Part shown: positions 1 to 64,000 of the stretch, piece by piece | How the letters are laid out: every line of letters starts with the position of its first letter | How positions within the stretch are numbered: the first letter of the stretch is position 1 | Assembly (NCBI GenBank): GCA_964646765.1 | Contig: CAZYIA010000002.1 | Coordinates: forward strand, 208,735 to 272,734 | Length of the DNA stretch: 64,000 nucleotides | From: an uncultured Candidatus Saccharibacteria bacterium | GTDB taxonomy: Bacteria > Patescibacteriota > Minisyncoccia > Phycocordibacterales > UBA9973 | Reading direction: 5' to 3' | Position numbers and translations under genes: made by a program | Notes under the pieces: generated by a model | Databases searched by the model: none | Told to the model about the DNA's origin: nothing | Seen by the model: the letters and a program-made list of their open reading frames with translations, nothing else

Positions 1-594
1 ACATTTGCTTCAGGTCTCCGCAGTATTTTACGTCAGGACCCAGACATTATTTTCGTTGGTGAAATTCGTGATAAAGAAACTGCCCAACTTGCTATTCAAG
101 CGGCGCTTACAGGTCACTTAGTGTTCTCAACACTGCACACCAATACAGCTATTGGTGCAATCCCTCGTTTGATTGATATGGGTATTGATCCATACTTGAT
201 TGCTCCAACACTCATTCTTTCTATGGCGCAGCGTTTGGTGCGCATTGCCTGTGAGTCTTCCCGAAAAGAAGTACCTATGGACGAGGCAACGAGCCAAATG
301 CTCGAAAAGCAATTTGCCGATTTGCCGGGAGAACGACGAGCATCACTTGGCATTGGTCAAACCATGTACCAGATAGAACCGTCTCCTGAGTGTCCTTCCG
401 GAACCCGAGGCCGAGTAGCCGTATTTGAGATGTTTAAAGTTGATCGCGAAATTCAACGCCTCATTCTTGAAAAGCCAACAGAAGAAGGTTTGTACACCGA
501 ACTTCGAAAACGAGGCATGCTGACCATGCGTGAGGATGCTCTCTTAAAAGCACTTCGGGGGGAAGTGCCAATGCAGGATGTGTACGCACTCTAA
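1..594 (+). CDS. Type IV pilus assembly ATPase PilB/GspE family, C-terminal part (5' end outside window)
   Basis: Frame-1 ORF runs from the window edge. '...[55 protein letters not shown]' matches the GspE/PilB His-box/C-terminal region. Cys-containing C-terminal stretch. Precedes pilT and pilC. Confidence 0.8.
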
Positions 595-644
595 ATACTC
601 ACTATTAACCTTGGTCTTACCCATTAATAAGGTATACTAGTTCC

Positions 645-1070
645 ATGGCTGAAGCGACAACGACAGCAAATCCTCCGGCAGCATCAACTACACCTGCACA
701 AGGAAAAAAAATTCTTATCATTGACGATGATAGTTTTTTGCTCGATATGTATGCTCTGAAATTTAAGCAATCTGGTTTTGAGGTTGATACAGCTCTCGGT
801 TCAGTTTCGGCGCTTGAAAAGGCAAGAAATGGTGCGGCCCCAGATATTATGTTACTTGATTTGGTTATGCCTGTTATGGATGGTTTTGAGCTCCTCGAAA
901 AGCTCAAAGAAGAAAATCTGGTAGAAAAAACTATCAAGATTGTGCTCTCAAACCGCGGTGAATCTTCCGATGTGGATCGTGCGCGTGAACTTGGTGCAAA
1001 GGGCTACATTGTGAAAGCAAGTTGTACGCCATCCGAAGTCATTACTAAGGTCCTTGAATATACACGTTAG
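645..1070 (+). CDS. Stand-alone CheY-like response-regulator receiver domain (PilH-like)
   Basis: 'KILIIDDDSFLLDMYALKF...DIMLLDLVMPVMDGFELLEKLK...KGYIVKA' has the acidic pocket and the conserved Lys of REC domains. Embedded in the pilus cluster. Confidence 0.75.
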   Translation: MAEATTTANPPAASTTPAQGKKILIIDDDSFLLDMYALKFKQSGFEVDTALGSVSALEKARNGAAPDIMLLDLVMPVMDGFELLEKLKEENLVEKTIKIVLSNRGESSDVDRARELGAKGYIVKASCTPSEVITKVLEYTR

Positions 1071-1081
1071 CTTATTAACTT

Positions 1082-2140
1082 ATGGAATCAAACAAACTCG
1101 TCAACGATTTAATCACTACGCTCATTCGTGAAGGAGGTTCAGATCTTCACTTAGCGGTCGGTCGTCATCCAGCTATTCGTGTCTCAGGTTCTCTTGTCTT
1201 TTTGGTACATCGCGATGCACTCTCGGCGGAAGTTATGGCTGGTATTTTGCGTACATTTGTTGATGAAACAAAAGTTGCAAAGTTAAATGAAAATCAAGAA
1301 CTTGATTTTGCGTACGATTTTGAAGGCGGAGTTCGTTTGCGTGGTAACGCCTACTTCGAGCGCGGCAACTTAGCTATTGCACTTCGTCTTATTCCGAAAG
1401 TTAAGACGATGGACGAGTTGAAACTTCCAAAAGTACTTGAGACATTTGCCCGTAAGAAGCAAGGCTTTTTCTTAGTAGTAGGTCCGGTAGGGCAGGGAAA
1501 GAGTACAACGCTTTCTTCAATGGTATCGCTCATCAATGAAGAGCGATCAGAACATATTGTAACTATCGAAGATCCGATCGAGTATGTGTATGAAGCAAAG
1601 CACTCTATTATCGATCAACGAGAAGTTGGTATTGATACAAAAGATTTCCCTACGGCTCTTAAGTCAGTATTTCGTGAAGATGTAAACGTAATCATGGTGG
1701 GAGAAATGCGTGATCCAGCAACAATTGCCACCGCCGTGACAGCCGCGGAAACTGGGCACTTAGTGTTCTCAACACTCCATACTAACAATGCTTCGCAAAC
1801 CATCGATCGTATCATTGACGCTTTTCCTCCTGGCCAACAAGATCAAATTCGTGTGCAACTTTCCAACTCTCTTATTGGTATCTTTTCACAGCGTCTCATT
1901 CCTCGGATTACCGGCGGTCTTATTCCGGCCTACGAACTTTTAATCAATAACAATGCAGTATCTAATCTTATCCGAGAAAAGCGCACACACGAAATTGATG
2001 TCGTTATTGAAACTGGTTACGAACAAGGAATGGTGGACATGAACCGTTGTCTTGTTGAGCTGGTTCGTCAGGGAGAAATTTCTATGGACAACGCGTACCT
2101 GTATGCGCTCAATCCTAAGGCCCTCGAGCGTCTTCTCTAG
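1082..2140 (+). CDS. pilT: Twitching-motility ATPase PilT
   Basis: 352 aa. Walker A 'GPVGQGKSTTL'. 'IEDPIEY' Asp box. His box '[20 protein letters not shown]'. Size and motifs are typical of PilT. Confidence 0.85.
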   Translation: MESNKLVNDLITTLIREGGSDLHLAVGRHPAIRVSGSLVFLVHRDALSAEVMAGILRTFVDETKVAKLNENQELDFAYDFEGGVRLRGNAYFERGNLAIALRLIPKVKTMDELKLPKVLETFARKKQGFFLVVGPVGQGKSTTLSSMVSLINEERSEHIVTIEDPIEYVYEAKHSIIDQREVGIDTKDFPTALKSVFREDVNVIMVGEMRDPATIATAVTAAETGHLVFSTLHTNNASQTIDRIIDAFPPGQQDQIRVQLSNSLIGIFSQRLIPRITGGLIPAYELLINNNAVSNLIREKRTHEIDVVIETGYEQGMVDMNRCLVELVRQGEISMDNAYLYALNPKALERLL

Positions 2141-2161
2141 TAGTAATTAAACACAAGAATC

Positions 2162-3367
2162 ATGACGTATAAATATAAAGCAGTTACTTCTACCGGTGAG
2201 GCCCGCGAAGGTATCATCGAAGCTCAGAATAAGGATCTGGCTATTACCGCACTGCAACGTCGAGGATTTATTGTTACCTCAGTTACAGAAGAGGCTCAAA
2301 AAGGGGGAGTGTTTGCCGTTACTGTTTTCTCTGGCGTAAAACTCAAAGACGTTGTATTGATGTCGCGACAAATTGCGACACTCTTCGAAGCCCAAGTGTC
2401 TGCGGTAAAGGCCTTCTCGCTGCTTGGATCAAACGCTGAGAGTCCGGAACTCCGCTCAACTCTTGCAGCTGTTGTGGACGACATTCAAGCAGGTCTTTCG
2501 ATTTCTGGCGCCCTCGGTAAGCACCCAAAAGTATTCTCTGAATTCTATGTAAACATGGTGCGTGCTGGTGAAGAATCAGGAAAATTAAACCAAACCTTCG
2601 TCTACCTCGCTGATTACCTTGAACGTCAGTATGAACTTACTACCAAGACAAAGAATGCCCTCATTTACCCAGCTTTCGTTATTACGGTGTTCTTTGTGGT
2701 GATGATTCTCATGTTCGTCATGGTTATTCCTCAGCTTTCAAAACTCATTACCGAAAGCGGTCAGGATATTCCAGTCTATACTAAAGTGGTGATTGGTATT
2801 TCAAGTTTCTTGGTTCATTATGGTATTTTCCTCTTCATTGCTTTCATCGCCTTTCTTGCCTACATGTGGTGGCTTTCAATGACTGAGAAAGGGAAGGAGT
2901 ATCTCGATCGAGTTAAATTAGGAATGCCATTGTTTGGTAACCTATTCACAAAACTCTACTTGTCTCGTATTGCTGATAACCTTGATACGATGATTTCTTC
3001 TGGTATTCCTATCGTTCGAGCAATCGAAATTACAGGTACAGTTACCGGTAGCCGCGTCTACGGAATGCTGCTTGAGGACTCAGCAAACCGAGTGAAGAGC
3101 GGTAGTGCTCTCTCTGATGCTCTCGGCGCTCACGAAGAAATTCCACAAATTATGGTACAGATGGTAAAAGTGGGGGAAGAAACTGGTGGACTCTCAACTA
3201 TTTTGAAAACAGTTGCTCGTTTCTATAAGCGAGAAGTAGATGATGCCGTTGATAATCTTGTTGGTATGATTGAACCAGTGATGATCGTGGTGCTTGGTGC
3301 TGGTGTCGCTATTCTCCTCGCTTCTATTTTGGTTCCGATCTACAACATTGCCTCTGGTATTGCGTAA
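2162..3367 (+). CDS. pilC: Type IV pilus platform protein PilC (GspF family)
   Basis: 401 aa with two GspF-like repeats, 3 TM segments and 'GEESG' motifs. Immediately downstream of pilT. Confidence 0.85.
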   Translation: MTYKYKAVTSTGEAREGIIEAQNKDLAITALQRRGFIVTSVTEEAQKGGVFAVTVFSGVKLKDVVLMSRQIATLFEAQVSAVKAFSLLGSNAESPELRSTLAAVVDDIQAGLSISGALGKHPKVFSEFYVNMVRAGEESGKLNQTFVYLADYLERQYELTTKTKNALIYPAFVITVFFVVMILMFVMVIPQLSKLITESGQDIPVYTKVVIGISSFLVHYGIFLFIAFIAFLAYMWWLSMTEKGKEYLDRVKLGMPLFGNLFTKLYLSRIADNLDTMISSGIPIVRAIEITGTVTGSRVYGMLLEDSANRVKSGSALSDALGAHEEIPQIMVQMVKVGEETGGLSTILKTVARFYKREVDDAVDNLVGMIEPVMIVVLGAGVAILLASILVPIYNIASGIA

Positions 3368-3392
3368 AAAAGGTATCTATTGACGACATAGA

Positions 3393-3423
3393 AAACGCGC
3401 GGTGAAATCATCGCGCGTTTTCC
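3393..3423 (+). terminator. Rho-independent terminator after pilC
   Basis: GC-rich hairpin 'aacgcgcggtgaaatcatcgcgcgtt' followed by a T-run. Confidence 0.5.
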
Positions 3424-3439
3424 ACACCCTGTATTTACA

Positions 3440-3563
3440 CGGTAATTTCAGAAAAAGGGTATAATTTCTCCATGTTCCGCTCCGTGTTGGAGCACGGAGC
3501 AATTAGTAGGTCGTGTTTCTTCCCATTATTAGTAACTTGGAAGAAACATAGTTTTTAGAAAAT
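3440..3563 (+). promoter_or_regulatory. Pilin promoter and structured 5' leader
   Basis: 'tttaca'...'gggtataat' -35/-10-like elements. The leader has two perfect hairpins ('gctccgtgttggagcacggagc' and 'gtttcttcc...ggaagaaac') ahead of the pilin ATG. Confidence 0.35.
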
Positions 3564-3920
3564 ATGTCGAACAACAAAGGTTTTACGCTCATCGAACTCC
3601 TCGTCGTTATCGCAATTATCGGAATCCTCTCAGCAGTTGTGCTCACTTCCCTCAACAGTGCACGTACAAAGGCTAAGACTGCTGCTTTCAAGTCTGAAGT
3701 AACTAGTATCCTCCCAAGTCTTATCACAGCTTGTGATACTGATGGTGCTACTCTTACAACTGCAGCTGCACAGACTGGTAGTACTCACGGTGCAGGAACA
3801 AGTGTTTCAAACACTTGTGGTACTACAGACACTTTCAGCGTTACCTACACGGCAACGAACGGTGCTGACTCTGCTGCTGACGTTGCAGTTTGTACCGAAT
3901 CTGGCTGTACATTCAGCTAA
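3564..3920 (+). CDS. Type IV (major) pilin with prepilin-type N-terminal methylation motif
   Basis: 'MSNNKG|FTLIELLVVIAIIGIL' is a class III signal (cleavage after Gly, Glu at +5). 118 aa with a C-terminal Cys pair. Own promoter and terminator. Confidence 0.8.
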   Translation: MSNNKGFTLIELLVVIAIIGILSAVVLTSLNSARTKAKTAAFKSEVTSILPSLITACDTDGATLTTAAAQTGSTHGAGTSVSNTCGTTDTFSVTYTATNGADSAADVAVCTESGCTFS

Positions 3921-3939
3921 ACCAAAACACTGGTTAACA

Positions 3940-3967
3940 AAAACCCCCTCTGGGGGTTTTTGTTTTT
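3940..3967 (+). terminator. Rho-independent terminator after the pilin gene
   Basis: 'aaaaccccctctgggggtttttgttttt'. Confidence 0.55.
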
Positions 3968-3994
3968 GCACCAAGAACTCTAGTAGGAGGGGAA

Positions 3995-4822
3995 TTGCTC
4001 TGGTATACTTTCTGCATGGAGCTTCTGCTCGGACTAATCATTTTTTTCTTTGGCACAATCATTGGCAGTTTCTTAAACGTTGTTGCGTATCGGTTCAATA
4101 CCGGCAAAACATTGGGGGGGCGTTCTATGTGTTTTTCCTGCGGGAAGACACTCCACTGGCATGAGCTTGTGCCGATTGCTTCATACTTAAATCAACGTGG
4201 TCGTTGTCTGGGTTGTAAAAGTCGCATCTCAGCTCAGTATCCAATTGTCGAAGCTATAACCGGTTTTTTATTTGTTCTTCTCTATATTCATTTTTCATAC
4301 CTTCTTCCAACTAACATCCTTCTCTTTGGTATTCATTTTATTTACGCAGCAATTCTGTGGTCAATTGCTCTTGTCATTGCGGTATACGATATTCGACACA
4401 CGATTATTCCTGAGCGACTTGTCTGGCTTCTAGCGGTACTTTCATTCATAAGTATTTTTGTATTTCTTGGCGACGGACTTGTGTTGCATATACCAGCAGT
4501 GCTCGACATTTTCTCTGGCGTAATTTTAGCGTTACCATTTGCTCTCCTCTGGTATTTTTCTGACGGTAAACTCATGGGGCTAGGGGACGCCAAACTAACA
4601 CTGGCTCTTGCGTACATAGTTCCGTCTCTTACCTACGGATTATCATCTCTGATGATTTCTTTCTGGGTCGGGGCAGTAGTGTCACTCTTCTTGCTCGCTC
4701 TCCGAAAGACACGTTACTCTCTCAAGAGTGAAATTCCATTTGGACCGTTTCTTATGATCGGATTTCTTATTGTATTTTTAACCGGGGTAACTATTGTCGA
4801 CCTCATGACACTTTTTTCATAA
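3995..4822 (+). CDS. pilD: Prepilin peptidase PilD (A24 family)
   Basis: Zn-binding 'CFSCGKTLHWHELVPIASYLNQRGRCLGCKS'. Multi-TM. 'GLGDAKL' catalytic Asp region. Likely TTG start at 3995 with AGGAGG 5 nt upstream. ATG at 4016 is an alternative start. Confidence 0.8.
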   Translation: MLWYTFCMELLLGLIIFFFGTIIGSFLNVVAYRFNTGKTLGGRSMCFSCGKTLHWHELVPIASYLNQRGRCLGCKSRISAQYPIVEAITGFLFVLLYIHFSYLLPTNILLFGIHFIYAAILWSIALVIAVYDIRHTIIPERLVWLLAVLSFISIFVFLGDGLVLHIPAVLDIFSGVILALPFALLWYFSDGKLMGLGDAKLTLALAYIVPSLTYGLSSLMISFWVGAVVSLFLLALRKTRYSLKSEIPFGPFLMIGFLIVFLTGVTIVDLMTLFS

Positions 4823-4825
4823 TCT

Positions 4826-5662
4826 ATGAAATTATTTACACGCCGCGTCTCTCGTACTGTATATCAAGGATTAACTTCACTTGAGCTTATTGTTGTTCTC
4901 GCGATCTTCGGTATTCTTTCTGGTATCACCATGTTTAATTACGGGTCATTTTCTGCTGGAGTGAACCTTCAAAACACCACCCAACAAGTGGCTCTTCGTA
5001 TTCAGCAAGCACAAACAGAAGCTATTTCTGGTCGCTATCCTCATTTTGCTGATTCACAGCAATCAATTTATCCAGGATGGAAACCAGCCTTTGGTACCTA
5101 TTTTGCTACGGCCTACCCAACAACCTTCGCCTACTTTTTTGATCAGAATGGTGAGAACGCAGGAGGTTTTTCACGCGATGGCATTATGAGTGGTGATCCA
5201 CCACTTTCCAACGATCCAAGTAGTGTTCTTGCCGGAACCGAAACCTGCGGCACTCAGAATAAAGAATGTCTCGATGTTATTTCTATTAAGAGTGGGGAAC
5301 ACATTGTTGGTATTTGTAATGACGATATTACTGCGCAAAATAGTTGTCACGATAATGTTTCCATTTCATTTCAGCGCCCATTTCCACCGGCTAAAATTAT
5401 TGTAGAACCTCACGCTGATGGCACATACGACAGCTCAATCCAACCAGTAGAACGAGTGACTATTCTTATTCTTGGTAAAAATTCCCAAGGGCTTCGTGGT
5501 GTTGTGGTAACTCGCTTAGGCCAAATTTATACTCGAACTCTTACTGCCCAGGATGCTTCCACTATTCATCTCACACAAACTACTCTAGGGTTGAGTGGAA
5601 TTGATTTTTCATTTTTTAATCAACAGCCACAGGGAGGTGGCTGCCAGGGTATTCAATGTTAA
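4826..5662 (+). CDS. Pilin-like protein (minor pilin) with prepilin N-terminus
   Basis: '...G|LTSLELIVVLAIFGILSGI' hydrophobic N-terminal helix with Glu at +5. 278 aa. Confidence 0.6.
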   Translation: MKLFTRRVSRTVYQGLTSLELIVVLAIFGILSGITMFNYGSFSAGVNLQNTTQQVALRIQQAQTEAISGRYPHFADSQQSIYPGWKPAFGTYFATAYPTTFAYFFDQNGENAGGFSRDGIMSGDPPLSNDPSSVLAGTETCGTQNKECLDVISIKSGEHIVGICNDDITAQNSCHDNVSISFQRPFPPAKIIVEPHADGTYDSSIQPVERVTILILGKNSQGLRGVVVTRLGQIYTRTLTAQDASTIHLTQTTLGLSGIDFSFFNQQPQGGGCQGIQC

Positions 5663-6297
5663 AGTATAAGGAGAATATAGTAGGTATGTATCGAGCTTGT
5701 CATAATCAAAAAAAGCACACGAGAGGATTTACTCTCATCGAAATGCTTCTTGCAACAGGGATTTTTGTCGTTGTGGTAACTGTTGGTGTTGGTGCTGTGT
5801 TGAGTGTCGCTCGTGCCCATCGTGCAACCGCTGAAATTCGCCAAGCCGTTGATACGCTCTACTTTGTGATGGAAGATATCACTCGAAATGCTCGCTTAGG
5901 AACAGTCTTTCGTACTGACCCAAACTCAACGACGGCTCAAGAATTTCCTTTGGTGAGCACCGATGGTGTTTCTGGTAGTCTTTCACTCGTCTTTACTAAC
6001 TACTTAGCACCTCGAACAGACACTCTCTACCCGAACGATCCTAACTACTTGTATGAATATGATATTGAGCAGGGGCAGGATCAGATTGGTCGGATTGTTA
6101 AGAAAACCGCTGAGTATCCGTTAGGAATTAGAATGACTCCAGCAACCGTAGATATTGATCTTACTCGATCAGGATTTTCAGTTGCCAATTCGCTCGGGTA
6201 TCCACTAATTACACTTCGACTTTATGGAAATCTAAAATACCAGTCAACAACTATTCCTTTTAATATTCAAACGAGTATTTCTCCACGTACACGATAA
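5656..6297 (+). CDS. Minor pilin (prepilin-type N-terminal cleavage/methylation domain)
   Basis: 'HTRG|FTLIEMLLATGIFVVVV'. Long leader. Alternative start at 5686. Confidence 0.65.
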   Translation: MLKYKENIVGMYRACHNQKKHTRGFTLIEMLLATGIFVVVVTVGVGAVLSVARAHRATAEIRQAVDTLYFVMEDITRNARLGTVFRTDPNSTTAQEFPLVSTDGVSGSLSLVFTNYLAPRTDTLYPNDPNYLYEYDIEQGQDQIGRIVKKTAEYPLGIRMTPATVDIDLTRSGFSVANSLGYPLITLRLYGNLKYQSTTIPFNIQTSISPRTR

Positions 6298-6301
6298 CTA
6301 T

Positions 6302-6862
6302 ATGAATACACACTACACAAATACACAAAGAGGATTTACGCTTGTCGAGACGCTTGTTGCAATATTTATTTTTGCTTCGTCTATCGTGGTGATGCTTACG
6401 GTTACCTCTGGTGGAATTTCTGAAGTATCTGTTCTCCGTAATAAAATTACTGCGAGCTATCTTGCGCAAGAGGGAATTGAACTTGTGCGCAATAGTCGTG
6501 ATCGTAATATTTTAAACGAGCAGAACGCTTCGCTCGGGTGGCAACAATTTATAGCAGAAACTGGTGCGTGTCAAAGTAATGTTGGTTGTAACTTTAGTTT
6601 GTTGCCAGGCCCAACCCCTTCTATTCTTGCGTGTGGTACTTCCCCAAATGATCCGTGTCAAATTGCAGCAGGGATTTCTTCTAATGTGTATGTTCCCGAA
6701 ACACTGAACAGTTTGCAGCTTAATCCAACGATCTTTCATCGGAAAATTACTATAACGCCTACAGCTACCAGTGAGGAAGCTCAGGCAACCGTAGTGGTAA
6801 CTTGGCAGCAAGGTCTTAGTACACAAAGTATTACTCTTGAAGAGTATCTTTATAGTTGGTAA
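6302..6862 (+). CDS. Minor pilin (prepilin-type N-terminal cleavage/methylation domain)
   Basis: 'TQRG|FTLVETLVAIFIFASSIVV'. Confidence 0.65.
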   Translation: MNTHYTNTQRGFTLVETLVAIFIFASSIVVMLTVTSGGISEVSVLRNKITASYLAQEGIELVRNSRDRNILNEQNASLGWQQFIAETGACQSNVGCNFSLLPGPTPSILACGTSPNDPCQIAAGISSNVYVPETLNSLQLNPTIFHRKITITPTATSEEAQATVVVTWQQGLSTQSITLEEYLYSW

Positions 6863-6873
6863 TCATTTTTTAT

Positions 6874-9800
6874 ATGAGAAATTTTTTTTCCTCGAAGCAT
6901 CGATCAGAACGCGGATACGTTATTCTCTTCACTGTTCTTATCTGTAGCATCATCTTAGCGATGGCCCTTGGTATTGCGAATGTTGCCTATCGAGAAGATA
7001 CATTCACGATTGATGCACGAGATTCTCACTACGCACTTTTTGCCGCGGACTCAGCCGCAGAATGTGCTCTACATTACCTCTTATTGCCAACAGGAAGTCC
7101 GTTTGTTGATTCAATCACCGGAGATTGGGTTGATCCAGTTACCATTACTTGTGGAGAAGAAAATGGTGCTCCAATTTCTCTTCGTGCAACAAACCAGGGA
7201 AGTCCAACAAGCCCAGATTATATTTTTGATGTAAACGCGGACACACTTAATCCCGCCGGAGTTGTATTACCAAAAGGTTGTGGTATTCCTCGGGTAGTTG
7301 AAGTAAGTGAAAATAACCAAAACTATATTAAGGTACAAGGAATTGGTTATAACTTTGATTGCACAACCTTCTTTGGTTTTGGCACGAATTTGCCGGCGAA
7401 ACTCGTACAGCGTGCCATTGAATATAATTTCTCTCTTGATGCTAATCAAAATTCCGGTAACCCAATTTCAGGTTCTGGTGTATTAAATATTTCAGGTTTT
7501 GATCCTGGAGCTTTGACTGGAACTATTTCGAGCACTACTCAAAATAGCGGGGGAGGCGTTCTCGGTAACAGCCAAGGTGGCACATTATGGACTACACTTA
7601 CTAACTTCTTCGCTAATCTGTTTGGGATTAACACCAACGGTGCTAATGGGGGTGGAACGATTAATTCGGGAAACTATCAAGGACAACTTCAGACCGCCAA
7701 CCAAACAAATCTAAATCTTCTTCAAAACCCAGTAGGGAATAATGGTTCAACAAACTTTCAATCTAATAGTGCTCCTGATGCTCGCATGACCGGAACTCAG
7801 TCTCCAGACTATGCCCCTGTCTATGGAACGACCGGTACTACAACATATCAAAAAACACTTACGACGGATGCGAATGGCAATTTGTATGTTCCGGACGATT
7901 CACTTTCTCGTCTTAGCACTGGGCTTAGGGTAAATACTGCAGCTGATACTGCAGCTAGTCTAAAAACGCAGGATCTTTCTACTGATTGGTTCAATCGTTT
8001 TTTTGGTGCTGATCCTGAGGCTGATGTTCTCTTAAAGCAGGCGCAGCTCGCTCAACAGGCTCGGCAAGCCCCTGTTTCAGTATATGATTCTTCGGTGTTA
8101 CAGATTAAAGCTCTTCCTGATGGCGTAGAGAAGAGTGTTGCTATCGCAAATACTGTGCTCTCTCGTTACGCAGACCTTTCTGGAGATACCTCAATTCTAA
8201 AAACAGTAGATCCTAAATCGCTCGTCGAAATTGCTCAAAAAATGTCATTCGATGGTGCTGCCGCTGACCCAAGTAAAGTGGCAGAACTCTTTAAACAGTA
8301 TGATGCAGCGAATGGAACTTCGGTTGCTAGTACTATTAACTCAGAACTGCTTGCTAAAATTGTTACTGAGTTTGCTTCAATTTCAGAAACACAACCAGTA
8401 CAAACTTCTGTCTCAGTTCCGATACTTCGCCGAGTTGTTGATTTCTTCCTAAATCTTTTTGGCCAGGCTCAACAACAAGCCGCAGTTTCGCGGTTGGCGA
8501 GTACACAAGATGATATGCTCGCGGCAAAGAGTGCTTTGGCGGCATATGGTGACGCCACTAAAGATTGGACCACTGTTTCAGTTATTAATCCTGAAATTCT
8601 CTCATCAATACTTTCGCAGTATTCGACTGACGGAGTTATTACTGAAGAGATTACTTCAGATATCGTGAAAAAGTATGCAGCTGCGGTTAATGATCCAGCT
8701 ATGGTCGCTACGGTTGATCTAAAAGCGTTGACTACGGCGCTCAATGAAGCTCGTCTCGATTCACGAATTATGCCGGCAACGGCAACAACTGTTTCTATTA
8801 CTGAAGATGGTGTGACACGAGCATTGATGAAGTTGGAAGATCCTACCAATCCTATTCAAGTTCCGTTATTTACCAAGCTCGCCAATACTATTCTTCCTGA
8901 TGGTCCGGTGACACCAGATATTGCTAAAGTCTTTCTTGATAAATACGCTGAAGCTACTGGTGATACCAAGGCTATAAGCACTATCGACACCGTAACGCTT
9001 GCTGGTGTTTTAAATGATCTCAGAGCTAATGCCGTAGCAACACCGGCAGCTTCTACTGTTCTTCCTGTAAAAGTCTCATTACTCTCTCGCATGAGTGCTT
9101 ACCTTAGCCAGCTTTTGGGGGTACGACAGAAACAAGCCGTCTTGGTTACCTATGAAGCAAAACCAGCGACTGCTGTTCCACCAGTAGATATGGTGAGCTT
9201 TGGAGATAAAGTATACTCAATTGCGATTTCAATGGGGGTAAAAGATTCTGATGCCCAAGTTGCTCAAGATGATATTGTGAAGAACGGTTTCCTTACTTCA
9301 ATGAGTAAAGACGTTATTGATACGAACTATGGAGATACTCTTTGGAATGCTTTCTACGCAAAAGTAAAAGAAACATATACTACGTTACAGGCTGAATCAG
9401 CCGCAACCGCCAGTCGCGTACTTCAGGTTGCTTCTACACCAATTTCAGGCTATCAAGAGGCTATTCTAAAAGTAAAATCCATGCCGGATGGAACTGAAAA
9501 AGATATTGCTATCGCTAATACTATCCTTTCTCAATATTCTTCACTCTCCGGAGACGCTTCAATTTCCCAGACGGTAGATCCTAAATCACTCATTGAAATT
9601 GCTCAAAAAATGTCATTCGATGGTGCTGCTGCTGACCCAAGTACGGTAGGGGAACTCTTTAAACAGTATGATGCAGCGAATGGAACTTCGGTTGCTAGTC
9701 AGGTTAACAATGATTTATTTGCAAAGGTTGTTAGCGAATTCGCCTCTGTCTCAAAAGCTGAGAATACCCCTGCTCCAATCCCAGTTCCAATCACGCGCCA

Positions 9801-10206
9801 GATTTTGAACTTCTTTTTGAGTATTTTTGGCCAAGCTCCACAACCAGTACAGAAGATGGAGGCTACGGCCCCGAGCGCGATGTTTAGTAGTGCTGATGTG
9901 GCACAACCGGCGTACGTTGCATTTAAAACACCTGTTCCTGTTTCTGTTCTCGATTCAATATCGAAACTTGCGAGCAGCCTCGGAATTTCTGATGCTGATG
10001 CACTCGTTGTTCGCAATGACATTGAAAAGAACGGTTTTTTCACTGACGTAAGTAATACTACGATTGTTGGCGACTATGGAGATGTCCTTTGGGGAACCTT
10101 TTATGAGAAAACCAAAGATATTATCTATGCGGCAGAAGCACAAAGTACTCAAGCACTACAACAGGCAAATCAAACTCCTCAAGCTGTACTTCAACTCCTT
10201 CGCTGA
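6874..10206 (+). CDS. Large pilus-associated protein with PilX-N/GspK-like N-terminus and a repetitive C-terminal region (putative tip adhesin)
   Basis: ATG at 6874 (the ORF track's TTG at 6856 is less likely). 'RGYVILFTVLICSIILAMALGIANVAY...ALFAADSAAECAL' resembles the PilX_N / pseudopilin GspK N-terminal domain. Rich in Thr, Ser, Asn and Gly. Internal ~457-aa tandem duplication. Last gene of the pilin operon. Confidence 0.5.
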   Translation: MRNFFSSKHRSERGYVILFTVLICSIILAMALGIANVAYREDTFTIDARDSHYALFAADSAAECALHYLLLPTGSPFVDSITGDWVDPVTITCGEENGAPISLRATNQGSPTSPDYIFDVNADTLNPAGVVLPKGCGIPRVVEVSENNQNYIKVQGIGYNFDCTTFFGFGTNLPAKLVQRAIEYNFSLDANQNSGNPISGSGVLNISGFDPGALTGTISSTTQNSGGGVLGNSQGGTLWTTLTNFFANLFGINTNGANGGGTINSGNYQGQLQTANQTNLNLLQNPVGNNGSTNFQSNSAPDARMTGTQSPDYAPVYGTTGTTTYQKTLTTDANGNLYVPDDSLSRLSTGLRVNTAADTAASLKTQDLSTDWFNRFFGADPEADVLLKQAQLAQQARQAPVSVYDSSVLQIKALPDGVEKSVAIANTVLSRYADLSGDTSILKTVDPKSLVEIAQKMSFDGAAADPSKVAELFKQYDAANGTSVASTINSELLAKIVTEFASISETQPVQTSVSVPILRRVVDFFLNLFGQAQQQAAVSRLASTQDDMLAAKSALAAYGDATKDWTTVSVINPEILSSILSQYSTDGVITEEITSDIVKKYAAAVNDPAMVATVDLKALTTALNEARLDSRIMPATATTVSITEDGVTRALMKLEDPTNPIQVPLFTKLANTILPDGPVTPDIAKVFLDKYAEATGDTKAISTIDTVTLAGVLNDLRANAVATPAASTVLPVKVSLLSRMSAYLSQLLGVRQKQAVLVTYEAKPATAVPPVDMVSFGDKVYSIAISMGVKDSDAQVAQDDIVKNGFLTSMSKDVIDTNYGDTLWNAFYAKVKETYTTLQAESAATASRVLQVASTPISGYQEAILKVKSMPDGTEKDIAIANTILSQYSSLSGDASISQTVDPKSLIEIAQKMSFDGAAADPSTVGELFKQYDAANGTSVASQVNNDLFAKVVSEFASVSKAENTPAPIPVPITRQILNFFLSIFGQAPQPVQKMEATAPSAMFSSADVAQPAYVAFKTPVPVSVLDSISKLASSLGISDADALVVRNDIEKNGFFTDVSNTTIVGDYGDVLWGTFYEKTKDIIYAAEAQSTQALQQANQTPQAVLQLLR

Positions 10207-10215
10207 TTACAATAG

Positions 10216-12246
<2,031 letters not shown>

Positions 12247-12288
12247 GCGTCTTTTTCTATTTTAGAAATACGTGCTATAAATAGCCTC

Positions 12289-12570
12289 ATGGAACTAAAA
12301 GATATCGACAAGCTCGCCGTTTTAGGACGATTAGATATTCCTCAGGAAGAGAAAGAAACAGTCCTTCGCGATTTAACTGCGATTGTCGGCTACATTGATC
12401 AAATTCAGTCCGTTCCCGTTGATCTGAGCGTTTCGGTTGAACTTCCAGAGCCACGAAATGTCTTTCGTGAAGATACGGATCCAAATGATCCTGGAGCTTG
12501 TACTGATGCGTTGATAAAAAATATGCCGGATCACGATGGTAATTATCTTAAGGTGCCACGAATTTTATAA
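12289..12570 (+). CDS. gatC: Glu/Asp-tRNA amidotransferase subunit C
   Basis: 93 aa. 'LAVLGRLDIPQEEKE...DL..I..YIDQI' matches GatC. Directly upstream of gatA. Confidence 0.8.
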   Translation: MELKDIDKLAVLGRLDIPQEEKETVLRDLTAIVGYIDQIQSVPVDLSVSVELPEPRNVFREDTDPNDPGACTDALIKNMPDHDGNYLKVPRIL

Positions 12571-12573
12571 TAT

Positions 12574-14007
12574 ATGATTGATCTTGCAACACTTACCATT
12601 GAAGGTGCGCATGCTTCGCTTTCAAAAAAAGAGTACACCGTACGAGAACTTGTTGATGCCTACCTTGCAGTTATCAAGGAGAAAAATCCGCGTATAAATG
12701 CGTACCTTGAAATCTTTGATGATATTGATGCACAAGTAGAAAAAGCGCAGGCTCGCTTTGATGCTGGAACTGCCTCAATGCTTACAGGAATTCCTTTAGC
12801 TATCAAAGACAACATTTTGATTGGAGGAAAAGAAGTAACTGCTTCATCAAAAATTCTTTCGGGATATCACGCAAGTTATGACGCTACTGCGATTACAAAA
12901 CTAAAAGCTGAGAATGCTATTTTCTTGGGCCGAACTAACATGGATGAATTCGCCATGGGGAGTTCTACTGAAACCTCCGCATATGGTGTAACTCGAAATC
13001 CAAATGATGAGACTCGGGTTCCTGGTGGTTCTTCTGGTGGTTCTGCGGCTGCGGTTGCTATGCATGGAGCGCTTGCAGCACTTGGAAGTGAAACCTGTGG
13101 TTCAATTCGTCAACCATCAGCTTTTTGTGGACTTACGGGTCTCAAGCCAACCTACGGTGCTGTTTCTCGTTATGGCCTTATTGCGATGGGAAACTCGCTC
13201 GATCAGATTGGTCCGATGGCAAAAACAACTGGCGATGTAGAAATCTTATATAATGCCCTTCTTTCCTACGATCCAAAAGATAGTACTTCAGTTCCTATGA
13301 CTCACAGAAAGGGGAAAGAGGGAAAGCCGCAACGTATTGGTGTGCCAGTTGAATGTTTCCAAGGCGAAGGTTTTGATCCTGAGGTGCTCGCAAACTTTAA
13401 GCAGTCTATCGACATGCTTGCCGGTGCTGGATACGAAATTGTTGAATTAACCTTTCCTCTCCTCTCATATTCACTCCCGGTGTACTACATTATTATGCCT
13501 GCTGAAGCTTCAACAAACCTTGCTCGCTTTGATGGTATGCGCTACGGCTACAGAGATAAGAGCGCGAAAGACCTTTTTGATATGTATGCAAAAAGCCGTG
13601 GCCAAGGTTTTGGTAGAGAAGTTCGTCGCCGTATTCTTCTTGGTACGTATATTCTTTCGCATGGTTACTATGATGCTTATTACACTAAGGCTGTAGCCCT
13701 ACGTAATCGTATTGCTAAAGAGATTAAGAAAACATTTGAAACAGTAGATATTATTGCTACACCAACTGCTCCAACCCCACCGTTTAAGCTCGGTGAAAAA
13801 CTCTCTGATCCCGTGGCGATGTACTACTCTGATATTTTCTCAGCACCAGCCAATCTCTCTGGTGCTCCGGCTATTGCTCTTCCTGCAGGCACAACTCGGG
13901 ACGGATTACCTCTCTCAATTCAGCTTACTGCACCACACTGGCGAGAAGATGCGCTCTTTTCTATGGGGCGTCATTTTGAAGAGCTCAGAAAATCACAGAA
14001 AAATTAA
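12574..14007 (+). CDS. gatA: Glu/Asp-tRNA amidotransferase subunit A (amidase)
   Basis: Amidase signature 'GGSSGGSAAAVA'. Ser-cisSer-Lys triad context. 477 aa. Confidence 0.9.
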   Translation: MIDLATLTIEGAHASLSKKEYTVRELVDAYLAVIKEKNPRINAYLEIFDDIDAQVEKAQARFDAGTASMLTGIPLAIKDNILIGGKEVTASSKILSGYHASYDATAITKLKAENAIFLGRTNMDEFAMGSSTETSAYGVTRNPNDETRVPGGSSGGSAAAVAMHGALAALGSETCGSIRQPSAFCGLTGLKPTYGAVSRYGLIAMGNSLDQIGPMAKTTGDVEILYNALLSYDPKDSTSVPMTHRKGKEGKPQRIGVPVECFQGEGFDPEVLANFKQSIDMLAGAGYEIVELTFPLLSYSLPVYYIIMPAEASTNLARFDGMRYGYRDKSAKDLFDMYAKSRGQGFGREVRRRILLGTYILSHGYYDAYYTKAVALRNRIAKEIKKTFETVDIIATPTAPTPPFKLGEKLSDPVAMYYSDIFSAPANLSGAPAIALPAGTTRDGLPLSIQLTAPHWREDALFSMGRHFEELRKSQKN

Positions 14008-14045
14008 AATACTAGTTAAAAGCATAGTATACTTACGAGAGTACT

Positions 14046-15014
14046 ATGGCAGCACCAGCAGCACCGGCAGGAGAAGAAAAAGCTCCAAATGTATGGGGGA
14101 TCACACTCCCAATCATCTTTGTAATTGCTTTTGTGGCTATTCTTTTATTTGGTGCTCGAAAACCTTTTGAGCCGACATATCTTAACCCTGATTTTTTCTT
14201 TAGTAAGGTTCAATCAATTCTTTTCTCAATTATTAATTACCGTGTTGGGGTTACCCTTAAAATAGTTGTTGCTATTATTTGTTCCTTTTTGATTGGTCTT
14301 AATTTTTATCTCTTTCTTCGAATACGTGAGTATGAAGATGAGCATGCCGATCACGTGTTTCATCATGCCGAAGATGATGAGCGACCAACTGGGATGCTGG
14401 GACACTTAATGAGCGAAGGAAAAGATTTAGTTCGTGATACTGGTGGCGGGGTTCGTTCAGCTGCCAATATATTAGGTGAAACAACTGAAGGTTTATTTAA
14501 CCGTATTATGTTTGGGGCGGATGATGCTGATTTCTTTGATCCTGAACCAGCAGAACCCAAAATTACTCCAAAGAGAGAACGTTCTCAAGTTGAACTTGCT
14601 TCTGAACCTTCAGCAATGCTTCCTGAAACAACACCCCCTGATGCGATAGTAATACCTACTCCAAAGCCGAGAATTGAGACACCAAGGGCAGATCGAGAAG
14701 GGGCTTACAAATGGCGCATGGTTCAAAAACTTATGCAGTCACAGAATCCCTCTGATTGGAAACTCGCCATTATTGAAGCAGACACTCTCCTGGACGTATT
14801 AGTTGAGCGGACAGGTTTCCCTGGAGTAACACTTGGTGAGCGGCTTAAAAATAGTGACCCTGGTGTCTTTCGGACACTTGCCTATGCGCGAGAAGCGCAT
14901 GGAATTCGTAACCGCATTGCGCATGAGGGGATTGAGTTTAAATTAAATGAGCGAGATGCACGACGAACTATTCAACTCTACGAAGCAGTCTTCCAAGAGT
15001 TTGAGTATATATAG
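14046..15014 (+). CDS. Hypothetical membrane-anchored protein
   Basis: Two N-terminal TM helices followed by an acidic, Pro-rich linker. The C-terminal domain is unrecognised. Confidence 0.4.
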   Translation: MAAPAAPAGEEKAPNVWGITLPIIFVIAFVAILLFGARKPFEPTYLNPDFFFSKVQSILFSIINYRVGVTLKIVVAIICSFLIGLNFYLFLRIREYEDEHADHVFHHAEDDERPTGMLGHLMSEGKDLVRDTGGGVRSAANILGETTEGLFNRIMFGADDADFFDPEPAEPKITPKRERSQVELASEPSAMLPETTPPDAIVIPTPKPRIETPRADREGAYKWRMVQKLMQSQNPSDWKLAIIEADTLLDVLVERTGFPGVTLGERLKNSDPGVFRTLAYAREAHGIRNRIAHEGIEFKLNERDARRTIQLYEAVFQEFEYI

Positions 15015-15078
15015 TTTGCCGAAAAGGCAAAATATGCTATAGTTACTGCCTCAATTCAAAGCTCGCAGGAGCTTTTTG

Positions 15079-15149
15079 CGCGGGGTAGAGAAGAGGTATC
15101 TCGCAAGGCTCATAACCTTGAGACCCCGGTTCAATTCCGGGCCCCGCAA
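15079..15149 (+). tRNA. tRNA-fMet (initiator, anticodon CAU)
   Basis: Cloverleaf folded by hand. Anticodon loop 'CTCATAA'. C1:A72 mismatch ('CGCGGGG'/'CCCCGCA'), characteristic of bacterial initiator tRNA. Anticodon stem with consecutive G-C pairs. No encoded CCA. Confidence 0.7.
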
Positions 15150-15217
15150 CAATTCGGCACGTGACATGCCAAACTACGTGTTTTCGGGCCGAAGATTGAT
15201 TTTCCGAATCCTTACTT

Positions 15218-15291
15218 GCCGACGTAGCTCAGTTAGTTAGAGCGGGCGTTTCATAAGCGCCAGGTCATAGGTGCAACTCCTATCGTCGGCA
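15218..15291 (+). tRNA. tRNA-Met(CAU), elongator or Ile2 (lysidine) type
   Basis: Acceptor 'GCCGACG'/'CGTCGGC'. D-arm 'TAGCTCAGTTAGTTAGAGC'. Anticodon stem 'GGCGT/GCGCC' with loop 'TTCATAA'. Confidence 0.7.
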
Positions 15292-15342
15292 CACGCTGTG
15301 CGAATTACAGAAATATGGTAGTATGCACAACGTTATATATAT

Positions 15343-15416
15343 GCGGTCGTAGCTCAGTTGGTTAGAGCGCCCGCCTGTCACGTGGGAGGTCGTGGGTTCA
15401 AATCCCATCGGCCGCG
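15343..15416 (+). tRNA. tRNA-Asp(GUC)
   Basis: Acceptor 'GCGGTCG'/'CGGCCGC'. Anticodon loop 'CTGTCAC'. T-arm 'GTGGGTTCAAATCCCAT'. Discriminator G. Confidence 0.8.
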
Positions 15417-15420
15417 CATA

Positions 15421-15665
15421 GGAAAAAAGCCCTTTAGGGGGCTTTTTTTGCGGCCGAAGCGAGACACCTGCGTGTCTCGCGTTGGGATTTGAAAGACTTT
15501 TCCGTACGAGCGAAGCGAGGGGGAAAAGTACCTGGCTACGTAGTAGCCAAATCCCATCGGAGTCATGACTTTACGAAATAAAATATCCATGAGAGTGACC
15601 AAATCCCGCATTATTCTACGAGGTAGAAAAGTATCTACCCGTCTAATCACCAAATGCCGTATTCA
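15421..15665. repeat. Array of tRNA-Asp 3'-end-derived repeats with hairpins
   Basis: Terminator-like hairpin 'aaaagccctttagggggcttttttt'. Then three 'CCAAAT(C/G)CC' copies at ~15548, 15598 and 15649 ('gtagccaaatcccatcgg', 'gaccaaatcccgca', 'caccaaatgccgta'). An inverted copy 'gttgggatttga' sits at ~15481. Two 'gaagcgag' motifs. The tRNA-Asp T-arm is 'ggttcaaatcccatcgg'. Confidence 0.4.
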
Positions 15666-15771
15666 CAAATATCCCTTTTCATCGTTAGTATTTCTGTGCT
15701 CATCCCTGTAAGAAAAAATGTATTGAAAAATATTTTTATGGTACTGTAACGGAGTACAATTAATCAGTTAG

Positions 15772-16110
15772 GTGACTTTTATGGCACAAGCAAACTTTTT
15801 CTTTTCTGTTTTTCTTTTCGTTCTTGTTGTGGTTCGTGTTGCTCTTTTTTATAAACCAATCCAACTACCCAAAATAAAGGGAAGAGATCTTCACCCGTAT
15901 ATGTTTGGTATCGTCATTATTATTCTCGGTGCTATTCTTGAACACGTAACTTTGTATGGGTTAGGTTTTGCTCTTTTTGTTGAGGAACTACCATGGCTCA
16001 TGCTTCGCCGTAAAAATAGAGTGGATGGATATGCACCAAAAGCTTCTCTGATACTTCTCGGTCTAATTTTAGTTATCTTTCTGTTTAGAAATACTATTGT
16101 CTTTTTCTAA
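15772..16110 (+). CDS. Hypothetical small membrane protein (3 TM)
   Basis: 112 aa, hydrophobic. Followed by a strong terminator. Confidence 0.4.
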   Translation: MTFMAQANFFFSVFLFVLVVVRVALFYKPIQLPKIKGRDLHPYMFGIVIIILGAILEHVTLYGLGFALFVEELPWLMLRRKNRVDGYAPKASLILLGLILVIFLFRNTIVFF

Positions 16111-16112
16111 AC

Positions 16113-16146
16113 AAAAAAACCGCCAACAATGGCGGTTTTTTGTTGA
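16113..16146. terminator. Bidirectional rho-independent terminator
   Basis: 'aaaaaaaccgccaacaatggcggtttttt' lies between convergent genes. Confidence 0.6.
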
Positions 16147-16151
16147 GTACA

Positions 16152-16616
16152 TTATAGACTTGTTTCGCTTGTGGTAATTTCTCCCTGCGCTTCAGCATTA
16201 GCGGTGGCGGCCTGACCGCATGACTTCATGGTTGTCTTGTAAGTATCCCATGCTTTCTTTTTAGCAGTGCGGAGAGTATCTTGAGCGCTTTTAGCCGCTC
16301 CGTGATATGCCTTCCATGCAGCCTGGCGAGCAGCACGACGTTCTTTGGCGGTTGGTTTTGCCCAAGCATCTTTTAATGCAGTCTGACGAGCGGTGAGCGC
16401 AGTCTTAAGAGATGCGTTAAATGGATCAAGAGCAGCAATAAGAGCAGTTTCACGAGCATCAATGGCTGCATCTATGCATGGCAACTTTACGCTTGCGGTG
16501 ACACTAGTATTAGTTCCGGTTTCTGCAGAAACAATTGCGGGGAGGGCAATACTTGCTCCAGCAAGCAACGCACCTGAAACCGCGAGAGTAGCAAATTTTT
16601 TTACGGCGTATTTCAT
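16152..16616 (-). CDS. Secreted Ala/Lys-rich helical protein (hypothetical)
   Basis: Signal peptide 'MKYAVKKFATLAVSGALLAGASIALPAIVSA'. Low-complexity A/K/T-rich mature part. Confidence 0.45.
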   Translation of the reverse strand: MKYAVKKFATLAVSGALLAGASIALPAIVSAETGTNTSVTASVKLPCIDAAIDARETALIAALDPFNASLKTALTARQTALKDAWAKPTAKERRAARQAAWKAYHGAAKSAQDTLRTAKKKAWDTYKTTMKSCGQAATANAEAQGEITTSETSL

Positions 16617-16759
16617 GATTCTAAGTCGTTATGGATAAGGAAAGGAGAATCTTATACCGCTTCTCTCGGTAGAAGACCTCACAAAAAGGATACTGCGATT
16701 GAAAAAAAGAGGCAAATCAGATAGTATGGTGCTGTCCTAAGGCTTTTTAGTCATTACAA

Positions 16760-16832
16760 GCCAATGTAGCTCAGTTGGTAGAGCACCCCCATGGTAAGGG
16801 GGAGGTCATCGGTTCAATCCCGATCATTGGCT
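16760..16832 (+). tRNA. tRNA-Thr(GGU)
   Basis: Acceptor 'GCCAATG'/'CATTGGC'. Anticodon stem 'CCCCC/GGGGG' with loop 'ATGGTAA'. T-loop 'GGTTCAATCC'. Confidence 0.8.
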
Positions 16833-17018
16833 CAAGGTCTCAAAGAGACCGAGCCAATGAAGCACATGAACTGCTTCATGTGCGTTCGGTGATTGAAAGC
16901 CGCAGCTATGTCGCAACGCGGCAAGCGAGGCGGGGCCGACAGTACTTAGTCCGCACAGCTTTAGAAGCGAGCAGACTTAGTAACTGGTAGCCAATCCCGA
17001 TCCTGTAGATTTTGTTTC

Positions 17019-17091
17019 GCCACCCTAGCTCAGTTGGTAGAGCGGTCCCTTCGTAAGGGATAGGTCCCCGGTTCAATCCCGGGGGGTGGCT
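17019..17091 (+). tRNA. tRNA-Thr(CGU)
   Basis: Acceptor 'GCCACCC'/'GGGTGGC'. Anticodon loop 'TTCGTAA'. T-arm 'CCCGGTTCAATCCCGGG'. Confidence 0.8.
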
Positions 17092-17098
17092 CAGGTAA

Positions 17099-17821
17099 TT
17101 ATCTCGGATGGTTTACATCCCCGTTATCTTTTCTTGGGAATATGGCGTGCTTTGCGTACGCCTTGAGTGTTTTACCAATACCATTCTTAAGCAGTCGTCT
17201 ACTTGAAGAAGGTACAGTAATTTTTGCTGCGTAACGAACGTTCCCAACTTTCGAAAGTCGGTTTGCCGTATCAGTATCATCGCCATGAAAAGGAATTGAA
17301 GTATCGAATCCTCCAATTTCTTCGAGAGCTTTGCGTTTAATAATGGCATTACCGCCAACCATAATACCTCGGTCAACAATTTTAAGGAGCGCAGCAGCTG
17401 TTGGAATAAGTATGTACGTATAGAGATCGTTTACTGGCTTACCCCACCAAAATGGTTTTGGGGTGTAATCATATGAACCGGTTACTGCCACTGTATCTTC
17501 GTTTGCATTTAATACAGCGAGAGCAACTGAAAGCCAATCTGGTGGAGGGGTGCAGTCAGCGTCGAGAGTGGCGATGACATCTCCTTTTGAAGCTAGAAAA
17601 CCAGCTTGGCGGGCTGCGTTGGGGCCTTTTTTCTCTAGATAAGTAATGACCGTAACATTTTTAAACTTTTTCGCTATGGCCACAGTTTTATCAGTGCTGC
17701 CATTATCAACAACAATAATTTCAAATGGTTGAATCTTTAATAGACCAAGTGCCTTGAGTGTTTTTGGTAAGTATTTTTCCTCATTGTAGGCCGGAATAAT
17801 AATAGAAACTCGGTCGCGCAT
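17099..17821 (-). CDS. Family 2 glycosyltransferase (GT-A)
   Basis: 'VSIIIPAYNEEKYLPKTLKAL...EIIVVDNGSTDKT' and a 'DAD'-type DXD motif. Confidence 0.75.
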   Translation of the reverse strand: MRDRVSIIIPAYNEEKYLPKTLKALGLLKIQPFEIIVVDNGSTDKTVAIAKKFKNVTVITYLEKKGPNAARQAGFLASKGDVIATLDADCTPPPDWLSVALAVLNANEDTVAVTGSYDYTPKPFWWGKPVNDLYTYILIPTAAALLKIVDRGIMVGGNAIIKRKALEEIGGFDTSIPFHGDDTDTANRLSKVGNVRYAAKITVPSSSRRLLKNGIGKTLKAYAKHAIFPRKDNGDVNHPR

Positions 17822-17883
17822 AAATATACAGAAAGTATAGCATCAAGAATATAAATGGCTACGATTTGCTATAATCGCCCGAG

Positions 17884-18759
17884 ATGGAAAAAGAAGCCAT
17901 AGAAAAGCGTATTGCCGAAATTGATGTCGCCCAAGCCGGAGCTGATTTTTGGACTGACAAAGCAAAAGCCCAAGGAATGATTAAAGAGCGACAGGAACTT
18001 CAAGCCAAACTGGAAGGCGCTGGTATTTTCGATAAGGGAGCGGCAATTCTCACTATACTCGCAGGTGCAGGAGGGGATGATGCCGAAGATTTTGTTCGAA
18101 TGCTTTATGAAATGTATGCAAAATACTCTGATAAGCGCGGATGGAATTACTCTCTGATTCATGAACACTCAAATGACCACGGTGGGTATCGAAACATTTC
18201 CATAGAAATCAGCGGCAAAAACGTGTACGGTGATTTAAAACACGAATCTGGCGTGCATCGTTTGGTGCGACTTTCACCGTTTAATTCGAAAGCAAAACGT
18301 AACACCAGTTTCGCGCTTGTTGAAGTCATTCCAAAGATCAATAAAACCGATATGCCTGAACTAAAAGAAGGGGATGTGGAGTTTGAAACTTCGAAAGCCG
18401 GCGGCCCAGGAGGACAGAATGTGAATAAACGCGAGACAGCGGTGCGACTCACGCATAAACCAACAGGTATTACGGTTTCAGTTCGTGAAGAACGATCTCA
18501 AGAACAGAATCGTGAACGGGCGATGGAAATTTTGCGCGGTAAACTCTACGCGAAGGCTGAAGCGGAACGCAAAGAACTCTCAGAGAGCATGCAAATTGCT
18601 GGCCGCACAGAAATTGAATGGGGAAATCAAATTAGAAACTATGTCCTTCACCCTTATAAACTAGTGAAAGATCTTCGCTCAGGTGTTGAAAGCTCAAATC
18701 CAGACGATATTTTAAGCGGAAATCTCGAGGCTTTTATTGAGGGGAATAAGAAGGTATAA
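17884..18759 (+). CDS. prfB: Peptide chain release factor 2 (short N-terminal domain)
   Basis: 'GGQ' motif in '[22 protein letters not shown]'. 'SPF' tripeptide 'VRLSPFNS' is RF2-specific. 291 aa. No programmed +1 frameshift site was seen. Confidence 0.8.
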
Positions 18760-18802
18760 TAGCCCGTGTTTACTGTAGTGCTTTTTGCAGTGACCATTAC
18801 GC

Positions 18803-19486
18803 ATGATTTATTTTACTAATGTTTCCAAAGTGTATCCAGGCAACTCAGTGTCGCTTGATACCATAAACCTGACTATTAACCGAGGGGAGTTTGTTTCAAT
18901 CGTTGGGCATTCTGGCGCTGGTAAAACCTCCCTTGTAAAACTACTCTTAGCTGAAGAGTATCCCACTGAAGGTACCGTTTTTTATGAATCTCAGGATATT
19001 CATAAGCTCTCTCTGAATGAACTAACTAAACTACGCCGTAAAATTGGAGTAGTGTTTCAAGATTTTCGTCTCCTGCCACAAAAAACAGCTTACGAAAATA
19101 TTGCTTTTGCTATGGAGGCAGCTGGGAAAACTGATGAGGAAATTCGAGCCGATGTGCCGCATGTACTCGACCTCGTTGATCTTGGTTCTCGCATGATGCA
19201 TTTCCCTAATCAACTCTCTGGCGGTGAAAAACAGCGCTTAGCTATTGCTCGCGCGATCATTAACCAGCCAGAAGTTATTCTTGCTGACGAGCCAACTGGG
19301 AACCTCGATCCGATCAATACTTATGAAGTCGTTCAGATTTTGAAGAAAATTAATGATCTCGGTACAACAGTTGTACTTACGACGCATAATCGAGGAGTTA
19401 TTGAATCTGTGGGTCGCCGTGTGATTACCCTCGACAAGGGCAAGATCGTGCGCGATGATAAGGAAGGTAAGTACATGATTTCATAA
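18803..19486 (+). CDS. ftsE: Cell-division ABC ATPase FtsE
   Basis: Walker A '[10 protein letters not shown]'. Signature '[14 protein letters not shown]'. Walker B '[11 protein letters not shown]'. Directly upstream of ftsX. Confidence 0.85.
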
Positions 19487-19488
19487 CT

Positions 19489-20409
19489 ATGACCATACTT
19501 GATTTAAAACGCATCATTCGCTCGGGTACTACAAACTTCCGCCGAAACGGGATTGTTTCTATTGCTTCGTCGCTTGTGATGACTATTACGCTTTCAGTTA
19601 TTACAGGTCTTATTCTTCTCTCCGCAGTCCTTCACGCTTCTATTGTTACTATTCAGAATAAGGTGGATGTGGTGGTGTACTTCACAACCAATGCCACTGA
19701 GGATAAAATTTTCACTATTAAAGGTGCACTTGAAAAACTACCTGAAGTTTCGCGTATTACGTACGTCACTGCTGATGAAGCTCTCGCTAACTTCCGCGAA
19801 AAGTATAAAAATGACTACCTTACCATTCAAGCTCTCGACGAGCTCGGGGCAAATCCGCTTGGTGCTCGCTTAGAAGTGAAAGCTAAGGAGCCATCACAGT
19901 ACGAAAGCATTGTTAAACTTCTTGAAAGTAACGCCTCACTTGGCGATGCAACGAGCGCTATAGATAAAATTAACTACTATCAGAACAAAGAAGTAATTGA
20001 TTCTCTTAATCGTATTGCTAGTGGAGCAAAAACACTCGGTTTTGCGATTACCTTGGTGCTTATTCTTATTACGATTGCCATTACCTTTAATACCGTTCGT
20101 CTCACGATGCACTTTGCCCGAGAAGAAATTGGGGTTATGCGTTTAGTGGGAGCAGAAAATCGTTACATTCGAGGACCATTTATGGTAGAGGGTATTATCT
20201 ATGGCTTAATTGGTACGCTCATCAGTCTTATTATTTATTTCCCAACTACGTACTATATTGGCAAGAACATGACTGAATTCCTGGGGGTAAACCTCTGGAA
20301 TTACTACCTCGACAATATTCTCCAAATTGGTACTATAGCTCTTGTCTCGGGGGCACTTCTTGGAGCGATCTCAGCGGGTATTGCAATCCGTAAGTATCTT
20401 CGAAAATAA
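19489..20409 (+). CDS. ftsX: Cell-division permease FtsX
   Basis: 306 aa. N-terminal TM, periplasmic domain, then 3 C-terminal TM helices (FtsX-like permease topology). Coupled to ftsE. Confidence 0.8.
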   Translation: MTILDLKRIIRSGTTNFRRNGIVSIASSLVMTITLSVITGLILLSAVLHASIVTIQNKVDVVVYFTTNATEDKIFTIKGALEKLPEVSRITYVTADEALANFREKYKNDYLTIQALDELGANPLGARLEVKAKEPSQYESIVKLLESNASLGDATSAIDKINYYQNKEVIDSLNRIASGAKTLGFAITLVLILITIAITFNTVRLTMHFAREEIGVMRLVGAENRYIRGPFMVEGIIYGLIGTLISLIIYFPTTYYIGKNMTEFLGVNLWNYYLDNILQIGTIALVSGALLGAISAGIAIRKYLRK

Positions 20410-20417
20410 TTTTAAGT

Positions 20418-22079
20418 ATGGCCAAACAACCAACCGATCCTAAATACATTTTTGTCGTTGGCGGCGTCATCTCTGGCGTTGGTAAAGGAGTGGCCTCCTC
20501 TTCAATTGCGAAACTGCTTCAAGACCGTGATCTCACGGTTACGGCAATCAAAATCGACCCGTACATCAACGTAGATGCGGGTACTATGAACCCCACCGAA
20601 CACGGTGAGGTTTTCGTTTTGAATGATGGCGACGAAACTGACCAGGACATGGGAAACTACGAACGTTTCTTAAACATAAATCTTACTCGCACCAATTACA
20701 TGACCACCGGTCGTGTATATCTCTCTGTCATTGAACGCGAACGTGCTCTTGCCTATAAAGGAAAATGTGTAGAGGTGGTACCGCATATCCCAATGGAAGT
20801 AATTAGCCGCATTGAAGGTGCCCAAAAAGAAGCAAATGCTGACGTGGTAGTTATCGAAATTGGGGGCACCATTGGTGAATACCAAAATATGCTCTTCCTT
20901 GAAGCTGCTCGCATGATGAAGATCAAAAATCCCAAGAGTGTTTTCTTCGTCATGGTTTCGTATCTTCCCGTGCCAGGTACCATCGGCGAAATGAAAACTA
21001 AGCCGACCCAAATGGCGGTGCGTGCAATGAATGCTTCAGGTATTCAGCCAGATATCATTATTGCTCGCGGTAAGCAGCCAATGGATGAAAAGCGTAAAGA
21101 AAAACTCGCTTTTATGTGTAACATCTCGGGTGATCGAGTGATTTCTGCTCCTGACGTTTCAAGTATTTACGATGTGCCGGGTAACTTTGCTCGTGAAGGT
21201 CTCGATACTTTATTGTGTGACATTATGGGCACAACCTGTTCCAGTACTGAACTTCCAACAGCAAAAGCATGGCGTGCTTTTACTAAAAAAGTTGGAAGTG
21301 CAACCGATGAAGTACATATTGCGGTTATTGGTAAGTACTTCGAAACAGGGGAATACCTTCTTTCTGATGCATACCTTTCCGTTATCGAAGCAATTAAATA
21401 CAGTGCATACTCTCAGAGTAAAAAACCAGTGCTTGATTGGCTGAATGCACTCGATTTCGAAAAGGATCCAAAGAAAGTAAAAGATCTGAAAAAGTATGAT
21501 GGCATCATTGTTCCTGGAGGATTCGGTTCACGTGGGGTAGAAGGAAAAATCAATGTTATTCGTTTTGCTCGCGAAAACAAAATTCCATACTTTGGCTTGT
21601 GCTACGGTATGCAGCTTGCGGTTATCGAGTTCTCTCGCAATGTTGTAGGTCTTAAAGGTGCTCACACAACCGAAGTTGACGCAAAGACACCATACCCAGT
21701 TATCGATATCATTGAAAGCCAGAAAGAAAACATCGCACATAGCCGTTATGGAAATACGATGCGTCTTGGTGAATACAAAGCAATTCTTAAAGAGGGAACC
21801 ATCGCTCGTAAAGCCTATGGAGCAAAAGAAGTCATGGAGCGTCACCGTCACCGCTACGAAGTGAATCCAAATTTCATTAAAGATATTGAAGCGAAAGGTC
21901 TCGTATTCTCTGGTCGCTCACCAGATTCGGTACTAATGGAAATTGCAGAACTTCCAAAGAAAGAACACCCATTCTTCGTTGGGACTCAATTCCACCCAGA
22001 ATTTCTTGCTCGTCCGCTTCGTCCACATCCTCTGTTCTCAGCTTTTATTAAAGCGACAATTGAGCAAAAGAAAAAATAG
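20418..22079 (+). CDS. pyrG: CTP synthase
   Basis: 'KYIFVVGGVISGVGKGVASSSIA' N-terminus. Synthetase and glutamine-amidotransferase domains with 'GLCYGMQ' catalytic Cys. 553 aa. Confidence 0.95.
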   Translation: MAKQPTDPKYIFVVGGVISGVGKGVASSSIAKLLQDRDLTVTAIKIDPYINVDAGTMNPTEHGEVFVLNDGDETDQDMGNYERFLNINLTRTNYMTTGRVYLSVIERERALAYKGKCVEVVPHIPMEVISRIEGAQKEANADVVVIEIGGTIGEYQNMLFLEAARMMKIKNPKSVFFVMVSYLPVPGTIGEMKTKPTQMAVRAMNASGIQPDIIIARGKQPMDEKRKEKLAFMCNISGDRVISAPDVSSIYDVPGNFAREGLDTLLCDIMGTTCSSTELPTAKAWRAFTKKVGSATDEVHIAVIGKYFETGEYLLSDAYLSVIEAIKYSAYSQSKKPVLDWLNALDFEKDPKKVKDLKKYDGIIVPGGFGSRGVEGKINVIRFARENKIPYFGLCYGMQLAVIEFSRNVVGLKGAHTTEVDAKTPYPVIDIIESQKENIAHSRYGNTMRLGEYKAILKEGTIARKAYGAKEVMERHRHRYEVNPNFIKDIEAKGLVFSGRSPDSVLMEIAELPKKEHPFFVGTQFHPEFLARPLRPHPLFSAFIKATIEQKKK

Positions 22080-22085
22080 TTTTGT

Positions 22086-22694
22086 ATGACGCTCCACGCA
22101 GCTTTAGGAGCCCTTGCTGTCACTATCGGATTTGTAAGTTACATTCCGTATTTTCGGAATATGTTTGCGGGACGTACTAAGCCCCATGTATTTTCTTGGG
22201 TTATTTGGGCAGTTCTTGGAGCGATTGTTGCTGGTATTCAATTACAAAATGGAGCAGGTCCAGGAGCTTGGGCATCAGCGGCTTCAGCCCTCCTCGCAGG
22301 AGGTGTTGCTCTGTATGCGCTTAGGTATCGTGATACTACGATTAAACCAATCGACTGGGTTTATTTTGGAGGTGCCACCATCTCTCTTATTTTATGGCTC
22401 GTAGTAGAAAATCCACTACTTGCGATTATTTTCGTTGTCCTGACCGATGGCTTTGCATTTGCATCAACATTTCGAAAAACTTGGAGTACCCCATTTGATG
22501 AAACACTTTCTGTCTACTATCTTTCCGCTATCAAATTTTGTGTCGCACTTTTTGCTCTAAAAACAGTTACTCTCGTGACCGCTCTTGATCCTCTCTATTT
22601 GGTAATCGCGAACGTCTCTTTTACTCTATTTACTCTTATTCGCCGAAGAGTCCTTGGGCGCACGCACTCAATTGCCCTTGAGAGGGAACTATGA
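22086..22694 (+). CDS. Hypothetical integral membrane protein (about 6 TM)
   Basis: Hydrophobic 202-aa ORF. No recognised motif. Confidence 0.4.
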   Translation: MTLHAALGALAVTIGFVSYIPYFRNMFAGRTKPHVFSWVIWAVLGAIVAGIQLQNGAGPGAWASAASALLAGGVALYALRYRDTTIKPIDWVYFGGATISLILWLVVENPLLAIIFVVLTDGFAFASTFRKTWSTPFDETLSVYYLSAIKFCVALFALKTVTLVTALDPLYLVIANVSFTLFTLIRRRVLGRTHSIALEREL

Positions 22695-22695
22695 T

Positions 22696-22732
22696 ATAGT
22701 TAGCTTACCTAACTATTAGGTAAGCTAACTAT
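22696..22732. promoter_or_regulatory. Perfect 16-bp inverted repeat, putative MarR operator
   Basis: 'ATAGTTAGCTTACCTA-actat-TAGGTAAGCTAACTAT' ends 1 nt before the MarR ATG at 22733. Confidence 0.5.
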
Positions 22733-23152
22733 ATGGCACCTCCATCTCCTCATATCATTCTCGAAGACCTCTTGCTTGCTTTCCGGCGAAAAATTATGGA
22801 AGTGTGTAAGCGGGAAAGTTTCTACCATGAACTTACTCTTTCTCAGAGTGAGATACTCCGGTTCCTTGATGGAGAGGAGAAAACAGTGAAGCAGGTAGCA
22901 GAATATTTAAAAATTACTCCACCATCAGCATCTGCAATGATTGCTGAAATGGAAAAGAAGGGATTCATAGAAAGGGAAGAGAATATTCATGATCGTCGTA
23001 GTAGCTGTATCAGAGCAACTCCAAAGGCCCTCAAACTTCTTTCTATGATATCGAGACAGAAACAGAAAATTCTCCACGGCATGCTCTCGAAACTCTCGTC
23101 GAAGGATAAACAGTCACTTGAACGCATTATTACCGTTTTAATTAAAGATTAG
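22733..23152 (+). CDS. MarR-family transcriptional regulator
   Basis: wHTH '...LSQSEILRFLDGEEKTVKQVAEYLKITPPSASAMIAEMEKKGFIEREENIHDRRS'. 139 aa. Heads an efflux operon. Confidence 0.8.
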   Translation: MAPPSPHIILEDLLLAFRRKIMEVCKRESFYHELTLSQSEILRFLDGEEKTVKQVAEYLKITPPSASAMIAEMEKKGFIEREENIHDRRSSCIRATPKALKLLSMISRQKQKILHGMLSKLSSKDKQSLERIITVLIKD

Positions 23153-23155
23153 CGT

Positions 23156-24409
23156 ATGAAGCAAAAAGTTATCGCATTTTTTAATAGACCACATCATGTA
23201 CTCACTATTACTTTGGTGATTGCTTTGGTTATAGGTGTTATTGGTTATTTAAAAATTCACAAAGCTCCAACATACCAATTTGTTTCTGCACATTCCGGTA
23301 CTATTGCTGGTGACCCAACTGGTGCGCCTAAAAATTTAACTCTCGGTTTTGTATCCGGTGGGCGAATTAAGTCTGTGCTAGTAAAAGTTGGTGACTCAGT
23401 AAAGAGTGGGCAAACACTCGCCACTCTCGACGCTGGAAATGCTCTCGGTGCCGTGACTCAAGCGCAGGCAGCCTATGTAAGTGCGCAAGCAAATTATGAC
23501 AAAGTAATTAATGGTGCAACAGGAACTGCCATTGATGTTGCAAAAGCCGCAGTTAACACCGCTCTAGTTAATCTTGATGAAACGACTAAGCAGCAAAATA
23601 TCTTAGTAGATAATGCGCACCGAAATCTTCTTAACTCAACGCTTGAAGCGCGTTCTACTACGAACTCGGATGTAAAGCCGCCAACGCTTTCTGGTTCATA
23701 TCATAAAAATCAGGAAGGATCACTAACTCTTTCGGTGTATTTAGCTTCGAATGGTTCATATTTTTCAATTGCCGGGCTCGCACAGGGGAGTGGTTTAGTG
23801 AGTACGATTCCACAACCAATTGCTGACACGGGTCTTTCTATCTCGTTTCCAGAAAGCACCGACTATGGAGGTACAGTTTGGACCATTGATATTCCAAACA
23901 CTAAAGCGTCTAACTATGTAACTAACTACAACGCGTACCAAGCTGCTCTCCAGACCAAAAGCCAAGCAATTGCAGCGGCACAAGCTACTCTCTCACAAGC
24001 ACAGGCATCACTCGCCGCTGTGGCTTCAGCTGCTCGCCCGGAAGATGTTGCAGCTGCACAAGCGCAAGTAGAAAATGCTAAGGGGGCGCTCCAAATTGCT
24101 CAGGCGGCTTACCAAAATACCATTATCACTGCTCCAGCTGACGGAACTGTTACTGCCGTTTCTATTACTCCAGGACAAATCACCGCAGCCAATTCTCCAG
24201 CGATCGAATTTTTGGCAAAAAGCACAACAAAAGAAGTTGCGATACTTATTCCAACATCCGCACTTATTCCAAAAAACGGAAAGTATTTTGTTGAAAAGAA
24301 AAATGGAGATACGGTTATCGAACAAGAAGTAATAATCGGTGTTGAAGATGATCACAATGTTGAAATTATTTCTGGATTACAAGCTAACGACGAAGTAGTC
24401 GTTCACTAA
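23156..24409 (+). CDS. HlyD/EmrA-family membrane-fusion (periplasmic adaptor) protein
   Basis: N-terminal TM. Biotin-lipoyl-like 'GRIKSVLVKVGDSVKSGQTLATLD'. Long Ala/Gln coiled-coil. C-terminal beta-barrel. Confidence 0.65.
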   Translation: MKQKVIAFFNRPHHVLTITLVIALVIGVIGYLKIHKAPTYQFVSAHSGTIAGDPTGAPKNLTLGFVSGGRIKSVLVKVGDSVKSGQTLATLDAGNALGAVTQAQAAYVSAQANYDKVINGATGTAIDVAKAAVNTALVNLDETTKQQNILVDNAHRNLLNSTLEARSTTNSDVKPPTLSGSYHKNQEGSLTLSVYLASNGSYFSIAGLAQGSGLVSTIPQPIADTGLSISFPESTDYGGTVWTIDIPNTKASNYVTNYNAYQAALQTKSQAIAAAQATLSQAQASLAAVASAARPEDVAAAQAQVENAKGALQIAQAAYQNTIITAPADGTVTAVSITPGQITAANSPAIEFLAKSTTKEVAILIPTSALIPKNGKYFVEKKNGDTVIEQEVIIGVEDDHNVEIISGLQANDEVVVH

Positions 24410-24419
24410 TAAAAATAGT

Positions 24420-25061
24420 ATGGAACAAAACCAACCAAAACAAAGTATCACGAAAGAAAAGCCCTGGATCGTTAGCCTTCTCGGTATTTTTGTCATCGGT
24501 GGCGCACTCTTCGGTTTTCTCTATTGGCAGAGTCACATGAATACAGTGGCTATTAAGGATGCCTTTCTCGAAGCCCCAGTTATTGCACTGTCACCGATAG
24601 CACCAGGAATTTTAAATGCGGTATATGTACATCCGGGCGACACTGTTCCTGCAAATGCACAAATTGCCAGTGTTGGTACAAGTATTTTAGCTACGAAAGA
24701 AGCGGGCATTGTCGCAAGTGTTTCAGAAAATCTTGGATCATATTTTGCTCCTGGTCAGACAGTCGCAACAGTTGTTGCTGTTTCAGAAATGAAAGTTGTT
24801 GGTGCAATTGAAGAAACAAAAGGACTTAAAGATCTGAGTATTGGTCAGCGGGCCACGTTCACGGTGGATGCATTTCCAGGTAAGAAATATGAAGGTACGG
24901 TTTCGGAAATTGCCGCTTCTGCGAATGATACGAGTGCCGTGTTTACTATTTCTGATAAACGCCCAATTCAACGCTTTAATGTGAAAGTACAATTTAATAG
25001 TGCAGAGTACCCAGAACTTAAAAATGGGATGTCAGCAAAAATTACTGTTCACATCAAGTAA
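24420..25061 (+). CDS. Second HlyD-like adaptor protein (short)
   Basis: N-terminal TM and lipoyl-like hairpin 'GILNAVYVHPGDTVPANAQIASV...'. 213 aa. Confidence 0.55.
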   Translation: MEQNQPKQSITKEKPWIVSLLGIFVIGGALFGFLYWQSHMNTVAIKDAFLEAPVIALSPIAPGILNAVYVHPGDTVPANAQIASVGTSILATKEAGIVASVSENLGSYFAPGQTVATVVAVSEMKVVGAIEETKGLKDLSIGQRATFTVDAFPGKKYEGTVSEIAASANDTSAVFTISDKRPIQRFNVKVQFNSAEYPELKNGMSAKITVHIK

Positions 25062-25064
25062 CCT

Positions 25065-26543
25065 ATGGAGGATAAAGGGAGTCTTAAATGGTGGATACTG
25101 CTTACGGTTATTGTCGGAACATTTTTAGGCCGACTCGATCAAACCATTGTTAACCTGGCACTTCCTGACATTATTAACGATTTTGGTATTAGTGTTTCTG
25201 CCGCGGGCTGGATTGCCACTGCCTATATTTTAGCGAACGCTATCTTCGTTCCTATCTGGGGCAAGCTGGGAGATACTATTGGCCGTAAGAAAGTCTATAT
25301 TTTAGGCTTCGCAATTTTTATCGTTGGATCAGTGCTCGCTGGTCTTGCTTGGAATTTAACTTCAATGATTATCTTTCGAGTTATCCAGGCAATTGCCGGT
25401 TCAGCTGACTATCCAACAGCTATGGCTATTCTTGCGGTAACCTTTAAAGAGGGAAAGGAACGAGCGCAAGCCCTTGGTATTTGGAGTTCTTCTTTTGCCG
25501 CGGCTGCTGTGTTCGGGCCACTCTTAGGCGGACCACTTATTGACCACTTCGGTTGGCGTTCCGTGTTTCTCATAAATCTTCCACTTGGGATCCTTGGTAT
25601 TTTTATGGCGCTCCAATTTATTCGTGAGTCAGTTGCTGATCGCGGAACTAAGTTCTTTGATTGGTGGGGAGCAATTACCCTGGGAATTTCTCTCTCAGCT
25701 TTAGTTCTTGTGCTTGATAAAGCGACTGACTGGGGATGGTTCTCAGTTGGTAGCCTCTTGTGCTATATGACCATGCTGGTCTTTCTGTGGATTTTCGTCA
25801 AAATTGAACAGCGGGTTCCAGAGCCGATCGTTGATCTTAAGTTCTTCAAAATTCCGGCATTTGTGAATGCTCTCGGCAATAACTTCCTTATTTTCGTTGG
25901 GATGATGGGAAGTATTTTCCTTTTGCCAATTTTTGCTCAAACATTTTTAGGCTATAACGCTACGCAAGCAGGATATCTCTTTATTCCAATGGCCGGAGCT
26001 TTAATGCTTGCTGCACCCATTGGTGGAGCACTAACTGGAAAAGTAGAATCGCGCTATGTTATTTTTGCGAGCACGCTCGTTGCGTCGATTGGAATCTACC
26101 TTTATTCGTTCATCGACCCAAAGTCAACTGCGCTCTCACTTATGATACCGCTTGCGATTATGGCCTTCGGTATGGGGTTTGGTATGGCACAGCGAACCAA
26201 TATTATTGCTTCAGTCGTTGATAAAAATGAAATTGGTATTGCCTCATCAATTCTTGCTCTTGTGCGAAATGTTGCCGGCGCTTTTGGTATCGCAGTATTC
26301 GGCACAATTTTAAATAGCACGATTAAAAATAATATTCTCCACATTACTAGTCTAAGTACTATTCATACTTCTTCACCTCAAGTATTGGGGGAGTATCGAG
26401 CACTTATTGCTCTTAAGGCTCAGGTGTCTGCGTACGGCCACGTATTCTTTATTGCGGCCCTTTTGGTGTTTGTTGGAGCCTTCCTCACTCTGCTTCTCAA
26501 GGTGGATAATGAAAAAACTGACGTGGTGGTTCATGTGGAGTAG
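25065..26543 (+). CDS. MFS transporter, DHA2/EmrB-like (14 TM) drug-efflux family
   Basis: 'LDQTIVNLALPDI' motif. 'GKLGDTIGRKKV' motif A-like loop. 492 aa. Downstream of MarR and the two adaptors. Confidence 0.8.
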   Translation: MEDKGSLKWWILLTVIVGTFLGRLDQTIVNLALPDIINDFGISVSAAGWIATAYILANAIFVPIWGKLGDTIGRKKVYILGFAIFIVGSVLAGLAWNLTSMIIFRVIQAIAGSADYPTAMAILAVTFKEGKERAQALGIWSSSFAAAAVFGPLLGGPLIDHFGWRSVFLINLPLGILGIFMALQFIRESVADRGTKFFDWWGAITLGISLSALVLVLDKATDWGWFSVGSLLCYMTMLVFLWIFVKIEQRVPEPIVDLKFFKIPAFVNALGNNFLIFVGMMGSIFLLPIFAQTFLGYNATQAGYLFIPMAGALMLAAPIGGALTGKVESRYVIFASTLVASIGIYLYSFIDPKSTALSLMIPLAIMAFGMGFGMAQRTNIIASVVDKNEIGIASSILALVRNVAGAFGIAVFGTILNSTIKNNILHITSLSTIHTSSPQVLGEYRALIALKAQVSAYGHVFFIAALLVFVGAFLTLLLKVDNEKTDVVVHVE

Positions 26544-26603
26544 AGCTAACAATATGAGTTGAAAAAAGCCTTATTTTAGGCTAAAGTAGCTCGGTATTGC
26601 TAT

Positions 26604-26677
26604 TGCGGGATCGTCTAATGGTAGGACACATGACTCTGAATCATGTTATCTAGGTTCGAGTCCTAGTCCCGCAGCCA
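26604..26677 (+). tRNA. tRNA-Gln(CUG) with encoded CCA
   Basis: U1:A72 acceptor 'TGCGGGA'/'TCCCGCA'. Discriminator G plus CCA, as in E. coli tRNA-Gln. Anticodon stem 'CATGA/TCATG' with loop 'CTCTGAA'. T-arm 'CTAGGTTCGAGTCCTAG'. Confidence 0.75.
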
Positions 26678-26713
26678 ACTTGAGCTAGCTCAAAGATAGC
26701 TAGTTTATAAACA

Positions 26714-26748
26714 AAAACACCTCTCAAATTTGAGAGGTGTTTTTGTTG
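26714..26748 (+). terminator. Rho-independent terminator after tRNA-Gln
   Basis: 'aaaaacacctctcaaatttgagaggtgtttttgttgttt'. Confidence 0.55.
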
Positions 26749-26783
26749 TTTTATATTACAACAAGATATGCTATAATCTTTGT

Positions 26784-26990
26784 ATGAAAGATGATGCCAA
26801 AAAGTTGGGAGAAAATCTCAAAAAACTTAGGATCAAAAAAGATATTAGCCAAATAGAACTCGCTCGTATGTTGAGTGTTGATCGATCTTTTGTAAGCAAT
26901 ATCGAGAATGGAAAAAATAATCCAACTCTTTCAACCATTACTAGCTTAGCCAAGGCGTTAGGTGTTTCAACTAACGAACTTTTAAAATAA
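26784..26990 (+). CDS. XRE-family HTH regulator (controller/C-protein-like)
   Basis: 68 aa. 'LKKLRIKKDISQIELARMLSVDRSFVSNIENGKNNPTLSTITSLAKALGVSTNEL' is an HTH_3. TATAAT at 26772-26777 lies 6 nt upstream of the ATG (leaderless-type). Stop is 1 nt before the next start. Confidence 0.7.
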   Translation: MKDDAKKLGENLKKLRIKKDISQIELARMLSVDRSFVSNIENGKNNPTLSTITSLAKALGVSTNELLK

Positions 26991-26991
26991 T

Positions 26992-29900
26992 ATGTCGTCA
27001 TCAATAACAAACACCGGTGATAATACGCTTTCGTCAAACTTAAAGAGCATTTTGCCTAATTGCGACAAGGTAGACGCTTTGGTTGGATATTTTTACTTTT
27101 CTGGCTTTCGAGATTTGCATAATGAACTAAAAGATAAGCAAATAAGAATTTTGGTTGGAATGGATATTGATAAGAAAATTATTGATAAAGTTTCAACTCT
27201 AAAAGATCTAAACCTAGACTCATATACAACAGACACAAAAACATCTTCTCGCTCTATTGCAAAAGATGATTACATTGAGAACTTTTCAAGAATTTTTAAT
27301 GATACAGATTTCTTTGATAACGACGAATCACAGAAAGCTTTTGAAATATTTTTAGATAAAATTAAAGACGGTAGTTTGCAAATCAAGAAGACTGCACAAG
27401 CAAACCATTCAAAGTTCTATATTCTTCACAACAAGCCCGAGTTTTCAACTAATGGAATTACTCCAGGAATTGTAATTGAAGGTTCAAGCAACCTAACTTT
27501 TTCAGGATTGAAGGGTCAAGGAGAACACAATCGTATTTTAATGGAAAAACATTACTACGAGGATGATGTTAAGCGGTTTGAATCAGTATGGAATGACCCT
27601 GACAACATAGTTATCACTGATCTTGATTCAGCAGAAACTTTTATAAAAGAAGTAAAGGAAAAGATTTGGCTTTATGCTTTGCCAAATCCGCTTTTGATGT
27701 ATTACAAAGTACTAAATGAATACTTTGCTGTTACTGAAATAGAAAACATGAAGACCCCGAAACACATTACTGGGGGTAAATTTTCTGATCTTAAATATCA
27801 AAAAGATGCCATCAATCTAGGTATTGATCGTATTAAGAAGTTCGGAGGTGTAATCATTGCCGATGTGGTAGGTCTAGGAAAAAGTATTATTGCTTCTGCG
27901 ATTGCTCACAACCTTGGTTATAAAACAATCATTATTGCACCACCTCACCTCGAGAATCAGTGGAAAGATTACATGTCTGAATTTGATTTTAAAGGTTTTG
28001 TATATTCAACTGGGAAAATAGAAGAAGCATTACAACGACACGGCGATGACGAAGGTAAGCTTTTGGTTATATTAGACGAAGCCCACAAGCATCGAAATGA
28101 GGATACTGACAATTACAAAGTTCTGCACAGACTCTGTGCAGGTAACTATGTAATGGCTCTATCTGCAACTCCTTTCAATAACGATCCAAAAGATATTTAC
28201 GCCTTGATTAAGCTCTTTAGTACCCCAGGACAATCAACCATTAGAACAGTGGAAAACCTAAGTATGTCTTTCCACATGCTCTTTAAACGATATAAAGCTG
28301 TTCGTCGGGATCTACGAAAGAGTACAAAAGATGAATCAGATAACTCTGAAATTAAAGTCGAACTACATTCAATTGCAGATGAATTAAGAAAAATGATTGA
28401 GCCGTTGATTATTCGAAGATCACGACTTGATTTGGAAGAGATCGAAGAATACAAAGAAGACTTGAAAGCTCAAGGTGTTGCTTTTGCAAAAGTGAAGGAT
28501 CCACAACTATTGGAGTACGATCTTGGTGATATGTTTGACCTCTATGTAAGTACACTCGAAAAAATTGCTCCAGAAGATAGAAGCACTAGTTTTATTGGTG
28601 CGCGATACAAGCCTGCTTCTTACATTAATCAGGGTTCAAAATTCCTTGAAAAATTGATTGAGCAAGATGACGAAGATGGAATGTCTGCGGAAGAAAAACT
28701 ACAGCGTATTCAACAAGGACAAAGCAACCTTGCTCGATTCATGCGAAGACTCCTTGTTCGACGCTTTGAAAGTTCTGTTGGAGCATTCAAGTTGTCATTG
28801 AAAAATATGATTACTTCTTCTGAAGCAATGCTTGATTGGTATGAGAATCGCCAGGAAGTTCCTATATTTAAAAAAGGTGTGTTGCCAGACGCGGAATATC
28901 TCAGTGAACTTGATGAAAAAGAATTAGAAGAAACCCTAAACAGACTTGAAGACAAGGGTCTTATTAGAATTCCATTAAGTGAATTACAACCTCAGTTTGG
29001 AGATCATTTAAGACACGATATTGCTCTTCTAAAAGAGATTGATTCAGATTGGTCTGATAAAACTAGTGATCCAAAGTTTGAATTCTTTAAACAAAAAATT
29101 ACTCAATCTTTAACAGAAAATCCAAACAGAAAAATTGTTGTATTTACAGAGTTCTCCGACACCGCAAACTATGTATTCCAAAAATTACAAAAAGACGGAT
29201 TTAATCGTGTATTTAAATACAGTTCAGAAGATGCTTCTGATGAAAATAAGAAAATAATCAGATCAAACTTTGATGCTGGACTTGAAGAAGCAAAACAGTC
29301 TAATGACTTCGATATCATTATTGCCACTGATGCAATTTCCGAAGGGTTCAACTTGCATAGAGCAGGAGCAATCATAAACTACGATATTCCATATAACCCA
29401 ACTCGTGTTATTCAACGTGTTGGTCGTATCAACCGTATCAACAGAAAAGTTTTTGATGAATTGTATATTTATAACTTCTTCCCAACACTTACCGGAGAGC
29501 TTGAAACTCGAACAAAAGCAATCTCAACTCTTAAAATGGATTTGATCCATACACTTTTGGGCGAGGACACAAAAACTCTTACATCAGAAGAAGACTTAAA
29601 GAACTACTTTGCAAAGCAATACAAAGAAGAAAATAGTAAAAATGAAAGTTTATCTTGGGACGCTCCATACCGAAATACATGGCTCAAGATCAAGGATGAT
29701 AAAAAGATCATGGAACAAATATCACGAATACCGCATCGTTCAAGAATTGCTCGAAATACCAAAGATATTAACGGTGTAGTTGCATTTGCAAAGAAGAGCG
29801 GAAACTATGTATTTGCATTTGGAAATACTCCTGAAACAGTTCAAATTGTATCTCCACAAGTTGCACTTCCTTTGTTTAATCAAGTTGTAGATTCAGAGGA

Positions 29901-30285
29901 GTCACTGCAAACAACAGTAAACTTCGATCCAATTTATAAAATGGCTAAAGAGCATATCTTTAAAGACAATACAAAAGCTTCTGTCGATGGTGGTCGAAAG
30001 CAAGATGCACTCAACAGGGTTAAATTGCTTGGTGAATTGTATCCTCAAGCAAAAGACCTTTGCTTAGATATCATTAGAGCAATCAAGGATCTTGATGCTC
30101 TTCCAAATGGAGTACTTAAAGAGATTGTAGAACTTCGTATTGATAAAGCTAATCCAGAAAATGCATACTTAGAACTCAAAGAACTTATCCCAAGTAAATA
30201 TCTTGAAAGTATCTTTGAAACAGCTGATAGAGCAAATGATGATGGAAAGCTCATTGTTCTCTCTGAAGAATTAATCGCACTATGA
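26992..30285 (+). CDS. PLD-family nuclease (single HKD) fused to SNF2-family helicase
   Basis: N-terminus: 'NHSKFYILHN...GIVIEGSSNLT' (HxK...GSxN). SNF2 motifs: I 'ADVVGLGKSIIA', Ia 'TIIIAPPHLENQW', II 'ILDEAHKHRN', III 'LSATPFNNDPKDIYALIKLF', V/VI 'DAISEGFNLHRAGAIINYDIPYNPTRVIQRVGRINR'. 1097 aa. Confidence 0.75.
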   Translation: MSSSITNTGDNTLSSNLKSILPNCDKVDALVGYFYFSGFRDLHNELKDKQIRILVGMDIDKKIIDKVSTLKDLNLDSYTTDTKTSSRSIAKDDYIENFSRIFNDTDFFDNDESQKAFEIFLDKIKDGSLQIKKTAQANHSKFYILHNKPEFSTNGITPGIVIEGSSNLTFSGLKGQGEHNRILMEKHYYEDDVKRFESVWNDPDNIVITDLDSAETFIKEVKEKIWLYALPNPLLMYYKVLNEYFAVTEIENMKTPKHITGGKFSDLKYQKDAINLGIDRIKKFGGVIIADVVGLGKSIIASAIAHNLGYKTIIIAPPHLENQWKDYMSEFDFKGFVYSTGKIEEALQRHGDDEGKLLVILDEAHKHRNEDTDNYKVLHRLCAGNYVMALSATPFNNDPKDIYALIKLFSTPGQSTIRTVENLSMSFHMLFKRYKAVRRDLRKSTKDESDNSEIKVELHSIADELRKMIEPLIIRRSRLDLEEIEEYKEDLKAQGVAFAKVKDPQLLEYDLGDMFDLYVSTLEKIAPEDRSTSFIGARYKPASYINQGSKFLEKLIEQDDEDGMSAEEKLQRIQQGQSNLARFMRRLLVRRFESSVGAFKLSLKNMITSSEAMLDWYENRQEVPIFKKGVLPDAEYLSELDEKELEETLNRLEDKGLIRIPLSELQPQFGDHLRHDIALLKEIDSDWSDKTSDPKFEFFKQKITQSLTENPNRKIVVFTEFSDTANYVFQKLQKDGFNRVFKYSSEDASDENKKIIRSNFDAGLEEAKQSNDFDIIIATDAISEGFNLHRAGAIINYDIPYNPTRVIQRVGRINRINRKVFDELYIYNFFPTLTGELETRTKAISTLKMDLIHTLLGEDTKTLTSEEDLKNYFAKQYKEENSKNESLSWDAPYRNTWLKIKDDKKIMEQISRIPHRSRIARNTKDINGVVAFAKKSGNYVFAFGNTPETVQIVSPQVALPLFNQVVDSEESLQTTVNFDPIYKMAKEHIFKDNTKASVDGGRKQDALNRVKLLGELYPQAKDLCLDIIRAIKDLDALPNGVLKEIVELRIDKANPENAYLELKELIPSKYLESIFETADRANDDGKLIVLSEELIAL

Positions 30286-33200
30286 AATTAAACGAAAAAT
30301 ACAATCCAGAATCTTTTGTTAATTTTATTCAAGATTTTCTTCCTGAAGATTTTAATCTCAAAGAAGAGGATATTGTAATTAACAAAGATAGATATAAAGA
30401 GATAACCAGAGCAAAGATTTTGGGTTTTTGTGAATCGCTAGATTTACATGTTTTGGAAATGGATCATACCCACGATAAAGATCCACGAGTGGCAATCGCT
30501 ACTGATGCTTTCAAAATTCTTGCTGATCACTGGATCCACAGAGCTTTAGTTATATTTAAAAACAACGATTCTGATAACTATCGTTTTTCATACCTTACAA
30601 TATCTCTCGATCTTAATGATAAGAATAAAGTTGTTAAAAAGTACTCAAACGCACGACGTTATTCTTTTTATTTAGGAACTAACGCAAAAGTTAAAACTCC
30701 AGAACAACAACTTATTAAAAAAGGGAAAATTAAGGATGTAGATGATCTGCTTAATCGGTTTTCTGTTGAAGTCGTAAATAAGCAATTCTACCTAGAAGTT
30801 GCAAAATTCTTTGATGAATTGGTTTCAATAGAAGATCAAAACCTAATTCTTCCTGGAGTATCCGAAACAGATATAAACACCCGAAAAAGCTTTGCTGTTC
30901 GACTTATTGGTCGCGCGATGTTTTGCTGGTTTTTGAAGCAGAAAAAATCAGATAATGGACAACTTGTTCCTGACGAAATCTTATCTTCAAAAGTTGTATC
31001 TGATAATTACTATCACAATACTCTTGAGCCTCTTTTCTTTGGAGTTCTGAACACAAGTATTGATGCCCGTGATATACGAACTGAACTCTTTGATAAAGTG
31101 CCATATTTAAACGGAGGGTTGTTTAATCCTCAAACAGACGACTACTACGAACTTGATCGTGGTACTTTTGCTTCAAAATACATCAATACTCTCAAGATAA
31201 GCGACAAGTGGTTTAAGGAATTCTTTGAACTTCTAGAAACATATAATTTCACCATTGATGAAAACACCGTATTTGATCAAGAACTTTCCGTTGATCCTGA
31301 AATGCTTGGTCGTATTTTTGAAAATCTTTTGGCTGAAATTAACCCTGAAACAGGAAGTAGTGAACGAAAACGAACAGGAAGTTTTTATACTCCAAGACAG
31401 ATTGTTGAGTATATGGTGGACAAGTCTCTAGTTGAGTATTTTAAGACAAAGACAAGTATTGAAGATAAAAAACTAAATGCGGTAGTCAGTTACGATCTTA
31501 CTGATGATACAGAGTATCCATTAAACCAAGAAGAGAAAAAACAGATAATCGATGCTATTGAATCATTAAAAATTCTTGATCCTGCTTGTGGGTCAGGTGC
31601 ATATCCAATCGGTGCACTTCAGAAAATTGTATACATTCTGCAACAAGTAGATCCTGATTGTACAATGTGGCTCGATAAGAAGCTCCAGGGTGTACCAGAT
31701 TTGTACAAACAAAAGATAATTAATGAGGTAAAACAAAATCCGTTTGATTACACCAGAAAACTTGATGTCATAAAGAACTCAATTTTCGGGGTAGATATTC
31801 AACCAATCGCTGTAGATGTATCTCGCTTGCGATGTTTTTTGACGTTAGTTGTTGAATCTGAAATTGACGATAATAAACCAAATCGAGGTATTGAACCACT
31901 TCCAAACTTGGACTTTAAATTCGTATGTGCAAATACACTTATCCCTCTACCTAAATCAACTGCAACAAATCTTTTTGATGATCATTCAGGTATTACTGAG
32001 CTATCAAAAATAATGTCAGAATATTTCTCTTGTAATAGTCAAAGAAAAAATGAACTTAGAATTAAGTTCACTAATGCACAAAAAGAAATTCTTGAAAAAA
32101 CCGTATCAGCCTTTGGTAAAAATACTGGCGAGCTTACTTTAAAACTTACAACATGGAATCCATTTAGTAACCACTCAAATTCCTGGTTTGATCCAGAATG
32201 GATGTTTGGATTACAAGAAAAATTCAGCATTGTTATAGGTAATCCTCCATACGTTGATTCAGAAACAATGGTAAAAGATGATCCGGCAATGCGTGAGTTT
32301 TATTCATCTTTATATAAAACTGCAAGTGGTAACTGGGATCTTTTCGTTATTTTTATTGAACAAGGAATCAATCTTTTAAACGATAAAGGTAGTTTATCGT
32401 TTATAGTTCCAAATAAATTGATCGGGGCAAAATATTCAGAGTCAATACGATCTCTAATGATGTCAAAAAATATTCGATATATAAGAGACTATTCAAGTGT
32501 AAAAGTATTTAAAGAAGCAAGTGTTTATCCTGTTGTGTTTCAGGTTTCTAATTACACTCAAGATAAATCTGAGGTTATTTTAACAAAGATGAAGGATATT
32601 GAAGACGCGGAGTTGATAAACAAAGTCCCACATTCCTTGTTTTATGATGATGTATATTGGGATCGATATTTTATAGAACCCAAATTTTTAGAATTAATAG
32701 TAAAAATTACAAATAATAAAAAATTAGTAGAGATTAATAATCAGATTCTAGGATCAGCGACGGTTAATGAAGCATATCAACTCAAGGAGCTTGTGCATGA
32801 GATAGAAGACATCGAGGGGAATAATTTCAAGAAACTAATAAATTCAGGAACAATTGATCCTTATACTTCCTTGTGGGGTGTAAAAAAGACACAATATATT
32901 AAATCATCTTATAATAAACCTGTAGTTAATAATGATGTCTTACTAAAACTTCTGCCAAAAAGATTCACTCAAGCCGATTCTAGCAAATTAATTATTGCTG
33001 GGATGTCTAAAAGACTTGAGGTTTTTCTTGATAAAGGAGAATACATTGCTGGAAAATCCACTACAATTATTCTTGATAATCAAAAAATGGACATTCGTTA
33101 TTTGCTTGCTATTTTGAATTCAAAATTAATTTCTTATTGGTATCAGATTTACTTCAAATCACTTTCACTTGCAGGCGGATATCTTAGAATCAGTAATAAT

Positions 33201-33386
33201 GAAATTAAAAAAATCCCAATCGCAATTGCTGATAGTAGTTCAGAGATAACTATATTAGATTTGGTTGATCAAATTATGGATGGTAAATCTGCAAATGTAT
33301 CTGATTTGGAATCAAAATTAGAAGAATTAATAATGGATGTGTATAAATTAAACAACGAAGAAAAAGAAATCGTGCGGAATGCTTAA
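30282..33386 (+). CDS. Large gamma-class N6-adenine DNA methyltransferase (Eco57I/PglX/DrmMI-like) with C-terminal specificity region
   Basis: Motif I 'ILDPACGSGAYPIGAL' precedes motif IV 'VIGNPPYVD'. 1034 aa. ATGA overlap with the upstream helicase gene (translational coupling). Confidence 0.8.
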   Translation: MKLNEKYNPESFVNFIQDFLPEDFNLKEEDIVINKDRYKEITRAKILGFCESLDLHVLEMDHTHDKDPRVAIATDAFKILADHWIHRALVIFKNNDSDNYRFSYLTISLDLNDKNKVVKKYSNARRYSFYLGTNAKVKTPEQQLIKKGKIKDVDDLLNRFSVEVVNKQFYLEVAKFFDELVSIEDQNLILPGVSETDINTRKSFAVRLIGRAMFCWFLKQKKSDNGQLVPDEILSSKVVSDNYYHNTLEPLFFGVLNTSIDARDIRTELFDKVPYLNGGLFNPQTDDYYELDRGTFASKYINTLKISDKWFKEFFELLETYNFTIDENTVFDQELSVDPEMLGRIFENLLAEINPETGSSERKRTGSFYTPRQIVEYMVDKSLVEYFKTKTSIEDKKLNAVVSYDLTDDTEYPLNQEEKKQIIDAIESLKILDPACGSGAYPIGALQKIVYILQQVDPDCTMWLDKKLQGVPDLYKQKIINEVKQNPFDYTRKLDVIKNSIFGVDIQPIAVDVSRLRCFLTLVVESEIDDNKPNRGIEPLPNLDFKFVCANTLIPLPKSTATNLFDDHSGITELSKIMSEYFSCNSQRKNELRIKFTNAQKEILEKTVSAFGKNTGELTLKLTTWNPFSNHSNSWFDPEWMFGLQEKFSIVIGNPPYVDSETMVKDDPAMREFYSSLYKTASGNWDLFVIFIEQGINLLNDKGSLSFIVPNKLIGAKYSESIRSLMMSKNIRYIRDYSSVKVFKEASVYPVVFQVSNYTQDKSEVILTKMKDIEDAELINKVPHSLFYDDVYWDRYFIEPKFLELIVKITNNKKLVEINNQILGSATVNEAYQLKELVHEIEDIEGNNFKKLINSGTIDPYTSLWGVKKTQYIKSSYNKPVVNNDVLLKLLPKRFTQADSSKLIIAGMSKRLEVFLDKGEYIAGKSTTIILDNQKMDIRYLLAILNSKLISYWYQIYFKSLSLAGGYLRISNNEIKKIPIAIADSSSEITILDLVDQIMDGKSANVSDLESKLEELIMDVYKLNNEEKEIVRNA

Positions 33387-34720
33387 TTAAAAGATATTAT
33401 TTTATTTTTCAAGATAATCTTACTCTTAAAACAAGTTAGTAATTCTCGTTTCTCCTCAATTAAACCATCTTTCAAAATAAATTTGGCGTAGTCTCTAATG
33501 TCTATGTCTTTTATTTGTATTTGTTGCTTTGTGTTTAACACAAATTGATTAAAGCGTTTGATTCTTTCAACTTCGTATTTAATCTTTTCTTTCATTCCTA
33601 TCTCGTTAATATTTACCTGATCAATCAACTTTTCAAATTGCTGTATTAGATCTACTTCATTTATATACCCACACTTACAGTTCTTATCCTTAGATCTCGT
33701 ACACCCATAATAGATATGCCTATTTACTGATCCGTCTTTAAGTTTTTTAAACTTTTCATCTGCACATATTCCAGAACCACAAAGCCCACATGTCATCATT
33801 TTTGTAAAAGCAAATTCTTTTGGCTCTTGGGTTCGCAACACTTGGCTTTTTGTTTGTTCTTGGACTAGATCAAAAAGTTCTTTATTGATTATCGGCTCGT
33901 GTTTTCCAGTATAGAAATTTCCACTTTTCCGTGGATACTCAAAAACTCCATAATAGAATGGATTTTGAAGTATGAGATAAATATTGCTAAGGGTAAGACC
34001 TTTGTTGCCACTACGAGTTTTGAAATTAAGATCGAACTTAAGCCAGTGATAAAGTTTTCTTCCTGACCATTTTTCGTATGCCACTTTTTCAAACATTTGT
34101 TTAACTATCGGTGCTCGTTCTGGGTCTATAACGACTTCACACTTTTTATCCATTCGTTTTTCATTGAGATACCCAACAACAGCAGGACCCGGGCGAAGCC
34201 CCATCTCACATCTTGTTCGTAAACCTCGTTTTACATTGATACTTTTATTATCGTTCTCGAGTTTTGCTTGAGAACATAGAATCATCAAAAGAAACTTCTC
34301 ATTTGGAGAATTTTTGAAGTGTTGCCCATATGTTCTGATTTCAAGAAGTTTTGTTTCATCCATAAGATCAACAACAGATCCAAGGTCACCGGCATTTCTT
34401 GATAGACGATCTGGTGCCCAGGTGAGTATACCGTTATACCTACCACGCCTTATGTCCTCTAATACCTCTCTAAATACTGGTCGTTGACCAGATTCTTTAG
34501 CCGAGTGAGATTCACGTCTAATATCAACAACCGTTAAACTATCACGGTCGGCTATAGCAAGCATTTCCTTAACCTGTGATTCGATAGACAGGGCTTGTTT
34601 TTCGTCTGATTCGGTTGATTTTCGAGCATATAGGACATACCGAATCTTGGTTTTTGGTACCTCTGTCCTTACTCCTAAATTGCTTATATATTGCGTCTCC
34701 ATATTATATTGATGACGCAA
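33383..34720 (-). CDS. Large serine recombinase (integrase)
   Basis: Resolvase catalytic domain 'YVLYARKSTESDEKQALSIESQ'. Recombinase domain. Zn-ribbon 'CGLCGSGICADEKF...YYGCTRSKDKNCKCGY'. C-terminal coiled-coil. 445 aa. Confidence 0.85.
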   Translation of the reverse strand: MRHQYNMETQYISNLGVRTEVPKTKIRYVLYARKSTESDEKQALSIESQVKEMLAIADRDSLTVVDIRRESHSAKESGQRPVFREVLEDIRRGRYNGILTWAPDRLSRNAGDLGSVVDLMDETKLLEIRTYGQHFKNSPNEKFLLMILCSQAKLENDNKSINVKRGLRTRCEMGLRPGPAVVGYLNEKRMDKKCEVVIDPERAPIVKQMFEKVAYEKWSGRKLYHWLKFDLNFKTRSGNKGLTLSNIYLILQNPFYYGVFEYPRKSGNFYTGKHEPIINKELFDLVQEQTKSQVLRTQEPKEFAFTKMMTCGLCGSGICADEKFKKLKDGSVNRHIYYGCTRSKDKNCKCGYINEVDLIQQFEKLIDQVNINEIGMKEKIKYEVERIKRFNQFVLNTKQQIQIKDIDIRDYAKFILKDGLIEEKRELLTCFKSKIILKNKIISFN

Positions 34721-34774
34721 TTTGAGCGTTTTGCTAAGTCTATGCAGAACTAGCGAAATATTGCATACTCGCGA

Positions 34775-36277
34775 CTACTTCACTGACTCAACATCAACAT
34801 AATCAGAATAATAAATTGTGCTGTCGTCATCACCACCTAGCCAAAACATTATTATGGTACCTTCATTTGAATGCTTATCGAGAGTTGCATTTATGAGTAG
34901 TGAAAATGCGTCTGCAAGATCATCGTGTTTTTCAGCCCCAAATCCAACCAGTTGTTCAATTAAATCTTCACACCCTTGTCTGGGGAACTTTATAATCCCT
35001 GATTTTATAGCAGTTGAAGTAAGAGAAAGTCTAGTTCTTTTATCTCCTTTCGGCTTAATTGCTTCTGCGGTAATTCCATGAAGCTCAAGCATTTGAGGTA
35101 GTGCTTCTTGATATGCAACACTCTCAACAAAAAGAGTGTCGCTAGATCTTGGCATATTAGTTGCTTTAAAGTTTTTCATTAAATCCACTTGTGCCGGGAA
35201 ATTTAGTTTTTGCTGAATTGGGTTTGGGAGGATGTATATACGCATTTTTTCTCTTCTGCTATACACATGAGCAGAAACAATAGTTGTAAAATCCGCTGAA
35301 TCTTTTGCTGAAATGGCAAGGTCTACTCCTGCATAAGTACCTCGGTATCCCATATGCCTGGTTCCAGGCAGATCATCATAATATTGAATCCATTCTCTAT
35401 AAATAACTTGATCATCACTCGGAATAATACGAAGTAAATATTCCCGTTGCCATGATATTTCACTAGCAACTTTTAGTTTTTCTTCTTCAATATCTTTTGT
35501 ATCTTTGTATTTTCCAGGCCACAAGCATAGATCATTTTTATCTAAGAGTGGGTATTCTTTAAAAATACCTTTTGCTTTGCCTTTTGAAATTTCGTCCTTG
35601 ATACGCATTAAGAGTGAATCCTCGTGGAGCAAGTTTCCGACAATGATTAGTCGAGTATTTCTATCTCCAGCAGGTACAATCTCACCACGGAGCCAATGAT
35701 ACGTCTTATCTCTCCCTTCACGAGTTTTAGCAGACTGCACGTCTTCCACATCATCACAAATGATTAAGTCTGGTCGATGTTCGTTATGGCGAATACCACG
35801 AATACTTTGTTCAGTAGAAGCTACGGTAATTCTAGCTCCGTGCTTCTTAAAAACGAGAGAGAACGAACCCCACTCGTCGCTTTCTTCTTGAAATGGTCCA
35901 AGATCTTTTTTAAGAACATCGTTACCCTCAAGTTCAGTACGAATATTCATCATATGTTGCTTTGCCTGTGCTCTAGTCTGACAGAAAATAATACAAAATT
36001 TCTTTTGTTGTTTTCCGAGGATTGCCCAAATAGGATATGCAGTCGTTACCATAGTAGATTTTCCAGATCCACGAAATGCCACCACATATAGGTTTTCAGT
36101 AGTGCTTTTTTCGAGATTATGGATAATCTCTTTTTGAAAGTCTGCCGTTTCGTACTTCACATAGTGTGCATAGTAGAAGTGGAAAAAGTATAGGAAGCTA
36201 TCTTTTGTAATTGATGTTCGCACTGATCTATCTTTAATCATAGTATTCACCAGTGCTTTTGGAATTATTTTAGTCAT
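34775..36277 (-). CDS. Phage terminase large subunit
   Basis: Walker A 'VVAFRGSGKSTM'. Walker B 'LIICDDVED'. C-terminal RNaseH-like nuclease region with acidic residues. 500 aa. Confidence 0.8.
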   Translation of the reverse strand: MTKIIPKALVNTMIKDRSVRTSITKDSFLYFFHFYYAHYVKYETADFQKEIIHNLEKSTTENLYVVAFRGSGKSTMVTTAYPIWAILGKQQKKFCIIFCQTRAQAKQHMMNIRTELEGNDVLKKDLGPFQEESDEWGSFSLVFKKHGARITVASTEQSIRGIRHNEHRPDLIICDDVEDVQSAKTREGRDKTYHWLRGEIVPAGDRNTRLIIVGNLLHEDSLLMRIKDEISKGKAKGIFKEYPLLDKNDLCLWPGKYKDTKDIEEEKLKVASEISWQREYLLRIIPSDDQVIYREWIQYYDDLPGTRHMGYRGTYAGVDLAISAKDSADFTTIVSAHVYSRREKMRIYILPNPIQQKLNFPAQVDLMKNFKATNMPRSSDTLFVESVAYQEALPQMLELHGITAEAIKPKGDKRTRLSLTSTAIKSGIIKFPRQGCEDLIEQLVGFGAEKHDDLADAFSLLINATLDKHSNEGTIIMFWLGGDDDSTIYYSDYVDVESVK

Positions 36278-36279
36278 AA

Positions 36280-36687
36280 TTATTTTTTACGATTAATGTT
36301 TTTAATGGATTTCGACTTGGTAATTTTTGCGAGTTTAAGTGCCTGCTTTACAATTTTCGCTTGTGACGGTGTTAGTTCCTCGTTATCATCTTTAGTAGTA
36401 ATCTCAAGTTTGTTTTTGTAATTATCATTTCGATGACGAAGCCAAAAACTAATTGCAGGATAGTTTTTCTCTTTAATAAGAGTAAGTAGTTGGCTTTCGC
36501 TCATGTCATTTACCAAAGTAACACCTTCAGAAAGTGCACCATCCATTTTCTTGAGAAATTCTTTATCATCTTTTCTCCATCGATATACACTGTTGCGAGA
36601 CAATCCTGTTTTCTCACACGCTACCTGAACGATTGGCACTTTTCGCAGTTCATCAAGGAACTGGTCTTGAAATTTATTCTTTTTCAT
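36280..36687 (-). CDS. Putative terminase small subunit / HTH DNA-binding protein
   Basis: 135 aa. HTH 'VACEKTGLSRNSVYRWRKDDKEF'. Basic C-terminus. Sits immediately upstream of TerL and overlaps the preceding gene's end. Confidence 0.45.
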   Translation of the reverse strand: MKKNKFQDQFLDELRKVPIVQVACEKTGLSRNSVYRWRKDDKEFLKKMDGALSEGVTLVNDMSESQLLTLIKEKNYPAISFWLRHRNDNYKNKLEITTKDDNEELTPSQAKIVKQALKLAKITKSKSIKNINRKK

Positions 36688-37951
36688 AGAAGTTCTTGAT
36701 TACCTGTGCTTTGTGACCAGTTAATTTTTCATAGCGACGAATCGCCAAATCGCAAAACACAGGTTCTATTTCTAGGGAATAGACCTTTCGACCCAATTGT
36801 TCCGCACAGATCATAGTGCTAGCAGATCCAGAAAAGGCATCAAAAATGATGTCTCCTGGCTTAGTGCAACGCATAATAAACTTATGGTGTAATTCAGGAT
36901 TTTTACTCGTTGCATGTTCCATTTGATTTGAAGGTAGTCGTTTTGTAGCCCAAATGTTTGAAACATCTTCTAGAAGCTGATTACCAGTTCCATAATCTTT
37001 GTTTTGAACTTCGTTTAGATTTCTTACGAGATCAGAAATATATGGAGATCCTTTTGTGCCGTACACGCAATACTCAAGACACTTGTTGAACGCCACGGTA
37101 GGTGTCGGCGATGAGTTATTTTTAACCCAAACATTAAGTCTTCGGTTCTTAACTCCGTTTTCCATATAGAGTGTTTGAAAAACCCACACCCAGGCTTCAT
37201 CACACCAGAAAGCGACATGTACATCTTTAGTAGATATGGTTAGTGAAGATTTTAGAACCTTGCGAATAAATTCTTTATATTCTTCGGGTGATTGATTGTC
37301 GTCAAACGTACCTCCGTAGTTGGATTTATTTCCCACACCTTTATCGTATGAGAGCCCTATATTAAAGGGTGGGTCATTGTAGATAGCAGTGGCTTTATCG
37401 TTTCCGAACAGTTTAGTAACAGCATTAACATCAGTTGAACTAGCACACAACAACTTATGACTACCCATGATTATAAGATCACCTGGTTTAGTCTGTGGTG
37501 TTTTTATTTTCTTTAACTCTTTATCGACATCGAATTTGTCATCTTTGGTATCCTTTTCTTCGTCCCAAAACTTAACCAATTCTTTTTCGTTAAATCCAGC
37601 AAATTGCAAAAGCTCTAGGTCAAAAGACTTAAGCTTTTCAAAATCCCATTCTCCATCATTTATATTACTTTCAATAGCAATCTTGCGACGTTCTTCGTCA
37701 GATAATTTACGATCAGGTATCAACACGTTTACTTGCTTGATACCAAGTTGTATCAAAGCGGTTTTTCTTTGATTGCCTGAAATAATAGTGTTATCTGTAT
37801 CAATGACAATCACACTGTGAAAACCACTTTGAATGATTTTCTCCTTTAATTTCTCCATAGCGACCCTTGAGATTTTTCTTGGATTTTCTTTCCAAGGGAG
37901 TAAGTCTTTGACCTCTCGAACTCCTGTTTTCCATAAAGGTTTTTTATTCAT
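36674..37951 (-). CDS. ParB-like nuclease domain fused to beta-class N4/N6 DNA methyltransferase
   Basis: ParB/Srx box 'IISGNQRKTALIQLGIKQVNVLI'. MTase motif IV 'DPPFNIG' precedes motif I 'IIFDAFSGSASTMICAEQLGRK'. 425 aa. Confidence 0.75.
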   Translation of the reverse strand: MNKKPLWKTGVREVKDLLPWKENPRKISRVAMEKLKEKIIQSGFHSVIVIDTDNTIISGNQRKTALIQLGIKQVNVLIPDRKLSDEERRKIAIESNINDGEWDFEKLKSFDLELLQFAGFNEKELVKFWDEEKDTKDDKFDVDKELKKIKTPQTKPGDLIIMGSHKLLCASSTDVNAVTKLFGNDKATAIYNDPPFNIGLSYDKGVGNKSNYGGTFDDNQSPEEYKEFIRKVLKSSLTISTKDVHVAFWCDEAWVWVFQTLYMENGVKNRRLNVWVKNNSSPTPTVAFNKCLEYCVYGTKGSPYISDLVRNLNEVQNKDYGTGNQLLEDVSNIWATKRLPSNQMEHATSKNPELHHKFIMRCTKPGDIIFDAFSGSASTMICAEQLGRKVYSLEIEPVFCDLAIRRYEKLTGHKAQVIKNFYEKE

Positions 37952-38125
37952 AGAGTTTTTATTTAATTACTTATAAATTTGTAGATGACTAATCTACTAA
38001 CTCCATGAAATCAAAAAGGTACATAGGCATGTAATTGGCATAAAATTGAGTAGCATAAAGAAAAAACGCCTATTTAAAGGCGATTTTTCAAAGTTATCCA
38101 CTCAACTTGGTGTCAACTTAGGAAT

Positions 38126-38749
38126 TTATTCTTTCTCTATATGTATTTTAGGATTGATACGATACCCAGAACCTTTCTTTCCTTGAATAAGTTTTGTTTT
38201 CTTTGGAAGTCTTAGGGTGTTGATCACATAGTCATTAAAAGTCTGAACTATTTTTGCTACGGCTGACGATGAAAGCATGGATCCAAGTTCTTTTGTTTTT
38301 ACATATGTGCCACGATCAAGAAGTATTTCAAGTAATTGTTTTCTTTTTCCATTTTCAGTGAGATCGTATGAGAAAAGTTTACCTCCCAAATGTCTATCGA
38401 GTGATCCATTTCTTGTGTCATAAATAATTACATTGCTGTCTTGGCTCGAAGATAAAAGTCGCTTGTGGTTTTTATTTAACTCCTGGAGTTCTTCTAGAAT
38501 GTCGTATTCAACAGGACGACGGTATACGATTTCAGGGTATTCTACTGGTTCAAAAAGTTTTACTTGTTCTCGAACGCGATTCATTTGTTCAATGATCGGC
38601 TGAGCAATTTTTCTCACATTTTCAATCATTTCTGCATGTCTTTTACCAATCTCTTGGAATTGAGAAATCTGCCCCTCACTCAAAGCAGGAGGGTGTATCT
38701 TTGCTACCAGTTCACCGACGGTCATTGGTTTTTTCTGGTCATTTTCCAT
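38126..38749 (-). CDS. Hypothetical phage-island protein (early gene, divergent from the repressor)
   Basis: 207 aa. Basic C-terminus 'LPKKTKLIQGKKGSGYRINPK' may bind DNA. No firm motif. Confidence 0.35.
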   Translation of the reverse strand: MENDQKKPMTVGELVAKIHPPALSEGQISQFQEIGKRHAEMIENVRKIAQPIIEQMNRVREQVKLFEPVEYPEIVYRRPVEYDILEELQELNKNHKRLLSSSQDSNVIIYDTRNGSLDRHLGGKLFSYDLTENGKRKQLLEILLDRGTYVKTKELGSMLSSSAVAKIVQTFNDYVINTLRLPKKTKLIQGKKGSGYRINPKIHIEKE

Positions 38750-38807
38750 AAAGACATCATAGCAAATACTTGCTTTTTTGTATAGAGTAATTTATACTAT
38801 TTATACC

Positions 38808-39425
38808 ATGACAAATAACCTTAGTGACAAAGATAAAAAAGCGTTTGCCCTTATCCGTAACAAGATTGTTCATTATGGCAAAAGCCCTACACTTAGTGAG
38901 ATTAATAAGGTTACAGGTGGAGCTTCTCCACGATCTGCAAGCCTTGTAATTAATCGACTAATTGACGCAGGACTAATAAAAAAGATTGGACGACAGCTTA
39001 TCCTTACTGGATCACAAACAACAGCTTCAATAAGCACTGTTGATGTTCCTTTGGTAGGTGCTGTGACATGCGGTACCCCTGTTCTTGCCGAAGAAAATAT
39101 TCAAGCCTTGATCCCTGTATCAACAGGTCTAGCTAAAAAGGGTTCAAAATATTTTCTTTTGCGTGCAATTGGAGACTCAATGAATCTTGCAGGAATTAAT
39201 AGTGGTGATCTGCTTTTGATTCGACAGCAAGACACAGCAGAAGATAATGATAAAGTTGTTGCTCTTATAAATGACGAAGCAACCGTCAAAGTATTCAAGA
39301 AAGCGGATGGTGCTGTTGTACTTCAACCGAAGTCAACGAATAAAAACCATAAGCCGATTATATTAACAGATAACTGTATCATCCAAGGGGTAGTTGTTGC
39401 GGTACTTCCAGGTGATCTATATTAA
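38808..39425 (+). CDS. LexA/CI-like repressor (HTH + S24 peptidase domain)
   Basis: N-terminal wHTH 'SPTLSEINKVTGGASPRSASLVINRLIDAGLIKK'. S24 Ser 'GDSMNLAGINSGDLLLIRQQ'. Lys 'VVALINDEATVKVFKK'. ATG at 38808 is preferred over the track's TTG at 38778. Confidence 0.7.
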   Translation: MTNNLSDKDKKAFALIRNKIVHYGKSPTLSEINKVTGGASPRSASLVINRLIDAGLIKKIGRQLILTGSQTTASISTVDVPLVGAVTCGTPVLAEENIQALIPVSTGLAKKGSKYFLLRAIGDSMNLAGINSGDLLLIRQQDTAEDNDKVVALINDEATVKVFKKADGAVVLQPKSTNKNHKPIILTDNCIIQGVVVAVLPGDLY

Positions 39426-39431
39426 ATTTTT

Positions 39432-39659
39432 ATGGCAAAAAATATTCATACTGTTTATAACTCAGATCGTGGAATGTGGGAAAACAAAAAAGAGGGTTCT
39501 GATAAACCACTTTCTTCTCATCACACAAAAGATAATGCTCTTGATAGAGCAGAAAATATTGCTGAAAAAGCAAAGGTCGAACATTTTATTCACGGCAAGG
39601 ACGGAAAAATCCAGGAGCGTAATAGTTATGGGAATGATCCGTTTCCTCCTAGAGGCTAA
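39432..39659 (+). CDS. DUF2188-family small protein
   Basis: 75 aa. 'MAKNIHTVYNSDRGMWENKKEGSDKPLSSHHTKDNALDRAENIAEKAKVEHFIHGKDGKIQERNSYGNDPFPPRG' matches the DUF2188 pattern (HV.P...GW........HGRDG.I...DSYGNDP.PP.G). Confidence 0.55.
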   Translation: MAKNIHTVYNSDRGMWENKKEGSDKPLSSHHTKDNALDRAENIAEKAKVEHFIHGKDGKIQERNSYGNDPFPPRG

Positions 39660-39665
39660 AAGACT

Positions 39666-40589
39666 ATGGCTATTCCACTTTCTCAACTGACTACATGGTC
39701 AAACCAAGGTGCTACTGTTTCAGCAAAAGCAACTCATGAATCTATTCGAACAGCACTGACACATGACCAGTCGCCACTTAAAGATCGTATCAGTAATGGT
39801 TCGGTAAAAATCTATCTCCAAGGATCGTATAAAAACGATACAAATATTCGAGCAGATAGTGATGTGGATGTAGTTGTCGAATTAACAACTACATTTGGTC
39901 ATAATGCACACGAACTTCCTTATGATCAGAAAAATGCTCATGATCAGGCATATGGTAGTGCTGTTTATGATTGGCAAGATCTACGCAGAGATGTCATTTC
40001 TGCTCTGACTAAATATTATGGTTTACTATCTGTTGATACAAGTGGTAATAAATCAATTAAACTCAAACCCTCTTCAGGAAGACTAAAGGCTGACATTGTT
40101 CCTGTTATAAATTATCGTAAATATGATTATTTCTATGGTACCAATAGTCATAATGCAGAAGAGGGTGTGAAATTTTATCATCGCACAACAAATCGTGGAA
40201 TCATAAATTATCCAGAGCACCACTATCAAAACGGAGTTAATAAAAATTCAGATATTCGTACAGGCGGGCGCTTTAAGCCAACAGTACGAATTTTCAAGAA
40301 TATGAGAAACCATCTTGTTGATACAGGCAAACTTGCCGATGGTATAGCACCGTCATATTTCTTACAGTCATTAATTTACAATGTCCCTGATGAACATTTT
40401 ACCGGTGATCATTCGACAACCGTACACGCAGTATTAAAACACCTCTGGTCTGCATTACCTCTTGGTCAATGTATGTGTCAAAACCATTTTCATGAGTTAT
40501 TCGGTGAAAGTGAGGAGCAATGGAATCAAGATGATGCAGTAAAAACTATCAGTGCTTTTGTAGAGCTTTGGGATAATTGGAATCAATAA
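39666..40589 (+). CDS. Pol-beta-superfamily nucleotidyltransferase, SMODS/CD-NTase-like (candidate CBASS cyclase)
   Basis: 'LQGSYKNDTNIRADSDVDVVVEL' (GS...DxD) plus third acidic residue 'RLKADIVPV'. 307 aa. Operonic with a 2-TM effector-like gene. Confidence 0.6.
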   Translation: MAIPLSQLTTWSNQGATVSAKATHESIRTALTHDQSPLKDRISNGSVKIYLQGSYKNDTNIRADSDVDVVVELTTTFGHNAHELPYDQKNAHDQAYGSAVYDWQDLRRDVISALTKYYGLLSVDTSGNKSIKLKPSSGRLKADIVPVINYRKYDYFYGTNSHNAEEGVKFYHRTTNRGIINYPEHHYQNGVNKNSDIRTGGRFKPTVRIFKNMRNHLVDTGKLADGIAPSYFLQSLIYNVPDEHFTGDHSTTVHAVLKHLWSALPLGQCMCQNHFHELFGESEEQWNQDDAVKTISAFVELWDNWNQ

Positions 40590-40591
40590 TT

Positions 40592-41191
40592 ATGCAAAAT
40601 ATACACCCATATTCGATAAATTCGGAAGAACACAAGTATGTATCTCTCTACCTTGCAATAATATCAATATTGCTTGCATGGGGACTATATTTGTTTTCAA
40701 AAAATATCTTTTTCTTACCATGGTGGATAGAAGCTCCTTCGGTAATTGGATTTTATGGAATTTTACATAAGTGGTTCGAAACTAAGCTGTGGAGAAATAA
40801 TTTTATTCGTAAAATTGCTAGTATAAAAACTCCTATCATAGACGGAAATTGGTCTGGAACCATAACATCTCATTCAAATCATGCCAACGGTCCAATACAG
40901 ATAAAGAAATTTTGTATTAAACAAACATGGACTCATTTACTTATCTATCTAGAAACAGAGACATCAGAATCTTTCAGTTTTGAAGCGTCAATGAATGTTG
41001 ATGAGTTCGGGACGGCTCGGATACATTATCAATACAGAAACAAACCAAAAGATAATGCACCTGAAAGTATGCATATACATGAAGGATCAGCATCTGCAAA
41101 GTTAGAAGATGAAGGAGCACTTCAAACAGAATATTACTCAGGTAGAGATCGTAATAATACAGGCTCTTTTGAAGTTAAAAAGTTACAGTAA
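40592..41191 (+). CDS. Two-TM + beta-strand-rich protein (Cap15 / S-2TMbeta-like candidate CBASS effector)
   Basis: ATG at 40592, 2 nt after the NTase stop (track's TTG at 40577 overlaps). Two N-terminal TM helices ('VSLYLAIISILLAWGLYLF', 'WWIEAPSVIGFYGILHKWF'). C-terminal ~130 aa with an alternating beta-like pattern. Confidence 0.5.
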   Translation: MQNIHPYSINSEEHKYVSLYLAIISILLAWGLYLFSKNIFFLPWWIEAPSVIGFYGILHKWFETKLWRNNFIRKIASIKTPIIDGNWSGTITSHSNHANGPIQIKKFCIKQTWTHLLIYLETETSESFSFEASMNVDEFGTARIHYQYRNKPKDNAPESMHIHEGSASAKLEDEGALQTEYYSGRDRNNTGSFEVKKLQ

Positions 41192-41215
41192 TCTGTAACT
41201 TTTATACTCAAACCC

Positions 41216-41407
41216 GTGTCACTTTTGTCACTTTTTATGAATCAAGAAGATAAAAGAAATCCTAAAAATTGGACTAAAGAAGAAACCGATAGAGTGGTGG
41301 CAGTATTTCAGTGGTTATTAGATCAGGATAGAAAACAAAATCCAGATAGGTATAAACTACCAAAAGGAGCAATTTTAGATAAAGACGGAAATCAGGTAAT
41401 TTTATAG
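41216..41407 (+). CDS. Hypothetical small protein
   Basis: 63-aa ORF with a hydrophilic, charged composition. No motif. Confidence 0.25.
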   Translation: MSLLSLFMNQEDKRNPKNWTKEETDRVVAVFQWLLDQDRKQNPDRYKLPKGAILDKDGNQVIL

Positions 41408-41604
41408 GTGCTCAAAGACCGTCGGAATGATAAAATAAAGATACTCAAAATGTCCTTGCAGGGCTTGACCGACCACGGTTCTGGCTCAAGGACGCCAGCT
41501 TTGAACGGAAAACTGGCAGTAGGGGAGATGACTCTGAATTTCTATAGCGGTGGACGAGAGAAGCGTACCCGCGGTCCTAGTCGCTCAATTCTATCCCACT
41601 ATTT

Positions 41605-42420
41605 ATGAAAAACCTTTCCTTTAAATCTCTCCTCCTCGATCTCATTTTCTTTATCATTAAAGAGCTCCGCGCCCTTCTCTTTGCCATTCTCTTCGTTGGG
41701 GTTCTTTTTATTTCAAATTATGTTCATATTCCAGGTTTGTATCGGTATGATTTCCTCTTTCTTGCTGCTCTACTAATCCAATTTCTGCTTGTTTTTTTTA
41801 AACTTGAAACAAAAGACGAAGCAAAAACAATTTTTCTTTTTCATCTCATTGGTTTAGCCCTTGAGTTGTTTAAAACTAGTTCAAGCGTCGGCTCATGGTC
41901 ATACCCAGAACCCGGGCTCTTAAAAATTGCTAATGTGCCGCTCTACAGTGGTTTTATGTACGCTTCTGTTGGTAGCTATATTGCTGGAGCATGGAAAACG
42001 CTCAAGCTGCGACTCGTTAATCCTCCCTCCTACGCCTTAAGTATTATTCTTTGTTTCTTTATCTATCTCAATTTTTTTACCAATCACTTTATTCCTGATC
42101 TCCGTTGGCTACTTTTTATTGCGATTATTGTCCTTTATTACCGAACAACTATTTATTTTACGCCACGAGAAAAAGAATACTGGATGCCGCTTACTCTCGG
42201 CTTTTTTCTTACCGGATTTTTTGTTTGGGTGGCTGAAAATATTGCTACCTACTTGGGGGCCTGGAAGTATCCTGGGCAAATTCATGAGTGGCACGTGGTA
42301 GGTTTTCAAAAAATTACGTCGTGGTTTCTTTTAGTTATTATTTGTTTTATCGTCGTTGCCCATTTAAAGCATATAAAAGCAACGATGGTGCAAAAAACTA
42401 CCAAAAAAGAGACGAATTAA
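41605..42420 (+). CDS. Hypothetical polytopic membrane protein (about 7 TM)
   Basis: 271 aa. Hydrophobic throughout. Confidence 0.4.
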   Translation: MKNLSFKSLLLDLIFFIIKELRALLFAILFVGVLFISNYVHIPGLYRYDFLFLAALLIQFLLVFFKLETKDEAKTIFLFHLIGLALELFKTSSSVGSWSYPEPGLLKIANVPLYSGFMYASVGSYIAGAWKTLKLRLVNPPSYALSIILCFFIYLNFFTNHFIPDLRWLLFIAIIVLYYRTTIYFTPREKEYWMPLTLGFFLTGFFVWVAENIATYLGAWKYPGQIHEWHVVGFQKITSWFLLVIICFIVVAHLKHIKATMVQKTTKKETN

Positions 42421-42461
42421 AAGCGTCACAGTCGAAATGTTCCTTCGTTATTTGATTTGTT

Positions 42462-43184
42462 ATGGATAACCGAACGACAACAATAGCTATATTGATTTTA
42501 ATCCTCATTCTCGCAATTGTGCTTATTTTCCAGTTTCGCCCTTCGTCTTCGGTAATAGTGGTACCGAGTGGTACTTCTACTGGCACATCAACAGGATCTG
42601 GCACCGGCTCTACAATGCCTTCATCGTTTAATCAAAGTGTTTCAGATGGCACAATTACCATTGCGTATCCTGCACAAACATTCGGTCTCGCCGTGAATGC
42701 TTCGCAAGTTCTTGTACATTCGTATATTCCTCCATGTGATGAAGGTTTTAATTACTGTGTGTATTATATTGGTACTCAATATCAAGGGACTAATTTTGAA
42801 AGCGCTGGTATTCGTGTAAAAAAGCGAACCGATCTTACCAACGAACGGCTTTGTGTAACAACACCACCCGAAGGTTTTGCAGCGACGACAGAACCGAACA
42901 ACACTATTTCTACGGATACCTATGTAAGCAGTATTTTTGCCTCGGTTGGTCAAGGTGCCGCAGGTCATACTTCTTCAGGTTCACTGTATCGTCTTTTTAT
43001 TCGGGGAACAGGTACTTGTTACGAGTTTGAAACCCGAGTCGGACAATCTCAATTTGCCAACTACCCAGCTGGATCAATTAAAGAATTCACTGTGAGTGAT
43101 CAAGAATCTGTCCTTGCTCAACTTCGAGCGATTATACAGAGTATTCGTTTCGCTGACAGTGCTAATCTCTTTCCTCAGGGATAG
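42462..43184 (+). CDS. Hypothetical membrane-anchored extracytoplasmic protein
   Basis: N-terminal TM. Thr/Gly/Ser linker 'GTSTGTSTGSGTGST'. Cys-containing globular domain. Confidence 0.4.
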   Translation: MDNRTTTIAILILILILAIVLIFQFRPSSSVIVVPSGTSTGTSTGSGTGSTMPSSFNQSVSDGTITIAYPAQTFGLAVNASQVLVHSYIPPCDEGFNYCVYYIGTQYQGTNFESAGIRVKKRTDLTNERLCVTTPPEGFAATTEPNNTISTDTYVSSIFASVGQGAAGHTSSGSLYRLFIRGTGTCYEFETRVGQSQFANYPAGSIKEFTVSDQESVLAQLRAIIQSIRFADSANLFPQG

Positions 43185-43253
43185 AAAAAAGAACTTTTCG
43201 GTCTCTAAAATAGTGTTCACTATTTCTTCATTTTTTTCTGTATACTTTCCAGT

Positions 43254-43925
43254 ATGCGGATCTTAGTGGTGGAAGACCAGGAAAAATTGGCACTTTCCAT
43301 AAAAAAGGGCTTAGAACTGGAGAGCTTTGCGGTAGACGTTCTTCATGACGGCGCTCACGCACTTTCACAGTTGCTTTCAAATGCAGGTTTATATGATCTC
43401 TTGATTCTCGATGTCATGCTACCTGGTAAGACCGGATTTCAGATTTGCCAAGAACTTCGCAAAGAACATATTACTTTGCCAATACTTATGCTGACAGCCC
43501 TGGATAGTGTTGAGAGTAAAGTCGGGGGCCTTGATATGGGAGCTGATGATTATGTAGCGAAACCGTTTGCATTCGAAGAACTTGTAGCTCGGGTTCGGGC
43601 GCTTTTGCGCCGACCCAAGGTGACACTTACGCACGAACTTTCACTTTCTGGAATTGTGCTTGATCCGCGAGCTCATACGGTTACAAAAAAGGGTAAACTG
43701 GTTTCACTTACTCAGAAAGAGTACGCTATTCTAGAATTTCTCATGCGGCATCCAAATCAAGTACTTTCTCGTGAACAAATTGTGAATCATGTATGGGATC
43801 AAGCATTTGATTCATGGAGTAATGTGGTCGATGTGCATATAAAAAATTTGCGTAAGAAATTACAAAAAGGAAATGAAAACATTCTTGAAGCAGTACACGG
43901 AGTGGGCTACAAATTTAAAGCCTAA
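43254..43925 (+). CDS. OmpR-family response regulator
   Basis: REC 'ILVVEDQEKLA...LILDVMLPGKTGF'. Trans_reg_C wHTH 'VSLTQKEYAILEFLMRHPNQVLSREQIVNHVWD'. Confidence 0.85.
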   Translation: MRILVVEDQEKLALSIKKGLELESFAVDVLHDGAHALSQLLSNAGLYDLLILDVMLPGKTGFQICQELRKEHITLPILMLTALDSVESKVGGLDMGADDYVAKPFAFEELVARVRALLRRPKVTLTHELSLSGIVLDPRAHTVTKKGKLVSLTQKEYAILEFLMRHPNQVLSREQIVNHVWDQAFDSWSNVVDVHIKNLRKKLQKGNENILEAVHGVGYKFKA

Positions 43926-44910
43926 CGTCTTTGAAAAAACTCGACTAAAACTTACGGCGCTCTACGTGGGAACGATGGTTATTATCCTAGCTCTCTTTAG
44001 TGGCGCTCTATACAATGCAATTTCCAAAAATGTTCGGGTACGTTTAGCTGCCCGGCCAATCCCTGCATTCGGGTTGATAACCCAACCTCGAATTCCTTGG
44101 GAAATTCAAGAAGAAGTCAAGAATGAGATACTCGAAGATATTCGACGTAGCATTATGCTCCTTGATCTATGCCTCCTGGTGCTCATTGCAGGGGTAGGTT
44201 ATCTCTTAGCAGGGAAGAGTCTTGAGCCAGTACAAAAAGCATTTGAGCGCGAAAAGCGATTTGTAGCTGATGCCTCACATGATCTTCGAACACCACTTGC
44301 AACATTGCAATCAGAAATTGAAGTAGCCCTTCGTGCTAAGCCAAACAAAGAAATAGAAAAATTACTCAAAAGTAATCTTGAAGAAGTACAGCAGATGTCG
44401 ATGTTAGTAAATGACCTTCTCTTGGTTGCAAAGCTAAACGATCACGCTGCTCTTCCTATGAGTTCGTTTCATGTGCAAGAAGTTATTACTAAAGCTATCG
44501 CAAGTACCGAAAAGAAAGCCAGAGAAAAACAAATTACGCTTACTCATACTCTCGAAGACGGCATTATGCTTGGCCGTGAGAGTTTGTTGGTTAGAGCTAT
44601 CACGAACATTATTGATAATGCCGTAACATATATAGAAAAAGGAAGCGTCACGATTACCGGTATTCGAGAGAAACACCTATATCGTATTACTGTTTCAGAT
44701 ACCGGTCCGGGCATCTCAAAGAAAGATCTTCCGCATATTTTTGATCGCTTCTATCGTGGCTCAAAATCAAGAACCGATATCGGACACAGTGGGTTAGGTC
44801 TTGCGATTACCAAAGAAGCTATCCTGCTTCACCAAGGACGTATTACTATTACCAGTTCAGAAGGCGAGGGCACGGTGGCAACTATTGTGTTACCGCTTGT
44901 GGAAAAATAG
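43873..44910 (+). CDS. Sensor histidine kinase
   Basis: H-box 'ASHDLRTPLATL'. N-box 'IIDNAVTY'. G-boxes 'DTGPGI' and 'GLGLAI'. Two TM segments. The annotated start overlaps the RR by 53 nt, so the true start may be internal (e.g. Met at 43972). Confidence 0.8.
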   Translation: MKTFLKQYTEWATNLKPNVFEKTRLKLTALYVGTMVIILALFSGALYNAISKNVRVRLAARPIPAFGLITQPRIPWEIQEEVKNEILEDIRRSIMLLDLCLLVLIAGVGYLLAGKSLEPVQKAFEREKRFVADASHDLRTPLATLQSEIEVALRAKPNKEIEKLLKSNLEEVQQMSMLVNDLLLVAKLNDHAALPMSSFHVQEVITKAIASTEKKAREKQITLTHTLEDGIMLGRESLLVRAITNIIDNAVTYIEKGSVTITGIREKHLYRITVSDTGPGISKKDLPHIFDRFYRGSKSRTDIGHSGLGLAITKEAILLHQGRITITSSEGEGTVATIVLPLVEK

Positions 44911-45004
44911 TTTCTTCTTCATTTTTTCTTCACTTCCACGCTCTACACTAATACTACCTTCCCGAGTCGAAGGGAAGTGTTATCAGGTAATGTTATAGCA
45001 ACTC

Positions 45005-45703
45005 ATGCATGATACAAAAGCGCTCTACGCCCTCGTGCCTCTTCTCGGCATCGGTGTAGTTCTCGGAGGTGTAACTATTGCTTCAGCGCAAGGATTTCAG
45101 GCTCATGGCTTCGGACCGAAAGGTGATCCGACAACATTCTTCCAAAATGAGGCAACTCTTTTGGGAGTGAGTGTCGACGAAGTTAAAAATGCCTGGGCAG
45201 AAGGGAAGGGCCTGCAGGCTCTTGCGAAAGAGAAAGGAATTTCTCAAGCAACTCTTCAAGCTAACATCAAAAAAGAAGCAGATGCTCGCATGAAAGAACA
45301 GCTCGCTTCTCTTGTTTCGTCAGGTAAGCTTACTCAAGCCCAAGCTGACGAGATACTTACAAATCGCGCAAAGCACGCAACCGATGAGAAAACGACGCTT
45401 GCAACTGCTCTAGGAATTACCGTTTCAGAACTTGAATCATACCAAAATGCTGGTAAAGGGGTTCAAGATATTATTACGGAAAAAGGTTTAAACAAAGAGA
45501 CCGTTATGACCTCACTCCGTGATGCTCGCCTTGCACAGGAAACGAAAGATATTGAAACTCTCGTTTCTAAGGGCGTCCTAACGCAAGACCAAGCAAACAA
45601 GCGCATTGAAACTTTAAAAAACAAAAAAGGTGACATGCCTCTTATGGGAAGAAAAATGCCGCGTGGCCGAGCCCCCGGATTTTCTTTCCGCCTAAAAAAC
45701 TAA
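45005..45703 (+). CDS. Secreted Lys/Ala/Glu-rich protein with two ~80-aa internal repeats
   Basis: Signal peptide 'MHDTKALYALVPLLGIGVVLGGVTIASA'. Repeats 'GKGLQALAKEKGISQATLQAN...' and 'GKGVQDIITEKGLNKETVMTS...'. Confidence 0.4.
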   Translation: MHDTKALYALVPLLGIGVVLGGVTIASAQGFQAHGFGPKGDPTTFFQNEATLLGVSVDEVKNAWAEGKGLQALAKEKGISQATLQANIKKEADARMKEQLASLVSSGKLTQAQADEILTNRAKHATDEKTTLATALGITVSELESYQNAGKGVQDIITEKGLNKETVMTSLRDARLAQETKDIETLVSKGVLTQDQANKRIETLKNKKGDMPLMGRKMPRGRAPGFSFRLKN

Positions 45704-45723
45704 AAGACCTTCTTCTCTCCACA

Positions 45724-45750
45724 AAAGCTCCCACTATGGGAGCTTTTGTT
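45724..45750 (+). terminator. Rho-independent terminator
   Basis: 'aaagctcccactatgggagcttttgttt'. Confidence 0.5.
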
Positions 45751-45792
45751 TAGTTTACGAACACGTTTATGACTTTGTGTTACACTTAGAAG

Positions 45793-46821
45793 ATGCAAAC
45801 AAAGACAATTGAAAAATACTTTTTTATCGGTTTTTTACTCATCGTAACTATTTTTACACTCATTATTTTTCGTCCATTCCTTGGGGTAATTATTGTTGGT
45901 GCCTCTCTTGCCGTAGTACTTCATCCGGTATATTCTTTTTTCCTTAAAAAGGTGACAAAACAGGTTTCTTGGGCAGCCGCACTCCTTTCCCTTATTGTGT
46001 TTTTAGTGCTCGTATGTGGGCCTCTTGTGGGGATTGGAGCACTCGTTGTACGTCAATCACAGGACGCGTACTTCTCGTTTATTGATACCGGCACAACGAG
46101 TCCATTTTTGAATAAAATTGGAGAATCAGTTAATCACTACCTTCCTCGTAGCTTCCAAGTTGATTCTGAAGAAGTTGCTAATAACTTCCTCGCTCTTCTC
46201 TCGCGTAATATTGCAGGAATATTTACGGCTACTGTCGGAACAGTGGTGTCGTTTTTCCTCGTTGTTCTTTCGATGTTCTACTTTTTGAAAGATGGTGATC
46301 ATTGGCGTCGCTCGCTCATTATTGTTTCACCTCTTGCAGATACTGATGATGAAAAAATTCTCAACAAATTAGCCCTTGCCATAAATGGTGTGCTCAAAGG
46401 CTATCTCTTTATTGCTCTCTCACAAGGAATTTTAATGGGGATAGGTTTAGCAATTTTTGGAGTTCCTCATCCAGCTCTTTGGGGAGTGCTGACAGCCTTT
46501 GCTTCGTTTATCCCTACTATTGGTACTGGACTCATTGCAATTCCAGCAGCGCTCTACCTTATTAACACTGGTTCAATTGGGGCTGCGGTTGGCTTTGTTA
46601 TTTGGGCAGTCGTTATTGTTGGATTAATAGATAATTTAATTCGTCCACTTATTGTTGGTCACAGTACTGATGTTCCTGCACTCCTCGTTCTTTTCTCGGT
46701 ATTGGGTGGTATATCGCTTATGGGACCAGTTGGGGTTCTTATTGGTCCTTTAACGGTAAGCCTGCTCTATGCCTTAGTTTCTATTTATCGCACCAGTTTT
46801 CATGTTACGTCAGAGAATTAA
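45793..46821 (+). CDS. AI-2E (UPF0118/PerM) family transporter
   Basis: 342 aa. 8 TM with the characteristic N-terminal 'FRPFLGVIIVGASLAVVLHPVY' and C-terminal 'LIRPLIVG...LLVLFSVLGG' segments. Confidence 0.6.
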   Translation: MQTKTIEKYFFIGFLLIVTIFTLIIFRPFLGVIIVGASLAVVLHPVYSFFLKKVTKQVSWAAALLSLIVFLVLVCGPLVGIGALVVRQSQDAYFSFIDTGTTSPFLNKIGESVNHYLPRSFQVDSEEVANNFLALLSRNIAGIFTATVGTVVSFFLVVLSMFYFLKDGDHWRRSLIIVSPLADTDDEKILNKLALAINGVLKGYLFIALSQGILMGIGLAIFGVPHPALWGVLTAFASFIPTIGTGLIAIPAALYLINTGSIGAAVGFVIWAVVIVGLIDNLIRPLIVGHSTDVPALLVLFSVLGGISLMGPVGVLIGPLTVSLLYALVSIYRTSFHVTSEN

Positions 46822-46913
46822 AAAGGGTTTTCGTCAAGTCATGACTTTCTTTTTCGATCGTCTAATAATAGGAAGGGCATAGACCCTTTTTAGTTAGTAG
46901 TTAATACAAACAT

Positions 46914-47762
46914 ATGAAAAAAATAGTACAAATTATCTTTTCCGCTATTGTAATTGCCCTCTTTGCTTTTAGTACTTCTGCCCAAGCTGCTCTCGGCGTT
47001 TCTGTTGGGGCTCAGTCATCAGGAAATACGCAGGCAGGAGGAGACCGAAATGGTACCCGAGTAGAAGGCCAGGGCAACCTTGATGTATCTATTTCAGGTT
47101 CTAAAGATGACCAGTCTGAAAATACTTCTAGTAGTGATGATTCAAATACTACGGTAACTTCTTCAACACAGGAAGAATCAGATGCTTCAGTTGCTGTTGG
47201 TTCGGTAATGGTCGTTCGCAGTAAGGCGATGAAAGAAACTGCAATGCCTATGAAGGATCCAAGTACCGTTTCAAATCGTTCTGACCTCGAATCATTTATT
47301 ACGGCTTCAGCTCAGAATGATGAAAACTTCCAATCAGCAAGTTCAAGTAATGATGAAGTTTCTCTTCGTTATAAGGAACCAGCTAAACTCTTTGGTTTTC
47401 TCCCGATTTCATTGAGTACCAATGTTAAGGCTGATGCCAATGGTAACGTTAAAGTACATTACCCTTGGTACCGCTTCTTAGTAGCACTTCAAGATTCAGA
47501 TTTACAGTCAAAGATTGAGGCTAAGGTTAACGCGGTCCTCCTCGCAAACGGTGCAAAAGATACTTCTGCAGAATTCTCAGCTTCGACTCAAGCACATCTC
47601 ATCAACGATATTCGTGAGGCACTTCATGAAAGTTATCAGAATATCAAGAACCCAAATGCTAAAGCTAATGCTGACGTAAACGCTTCGGCAAGTGGCACCT
47701 ATGAGAGTGGTAATCTTGATGCGCAAAACGAAACAGATGCTAGCGCAAATGCTGCTCGCTAA
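46914..47762 (+). CDS. Secreted Ser/Asp/Asn-rich hypothetical protein
   Basis: Signal peptide 'MKKIVQIIFSAIVIALFAFSTSAQA'. Low-complexity acidic mature region. Confidence 0.4.
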   Translation: MKKIVQIIFSAIVIALFAFSTSAQAALGVSVGAQSSGNTQAGGDRNGTRVEGQGNLDVSISGSKDDQSENTSSSDDSNTTVTSSTQEESDASVAVGSVMVVRSKAMKETAMPMKDPSTVSNRSDLESFITASAQNDENFQSASSSNDEVSLRYKEPAKLFGFLPISLSTNVKADANGNVKVHYPWYRFLVALQDSDLQSKIEAKVNAVLLANGAKDTSAEFSASTQAHLINDIREALHESYQNIKNPNAKANADVNASASGTYESGNLDAQNETDASANAAR

Positions 47763-47777
47763 ATAAAATATTTCCAC

Positions 47778-47806
47778 AAAAAGCGCCGGAAGGCGCTTTT
47801 TGTTTT
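47778..47806 (+). terminator. Rho-independent terminator
   Basis: 'aaaagcgccggaaggcgctttttgttttt'. Confidence 0.55.
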
Positions 47807-47824
47807 TGCTATACTAAGCCTCCC

Positions 47825-48322
47825 ATGAACTACGAATCATTTTGTGTAGACGCACAGAGAGCTCTAGAAGAAGTAGAAACTTTCCTCACGAACAATGCTA
47901 TCTCTTCACTTACTCCTGACCATCTCTGTTATAAATGTGCTTCACACGATGAGTTTCTCTCTATTCGAACGATGCTGGAAAAAGAAAGTGTTTATTTATA
48001 CGAATCGTGGATTTCTGGTCGGCTAATTGCGGTTTTAAAACTACAACAGCCACTTGAAACATCATTCGGGACTATTGCCTATATAGAACTCCAGGATAAA
48101 AAACAAGGAAGCGGGACAATATCTGGATTCACACATATTGAGTTTTTTCCAAAAGATGGCAATTATGATGCCGCGCTTAAGGTATTAGTCTCGCGCGGTT
48201 TAGATGTGATTGCCGATCCAACCCCGCATCACCCAATTCATGAAATTAAGCTCTCAGATAAATTTGTTTTTCGTCTTGAGCATGAACCAGTGATCAATAA
48301 AATTAAGCGAGAAGAGCTGTAA
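47825..48322 (+). CDS. Hypothetical cytoplasmic protein (possible VOC/glyoxalase-like fold)
   Basis: 165 aa. 'HIEFF' and 'HEIKL' His/Glu pairs are suggestive but weak. Confidence 0.3.
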   Translation: MNYESFCVDAQRALEEVETFLTNNAISSLTPDHLCYKCASHDEFLSIRTMLEKESVYLYESWISGRLIAVLKLQQPLETSFGTIAYIELQDKKQGSGTISGFTHIEFFPKDGNYDAALKVLVSRGLDVIADPTPHHPIHEIKLSDKFVFRLEHEPVINKIKREEL

Positions 48323-48354
48323 AAGCCTATCAGGAGCTGTGTTACAGTAAGAGT

Positions 48355-49515
48355 ATGGCTCCCGAACCACTAGCATCCCAAATACGCCCGAAAACCCTTA
48401 CCGACTTTGTTGGCCAAGAGCATTTGGTTGGGCCGGGGAAGCCTCTCCGAGAGGCAATGGAGAAAAAGCATATATTCTCCTTTATTCTCTGGGGCCCGCC
48501 GGGGGTTGGTAAAACAACACTAGCCCGAATGTATGCCAAAGCTTTGAATGCCGATTACCATGAACTGTCGGCCGTCTCAGCGGGCAAAGATGATATCCGA
48601 ACTATTGTAGAACGCGGCGGAGAGCTCTTTGGGCCAAAGATTCTCTTTCTTGATGAAATCCATCGTTTCAATAAAGCCCAACAAGATTTTTTGCTGCCGT
48701 ATGTTGAGAGTGGAAAGCTTACACTCATTGGTGCAACAACAGAAAATCCGTCATTTGAAGTTATTCCAGCACTACTTTCGCGTTGCCGTGTTTTTGTCTT
48801 GGAAGAATTGAAAGAAGATGACATGCGAAAAATTCTTAAGCGCACCGGGTATAAAATGAAAAAGGATGCGGTAGATTGGCTCATTGCTATGGCAAACGGA
48901 GATGCGCGTCAGGCAATTGCCATGATTGAAAATACAGCAAGTTTGTATACAGATATTACACGTACCAATTTACAAAACACCCTGCAGTCAAAATTTTTAC
49001 GCTACGATAAAAAGGGTGAAGAGCACTACAATACCATTTCGGCATTCATTAAAAGTATGCGAGCTTCACAGCCGGATGCGGCGCTCTATTACTTGGCTCG
49101 TATGATTGAAGCAGGGGAGGATCCAAAATTTATTGCTCGGCGAATGGTGATTTTTGCCTCTGAAGATATTGGCATGTCTCAGCCTACGGCACTCGTAGTT
49201 GCAAACGAAGTGTTTAAGGCGTGCGAAACCATAGGATTACCAGAATGTGGCATCAACTTAGCTCACGGCGTAGTGTATCTTTCAGTTGCGCCGAAAGAAA
49301 AAAATTCTTACTACGCGTACATGGAAGCGCTCGACGATGCGAAAAAATACGGCAACTTGCCAATTCCTATGAAGATCAGAAATGCACCAACCAAATTAAT
49401 GAAAGATCTCGGGTATGGGGAAGGCTATGAAAAATACACCAAAGAAGATTTATTGCCTGAGAAACTAAAAGGTAGAACGTACTATAAACCAAAAAAGAAA
49501 AAGGGTGGGAAATAA
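48355..49515 (+). CDS. rarA: Replication-associated recombination protein A (MgsA/RarA AAA+ ATPase)
   Basis: Walker A 'LWGPPGVGKTTLARMYAK'. Walker B 'ILFLDEIHRFNKAQQD'. C-terminal MgsA_C 'DAALYYLARMIEAGEDPKFIARRM'. Confidence 0.85.
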   Translation: MAPEPLASQIRPKTLTDFVGQEHLVGPGKPLREAMEKKHIFSFILWGPPGVGKTTLARMYAKALNADYHELSAVSAGKDDIRTIVERGGELFGPKILFLDEIHRFNKAQQDFLLPYVESGKLTLIGATTENPSFEVIPALLSRCRVFVLEELKEDDMRKILKRTGYKMKKDAVDWLIAMANGDARQAIAMIENTASLYTDITRTNLQNTLQSKFLRYDKKGEEHYNTISAFIKSMRASQPDAALYYLARMIEAGEDPKFIARRMVIFASEDIGMSQPTALVVANEVFKACETIGLPECGINLAHGVVYLSVAPKEKNSYYAYMEALDDAKKYGNLPIPMKIRNAPTKLMKDLGYGEGYEKYTKEDLLPEKLKGRTYYKPKKKKGGK

Positions 49516-49546
49516 AACCTCTCGTGTGATAGAGTAATCTCTACGT

Positions 49547-51334
49547 ATGAAATTTGCCGCCAAAAACCAAGGGATCGAGGGTCCTCCATATCCTCTCAAA
49601 GATCTCTTTCGTGACCTGTGGCGGTATATTCGTCCCCATAAAGGGTCATTCTTTTTGGCCACCTTGTTGCGGATTGTAAGCGATATTGCAGCTCTGTACC
49701 CACCATATGCCATTGGCCGAATGGTAACTATTCTTTCGCAGACTGGGTTTACTAAGGCGGTACTTATTCACGAATCACTTTTTGTTGTTATTACCTGGGG
49801 AATCGCTATTTCTTTTCGCTACCTCACTATTTACCTGGCAAAGCGTATCGGGTTATATATGGCAACAAAAGTATTTTTGGATGTCCACGTTTCCATGCTC
49901 GAGGTACTCTTTGCTCGCGACAGCGCCTGGCATGAAAAAGAATCGAGCGGCTCAAAGCTAAAACGGGTTTCAAATGGAGCTGATAGTTACAATCTCATTA
50001 TTAGAACTTGGATTAACAACCTCATTGAAATTGTAGTTCGGTTTATTTCCATTCCATTTATTTTGGCCACCTTTGATCATACCGCAGCACTCATCATGAT
50101 TTTCTTCATGGTGACCTACTTCTGTGTTTCATACTTTTTAGCAAAGCCGGCGCTTAAGGCAGCGTATCAGGTTAGTATCGACGAAGAAGGTGTTCATGGT
50201 GTCGCGTTTGAGGCACTCTCAAATGTGCGTTCAGTACAAGTACTCGATCTTTCAGGGGGAATTCTCGTTCAAATTCGTCAGGCTGTTACGAAGCTACTCG
50301 CGAGTTATCGTGCCCGTATTAAAGCTTTTCAATTTCGTGGTTCTTTTTCGGCTTGGTATGGCGATATGTTTCGAGTGGTCAGTGTTGCGTATCTTGCCTT
50401 TGAGGTTATTCAAGGTCGCTATGCTATTGGTTTCTTAGTTACATTCTCCTCATACTTCTTCAACATTTGGGAATCAGTACGTGAACTCTCTGATGTCTCC
50501 CAAGATTTAATTATTGCTACTCAGATGATTGGTCGAATGCATGATCTGATTGGCCGCGTACCTGATGACGCTGGGGTAAATCGAGGGAGTATTCCATTTC
50601 CGGAAACGTGGAAAGAAATTAGTCTCGAAAATATTTCGTTTTCGTACGGGGACCATGAAGCGCTCTCTAATGTATCGTTTACCATTAAACGCGGAGAAAA
50701 AGTCGGCGTCGTTGGTCTTTCAGGAGCCGGTAAATCAACCCTCTTTAAGCTACTTCTTAAGGAACGAATGAATTGGAAAGGGAAGATTACTCTAGGTGCG
50801 GTTCCACTCGAAAATATTAAAACAGATGAATACCGTAACCATGTGTCAGTAGTTCTTCAAGAAACCGAAGTATTTAATTTAACTCTTCGCCAGAATATTC
50901 TTCTGGGTAATACAACTGCCACCGAAGAAGATTTAAACAAAGCACTTACCGTTGCTCATGTTCGTGATTTTATTGCTAAGCTTCCACAAGGACTTGATAC
51001 TGTTATAGGCGAAAAAGGAATTAAACTTTCTGGTGGAGAAAAACAGCGGCTTGGTATTGCTCGAGCTGTCGTGCGTAAACCATCGATTTTATTCTTAGAC
51101 GAAGCCACTTCGCATCTTGATCTTGAAAGTGAAGAAAAAATTAAACAGTCACTTCACGAGTTTTTTCAAAGTGTAACAGCGGTTGTTATTGCCCATCGTT
51201 TAACAACAATTCGCGAAATGGATCGTATCATTGTTGTGGAAGGTGGCCGCATTGTTGAAGAGGGAAGTTTTGAAGCACTTCATGCGAAGAAAGGCCGTTT
51301 TTATGAACTCTGGGAAAAACAACATCTTGGTTAA
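49547..51334 (+). CDS. ABC exporter, fused permease-ATPase (MsbA/MdlB-like)
   Basis: 6-TM domain followed by an NBD. 'GLSGAGKSTL', '[15 protein letters not shown]', 'ILFLDEATSHLD', H-loop 'AHRL'. Confidence 0.85.
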   Translation: MKFAAKNQGIEGPPYPLKDLFRDLWRYIRPHKGSFFLATLLRIVSDIAALYPPYAIGRMVTILSQTGFTKAVLIHESLFVVITWGIAISFRYLTIYLAKRIGLYMATKVFLDVHVSMLEVLFARDSAWHEKESSGSKLKRVSNGADSYNLIIRTWINNLIEIVVRFISIPFILATFDHTAALIMIFFMVTYFCVSYFLAKPALKAAYQVSIDEEGVHGVAFEALSNVRSVQVLDLSGGILVQIRQAVTKLLASYRARIKAFQFRGSFSAWYGDMFRVVSVAYLAFEVIQGRYAIGFLVTFSSYFFNIWESVRELSDVSQDLIIATQMIGRMHDLIGRVPDDAGVNRGSIPFPETWKEISLENISFSYGDHEALSNVSFTIKRGEKVGVVGLSGAGKSTLFKLLLKERMNWKGKITLGAVPLENIKTDEYRNHVSVVLQETEVFNLTLRQNILLGNTTATEEDLNKALTVAHVRDFIAKLPQGLDTVIGEKGIKLSGGEKQRLGIARAVVRKPSILFLDEATSHLDLESEEKIKQSLHEFFQSVTAVVIAHRLTTIREMDRIIVVEGGRIVEEGSFEALHAKKGRFYELWEKQHLG

Positions 51335-51337
51335 GCT

Positions 51338-52039
51338 ATGAAAAAAATTACTCACGACGAACAGCAGAGGTTTTGGGATGAAGAACACGGAACACCAACC
51401 GTACTTCTTCAAATGGATTCTAAGGAAGCTTCAGGTGGGGTAGAGAAGTTTTGGAATTTTCTCAAAGATATTCCAGGTGAAAAAACAGGAATAGAAATGG
51501 GCTGTGGTAAAGGACGCAACGTTATTTGGCTAGCCAAACAGCCAGGGGTACGCTCTATGGCTGGTTTCGATTTTTCGAAAAATGCTATCCGCGAAGCACA
51601 GCTTCGAGCAAAAGAAGCTGGAGTTTTAGAAAAAGTTTCTTTCTATACTGCCGACGCCACATTCATGTGGCCATACCCAAGTGCGAGTTTTGATTTCGGT
51701 ATTGATTGCTTTGCTTCAACTGATATTGAAAGCAAGGAAGGTAGAGAGGCTGCAGTGTTAGAGATGTATCGTGTAATAAGGCCAGGGGGACATGTTCTTG
51801 TATACGCTCTTTCACCAGACGACGCTTTTCATAAGGAAATGATCGAACAGTCACCTGCTCATGAAGAGAATGCTTTTTATCATCACACTGGCAAGTTCGA
51901 AAAAACGTTTACCGAGAAAGAACTCCGTGAACTTTTCTCGACATTTCATATAGTAGCTTTCGAACGTATTGATAAAGTTGCTACTTTTTTTGGCAAACAG
52001 TATCCCTGTAAACATTTCTGGATAATTCTGCAAAAGTAG
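51338..52039 (+). CDS. Class I SAM-dependent methyltransferase
   Basis: Motif I 'GIEMGCGKGRNVIWLA'. Acidic motif II 'GFDFS'. 233 aa. Confidence 0.7.
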   Translation: MKKITHDEQQRFWDEEHGTPTVLLQMDSKEASGGVEKFWNFLKDIPGEKTGIEMGCGKGRNVIWLAKQPGVRSMAGFDFSKNAIREAQLRAKEAGVLEKVSFYTADATFMWPYPSASFDFGIDCFASTDIESKEGREAAVLEMYRVIRPGGHVLVYALSPDDAFHKEMIEQSPAHEENAFYHHTGKFEKTFTEKELRELFSTFHIVAFERIDKVATFFGKQYPCKHFWIILQK

Positions 52040-52040
52040 T

Positions 52041-52532
52041 ATGTATCACCCAGTTGTTACAAAAATCAGATCAATCCTCGAAGAGAGAAATATCACATAT
52101 AGATTTTTTGAGCATGAGGCTGTACGTACTAGCGAAGAAGCACATGCACTCCGACCTGAGTATAAGCTCGCGCAAGGGGCAAAAGCATTGATCATTAAAT
52201 GTAAAATTCCGAATGCCGAGCGGAAGTTTATTATGTGTGTTATTCCAGGAGATGCTCGACTGGATAGCGAAAAAGTGAAAGCATTAGTTTCCGCAAAGAG
52301 TATTACTTTTGCTACCAAAGAAGAAGCCGATGCAATAACCGGTGGAGTTGAATTTGGAGGTGTACCGCCATTTGGAAATCTATTTGGTATTCCGGTATAT
52401 ATGGATCCAAAACTTTCAGAGAACGAAGAAATTATATTTAACTGTGGTGATCGTCGAGCATCAATTGCTCTCGCGTTCAAAGACTACGAAAAACTAGTTC
52501 AGCCAATTCGATCAGATATTACGCTTTTGTAA
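52041..52532 (+). CDS. YbaK/ProX-type aminoacyl-tRNA trans-editing deacylase
   Basis: 163 aa. 'KALIIKCK...FIMCVIPGDARLDSEKVKAL' matches the YbaK/EbsC fold pattern including the conserved Lys. Confidence 0.65.
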   Translation: MYHPVVTKIRSILEERNITYRFFEHEAVRTSEEAHALRPEYKLAQGAKALIIKCKIPNAERKFIMCVIPGDARLDSEKVKALVSAKSITFATKEEADAITGGVEFGGVPPFGNLFGIPVYMDPKLSENEEIIFNCGDRRASIALAFKDYEKLVQPIRSDITLL

Positions 52533-53436
52533 GTGCGCGCTGCGACTTCCAAAAGAAAAATCCGATAACAATAAACGTAGCAACTGGCGAGAGCCACTCA
52601 GGAATATGTGCACCAAAAGCATCAAGAAGCATGATGATGCCGAGTACCAGTATTGAGTACATCGCTCCGTTTTTTAGGTAGATATATTTTTTAATTCGCT
52701 CGATGTTTCCAACAGTGAGTTGGCGAAGTACAAGAGCACCGATACCGTTACCAATTAAGATAAGAGGTACTGAAAGGGTAAAGGCAAATGCGCCAAGCAC
52801 ACCGTCGATGGAGAACGTTGTATCGATAACTTCTAAGTAAAGGATTTTTGAAAGGTCAGAAAGGCTGTTTCCCGCTAAAAGAGTTTTTTCTTGTGCTTCA
52901 GCATTTTGCTTGAAGCCGTGGGTGATAAAGAAAGCAGTTGAGCCAACCACGGTGCCAAATGCAATAAGGAAATTTATTTTACCACCAGTCCATACTAGAG
53001 CCGCAAGAATAACTGAGACAACCGCGTAAAACCAAATTGCTTGGCGAGCAAAAAATTTCTCATGAGGCAGACCAAATTCTTTTGGCTCCTGAAACAACCA
53101 GTGAAAGAAAAGAAATACCAAGAAAGTACCACCGCCAGCAAGTAGCATTGGGGAAGAGCTTTCTACTGCGGTAAGAACTCGCGGATCGTTCGAAAATGTT
53201 GCAGTGAGAGCTTGGACTGGGCCTAATCCAGGAGTGGCCAGCCAGACAATAAGCCATGGAAGAATACCGCGGACAACAACAACGGCAAAAAGAAGTCCCC
53301 AGAAGAGAAACCACTTGCGGCCTTTATCGCTCATTGTGCCTAAGACTTCAGCGTTAACAACCGCATTGTCGATACTTGAGATAATTTCAAATACGGCAAG
53401 ACCTAAGACAGTTAAAATCATACTGGTTATATGCAT
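52519..53436 (-). CDS. TerC/DUF475-like integral membrane protein
   Basis: 'FEIISSIDNAVVNAEVL' (SxDNA motif). About 8 TM. Confidence 0.4.
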   Translation of the reverse strand: MHITSMILTVLGLAVFEIISSIDNAVVNAEVLGTMSDKGRKWFLFWGLLFAVVVVRGILPWLIVWLATPGLGPVQALTATFSNDPRVLTAVESSSPMLLAGGGTFLVFLFFHWLFQEPKEFGLPHEKFFARQAIWFYAVVSVILAALVWTGGKINFLIAFGTVVGSTAFFITHGFKQNAEAQEKTLLAGNSLSDLSKILYLEVIDTTFSIDGVLGAFAFTLSVPLILIGNGIGALVLRQLTVGNIERIKKYIYLKNGAMYSILVLGIIMLLDAFGAHIPEWLSPVATFIVIGFFFWKSQRALTKA

Positions 53437-53506
53437 AGGCGGTAGTGTAGCATTTTTACACCGAAAAATGTTCCCAAATCAGCCCTATGGTGTATAGTAG
53501 TGCGAT

Positions 53507-54439
53507 ATGGAAAATACCCAAGAAACCAAGCAGCAGGAGACTATTCGTCCGCTGTTTTCTGGTCCTACGTATATTGTTATTGCTGCTCTTCTGTGGGGAC
53601 TTGATGGCATCTTGCGTCGATCACTTCAGGGTGTGCCGCCACTTCACATTATCTTCTTTGAACATCTCGTTGGATCGCTCATTCTCTTGCCAGCCGGATT
53701 TGCCTTTTGGGGACAAACAAAAATAACTAAAAAAGAGTGGGGAGTGATTGCTCTTGTTTCATTGCTTTCGGGTCTTCTCGGAACTCTCTTCTTTACTGCC
53801 GCACTCTTAAAGACAATGTTCATTTCATTCTCAGTTGTCTTTTTACTTCAAAAATTACAACCAATTTTTGCTATTGGCACCGCACACCTTTTCTTGCGTG
53901 AACCAATTAGTAAAAAATATATTGGCTGGGCATTGCTGGCACTTATTGCTGCGTACTTTGTTACGTTCCCAAATGGCATTATCAATTTTGCTACTGGTAC
54001 TGGAACTATTGTTGCTGCGTTGCTTGCATTTGGTGCCGCAGTGGCATGGGGCTCTTCAACAACATTTTCTAAAATGGCCCTCAAGGACCATAACTCAACA
54101 CTTATTACCGCACTTCGTTTTTGGCTTACAACATTAATGGCTTTTGCAGTTATCGTTATTTCAGGTGCCTTCCATACCGTTGCTTGGCCGACGGGAAGTG
54201 AAACCATTCGTTACGTTATCATTGCTCTCTCAACCGGAATGGTGGCTCTTCTTTTGTACTATCGTGGACTTAAAGTAACTCCGGTTCGCATTTCAACTAT
54301 TTTAGAGCTCACGTTCCCATTTGTTGCGGTATTGATTGATGTCTTTCTCTATCATACAGTGCTTGCGCCGTTACAGTATGTGGCAGGTGTCGTTCTTCTC
54401 TACGCTATGTACCGCATTGCGGGACTTCGCAGCGAATAA
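53507..54439 (+). CDS. EamA/DMT-superfamily transporter (10 TM)
   Basis: Two EamA-like halves. 310 aa. Confidence 0.55.
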   Translation: MENTQETKQQETIRPLFSGPTYIVIAALLWGLDGILRRSLQGVPPLHIIFFEHLVGSLILLPAGFAFWGQTKITKKEWGVIALVSLLSGLLGTLFFTAALLKTMFISFSVVFLLQKLQPIFAIGTAHLFLREPISKKYIGWALLALIAAYFVTFPNGIINFATGTGTIVAALLAFGAAVAWGSSTTFSKMALKDHNSTLITALRFWLTTLMAFAVIVISGAFHTVAWPTGSETIRYVIIALSTGMVALLLYYRGLKVTPVRISTILELTFPFVAVLIDVFLYHTVLAPLQYVAGVVLLYAMYRIAGLRSE

Positions 54440-54441
54440 CT

Positions 54442-54822
54442 ATGCTTACGTTTACAACCATTGCCATAACAGGGAAGGGCCGTGGTAAAGGGCTAGGATT
54501 TCCGACCATTAATATGCAAATCCCAGGGGATGTTCCGCTATCGCTTCCCGAAGGTATTTACGCTGCACAAGTTACTGTAAATAATGAAATATATGGCGGA
54601 GCCTTGTTTTACGGCTCAATTCCCGTTTTTGGGGAGAGTGAAAAATCACTCGAAGTGTATCTTGTTGATTCTGGTTACATCTCGGTAAATCCAGGAGAGG
54701 AGGTGCAAGTTTCGGTTAAAAAATTCATTCGCCCAGTGCAAAATTTTTCGAGTCCCGAACTGATGGTGCTTCAAATGGAGAAGGATGTCGCCAACGTGCG
54801 AGCTATCCTGGAAAAAATATAG
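54442..54822 (+). CDS. Stand-alone riboflavin kinase domain
   Basis: 'ITGKGRGKGLGFPTINMQ...GIYAAQV...YGGALFYGSIPVFGESEKSLEVYLVD' matches the RibF C-terminal flavokinase pattern (GRG..LG.PTAN..., VHLLDF). Confidence 0.65.
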   Translation: MLTFTTIAITGKGRGKGLGFPTINMQIPGDVPLSLPEGIYAAQVTVNNEIYGGALFYGSIPVFGESEKSLEVYLVDSGYISVNPGEEVQVSVKKFIRPVQNFSSPELMVLQMEKDVANVRAILEKI

Positions 54823-54868
54823 CCCTGCAACATATATTGCAGGGCCATATCATTAGTTCTTTTTCTTC

Positions 54869-55501
54869 TTAGGTTATTATCAGTGCCGGAAGTTTGATTT
54901 TATCTTTATTGCTTTTAAAGAAAAATCTTTCAGCAAGTTTAGGTCCGATGTAGTCATCGGGAACTACCGGTTCGCTAAAGATACGAAATCTTTTCTTCTT
55001 GTGCTCTATCCGCAGTAATTGCAGGTTATGCTGCTTAGTAGCATCACAAACAGTGAACACTGCTTTAACCCAATATATTCTATCTCGGTATTCAATGGCC
55101 CACAGTATCAAGGCAAGCAAAATCATTACCGGGGAGATACCGAAAAGAACGGCAACAAGTTCAGCAAAACTTTGTATTGGCGGAGTGTCCTCGTAGTAGT
55201 GCAAGCTTCCTCCGTCAGTAAGCGCAAAACAGGTTGTTGAGCAGAAAAGTACAGCAGTTGCGAAAACCAACAATTTTTTGGCTGAGAATTTAGCCTTGCG
55301 GTTGGTGTATAAGGTACTGAGCTTTCCACCCAGGATTTTTAGTAACTGCCATATAACCATACCTGCGGGTACAGAAATTACGGCAAATAGGAAAGATACC
55401 TTATGCTGGACCCCAGGGTCAGCGAACATTCCGTGTTTATTAGCAAAGCCGGGAAGGCAAGAGGCTCCCAAAAGGGCTACCAAAAGAAATAGCTTTTTCA
55501 T
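54869..55501 (-). CDS. Hypothetical membrane protein with signal peptide
   Basis: 'MKKLFLLVALLGASCLPGFA'. 210 aa. Confidence 0.35.
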   Translation of the reverse strand: MKKLFLLVALLGASCLPGFANKHGMFADPGVQHKVSFLFAVISVPAGMVIWQLLKILGGKLSTLYTNRKAKFSAKKLLVFATAVLFCSTTCFALTDGGSLHYYEDTPPIQSFAELVAVLFGISPVMILLALILWAIEYRDRIYWVKAVFTVCDATKQHNLQLLRIEHKKKRFRIFSEPVVPDDYIGPKLAERFFFKSNKDKIKLPALIIT

Positions 55502-55595
55502 ACTTCTAAGAATTTATTGTTTAATTTTGAATATCTTTTTCACTATACAACGGAAATTAAAAAAGACAAATGGTGGCCTATGCTATACTTTTTCT

Positions 55596-58178
55596 ATGAA
55601 AAAGAAGACATCCAAGAAGGTAAAAAAATCTCCAAGCGTTCGTTTACCGTCCCATATTAGTCCTACGGTATATCATGTAACGCTTAAGCCTGATCTTGAA
55701 GCATTTACCTTTGAAGGAGAGGAAACTATCGAACTTACACTCTCGAAGCCGACTAAAACAATCACTCTTCATTCGAAAGATCTTGATATAGAGCTTGCTG
55801 AACTTCTAGTTTCAAAAGATGGTGGAGTACCGCTTCAAGCTGCTGTTGCGTATAACGATGAAGCAGAAACTGCCACGTTTACATTTGCAAAGCCAATTAC
55901 AAAAGGGGAGCATAAAATTCACATCATGTTTCGTGGTATTTTGGCTGGTAACATGCGCGGTTTTTACAAGAGTCAGTACATGCTCGATGGTAAAACACAT
56001 ACGCTTGCTACAACGCAGTTTGAAGCAACCGATGCTCGCCGAGCTATTCCATGTTTTGATGAACCGGTACACAAAGCAGTGTTTAATGTGAAGCTTGTTG
56101 TCCCGGTTTCAAAAACCGCAATTTCAAACACCTTGCCAACAGAAATTGTGGAGCACGAAGCAGGGTACAAAATTGTTTCGTTTGCCCCCACACCAAAAAT
56201 GTCGACGTACCTTCTTGCTTTTATCGTTGGTGATTTTGAACACGTGGAAGCAAAATCAAAGAGCGGTGTTATTGTGCGCATTTACGCTACCCCGGGAAAA
56301 AAGCACCAGAGTACATTTGCCCTTGAAACAGCGGTGCGTGTACTCGATTTTTATGAAGAGTATTTCGGGATTAAATATCCGCTCAACACCCTCGACATGA
56401 TTGCTATTCCTGATTTTGCTTCAGGCGCAATGGAGAACTGGGGAGCAGTAACCTATCGGGAAACGGCACTTCTTGTTGACCCGGAGCATTCCTCAACTAA
56501 AAATCGCCAATGGGTTGCGCTGGTTATCGCTCATGAACTTGCGCACCAGTGGTTTGGAAACTTAGTAACCATGGAGTGGTGGACACACCTGTGGCTTAAC
56601 GAAGGTTTTGCTTCATATATTGAATACCTAGCAGTGAACGAACTTTTTCCTGAGTGGGACATTTGGACTCAGTTTGCCTACGCCGACTTAGGTGTAGCAC
56701 TTCGTCTTGATGCGCTCAAAAATACTCATCCAATTGAGGTAGACGTAAAAAATCCCAACGAGATTGGTGAAATTTTTGATGAAGTATCGTACTCAAAAGG
56801 CGCTTCGGTTATTCGAATGCTTGCGGGTTATTTAGGTGAGCACGATTTCCGTGAAGGGCTTCACCTGTATCTTACCAAGCACAGCTACGCCAATGCTCAC
56901 ACCGTGTATCTTTGGGAAGCCTTTGAACAAGTTTCAAAAAAACCGGTTAAAAAGCTTATGCAAGAATGGACTCGCAAAGCAGGGTACCCCCTCATCGAAG
57001 TAGAAGAAAAGGAAAATGGTTTCAAGGTTCGACAATCTCGTTTTCTCTCAAGTCCACTTTCTGCTAAGAGTGTGCGCGATACTACAGTATGGAATGTACC
57101 GCTAAACTATTTTGGCGATCGAGGCACTACACGCTCACATTTGCTCGCAAAAAAATCTGATACGGTTTCTAGCTCATACGATCTTTGGAAAAAGTGGAAC
57201 AGGGGAGAAACCGGTTTTTACCGAGTTCGTTATCCAAAAGAAACTCTCGAACTCTTAGCTACTCCAGTTCGCGAGGGGCGACTTCCAGCAATTGATCGAC
57301 TCGGCATCATTCGTGATCTTTTTGCTCTTTCAGAATCAGGTCATATAAAAACTGATGAAGCGCTTTCGTTTGCTTTAAACTACAAAGAAGAAACTGATTA
57401 CACGGTGTGGGTAGAACTTCTTTCTGGTCTTGCACGTGTGTGGAATTTGCTTGCTGGGACTGCGAATGAACAAAAATATAAACGTTTCGCTCTCTCTATT
57501 CTTTCGAAAGCTGCCGAACAAATTGGTTGGGAACCACAAACGAACGAAAGTTATACATCATCTCTATTGCGACCAACTCTCCTAACTCACACAGGACTCT
57601 ATGGTGATGCTCGAGTAATTATTGAAGCAAAGAAACGTTTTGAACGAAGAAAGGAACAGCCAATTCCTGCTGATATGCGCAGTGTTGTTTACGGACTTGT
57701 AGCTGCGAACGGTGGTGAGCGGGAATATAATGAACTACTTTCGATGTACCACACCGCAACCGTGCACGAGGAGAAAGTCCGTATTCTCTATGCTCTTGGC
57801 CAATTTGAAAACTCAAAACTGATTAAAAAGACACTTGCCCTAGGTCTTTCAAATGAAGTGCGTCTTCAGGACCGTAATACCGTTTTCGCCGGAGTTTTAG
57901 GAAATCCGTATGGCCGTGCATTTGCTTGGCAATTTATCCAGAAAAATTGGAAAAAACTGATCGCTGAATACGGCGAAGGTGGTCACTTGTTAGCGCGGTT
58001 AGTAAAACCCCTTGGTAGTTTTACAGAAAAAAGCCGAGGTGATGAAATTAAAAAGTTCTTCAAGAAAAACAAAGCGCCAGCCGGAGAACGCACGGTACAG
58101 CAAGTGCTCGAGCATATTTACTCAAATGCCGCCTGGATAAAACGAGATGGAAAGGTGATAGAGAGATTTTTGAAATAG
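55596..58178 (+). CDS. pepN: Aminopeptidase N (M1 family)
   Basis: 'GAMENWG' exopeptidase motif. Zinc site 'HELAHQWFGNLVTMEWWTHLWLNEGFASY' (HExxH-x18-E). Start at ATG 55596 after a 'tatact' -10. The upstream ORF extension overlaps the convergent gene and is rejected. Confidence 0.9.
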   Translation: MKKKTSKKVKKSPSVRLPSHISPTVYHVTLKPDLEAFTFEGEETIELTLSKPTKTITLHSKDLDIELAELLVSKDGGVPLQAAVAYNDEAETATFTFAKPITKGEHKIHIMFRGILAGNMRGFYKSQYMLDGKTHTLATTQFEATDARRAIPCFDEPVHKAVFNVKLVVPVSKTAISNTLPTEIVEHEAGYKIVSFAPTPKMSTYLLAFIVGDFEHVEAKSKSGVIVRIYATPGKKHQSTFALETAVRVLDFYEEYFGIKYPLNTLDMIAIPDFASGAMENWGAVTYRETALLVDPEHSSTKNRQWVALVIAHELAHQWFGNLVTMEWWTHLWLNEGFASYIEYLAVNELFPEWDIWTQFAYADLGVALRLDALKNTHPIEVDVKNPNEIGEIFDEVSYSKGASVIRMLAGYLGEHDFREGLHLYLTKHSYANAHTVYLWEAFEQVSKKPVKKLMQEWTRKAGYPLIEVEEKENGFKVRQSRFLSSPLSAKSVRDTTVWNVPLNYFGDRGTTRSHLLAKKSDTVSSSYDLWKKWNRGETGFYRVRYPKETLELLATPVREGRLPAIDRLGIIRDLFALSESGHIKTDEALSFALNYKEETDYTVWVELLSGLARVWNLLAGTANEQKYKRFALSILSKAAEQIGWEPQTNESYTSSLLRPTLLTHTGLYGDARVIIEAKKRFERRKEQPIPADMRSVVYGLVAANGGEREYNELLSMYHTATVHEEKVRILYALGQFENSKLIKKTLALGLSNEVRLQDRNTVFAGVLGNPYGRAFAWQFIQKNWKKLIAEYGEGGHLLARLVKPLGSFTEKSRGDEIKKFFKKNKAPAGERTVQQVLEHIYSNAAWIKRDGKVIERFLK

Positions 58179-58181
58179 AAT

Positions 58182-59036
58182 ATGTGGCTTCCCATAGCGC
58201 TTCTTAGTTCGGCAATTTTAGGTACTAAACGTATCTACGAAAAAACTCTTACGGCACATTTTGGTAATTTTTCAATGGGTTTTATTGTCCAAGCGTTTTC
58301 GCTTTTACCAACACTCGCCTTATTTCCATTTTTCAAATTACCGTCGTCACTTTTTACTCTGCCGTGGCGATTTTGGTGGCCACTTCTCATTATTTGGTTG
58401 GTACTGTATCCAGTGCAAACCTACCTTTATTACCGAGCACTTCGAGAAGGAGAGTTTTCTTCTATTACACCGCTCTCAGCACTTTTGCCCGCTTTTAATG
58501 TCGTCACCTCATTTTTAATCATTGGCGAGAAACCGTCGATTGTTGGACTGGTAGGTATTGCCATGATTATTTTCGGTGTTTATCTCATTCTTCTAAAAGA
58601 CAAAGCAAAAATACATTTTGCGAAGCCAGAACTTTTCATGATTGGCTTTCTGGTTTCAGTAGCTATCGGATCAACTCTCGATAAAGTTTCAATCAGTGTT
58701 TCAACCCCTGTTTTTTATAGTTTCATGAATACGCTCGGTGCAGCAATTATGTTTATGATCCTGATGCACTTTTATAAAGAAGCGCATGAATTTGGAAAAA
58801 TGCGGAGTCGCGCCGGGTATCTTTTTGTGCTCGGTATTTTTCAAGCAATTGCATTTACTGCTGGAATGATCGCTTTTCAGTATGGACCAACTTCCTATGT
58901 TCTAGCTATCCGAGCCGGCGGATATGTTGTTGCATCGCTCTACGGCATTTTTGCTCTTAAGGAATCACTTTCAGAGCGAAAAATTCTTGCCCTCATTTCA
59001 TTTAGCGTTGGTCTACTCCTTCTTGCATTTGCTTAA
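58182..59036 (+). CDS. Hypothetical polytopic membrane protein (DMT-like)
   Basis: 284 aa, about 9-10 TM. Confidence 0.4.
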   Translation: MWLPIALLSSAILGTKRIYEKTLTAHFGNFSMGFIVQAFSLLPTLALFPFFKLPSSLFTLPWRFWWPLLIIWLVLYPVQTYLYYRALREGEFSSITPLSALLPAFNVVTSFLIIGEKPSIVGLVGIAMIIFGVYLILLKDKAKIHFAKPELFMIGFLVSVAIGSTLDKVSISVSTPVFYSFMNTLGAAIMFMILMHFYKEAHEFGKMRSRAGYLFVLGIFQAIAFTAGMIAFQYGPTSYVLAIRAGGYVVASLYGIFALKESLSERKILALISFSVGLLLLAFA

Positions 59037-59097
59037 GTGATTCAGTATGAGATACTTATTGATGTAAGAGCTTTTAATCAGCTTCGTCATTACTATT

Positions 59098-59829
59098 ATG
59101 CAAAATAACACGGTCACTATCCGTAAAGATGTCATTATTGGTATCCTTCTTGGCGTTATTGTTCTTCTCGTTGGATACATTATTCTTAGAGATCAATTCA
59201 GGAGTGATGCTGTAGTTATTGCTCCAACAAACCAAACGACTAATCAAGAGCCGGTAGGGGAAACACCTACAACTGATACGCCGGCATTTTCAATTGCTTC
59301 TGATGGGCCAAATATTAAAAAATTCACATGGACAGCAAAAGGTCTCTCATTTAGCTATTCTCCTTTCGTCTACCAAGAAACAGAGGAATACTTTGGGCCT
59401 GATCTTTCTACACCAATCCAAGATCCGTCAGTTGATGTTGCTGGCCGTCTTGTTTTTCCTCGGGGATCTCTGGAAGTATTTGATAAAATAGCTACCGACA
59501 CTCCTGAACGAGCAGTTCGCACCCAGTTCTTAAACGGTGAAAACAATACTCCAACATGTACCGTAAAGCGGGTTTATGCCGAAGATGACGACGATTTCGT
59601 CTACTTACCAATTCCAGGAGTAACCTTTGTCCGAATGAAAGGCTCTGGCTGTCCAGAATTGTACCGTAGTGATGGTAGCGTTTCTGCAGGTTTCTTTGTA
59701 CTTGATTCTATGCCAGACAAACTTTTCTTTGTGACCACTTCTGACGGAGAAAATGTTGCTCTCCGCAGCCCTTCCGGTGTACCGTTCTTCGCTTCGTTCG
59801 CGAAAATTACTCCAACTGAAACACAGTAA
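59098..59829 (+). CDS. Hypothetical membrane-anchored protein
   Basis: N-terminal TM 'IIGILLGVIVLLVGYIIL'. Extracytoplasmic domain with Cys residues. Confidence 0.35.
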   Translation: MQNNTVTIRKDVIIGILLGVIVLLVGYIILRDQFRSDAVVIAPTNQTTNQEPVGETPTTDTPAFSIASDGPNIKKFTWTAKGLSFSYSPFVYQETEEYFGPDLSTPIQDPSVDVAGRLVFPRGSLEVFDKIATDTPERAVRTQFLNGENNTPTCTVKRVYAEDDDDFVYLPIPGVTFVRMKGSGCPELYRSDGSVSAGFFVLDSMPDKLFFVTTSDGENVALRSPSGVPFFASFAKITPTETQ

Positions 59830-59834
59830 TACGT

Positions 59835-60527
59835 ATGACAAGAACTCTTGGAATTTTACTTGCCATTGTTTGCATTATTGGCATTTTTGGATACGTTGTT
59901 GCAACTGATAATGCATGGGAAAAAGAAGTCGTTACAGATACCCAACCAATTGTCGTTTCTCAGGAAGAAAATGAAACTACGAGTTTAGATAAACATCCAG
60001 AGCAATTATCCATTGCAACTGACGAGCTTCTTTCTAAAATTGCTTTAGCCGTTACTGATACTCCGATCAAACCATTTACTTCAAAAAGCGTCGAAGCGCT
60101 GACTGTCGAAAATAAAGTAGGAATAATTAGTCTTCCTGGGAATAGTGCCACCGGTTCTCTTTCAGGATTAACTATTGAGAAAAAGAATGCACTTTGGCAG
60201 CAGTTTGAACAATCGGTTCTCGATGTTCTTCATAGTGCTTCGTTTGATGAAAATTTTCCTCTCTCAATAGAAGGAAATCGCGTTTTTGCCTTAAGTGCTG
60301 GTGGGGTAATGGGGGAAGAAATAGGACTGATCCGAAAAGTTGATACCGATTATCAATTTGCAGTTGTATCACTTCACTATACAGCTAAAGGCGCTGCGTC
60401 AGGACCAAATGAACCATACGTTCCTGAATGTCCTTGCACACTCGAGTACTCAATTTTTATTTCAGATCCAGTTAGTTTTTCTGAACTACTGGCACAAGTA
60501 CAAACCTTGAAGGCTCCTACAAACTAG
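59835..60527 (+). CDS. Hypothetical membrane-anchored protein
   Basis: N-terminal TM 'LGILLAIVCIIGIFGYVVA'. No motif. Confidence 0.35.
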   Translation: MTRTLGILLAIVCIIGIFGYVVATDNAWEKEVVTDTQPIVVSQEENETTSLDKHPEQLSIATDELLSKIALAVTDTPIKPFTSKSVEALTVENKVGIISLPGNSATGSLSGLTIEKKNALWQQFEQSVLDVLHSASFDENFPLSIEGNRVFALSAGGVMGEEIGLIRKVDTDYQFAVVSLHYTAKGAASGPNEPYVPECPCTLEYSIFISDPVSFSELLAQVQTLKAPTN

Positions 60528-60566
60528 CGCTCTTTTACCTTTTGGACCACGTGGTAGGATAGTGGC

Positions 60567-61382
60567 GTGAGTCCAAAGAAATTTCAGGCAATCGTATACG
60601 GTTACTATAAGAAAAATGCCCGGCATATGTTGCCGTGGCGAGCACGAAGCGCAACACCATACCATATTTTGGTTTCTGAAGTGATGTTACAACAAACTCA
60701 AGCAGAGAGGGTTACGTCAAAATTTGTAGCATTTATAAAAAAGTTTCCAACGGTACAAAAATTGGCTCAAGCATCGCTGCGTGAAGTTTTGCTTATGTGG
60801 CAAGGGTTAGGGTATAACCGTCGCGCACGTAATTTAAAACGTGCCGCTGAGGAGATTGTTTCTAACTATAAAGGGAAAGTACCTACTACCGTCGAAGCAT
60901 TAGTTGCCTTGCCTGCTATTGGTCCATACACTGCTTCCGCTATTCGAGCCTTTGTCTGGAATATTCCTGACGTCTTTATTGAAACTAATATCCGGACAGT
61001 TTATATTCATCACTTTTTCCCGAAAAGAAAAAAGGTTTCTGATGATGAACTTTTACCTCTTATCGAAAAAACTCTCGATCGCACTAACCCAAAAGAGTGG
61101 TATGCCGCGCTTATGGATTACGGTGCCTATCTTAAGAAAACAGTGCCAAATCCAAGTCGTCGTAGCCATTCCCATGTGAAGCAGGCAGCATTTAAAGGCT
61201 CACTCCGGGAAGCTCGAGGTAAAATTTTACGATATGTAACAGAAAAGGGTAGTCTTCCGTTAAGGGAAATACCTAAAATTTTTAAGGATTTAGGTAGTGA
61301 ACGAACAAAAAGTGCGCTTGCTTCTCTCGTACAAGAAGGAATGTTGATAGCTCGAGGGGCTAGGGTGTATTTGAGAGAATAA
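60567..61382 (+). CDS. HhH-GPD DNA glycosylase, MutY/EndoIII-like, with no cysteines
   Basis: 'LPWRARSATPYHILVSEVMLQQTQAERV' (MutY N-terminus). HhH 'LPAIGPYTASAI'. Catalytic Asp region. The protein has zero Cys and no NUDIX-like C-terminal domain. Confidence 0.7.
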   Translation: MSPKKFQAIVYGYYKKNARHMLPWRARSATPYHILVSEVMLQQTQAERVTSKFVAFIKKFPTVQKLAQASLREVLLMWQGLGYNRRARNLKRAAEEIVSNYKGKVPTTVEALVALPAIGPYTASAIRAFVWNIPDVFIETNIRTVYIHHFFPKRKKVSDDELLPLIEKTLDRTNPKEWYAALMDYGAYLKKTVPNPSRRSHSHVKQAAFKGSLREARGKILRYVTEKGSLPLREIPKIFKDLGSERTKSALASLVQEGMLIARGARVYLRE

Positions 61383-61582
61383 TTCATGATATAATTTTAA
61401 GCACTGATGGACGAACGAGGAACGGATCAAAGCGAGTGGGGAGTACCCTCACATATAGAACATGAAGCCGACCGCCTCTACAGCGGCCTAACTTCTGTTT
61501 CCGAACTCGCTGAATCGTATTGCCCAAGTGACGTTGATCAAATTATTGCTTGTAACCGCCGAAAGTACCGAATTAGCTAGCC

Positions 61583-62218
61583 ATGAAGATTAAAAAGCTT
61601 GGCCATTGCTGTCTCCGAATTGAAATAAATGGTGTTACCGTGCTTACCGATCCCGGAGCATGGTCTACGCTTCAAACAGAAGAAACTGGTATTCAGATTA
61701 TTTTGATAACGCATGAACATAGTGACCATCTTCATGTTGAATCCTTAAAGAAAGTACTTGCTAATAATCCGGAAGCGCAGATAGTTACTAACGCGTCTGT
61801 TGGTGTAATTCTGGAAAAAGAAGGAATTACATTTACAAAGTTAAGCGAGGGAGAATCAAACACTTTCTTTAATCTTTTGATTGAAGGATTTGGCCATGAA
61901 CACGCGCCAATTATTCCCGAAATTATACCAGTAGAGAACACGAGCTATCTTCTTGGTGAGAGTCTGTATATCCCAGGGGATGCTTTTGCGTTACCAAATA
62001 AAAAAGTAGATGTTCTAGCCCTCCCAGTGTGCGGTCCGTGGATGCATATGAGCGAAGCTGTAACATTTGCTCGCGCTATTAAGCCTCGTGTGGTGTTTCC
62101 AATACACGACGGCATGTTAAAAATCATTGGCCCATTTCATTTTGTACCAAAGATGGCACTCGAAAAGAATGGTATTGAATTTGTGCCAATGTTAGAAGGG
62201 GATGAGAAAGAGTTTTAG
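61583..62218 (+). CDS. Metallo-beta-lactamase-fold hydrolase
   Basis: 'ILITHEHSDHL' (HxHxDH). Downstream His and Asp ligands. Confidence 0.65.
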   Translation: MKIKKLGHCCLRIEINGVTVLTDPGAWSTLQTEETGIQIILITHEHSDHLHVESLKKVLANNPEAQIVTNASVGVILEKEGITFTKLSEGESNTFFNLLIEGFGHEHAPIIPEIIPVENTSYLLGESLYIPGDAFALPNKKVDVLALPVCGPWMHMSEAVTFARAIKPRVVFPIHDGMLKIIGPFHFVPKMALEKNGIEFVPMLEGDEKEF

Positions 62219-62822
62219 GGTGCCTCGTCTTTTTCAGGTACAAGAAAAAGTTAAAGAGCTCTATACAAAACAGCATGCTGATAAGTCATGGCAAGAATGG
62301 CTTTCATGGGCATATCCGAATCATGTATGTATCGTAGAAAAAGAAGCACAAAAACTTGCTGAGCGTTTTGGTGGCAACGTTGAATACTCATGTGTTGGTG
62401 CACTTTTACATGATATTGCCGATGCTGAACTTACTCGGGATAACCCAGCGCACCATGCTCGTTCCGAGGAGCTAGCCCGAGTGATTCTTAAAGAAAGTGG
62501 ATTTTCTTCCGAAGAAATTGAACAAATTGTGGTAGAGGTTATTGCTCCGCACTCATGTCGCGAATTGATGCCCACAGTATTTGAAGGAAAAATTCTAGCG
62601 ACAGCAGATGCTCTTGCACATCTCTCCACTGATTTTTATATATATTTTGCCTGGCAGCATTGGGGTAATAAAGGCGGTGTTCCTAAGTATTCTGATTTTC
62701 GAGAGTGGGTACTTTCCCGTATTGAGCGTGATTTCTATAAAAAAATTTGGTTTGATGAAATACGACAAGAGAATGAGCACTTTTATCGTGCCTTAAAAGA
62801 AAGTCTTTCTTCTACGCTCTAA
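62202..62822 (+). CDS. HD-domain phosphohydrolase
   Basis: 'GALLHDIAD' HD motif and 'H...H' ligands. Confidence 0.6.
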   Translation: MRKSFRVPRLFQVQEKVKELYTKQHADKSWQEWLSWAYPNHVCIVEKEAQKLAERFGGNVEYSCVGALLHDIADAELTRDNPAHHARSEELARVILKESGFSSEEIEQIVVEVIAPHSCRELMPTVFEGKILATADALAHLSTDFYIYFAWQHWGNKGGVPKYSDFREWVLSRIERDFYKKIWFDEIRQENEHFYRALKESLSSTL

Positions 62823-63546
62823 TTTTAAGAGACTTTAAGAGATTCGTTTTTGCATCTCCAGTAAGTTCGCGGAAACGGCCTTCTTCGAGTGAGCCTAAGA
62901 GGACGTTCATAATACGCACGCGGTTAAGATCGTGTACTCGGTGACCGAGCGCTTCGCACATGCGGCGAATCTGGCGATTCTTGCCTTCGGTAAGAATGAT
63001 AGAGAACTTTTTATCACCAAGACGCTTCATTTTGCAAGGCTTTGTTTTGTAATCGCCTATATCTACGCCAGCAGCCATCTTCTTTAAGAATCCGTCATTA
63101 AATGGTTTTTCAGTTATAACCTCGTATTCTTTTTCGTGATCAAATTCAGGCTCTAGAAGCGGTTTTGTAATACGCCCATCATCGGTAATGATTAAAAGTC
63201 CACGAGAGTCTTTATCAAGACGGCCAACAGGGAATACTTTCTTTACCGGGAATTTTGTCGAGCGTAAAATATCTTTTTCTCCCTTTTGAGCGTTGGTTGT
63301 AACAATTCCTTTGGGTTTGTTGTAGGCATAGTAGTGGTACTTCTTTTCTTCGCCCTTTATTTGCACCATATCGCCTTCATAAACAATGGTACCTGGCTTA
63401 GCGACTGTTCCGTTTACAAATACGCGACCAGCCATTACCAGTTCGTCAGCGCCACGGCGAGAAGCGATTTGTTCCTCGCGTAAGTACACATTAATGCGTG
63501 TACCTTCTTTTTTCTCTGAGGGATTTTGTTGTTTGTTATTTTGCAT
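62812..63546 (-). CDS. rRNA pseudouridine synthase (RsuA/RluB family)
   Basis: S4 domain 'RINVYLREEQIASRRGADELVMAGRVFVNG'. Catalytic 'PVGRLDKDSRGLLIITDDG'. Confidence 0.85.
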   Translation of the reverse strand: MQNNKQQNPSEKKEGTRINVYLREEQIASRRGADELVMAGRVFVNGTVAKPGTIVYEGDMVQIKGEEKKYHYYAYNKPKGIVTTNAQKGEKDILRSTKFPVKKVFPVGRLDKDSRGLLIITDDGRITKPLLEPEFDHEKEYEVITEKPFNDGFLKKMAAGVDIGDYKTKPCKMKRLGDKKFSIILTEGKNRQIRRMCEALGHRVHDLNRVRIMNVLLGSLEEGRFRELTGDAKTNLLKSLKIRA

Positions 63547-64000
63547 TGAGTTTTCTAGTTAAGAGGAGTGAACAGAGAATACCAATACCTAGAACCAGAA
63601 ACAAGGCAGTATAGTTTTCTCCAATTAAAATGAGACTTCCCAATACCGGAGCAATAACGTAGGCAAGTGGGCGGGCAGTACGGAAAAGGCTAATAATTTC
63701 TGTGTCGGAATCAGTAACTCGCTTAAAAAAGTACGTTTCAGACATCACTTCAACGGTTGCTGCACCGACACGAGTCAAAAATAGAATGCCGCCAAAGAGT
63801 AAAGGAAGCGGTGAATGAGTGAGAGCAAAAAGAATAGTTGCGCCACCCATAATGAGGAGGCCAAACGATAACATCTTTTTTTCACCAACAGTATCCGACC
63901 GGTGACCAAGAGGGTATTGAAGAATCACAAAGGCTGAGAGCATGAGAGTGAAGATAAAGCCAATAGTTTCGAATGAAAAACCCTGCTTCTCAAGATAGAG
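63536..64000 (-). CDS. MFS transporter, C-terminal half (5' end beyond window)
   Basis: Four TM helices with an MFS-like loop 'FFKRVTDSDTE'. The reading frame continues to the window edge. Confidence 0.45.
   Translation of the reverse strand, partial: LYLEKQGFSFETIGFIFTLMLSAFVILQYPLGHRSDTVGEKKMLSFGLLIMGGATILFALTHSPLPLLFGGILFLTRVGAATVEVMSETYFFKRVTDSDTEIISLFRTARPLAYVIAPVLGSLILIGENYTALFLVLGIGILCSLLLTRKLNAK

What the first reader, a model, noticed from the sequence alone, without database searches (positions are those of the whole stretch)
26784..33386. Reduced DISARM/BREX-like module: C-protein-like HTH, then PLD::SNF2 fusion, then PglX/DrmMI-like N6A methyltransferase
Three co-directional, tightly coupled genes sit on the island. 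The first is a 68-aa XRE HTH whose stop is 1 nt before the next start. The second is a 1097-aa protein with one PLD 'HxK...GSSN' nuclease motif at the N-terminus followed by a complete SNF2 helicase motif set (I, Ia, II, III, V, VI). Its stop overlaps (ATGA) the start of a 1034-aa gamma-class amino-methyltransferase (motif I before NPPY), the size class of Eco57I, PglX and DrmMI. Class 1 DISARM is described as drmD (SNF2), drmMI (adenine MTase), drmA, drmB, drmC (PLD). Here DrmC-like and DrmD-like domains are fused in one polypeptide and drmA/drmB are absent, so it is neither canonical DISARM, BREX, nor a Type I/III R-M system. A PLD nuclease tethered to an SNF2 translocase, with a dedicated very large MTase, would be a compact translocating restriction-like system. 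I do not recognise this exact architecture as a described system.
Basis: partly seen in the sequence, partly recalled or inferred. Interest (0 to 1): 0.85.

Follow-up and report, generated by a model that had tools for sequence, protein, structure and literature searches.

The report
PLD-SNF2 nuclease-motor plus methylase restriction module
Three tightly linked genes on a mobile island of a Saccharibacteria-like (CPR) genome encode a small regulator, a nuclease fused to a DNA motor, and a large adenine methylase with a swappable DNA-reading domain; together they look like a two-protein ATP-driven restriction-modification system of a type that comparative genomics has already noticed but that nobody has named or tested.

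Summary
At 26784-33386 (+) lie a 68-aa XRE/C-protein-like HTH, a 1097-aa protein with one N-terminal HKD/PLD motif and a full SNF2 ATPase, and a 1034-aa gamma-class N6A methyltransferase with a TaqI_C-type recognition domain. The stop/start coupling is as described.

The helicase-MTase pair is conserved in every related locus that has downstream DNA. That covers 15 CPR loci and 11 of 13 plasmid or phage contexts across bacteria and archaea. The helicase is 77-98% identical among CPR copies, while the MTase recognition domain is swapped (24-33% identity). This is the signature of restriction-modification specificity diversification.

No DrmA/B, PglZ, BrxC or DUF499 gene is in the window, so it is not DISARM, BREX or Hma/BR. 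The MTase N-terminus has no conserved nuclease triad, so the PLD domain is the likely nuclease.

The claim that the architecture is undescribed is only partly right:
- HKD-SNF2 fusions in R-M systems were noted by Aravind's group.
- The family is PADLOC 'C3a139 HKD+Snf2'.
- The exact pairing was listed by Milman et al. 2023.
- Type-2 BR systems use the same effector.

It remains unnamed and untested, and the MTase is routinely filed as 'Type IIG'. I rate it a new member of a known kind, of moderate interest.

The parts
26743..26777 (+). Putative operator and promoter: inverted repeat TTGTTGT-N8-ACAACAA (26743-26764) overlapping the -35 region, then TATAAT (26772-26777) 6 nt before the HTH ATG, which would give a leaderless transcript.
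   Evidence: Sequence read. Promoter scan gives 10 of 12 matches with TG before the -10. The repeat and the TATAAT are kept in loci whose upstream DNA otherwise differs, such as L009, L016 and L020. Function is inferred, not shown.
26784..26990 (+). 68-aa XRE-family HTH, a C-protein-like controller. It is an accessory part, absent from many related loci.
   Evidence: HTH_3 E 1.9e-18. PADLOC Control_protein E 8.7e-15. Present upstream of the helicase in L007, L009, L013, L016, L018-L022 and L034, but absent in L001, L003-L006, L008, L010, L011, L014 and L017.
26992..30285 (+). 1097-aa HKD/PLD nuclease fused to an SNF2-type ATPase, followed by about 280 aa of uncharacterised C-terminus. This is the putative restriction subunit.
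   Evidence: Pfam domains. PADLOC C3a139 'HKD+Snf2' covers residues 4-834, E 6e-31. H139-x-K141, GSSN164, GLGKS, DEAH, SATP and QRVGR are conserved from CPR to Parabacteroides, Thermus, Synechocystis, Actinomycetota and Halorussus. There is only one HKD motif.
30282..33386 (+). 1034-aa methyltransferase-specificity subunit. It has an N-terminal beta-rich domain (1-135), a helical MmeI/HsdM-like spacer (about 150-330), a gamma-class N6A MTase (DPACGSG 433, NPPY 654) and a variable TaqI_C-type TRD (about 745-1034).
26604..26677 (+). tRNA-Gln(CTG) at the left edge of the low-GC island (context).
   Evidence: ARAGORN. Homology to L007, L009 and L016 starts at 26601-26604.
33383..39425 (.). Carrier-element genes (context): large serine recombinase 33383-34720 (-), TerL-like 34775-36277 (-), small HTH 36280-36687 (-), N6_N4 MTase 36674-37951 (-), orf207 38126-38749 (-), LexA/S24-like 38778-39425 (+).
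   Evidence: The same genes travel with the pair in L001, L003, L007-L009, L022 and the IMG/VR contig L034.

Best explanation
This is a two-protein, ATP-dependent restriction-modification module with an optional C-protein-like controller, carried on a mobile island.

Proposed mechanism:
1. The large MTase acts as a fused M+S subunit. Its C-terminal TRD reads a short, probably asymmetric DNA site. Its gamma-class N6A domain methylates host sites and so protects them.
2. The PLD::SNF2 protein is the restriction subunit. It has only one HKD motif, so two copies must pair to build one PLD active site, as in Nuc, BfiI and SauUSI.
3. When the MTase-TRD subunit meets an unmethylated site, it recruits or licenses the SNF2 motor. 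The motor translocates on dsDNA using ATP, and the dimeric PLD nuclease breaks the DNA away from the site.
4. The HTH probably autoregulates a leaderless operon from a palindromic operator, which would delay nuclease expression after transfer to a new host.

Shown here:
- Domains and intact catalytic motifs.
- Translational coupling of the genes.
- Universal synteny of the pair.
- Co-variation of the two proteins across phyla.
- TRD swapping.
- Absence of other DISARM/BREX/BR parts.

Inferred, not shown:
- A physical complex between the two proteins.
- Protection by methylation.
- Translocation.
- The cleavage geometry.
- The C-protein circuit.
For: Synteny:
- The MTase homologue directly follows (overlapping or within 9 nt of) the helicase in all 15 CPR loci with downstream DNA and in the IMG/VR contig L034.
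- A large DNA MTase lies next to, or within two genes of, the PLD::SNF2 gene in Parabacteroides, Allomeiothermus, Thermus, Synechocystis, Picosynechococcus, Halorussus, Haloferax, Paenarthrobacter, Gordonia and Pseudarthrobacter. Microbacterium has an MTase-like 524-aa ORF followed by IS3 and IS110 transposase genes.

Co-variation (helicase identity / MTase identity): 44/35%, 32/25%, 32/24%, 27/25%, 26/27%.

Specificity diversification:
- Helicase identity is 77-98%, MTase core 69-86%, and TRD only 24-33% in 11 of 13 loci.
- The TRD is 65-69% identical in L006 and L011, whose helicases are more distant. TRD similarity is therefore decoupled from the rest of the module.

Catalytic motifs are conserved across phyla, and there is a single HKD motif.

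The MTase N-terminus is not a conserved nuclease:
- No D...ExK is conserved across distant homologues.
- The PADLOC Type IIG profile matches only from profile position 199.
- Foldseek finds nothing at E<1e-3.

Experimental hints from homologues:
- Synechocystis slr6050, whose neighbour is a PLD::SNF2 gene, is tentatively assigned the asymmetric GAm6AGGC motif. Its deletion cannot be segregated (PMC6105098), as expected if a cognate nuclease is active.
- HVO_A0079's homologue RM.Aco12261II has a SMRT-assigned motif, CCRGAm6G (PMC5867850).

Precedents:
- SauUSI has a PLD dimer and a helicase-like ATPase that translocates and shreds DNA (PMC7913695).
- HmaA, a nuclease-fused Snf2, defends against T4 (PMC11232893).

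Controller: PADLOC Control_protein hit and a conserved palindrome with TATAAT.

Context: the island is a defence island, with CBASS cyclase E 3e-106, a 2TM effector and PDC-S16.
Against: - Nothing here shows activity, methylation or a protein complex.
- The PLDc_2 Pfam score is only just at the gathering threshold (27.4 against 27), and the D of the H-x-K-x4-D motif is H in this protein.
- HVO_A0079 gives no detectable methylation in H. volcanii, although its PLD partner is cut short at 777 aa, lacks the C-terminal helicase lobe and is followed by an IS4 transposase gene.
- The slr6050 evidence is indirect: the authors could not purify the protein.
- The HTH is missing from many loci, so it is not a core part.
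- Actinobacterial PLD::SNF2 genes pair with MTases that BLASTP does not relate to this one.
Confidence: 0.65

Rival explanations
1. The 1034-aa protein is a genuine bifunctional Type IIG/IIL enzyme with its own N-terminal nuclease, like MmeI, Eco57I or Cj0031. The PLD::SNF2 protein would then be an accessory or backup effector.
For: - PADLOC REase_MTase_IIG E 3e-80.
- Weak MmeI_hel and MmeI_Mtase Pfam hits.
- REBASE files homologues as Type IIG.
- The N-terminal domain has an REase-like alpha-beta-beta-beta-alpha-beta order and a weak match to 9y1l.
Against: - The IIG profile match starts at profile position 199 and so skips the nuclease part.
- No acidic/lysine triad is conserved across distant homologues.
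- Ouellette et al. also found no N-terminal REase similarity.
- Strict synteny and co-variation with an intact PLD nuclease across phyla would be unnecessary for a self-sufficient enzyme.
Confidence: 0.1
2. It is a remnant or satellite of a larger DISARM-, BREX- or BR/Hma-type system, whose other components are lost or encoded elsewhere. It would not be functional on its own.
For: - The best sub-threshold family hits for the helicase C-lobe are DrmD, BrxHII and DpdE.
- Type-2 BR uses HKD::Swi2/Snf2 with an N6-MTase.
- In B. cereus plasmids a related helicase, with a degenerate PLD, sits beside DrmA and DUF1998.
Against: - No DrmA/B, PglZ, BrxC, DUF499 or DUF3780 is found in 64 kb or in the called genes of the CPR loci.
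- The two-gene unit recurs unchanged in 15 CPR loci and about 10 other lineages, with both reading frames and all motifs intact. That argues for a self-sufficient unit.
Confidence: 0.07
3. The pair serves the mobile element that carries it rather than host defence. For example, the MTase may protect element DNA and the SNF2/PLD protein may act in its replication, recombination or packaging, or in competition with other elements.
For: - The pair travels with a serine recombinase, a TerL-like protein, a small HTH and a ParB/N6_N4 MTase in many CPR loci, in varying order.
- One such contig is classed as viral in IMG/VR.
Against: - The same pair occurs without those genes on plasmids of Bacteroidota, Deinococcota, Cyanobacteriota, Actinomycetota and haloarchaea, often beside TIR, McrBC or DUF262 defence genes.
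- TRD swapping fits site-specific self/non-self marking.
- Only 10 weak partial hits were found in 50,697 phage genomes.
Confidence: 0.08
4. PLD::SNF2 is a modification-dependent (Type IV, SauUSI-like) enzyme, and the adjacent MTase is functionally unrelated or marks DNA for another purpose.
For: SauUSI has the same PLD plus SF2 layout and is modification-dependent.
Against: - The helicase has no recognisable modified-base reader domain.
- A neighbouring, translationally coupled and co-varying MTase would be suicidal for a Type IV enzyme that targeted the same mark.
- The slr6050 deletion is non-segregating, which is the opposite of what a Type IV logic predicts.
Confidence: 0.04

Closest known systems
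HKD(PLD)::SWI2/SNF2 helicases of prokaryotic R-M-like loci (PADLOC C3a139 'HKD+Snf2'; CDD cd09178 as cited by Milman et al. 2023) paired with a Type IIG-like MTase
   Same: - Same fusion order: a single HKD at the N-terminus followed by SNF2.
- Same size, about 1,060-1,160 aa.
- Same neighbour, a large Eco57I/Cj0031-like N6A MTase.
- The PADLOC profile matches residues 4-834.
   Different: This kind exists only as annotations and table entries. It has no name, no defined gene set in PADLOC or NCBIfam, and no experiment behind it. The CPR clade here is unusually uniform (68-97% identity) and travels on a serine-recombinase/TerL island with an optional C-protein.
Type-2 BREX-related (BR) / Hma-related systems (Rakesh & Krishnan 2026, PMC12839542)
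   Same: An HKD-endoDNase::Swi2/Snf2 effector plus an N6-MTase, proposed to act as an R-M-like system.
   Different: BR systems are defined by a DUF499 AAA+ ATPase (all types) and by DUF3780 (98% of Type-2). Neither is present here. PADLOC HmaA matches only the helicase C-lobe.
Class 1 DISARM (DrmD, DrmMI, DrmA, DrmB, DrmC)
   Same: The same three domain types are present: an SNF2 ATPase, a PLD nuclease and a large adenine MTase.
   Different: The core DrmA and DrmB (DUF1998) are absent. PLD and SNF2 are fused. DrmD scores 150 bits against a cut-off of 610. The MTase scores far better against Type IIG profiles (3e-80) than against DrmMI (6e-19).
Type ISP enzymes (LlaGI/LlaBIII) and Type IIL MmeI
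   Same: - The same functional parts list as Type ISP: nuclease, SF2 motor, gamma N6A MTase and a single TRD. An asymmetric site is expected.
- The MTase half resembles MmeI in its helical spacer, MTase and TRD.
   Different: Here the parts are split over two polypeptides. The nuclease is PLD rather than Mrr/PD-ExK, and the motor is SNF2-like. No N-terminal MmeI-type catalytic motif is conserved. What is said about Type ISP rests on my own knowledge.
SauUSI (Type IV) and CglI/NgoAVII (ATP-dependent Type II)
   Same: A PLD nuclease is coupled to an SF2 translocase. SauUSI is held together as a dimer by its nuclease domains and shreds DNA after translocation. In CglI, ATP-driven translocation by the H-subunits activates the nuclease of the R-subunits; that this nuclease is PLD-type is from my own knowledge.
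   Different: SauUSI reads methylated DNA through its own TRD and has no MTase partner. CglI splits nuclease and motor into R and H subunits. No sequence similarity to either was detected at E<0.01.

Membership tests
HKD+Snf2 family (PADLOC PDLC01075 C3a139) | Single polypeptide with an N-terminal HKD/PLD domain followed by an SNF2 ATPase, matching the family profile over most of its length | tested here: met
   Profile positions 3-744 of 948 match protein residues 4-834, E 6.4e-31. The HxK and GSxN motifs and the helicase motifs are conserved.
PLD/HKD nuclease superfamily | HxK...GSxN catalytic motif and a Pfam PLDc_2 match | tested here: met
   H139-S-K141 and G163-S-S-N166. PLDc_2 scores 27.4 bits against a cut-off of 27, which is marginal. 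The motif is conserved in homologues from six phyla. The D of HxKx4D is replaced by H.
SNF2 family ATPase | SNF2-related N-lobe plus Helicase_C, with Walker A, DEAH and motifs III and VI | tested here: met
   SNF2-rel_dom 46.4 bits (cut-off 24.9) and Helicase_C 59.2 bits. Motifs are shown.
Class 1 DISARM | DrmA helicase and DrmB (DUF1998) core genes in the locus | tested here: not met
   No such domains were found in any neighbour or in any ORF of at least 380 aa in the 64-kb window.
Class 1 DISARM | DrmD and DrmMI orthology | tested here: not met
   NCBIfam DISARM_DrmD scores 150 bits against a cut-off of 610, and only the helicase C-half matches. PADLOC DrmMI is 6e-19 against 3e-80 for Type IIG.
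BREX | PglZ phosphatase and BrxC ATPase present, and PglX orthology | tested here: not met
   No PglZ or BrxC. BREX_1 PglX scores 79.8 bits against a cut-off of 500.
Type-2 BR / Hma-related | DUF499 AAA+ ATPase and DUF3780 genes in the locus | tested here: not met
   Neither is present in the window or in the called genes of L001-L003. The definition is taken from PMC12839542.
Type-2 BR / Hma-related | HKD::Swi2/Snf2 effector plus N6-MTase | tested here: met
   Orthology to BR-type helicases was not tested, because no BR Type-2 sequence was available.
Type IIG/IIL R-M (Eco57I, MmeI) | One polypeptide carrying an active N-terminal PD-(D/E)xK nuclease, a gamma MTase and a TRD | tested here: inconclusive
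Type ISP R-M | Nuclease, motor, MTase and TRD in a single polypeptide, with an Mrr-type nuclease | tested here: not met
   There are two overlapping ORFs, and the nuclease is PLD. The resemblance is functional only.
Type I / Type III R-M | HsdR/HsdM/HsdS, or a beta-class Mod with a Res carrying a C-terminal PD-ExK | tested here: not met
   There is no HsdS/Methylase_S, HsdR or Type III Mod profile hit. The ResIII Pfam hit (E 7e-7) is a generic SF2 N-lobe match.
C-protein-controlled R-M operon | Small HTH controller upstream of the R gene, with a palindromic operator in its own promoter | tested here: inconclusive
   PADLOC Control_protein E 8.7e-15. A conserved 7-N8-7 palindrome and TATAAT lie 6 nt before the ATG. 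Binding and regulation cannot be tested here, and the HTH is absent from many loci.

The most novel reading that the evidence does not exclude
This may be a self-sufficient two-protein class of ATP-dependent restriction enzyme. In effect it would be a 'split Type ISP' with a dimeric PLD nuclease on an SNF2 motor, licensed by a separate MTase-TRD subunit. REBASE and PADLOC currently mis-file it as 'Type IIG'. In CPR/Patescibacteria, which largely lack CRISPR (my own knowledge), it would be a major mobile barrier to foreign DNA, spread between phyla by a serine-recombinase/terminase island with exchangeable TRDs.
Probability: 0.5. Interest if true: 0.55.

Novelty: new member of a known kind. Interest (0 to 1): 0.4.

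Why it matters
If the two genes suffice, hundreds of protein clusters now labelled 'helicase-related protein' and 'Type IIG R-M enzyme' would be re-read as the R and M/S subunits of one system. The PLD N-terminal region alone finds 671 clusters at 50% identity. That would correct R-M and defence annotation in REBASE, PADLOC and DefenseFinder-type tools.

It would also help to explain two puzzles. One is the non-deletable slr6050 of Synechocystis. The other is the silent HVO_A0079 of Haloferax, whose partner PLD gene is truncated and followed by an IS4 transposase gene.

It would give a tractable example of a PLD-SNF2 translocating nuclease. SNF2 motors of this kind are thought to be the source of eukaryotic chromatin remodellers (PMC3417536).

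For CPR bacteria it points to a widely shared, mobile, specificity-switching DNA barrier.

Tried and rejected
- PDB sequence searches found only TaqI's catalytic segment for the MTase and generic SF2 helicases for the motor.
- The AF2 model of the helicase C-terminus (residues 818-1097) had pLDDT 61. It was too poor to search, and I left the third fold search unused.
- I looked for an att duplicate of the tRNA-Gln 3' end to fix the right edge of the island. I found only an 86% match of 21 nt at 41519-41539, so this is not convincing.
- I looked for inverted TRD cassettes that would indicate a programmed inversion as in Milman et al. There are none in 26-43.5 kb.
- The phage genome collection gave only 10 weak partial hits. 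IMG/VR gave one contig.
- The related-loci scans use peptide words from the query, so they reach only close relatives. The CPR-only result is therefore biased, and I used plasmid tblastn to reach other phyla.
- I rejected 'reduced DISARM' and 'BREX subtype' as memberships because their defining genes are absent.


Full report
**1. Observation**

The three co-directional ORFs exist as described.
- The HTH is best read from the ATG at 26784 (68 aa). The longer TTG-initiated ORF would include a strong terminator hairpin at 26710-26747 that follows tRNA-Gln. Homologues also align from residue 1 of the 68-aa form.
- The HTH stop (TAA, 26988-26990) lies one base before the ATG of the 1097-aa ORF.
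- The stop of the 1097-aa ORF overlaps the start of the 1034-aa ORF as ATGA at 30282-30285.

Pfam results:
- HTH_3, E 1.9e-18.
- PLDc_2 at residues 47-200. This scores 27.4 bits against a gathering score of 27, so it is marginal.
- SNF2-rel_dom and Helicase_C.
- For the third protein: Eco57I (E 1e-33), N6_Mtase and TaqI_C (871-980).

I located these motifs:
- A single HxK (H139, K141) with GSSN at 164.
- GLGKS at 294, DEAH at 362, SATP at 391 and QRVGR at 808.
- In the MTase, DPACGSG at 433 ahead of NPPY at 654.

The genes have 32-35% G+C against 42-43% in the flanks.

**2. Where it sits**

Related loci come from Patescibacteria/CPR assemblies. The nearest (96-100% identity) are labelled Saccharibacteria.

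The low-GC island starts right after tRNA-Gln (26604-26677). Beyond the three genes it carries:
- a large serine recombinase;
- a TerL-like protein;
- a small HTH;
- an N6_N4 MTase;
- a LexA/S24-like protein;
- a PDC-S16 candidate gene and a two-gene CBASS, with cyclase E 3e-106 and a 2TM/Cap15 effector.

L007 and L009 share the stretch 26601-39426 at 86-91% DNA identity. Other CPR loci carry the same accessory genes in other orders. One such contig is in IMG/VR. The module is therefore cargo of a mobile, phage-derived island inside a defence island.

**3. The pair is a conserved unit**

In all 15 CPR loci with downstream DNA, the MTase homologue starts at, or within 9 nt of, the end of the helicase match.

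Outside CPR, tblastn against plasmids found full-length PLD::SNF2 homologues at 25-44% identity.
- A large DNA MTase lies adjacent, or separated by one or two small genes, in Parabacteroides, Allomeiothermus, Thermus, Synechocystis, Picosynechococcus, Halorussus, Haloferax, Paenarthrobacter, Gordonia and Pseudarthrobacter.
- Microbacterium has an MTase-like 524-aa ORF next to the helicase, followed by IS3 and IS110 transposase genes.
- In the two remaining contexts the helicase sits with DUF4391 and a Type III-like Mod/Res pair: B. cereus plasmids (beside DrmA and DUF1998) and Erysipelothrix phage phi1605.

Helicase and MTase identities fall together: 44/35, 32/25, 32/24, 27/25 and 26/27%.

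The N-terminal 260 aa alone find 671 clusters at 50% identity with E<=1e-3. The full-length members are all about 1,060-1,160 aa with the PLD domain at the N-terminus.

**4. Signature of restriction-modification**

Among the CPR copies:
- the helicase is 77-98% identical;
- the MTase up to about 90 residues past NPPY is 69-86% identical;
- the C-terminal TRD is 24-33% identical in 11 of 13 loci.

L007 illustrates this: its helicase is 98% identical but its TRD only 27%. The TRD is 65-69% identical in L006 and L011, whose helicases are only 88% and 79% identical. The 45-sequence alignment shows near-invariance up to NPPY and no consensus beyond it. This decoupled swapping of a DNA-recognition domain is what R-M specificity subunits do.

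The PLD and ATPase catalytic residues are conserved from CPR to archaea. The only exception is the DISARM-embedded B. cereus protein.

**5. Which protein is the nuclease?**

PADLOC and REBASE-style annotation call the MTase 'Type IIG', meaning bifunctional. The evidence against that reading:
- The PADLOC profile is matched only from position 199.
- The first 200 residues have no Pfam hit.
- An alignment with distant homologues shows no conserved acidic/lysine triad.
- Ouellette et al. likewise saw no N-terminal REase similarity in the homologue HVO_A0079.

I conclude that the MTase protein is an M+S subunit with a non-catalytic, or at least unproven, N-domain, and that the PLD domain is the nuclease. 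With one HKD motif per chain, two chains must pair. The two-HKD active site is established knowledge for the PLD superfamily, and the SauUSI dimer is held together by its nuclease domains.

**6. Mechanism proposed**

1. The MTase-TRD subunit reads a short, probably asymmetric site and methylates host copies.
2. At unmethylated sites it licenses the SNF2 motor.
3. ATP-driven translocation follows, and the dimeric PLD nuclease cuts at a distance from the site.
4. The HTH represses or times the operon from the palindrome TTGTTGT-N8-ACAACAA, which overlaps the -35. This palindrome, and a TATAAT 6 nt before the ATG, are conserved in loci whose upstream DNA otherwise differs.

Indirect experimental support:
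- Synechocystis slr6050 is a homologue at 25% identity whose operon partner is a PLD::SNF2 gene. It is tentatively assigned GAm6AGGC, and its deletion could not be segregated.
- Homologues of HVO_A0079 have SMRT-assigned asymmetric motifs.
- HVO_A0079 itself is silent. Its partner PLD protein is only 777 aa, lacks the C-terminal helicase lobe and is followed by an IS4 transposase gene.
- HmaA, a nuclease-fused Snf2, defends against T4.

Everything about complex formation, translocation and cleavage geometry is inference.

**7. Comparison with known systems**

*Not members.* It fails the membership tests for several families:
- DISARM: there is no DrmA or DrmB, and DrmD scores 150 bits against a cut-off of 610.
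- BREX: there is no PglZ or BrxC, and PglX scores 80 bits against a cut-off of 500.
- Hma/BR: there is no DUF499 or DUF3780.
- Types I, III and ISP.

*What it works like.* It would work most like a Type ISP enzyme split into two proteins, with a SauUSI-like PLD-motor half.

*Already noticed.* The architecture is not new to the literature:
- The family C3a139 'HKD+Snf2' (PMC6546367), which PADLOC carries.
- The exact pairing of a Type IIG-like CDS with a PLD(cd09178)+SNF CDS (PMC9881135).
- The HKD::Swi2/Snf2 effector of Type-2 BR systems (PMC12839542).

*Still open.* None of these papers names or tests the two-gene form. The NCBIfam and PADLOC libraries held here gave no match above a curated cut-off and no named system for the pair.

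**8. Verdict**

This is a new, CPR-borne member of a computationally known but unnamed and untested kind of ATP-dependent R-M system.

Interest is moderate (0.4). A specialist would not be surprised by the parts. The points worth an experiment are:
- the universality of the pair;
- the clean TRD swapping;
- the likely mis-annotation of a whole family as 'Type IIG';
- the spread of the module on a CPR mobile island.

Noticed in passing
window 39432-41191: A compact CBASS sits about 6 kb downstream on the same low-GC island: an oligonucleotide cyclase at 39666-40589 (PADLOC E 3e-106) and a Cap15/2TM effector at 40577-41191 (E 2e-56). It is preceded by a 75-aa ORF at 39432-39659 that matches the PADLOC candidate PDC-S16 over its full length (E 5e-28). 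L007 and L009 share the island only up to 39426, so this block may be a separate insertion.
   Followed up: partly
window 33383-39425; L001, L003, L007-L009, L022, L034: A recurring set of genes accompanies the R-M pair in several CPR lineages, in different orders: large serine recombinase, TerL-like protein, small HTH (TerS-like?), ParB_N/N6_N4 MTase and a LexA/S24-like repressor. No capsid genes were seen. It looks like a satellite or degraded-prophage type of mobile island. One copy is classed as viral in IMG/VR.
   Followed up: partly
window 26604-26747 and 41519-41539: The island begins directly after tRNA-Gln(CTG), which is followed by a perfect 19-bp-stem terminator. A 21-nt stretch 86% identical to the tRNA anticodon arm lies at 41519-41539, near where G+C recovers. 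It may be a decayed att remnant. No clean direct repeat was found.
   Followed up: partly
L025 (Synechocystis pSYSX) and L037 (Picosynechococcus PCC 73109): In both cyanobacterial plasmids a vapBC-like toxin-antitoxin pair sits between the PLD::SNF2 gene and the MTase (slr6050 in Synechocystis). The reported 'essentiality' of slr6050 may simply reflect an active cognate nuclease.
   Followed up: partly
L035 (Haloferax volcanii pHV4): HVO_A0079 is a 'Type IIG' MTase with no detectable methylation. It overlaps a PLD-like gene that is a PLD::SNF2 homologue cut short at 777 aa, lacking the C-terminal helicase lobe and followed by an IS4 transposase gene. This is a decayed copy of the same system in a model archaeon.
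   Followed up: partly
L027 (B. cereus plasmids) and L030 (Erysipelothrix phage phi1605): A more distant helicase of this family (25-27% identity) sits in a different conserved block: helicase, DUF4391, a Type III-like MTase and a DEAD/Res protein. In B. cereus its HxK/GSxN motif is degenerate and the block lies next to DrmA and DUF1998. This may be a DISARM-related variant that uses the fused protein.
   Followed up: no
L003 13267-16114: In this Paceibacterota-type locus the MTase ORF ends at 778 aa, shortly after NPPY, and is followed by a separate 186-aa ORF. This is either a split TRD or a decaying copy.
   Followed up: no
window 6856-10206: A 1116-aa ORF upstream of ligA has no Pfam domain at E<=1e-5. 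It lies outside the island and is of unknown nature.
   Followed up: no
The PLD::SNF2 protein is 68-97% identical across assemblies labelled Saccharibacteria, Paceibacterota, Moranbacteria, Nomurabacteria, Falkowbacteria, Roizmanbacteria and Taylorbacteria. That is far more similar than expected for such distant hosts, which points to recent lateral spread within CPR.
   Followed up: partly

Follow-up and report, generated by a model that had tools for sequence, protein, structure and literature searches.

The 64,000-nucleotide stretch of DNA that was analysed (the window) contains two adjoining forward-strand genes at 39666-41191 which, judged from their sequence, are a genuine, standard two-gene type I-B CBASS, formed by a CdnE synthase and a Cap15 effector. 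The ORFs lie where the original prediction had placed them: the first, of 307 aa (39666-40589), ends in a TAA (40587-40589) that is followed by tt and then by the ATG (40592) of the second, of 199 aa (40592-41191), and the coordinates, lengths and 2-nt gap were all verified. The second frame is also open from a TTG at 40577; it is the ATG at 40592 that gives the 199-aa protein.

The first gene, cdnE (39666..40589, + strand, ATG start), encodes a clade-E CD-NTase, the cyclase of CBASS. Its product aligns end to end with the PADLOC model PDLC00788 (residues 1-305 on model positions 1-297/297, E=3.2e-106), carries PF26305 CD_NTase_C in precomputed annotations, and has five sequence relatives in the PDB, all of them clade-E CD-NTases. 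The best of these over the full length (6e0k, E=2.5e-65, 46% identity) is Rm-CdnE from Rhodothermus marinus (PDB 6E0K/6E0L), a 3'3'-cUMP-AMP synthase that has the same catalytic GS/DxD/D residues; the pair had been described as very diverged, which does not suit a protein that shares 46% of its residues with an enzyme whose structure and product are known. The catalytic motif reads G53-S54, D64-S-D66-V-D68 and K141-A-D143-IVPV, and the Pol-beta pattern GS...[DE]h[DE]h...[DE] is present as G53-S54, D66-V-D68-V and D143. The original prediction had picked out the right motifs with the wrong spacing, which is GS-x9-DSDVD (equivalent to GS-x11-DVD) and not GS-x11-DSDVD. All of 119 homologues have G53, S54, D66, D68 and the lid residue Asn181, and 117 of them have D143. 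Homology shows this protein to be a predicted clade-E cGAS/DncV-like nucleotidyltransferase with its active site intact. Set against Rm-CdnE, its first third contains three short insertions, of 6, 3 and 2 residues, and smaller gaps occur further along. Scores under the curated cut-offs of Pfam SMODS (22.8 bits against 26.5) and of the NCBIfam family NF053871, 'anti-phage nucleotidyltransferase' (296 against 350), mark it as a distinct subfamily.

That SMODS and NTP_transf_2, both sub-threshold, are all that the Pfam search returns would fit a generic Pol-beta nucleotidyltransferase lying by chance beside an unrelated small membrane protein. We give this idea almost no credence, given the full-length cyclase match (E=3e-106), the CdnE-only matches in the PDB, the PF26305 domain and a neighbour that is a Cap15 by sequence and by fold and whose adjacency is conserved. 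The AbiEii/DUF1814, MNT antitoxin and aminoglycoside nucleotidyltransferase families gave no match in Pfam, PADLOC, NCBIfam and PDB searches, and an identity of this kind was rejected on the PADLOC cyclase model, the Cap15 neighbour, the conserved adjacency and the PDB search, in which only CdnE structures were matched, as befits the CD-NTase that had been proposed.

The closeness to Rm-CdnE bears on the nucleotide signal. In the HMMER alignment, Asn181 corresponds to N166 of Rm-CdnE, C271 to C252 and E284-Q-W286 to E265-Q-W267, meaning that the lid Asn, the donor-pocket Cys and the E-Q-W are common to both enzymes (the roles of the lid Asn and of the donor-pocket specificity residues are those described in PMC10442399). 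Like cUA-type enzymes, the protein combines a lid-1 Asn with an open donor pocket (Cys, Glu) and has no (R/Q)xW salt-bridge motif, which belongs to enzymes that make di-pyrimidine products. Since the uracil-selecting N181 and the open, purine-accepting pocket of C271 and E284-Q-W286 are kept, the predicted product is most likely cUA (3'3'-cyclic UMP-AMP), a prediction that rests on three positions; the signal, which had been called unknown, is to that extent predictable. Activity and product are predictions for a CPR host, as against the thermophilic Rhodothermus of Rm-CdnE. Cap15 partners are not always uracil-specific, given that a staphylococcal Cap15 has as its partner CdnE03, which produces cGAMP (PMC10686824).

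The second gene, cap15 (40592..41191, + strand), encodes a predicted cyclic-dinucleotide-activated membrane effector with two transmembrane helices and a beta-barrel. Pfam Cap15_CD_rec is matched above its cut-off over model positions 2-122/122 (E=1.5e-27), Cap15_TM likewise (E=1.6e-8, 35.6 bits against a cut-off of 28.2); the protein also matches the PADLOC 2TM effector model (E=1.6e-56) and, in a sequence search of the PDB, 7n34 (E=1.4e-9). In the hydropathy profile residues 17-35 are strongly hydrophobic and residues ~41-62 less so; the AlphaFold2 model (pLDDT 86.5) places two long helices (11-38, 44-64) at the N-terminus and eight beta strands (85-197) after them. The two N-terminal transmembrane helices and beta-rich C-terminal domain that had been read from the letters are borne out by this model and by Cap15_TM, the second helix being only weakly hydrophobic. 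So is the likeness to Cap15: the soluble domain is a beta-barrel and not all-helical, and the top Foldseek match is the Yersinia aleksiciae Cap15 crystal structure 7n34 (TM 0.88 and rmsd 1.8 Å across the barrel, E=1.6e-6). The Yersinia protein (PDB 7N34/7N35) has the same two N-terminal helices and eight-stranded barrel, although barrel identity is just 22%. By homology the protein is shown to be a putative two-pass membrane protein with a C-terminal cyclic-dinucleotide-binding barrel; Cap15 senses uracil-containing cyclic dinucleotides, oligomerises and disrupts the membrane (PMC10419184).

An effector of this family could also work the other way round, as in Panoptes: nucleotide made constitutively by CdnE would hold the effector off, and a phage sponge or nuclease directed against CBASS would take the nucleotide away and so free the effector, which would kill the cell. 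Panoptes OptE and Cap15 are both members of the S-2TM-beta family, and yet OptE is inhibited by its ligand (PMC12657218), sequence and fold alone do not separate the two modes, and the faster divergence of Cap15 than of CdnE in homologous loci would suit such an inverse logic. The Panoptes synthase, however, is an mCpol and not a CD-NTase (PMC12657218), whereas a full-length clade-E CD-NTase is present here; the effector matches the Cap15 Pfam families and the PADLOC models of CBASS effectors, and the characterised CdnE-Cap15 pairs act by activation (PMC10686824, PMC10419184). We therefore consider inhibition by the ligand highly improbable and retain the activating mode.

Both PADLOC CBASS models, cyclase and 2TM effector, were matched when this comparison, which had been suggested with the original prediction, was made, and together with Cap15_CD_rec these matches far exceed chance. 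The neighbours of the pair are the LexA-like gene, DUF2188, orf63 and DUF817; Cap2/Cap3, HORMA/TRIP13 and type IV accessory genes have no match among them in Pfam or PADLOC, the locus being of type I in its lack of type II, III or IV accessory genes in these searches. Since a clade-E Cdn is joined here to Cap15 with no accessory-gene match, we assign the system to type I-B, the name given to this architecture, which was shown to protect staphylococci (PMC10686824). The Staphylococcus schleiferi system (Ssc-CdnE03 plus Cap15) has the same order, a clade-E cyclase and then Cap15, and aborts infection through membrane disruption, as established experimentally (PMC10686824). The product of Ssc-CdnE03 is cGAMP and its activator is phage cabRNA (PMC10686824), whereas trigger and product here are predictions.

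A further difference from Staphylococcus schleiferi is that a LexA-type repressor and DUF2188 precede the pair. The two genes had been taken for a two-gene operon: they do form a pair, but not a free-standing one, being the distal half of a four-gene operon (LexA-type repressor, DUF2188, CdnE, Cap15) with internal gaps of 6, 6 and 2 nt. The first gene (38808..39425, + strand) encodes a 205-aa LexA/CI-type S24 repressor, predicted to be self-cleaving. Its start is the ATG at 38808 (as in the JGI gene call of 205 aa), with a TTG further upstream at 38778; it matches Pfam Peptidase_S24 (E=1.8e-26) and NCBIfam TIGR00498 lexA (130.9 bits against a cut-off of 110.95), while its DNA-binding Pfam domain stays sub-threshold (20.7 against 23.7). 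The candidate cleavage site is C88-G89 and the putative Ser-Lys dyad consists of Ser124 in GDSM and Lys161 in VKV; with a predicted wHTH, these are the features of a LexA/CI-type S24 repressor (wHTH, Ala/Cys-Gly site, Ser-Lys dyad). The second gene (39432..39659, + strand, 75 aa), 6 nt 3' of the repressor gene and 6 nt 5' of cdnE, matches Pfam DUF2188 (E=6e-19) and the PADLOC candidate PDC-S16 (E=5e-28). DUF2188 has been linked to defence and cyclase operons and occurs also in operons with CapH/CapP-like pairs of an HTH protein and a metallopeptidase (preprint 10.1101/2022.04.27.489752). Among homologous loci (here numbered with an L), it is retained upstream of cdnE in L005, L007, L009, L011, L031 and L033/L034, while a 303-aa ORF takes its place in L006/L008; its dN/dS is ~0.05, and we regard it as a candidate accessory or independent defence gene.

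The operon would start from a divergent control region (38750..38807) that is recognised by its conservation across elements. We infer a promoter at TTGCTT (38770-38775), 17 nt, TATACT (38793-38798), and a direct repeat TTATAC-N4-TTATAC that abuts the repressor ATG is a candidate operator; the operon mRNA from this promoter would be near-leaderless. The region hardly varies among 6 elements that are otherwise ~87-90% identical, and L031 and L033 keep the repeat and the same -35/17/-10 layout with repressors just 56-58% identical. It is on this conservation that the promoter is proposed and not on a generic promoter scan, which did not flag the 38770-38775/38793-38798 site and in which site counts in the region were about those of shuffled sequence. 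No terminator was found 3' of cap15 in the promoter/terminator scan. L031 and L033/L034 retain the four-gene cassette, and a single promoter/operator would drive co-transcription of repressor, DUF2188, cdnE and cap15, as gene layout and conserved non-coding sequence suggest. CBASS systems regulated by CapH/CapP or CapW, which respond to DNA damage, likewise have a protease-controlled repressor upstream. The regulator here is a single S24 LexA/CI-type repressor instead of the HTH plus Zn-peptidase pair of CapH/CapP, and it is co-directional with the CBASS genes, whereas capH/capP, also upstream, are encoded on the other strand (10.1101/2022.04.27.489752). The regulatory logic would be that of CapH/CapP-controlled CBASS. 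A brief literature search found no paper on LexA-type regulators of CBASS, and the origin of the NCBIfam name 'DS2_2_antiphage' was not traced in the literature.

The operon sits in a mobile element of ~8.1 kb (33385..41499), delimited with blastn as the DNA common to other genomes: L006 and L008 match from 33385/33396 to 41497/41499 at 87-94%, L007 and L011 from 34868 to 41238/41249, and none of the four matches beyond 33385-41499. Its GC content, 0.36-0.39, is lower than that of the window outside 26-42 kb (0.41-0.45). Four backbone genes lie on the minus strand: a large serine recombinase (33383..34720; Pfam Resolvase, Recombinase and Zn_ribbon_recom; PHROG 95 integrase, E=6.5e-60); an apparently intact large terminase subunit, TerL (34775..36277; PHROG 38, E=2e-76, residues 14-469), which is ~25% identical to annotated TerLs of phages across >80% of its length; the small subunit TerS (36280..36687; PHROG 4044, E=2.5e-9; PHROG 4102); and an N6/N4 DNA methyltransferase with a fused ParB-like N-terminal domain (36674..37951; N6_N4_Mtase, E=9e-28; PHROG 498, E=5e-72; ParB-like PHROGs). 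The phage packaging genes that had been noticed nearby are real, in the form of TerL and TerS, and are joined by the serine integrase. The first gene of the opposite arm, orf207 (38126..38749, - strand), is 88-95% conserved in sister elements and has no Pfam, PHROG, PADLOC or NCBIfam family; its single-sequence AlphaFold2 model (pLDDT 46) is too poor for use. The right end is occupied by a small conserved ORF, orf63 (41216..41407, + strand), which is 95% identical in L006, partial in L008 (88% over the first 51 residues) and matches no family in Pfam, PADLOC or NCBIfam.

Among the element's 10 genes, capsid, portal, tail and lysis genes have no match in Pfam, PHROG and NCBIfam, and neither do primase, helicase or rep. 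The gene content resembles that of a phage satellite in combining a serine integrase, a LexA-like repressor, TerS and TerL without virion or lysis genes, and departs from it in lacking a recognisable replication module of its own. Direct or inverted repeats that could be att sites were absent from the 33385/41499 junctions in the window, L006 and L008, and the whole contigs tested for circular or packaged forms, including those from IMG/VR, had no terminal repeats. An exact 35-mer of the right flank, used as a probe for an empty integration site, was unmatched in JGI metagenomes, and relatives of the flanking DUF817 gene (<=72% identical) showed no conserved synteny. GenBank phages gave no DNA match to the element and no CdnE match, IMG/VR gave no CdnE relative, and Rfam reported nothing but tRNAs above threshold, and nothing at the element's right end.

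Wherever a homologous locus was inspected, cdnE and cap15 are adjacent, at CdnE identities from 98% down to 41% (the most distant adjoining pairs, at 41%, come from Flavobacteriales and Calditrichales MAGs); the co-occurrence on which the pairing of the two genes depended is borne out. Cap15 diverges much faster than CdnE (37-39% against 69-81% identity). In most comparisons dN/dS is 0.03-0.05 for cdnE, 0.03-0.06 for cdnE/cap15 (dS 0.25-0.9) and 0.02-0.06 for all four operon genes (dS up to 0.9). Other CPR MAGs and viral contigs share this backbone, with different cargo in its slot; one swap is clean, L015 carrying TIR plus an 8xMP membrane protein where L011 carries CBASS. At least nine independent contigs keep the backbone in compact form, with TerLs as little as 56% identical. 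An element so short of capsid, tail, lysis and replication genes might be a decaying prophage and its CBASS an inactive relic, a reading that was rejected as scarcely conceivable in view of the intact ORFs, the retained catalytic residues, the low dN/dS of the four operon genes and the persistence of the backbone across these contigs.

The same setting raises the question of whom the cassette serves. It could benefit the element and not the cell, either by working as a suicide or addiction module that the SOS response triggers or by arming a satellite against helper or competitor phages; its trigger might depend on induction of the element itself, for instance through RNA from the terS/terL arm. 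The pair does lie inside the repressor operon of an element with TerS, TerL and integrase but no virion genes, in a slot that is swappable (L015), and staphylococcal CdnE-Cap15 is triggered by phage terS/terL RNA (PMC10686824). This proposal, which we judge improbable, is largely about the beneficiary and not another mechanism; the same pair occurs without the terminase backbone in L033/L034 (beside Dcm/Vsr), in L038 (3' of type III R-M) and in L010 (beside Gabija-like genes), and junction repeats, circular contigs and GenBank phages gave no sign of induction, excision or packaging. Very probably, a small phage-derived integrative element of a Paceibacteria (CPR) bacterium carries a type I-B CBASS abortive-infection system here as its cargo.

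How this CBASS would act can be proposed from its characterised relatives. Phage infection would activate CdnE, which would make a cyclic dinucleotide, most likely 3'3'-cyclic UMP-AMP; the nucleotide would bind the Cap15 barrel, and Cap15 would oligomerise and disrupt the cell membrane, killing the cell before the phage cycle is complete. With repressor, DUF2188, cdnE and cap15 on one transcript, expression would be autoregulated, given that cdnE and cap15 would be co-transcribed with an autoproteolytic repressor from a conserved promoter/operator. RecA-ssDNA, formed upon DNA damage or phage replication, would induce self-cleavage of the repressor and operon expression would probably rise.

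Prophages and phage satellites are known to carry defence cargo, as in lambda cI-rexAB and in PICI/P4-type satellites with their defence hotspots; in lambda, rexAB sits behind cI, and CBASS is likewise placed behind a repressor here. As in lambda cI-rexAB, PICI and P4, defence genes occupy the repressor operon of an integrated element, with a swappable slot between conserved flanking backbone. Unlike in any of them, this backbone consists of a serine integrase, TerL, TerS, a ParB-methylase and a LexA-type repressor in a CPR host, and the element has no recognisable replication or capsid-remodelling genes. A broader reading, which we put forward tentatively and with more doubt than confidence, is that CBASS is one interchangeable cargo of undescribed capsid-less, terminase-encoding CPR integrative elements of ~8-20 kb that are functionally satellites. 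Under it, the repressor operon may serve as an exchangeable slot for defence genes (CBASS, either with DUF2188 or lacking it, or TIR plus 8xMP), SOS/RecA control of CBASS by one self-cleaving repressor may be a third solution beside CapW and CapH/CapP, and DUF2188 may be a new CBASS-associated accessory protein. A literature search found no paper on phage satellites in Patescibacteria.

Every named near relative of the CTP synthase is from Paceibacterota/Patescibacteria, in agreement with the CPR host that had been proposed. CBASS in such a host is not itself new: a 2025 survey of aquifer defensomes (PMC12259885) catalogued it in ~5% of Paceibacteria MAGs, with a 'CBASS_I' island among the records. 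The pair alone adds little, being a textbook type I-B system that PADLOC recognises in a lineage where CBASS had been counted before, and what is less ordinary is where it lies, downstream of a LexA-type repressor within a small CPR mobile element that carries terminase genes. The close match to Rm-CdnE yields a concrete biochemical prediction, a 3'3'-cUA product, and the cassette sets the defence-linked DUF2188 between regulator and cyclase, a handy place for a test of its function. The LexA-type repressor in the CBASS operon provides a testable link of DNA damage or phage replication to CBASS expression, and small-genome episymbionts appear to gain and exchange abortive-infection genes on a compact backbone of phage packaging and integration genes.

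Both genes stand where they had been predicted, cdnE at 39666-40589 and cap15 at 40592-41191, on the plus strand with ATG starts, products of 307 and 199 aa and 2 nt between the cdnE TAA and the next ATG. The synthase is a CD-NTase, as originally proposed: the PADLOC 'oligonucleotide cyclase' model PDLC00788 matches CdnE end to end (E=3.2e-106, residues 1-305 against 1-297/297), more than 20 additional PADLOC cyclase models also match, and a PDB-wide sequence search returned clade-E CD-NTases only, led by Rhodothermus marinus CdnE (Rm-CdnE, 6e0k; E=2.5e-65, full length, 46% identity over 133/288 aligned positions) and followed by the Legionella, Elizabethkingia, Enterococcus and Cecembia enzymes. 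No match to AbiEii, MNT or aminoglycoside NTases was found. The Pfam SMODS and NTP_transf_2 scores lie slightly under their cut-offs and NCBIfam NF053871 'anti-phage nucleotidyltransferase' reaches 296 of the 350 bits required; the newer family PF26305 CD_NTase_C is on record for CdnE and all its relatives. The expected motifs are present (G53-S54, D64-S-D66-V-D68 and K141-A-D143), only their spacing having been misstated, since the sequence reads GS-x9-DSDVD, that is GS-x11-DVD, and not GS-x11-DSDVD. All 119 aligned homologues (46-98% identity) share G53, S54, D66 and D68, and 117 of them also have D143.

The original prediction had also called the pair very diverged, with a signal that could not be named; this does not stand, because the specificity residues of Rm-CdnE are retained. 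In that enzyme the lid residue Asn166 recognises uracil in the acceptor nucleotide, an N166S change shifts the product from cUA to c-di-AMP, and Cys252 and Glu265 make room for adenine in the donor pocket, which in CdnEs making di-pyrimidine products is closed by an (R/Q)xW motif and a Glu salt bridge (PMC10442399). The window enzyme carries Asn181, invariant across the 119 homologues, Cys271 and Glu284-Gln-Trp286 exactly at these positions. Given these residues and the description of Cap15 as sensing cyclic dinucleotides that contain uracil (PMC10419184), the signal is most likely 3'3'-cUMP-AMP, bearing in mind that a staphylococcal CdnE03-Cap15 system signals by cGAMP, a counter-example to the uracil rule (PMC10686824).

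The effector likewise proved to be the two-TM, beta-rich Cap15 type that had been suspected. Its hydrophobic segments are clear at 17-35 and weaker at about 41-62, ahead of a beta-rich C-terminal part. Both Cap15 domains of Pfam score above their thresholds, Cap15_CD_rec over the entire model (E=1.5e-27) and Cap15_TM at E=1.6e-8; PADLOC 2TM effector models (E=1.6e-56) and the sequence of the Yersinia Cap15 crystal structure 7n34 (E=1.4e-9) match as well. An AlphaFold2 model built with 30 homologues as input (pLDDT 86.5) has two N-terminal helices and eight strands; its closest PDB structure is again 7n34 (E=1.6e-6, TM 0.88, rmsd 1.8 A); the runners-up are small beta-barrels of a generic kind, for instance retinoic-acid-binding proteins, and score far lower.

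Adjacency of the two genes, proposed as a check, was seen at every homologous locus inspected: in 10/10 genome loci found with CdnE, out to MAGs of Flavobacteriales and Calditrichales whose CdnE is 41% identical, and in each additional locus inspected at 81, 69, 63 and 51%. Values of dN/dS against orthologues are low (cdnE 0.03-0.05, cap15 0.04-0.06, at dS 0.25-0.74; the single exception, 0.135, is the nearly identical cdnE copy of locus L005), and show that purifying selection on both genes is strong. Pfam and PADLOC found no Cap2/Cap3, HORMA/TRIP13 or other CBASS accessories among the neighbouring genes. The pair has the layout, a clade-E cyclase with Cap15, that is named type I-B CBASS and that has been demonstrated to protect staphylococci by membrane disruption without lysis (PMC10686824).

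Upstream, a LexA/CI-type repressor (38808-39425, plus strand, 205 aa) and a DUF2188 protein (39432-39659, plus strand, 75 aa) precede cdnE, and the intergenic gaps from repressor to cap15 are 6, 6 and 2 nt. Pfam assigns the repressor to Peptidase_S24 (E=1.8e-26), and its NCBIfam lexA score of 130.9 bits exceeds the 110.95 threshold; it has a candidate cleavage site C88-G89, a GDSM serine and a VKV lysine. The 58-bp interval between the repressor gene and the divergent orf207 is nearly invariant in six elements that are otherwise about 87-90% identical, and two far more distant cassettes (repressor 56-58% identical) retain both TTGCnn-17 nt-TATACT and a direct repeat TTATAC-N4-TTATAC that ends 1-2 nt before the ATG. 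This non-coding conservation suggests an operator that overlaps a promoter, and an mRNA with next to no leader; a generic promoter scan did not flag the proposed promoter. The distant cassettes keep all four genes, at 56/76/69/37% identity (repressor/DUF2188/CdnE/Cap15) in the complete Moraniibacteriota genome CP064989.1 and at 58/83/81/39% in L033/L034, where the opposite arm carries unrelated genes (Dcm, Vsr). Across these loci, Cap15 diverges far faster (37-39%) than CdnE (69-81%) or DUF2188 (76-83%). DUF2188, the PADLOC defence candidate PDC-S16, is reported to share operons with nucleotide cyclases, and also with regulators that pair an HTH protein with a metallopeptidase (preprint 10.1101/2022.04.27.489752). 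It is not a fixed part of the cassette: L006 (9088-9999) and L008 carry in its place an unrelated 303-aa ORF, for which no Pfam or PADLOC match was found. JGI labels the DUF2188 protein and its cluster 'non-canonical (house-cleaning) NTP pyrophosphatase', a name that is probably spurious because only Pfam NTPase_I-T (E=0.16) and a PDB match (E=0.55) back it.

The phage-derived setting originally inferred is borne out by the carrier. The window shares 33385 to 41499 (8.1 kb) with L006/L008 and 34868 to about 41240 with L007/L011, and no match to other genomes was found outside the shared range. The minus strand encodes a serine integrase, TerL, TerS, a ParB-methyltransferase and orf207, the plus strand the repressor, DUF2188, CdnE, Cap15 and orf63; no capsid, portal, tail, lysis or recognisable replication genes were found within the element. 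The backbone of ParB-methylase, TerS, TerL, (cargo) and serine integrase recurs in the IMG/VR contigs L015-L019, with TerL identity falling from 86% to 56%. In L015 (IMG/VR 3300009666_001272) the repressor is 97% identical and the slot behind it (3582-4907) is occupied by a 122-aa ORF together with genes for a ThsB-like TIR protein and an octameric membrane protein, 8xMP, the latter two of which may form a TIR-signalling/membrane-effector defence pair; a reverse transcriptase, a type III R-M system and a PycTM-like protein lie between TerL and integrase, and L011 and L015 are homologous on either side of the exchanged cassette. This looks like a compact element family with defence-cargo hotspots. 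Its members might be satellites of CPR phages yet to be found; att repeats at the element junctions, circular forms, empty sites and related phages were searched for and none was found.

In several sister elements TerL is followed by an RVT_1 reverse transcriptase and, paired with it, an unassigned ORF of ~300-317 aa (L011, 2137-5001; L015, 9579-12490; L016, 2603-5481); this may represent a diversity-generating retroelement or else a defence RT. Directly beyond TerL in locus L031, taken from CP064989.1, an AbiJ-like gene (AbiJ_NTD3 + Abi_C, 1162-2085 of the locus) takes the position held by the integrase in the window. Immediately 3' of the cap15 stop, the tandem repeat GTGTCACTTTTGTCACTTTTT (41192-41236) is invariant in seven loci, past which the loci divide between two end modules: (i), orf63 plus about 90 bp in the window, L006 and L008; (ii), roughly 120-165 bp in L005, L007, L011, L012 (where it is present twice) and L015, followed in L011 by a hairpin. 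A 7-bp inverted repeat, GTCCTTG...CAAGGAC with a 28-nt spacer (41452-41493), stops a few bases short of the element's right end and is shared with L006 and L008; it may belong to a recombinase site or form an RNA hairpin.

Between tRNA-Gln (26604-26677) and the integrase, whose stop codon overlaps that of the region, 26992-33386 encodes a 1097-aa PLD(HKD)-SNF2 helicase, which matches the PADLOC models DrmD and 'HKD+Snf2', together with a 1034-aa protein resembling type IIG restriction-methylases (E=3e-80). This lowest-GC part of the window (0.30-0.37), common to none of the other loci compared, is probably a second defence locus. The pair itself also occurs in a different island (L010, 6148-14389; CdnE 85%, Cap15 84% identical) with a Gabija-like OLD ATPase and UvrD helicase, an XRE HTH gene, an Mrr nuclease and a split serine recombinase; this contig of a MAG labelled Bacteroidota, whose GC of 0.365 resembles that of CPR loci, reflects either cross-phylum transfer or mis-binning.

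The named closest relatives of the window CTP synthase (70-74% identity) are only Paceibacterota/Patescibacteria, in agreement with the proposed CPR host. Named members of the 51-member CdnE 90% cluster are Paceibacterota and Nomurabacteria MAGs, and many of the 3,215 CdnE homologues fall in other CPR lineages, a Nomurabacteria genome from 2016 among them. Since an aquifer defensome study also counted CBASS in about 5% of Paceibacteria MAGs, with a CBASS_I island in one (PMC12259885), CBASS in CPR is already catalogued. The finding is real and was correctly interpreted, and the system is of a well-known kind, neither diverged nor novel. What is moderately interesting is its apparent linkage to a LexA-type repressor and DUF2188, and its carriage by a terminase-bearing element with seemingly swappable cargo, both supported by comparative evidence.
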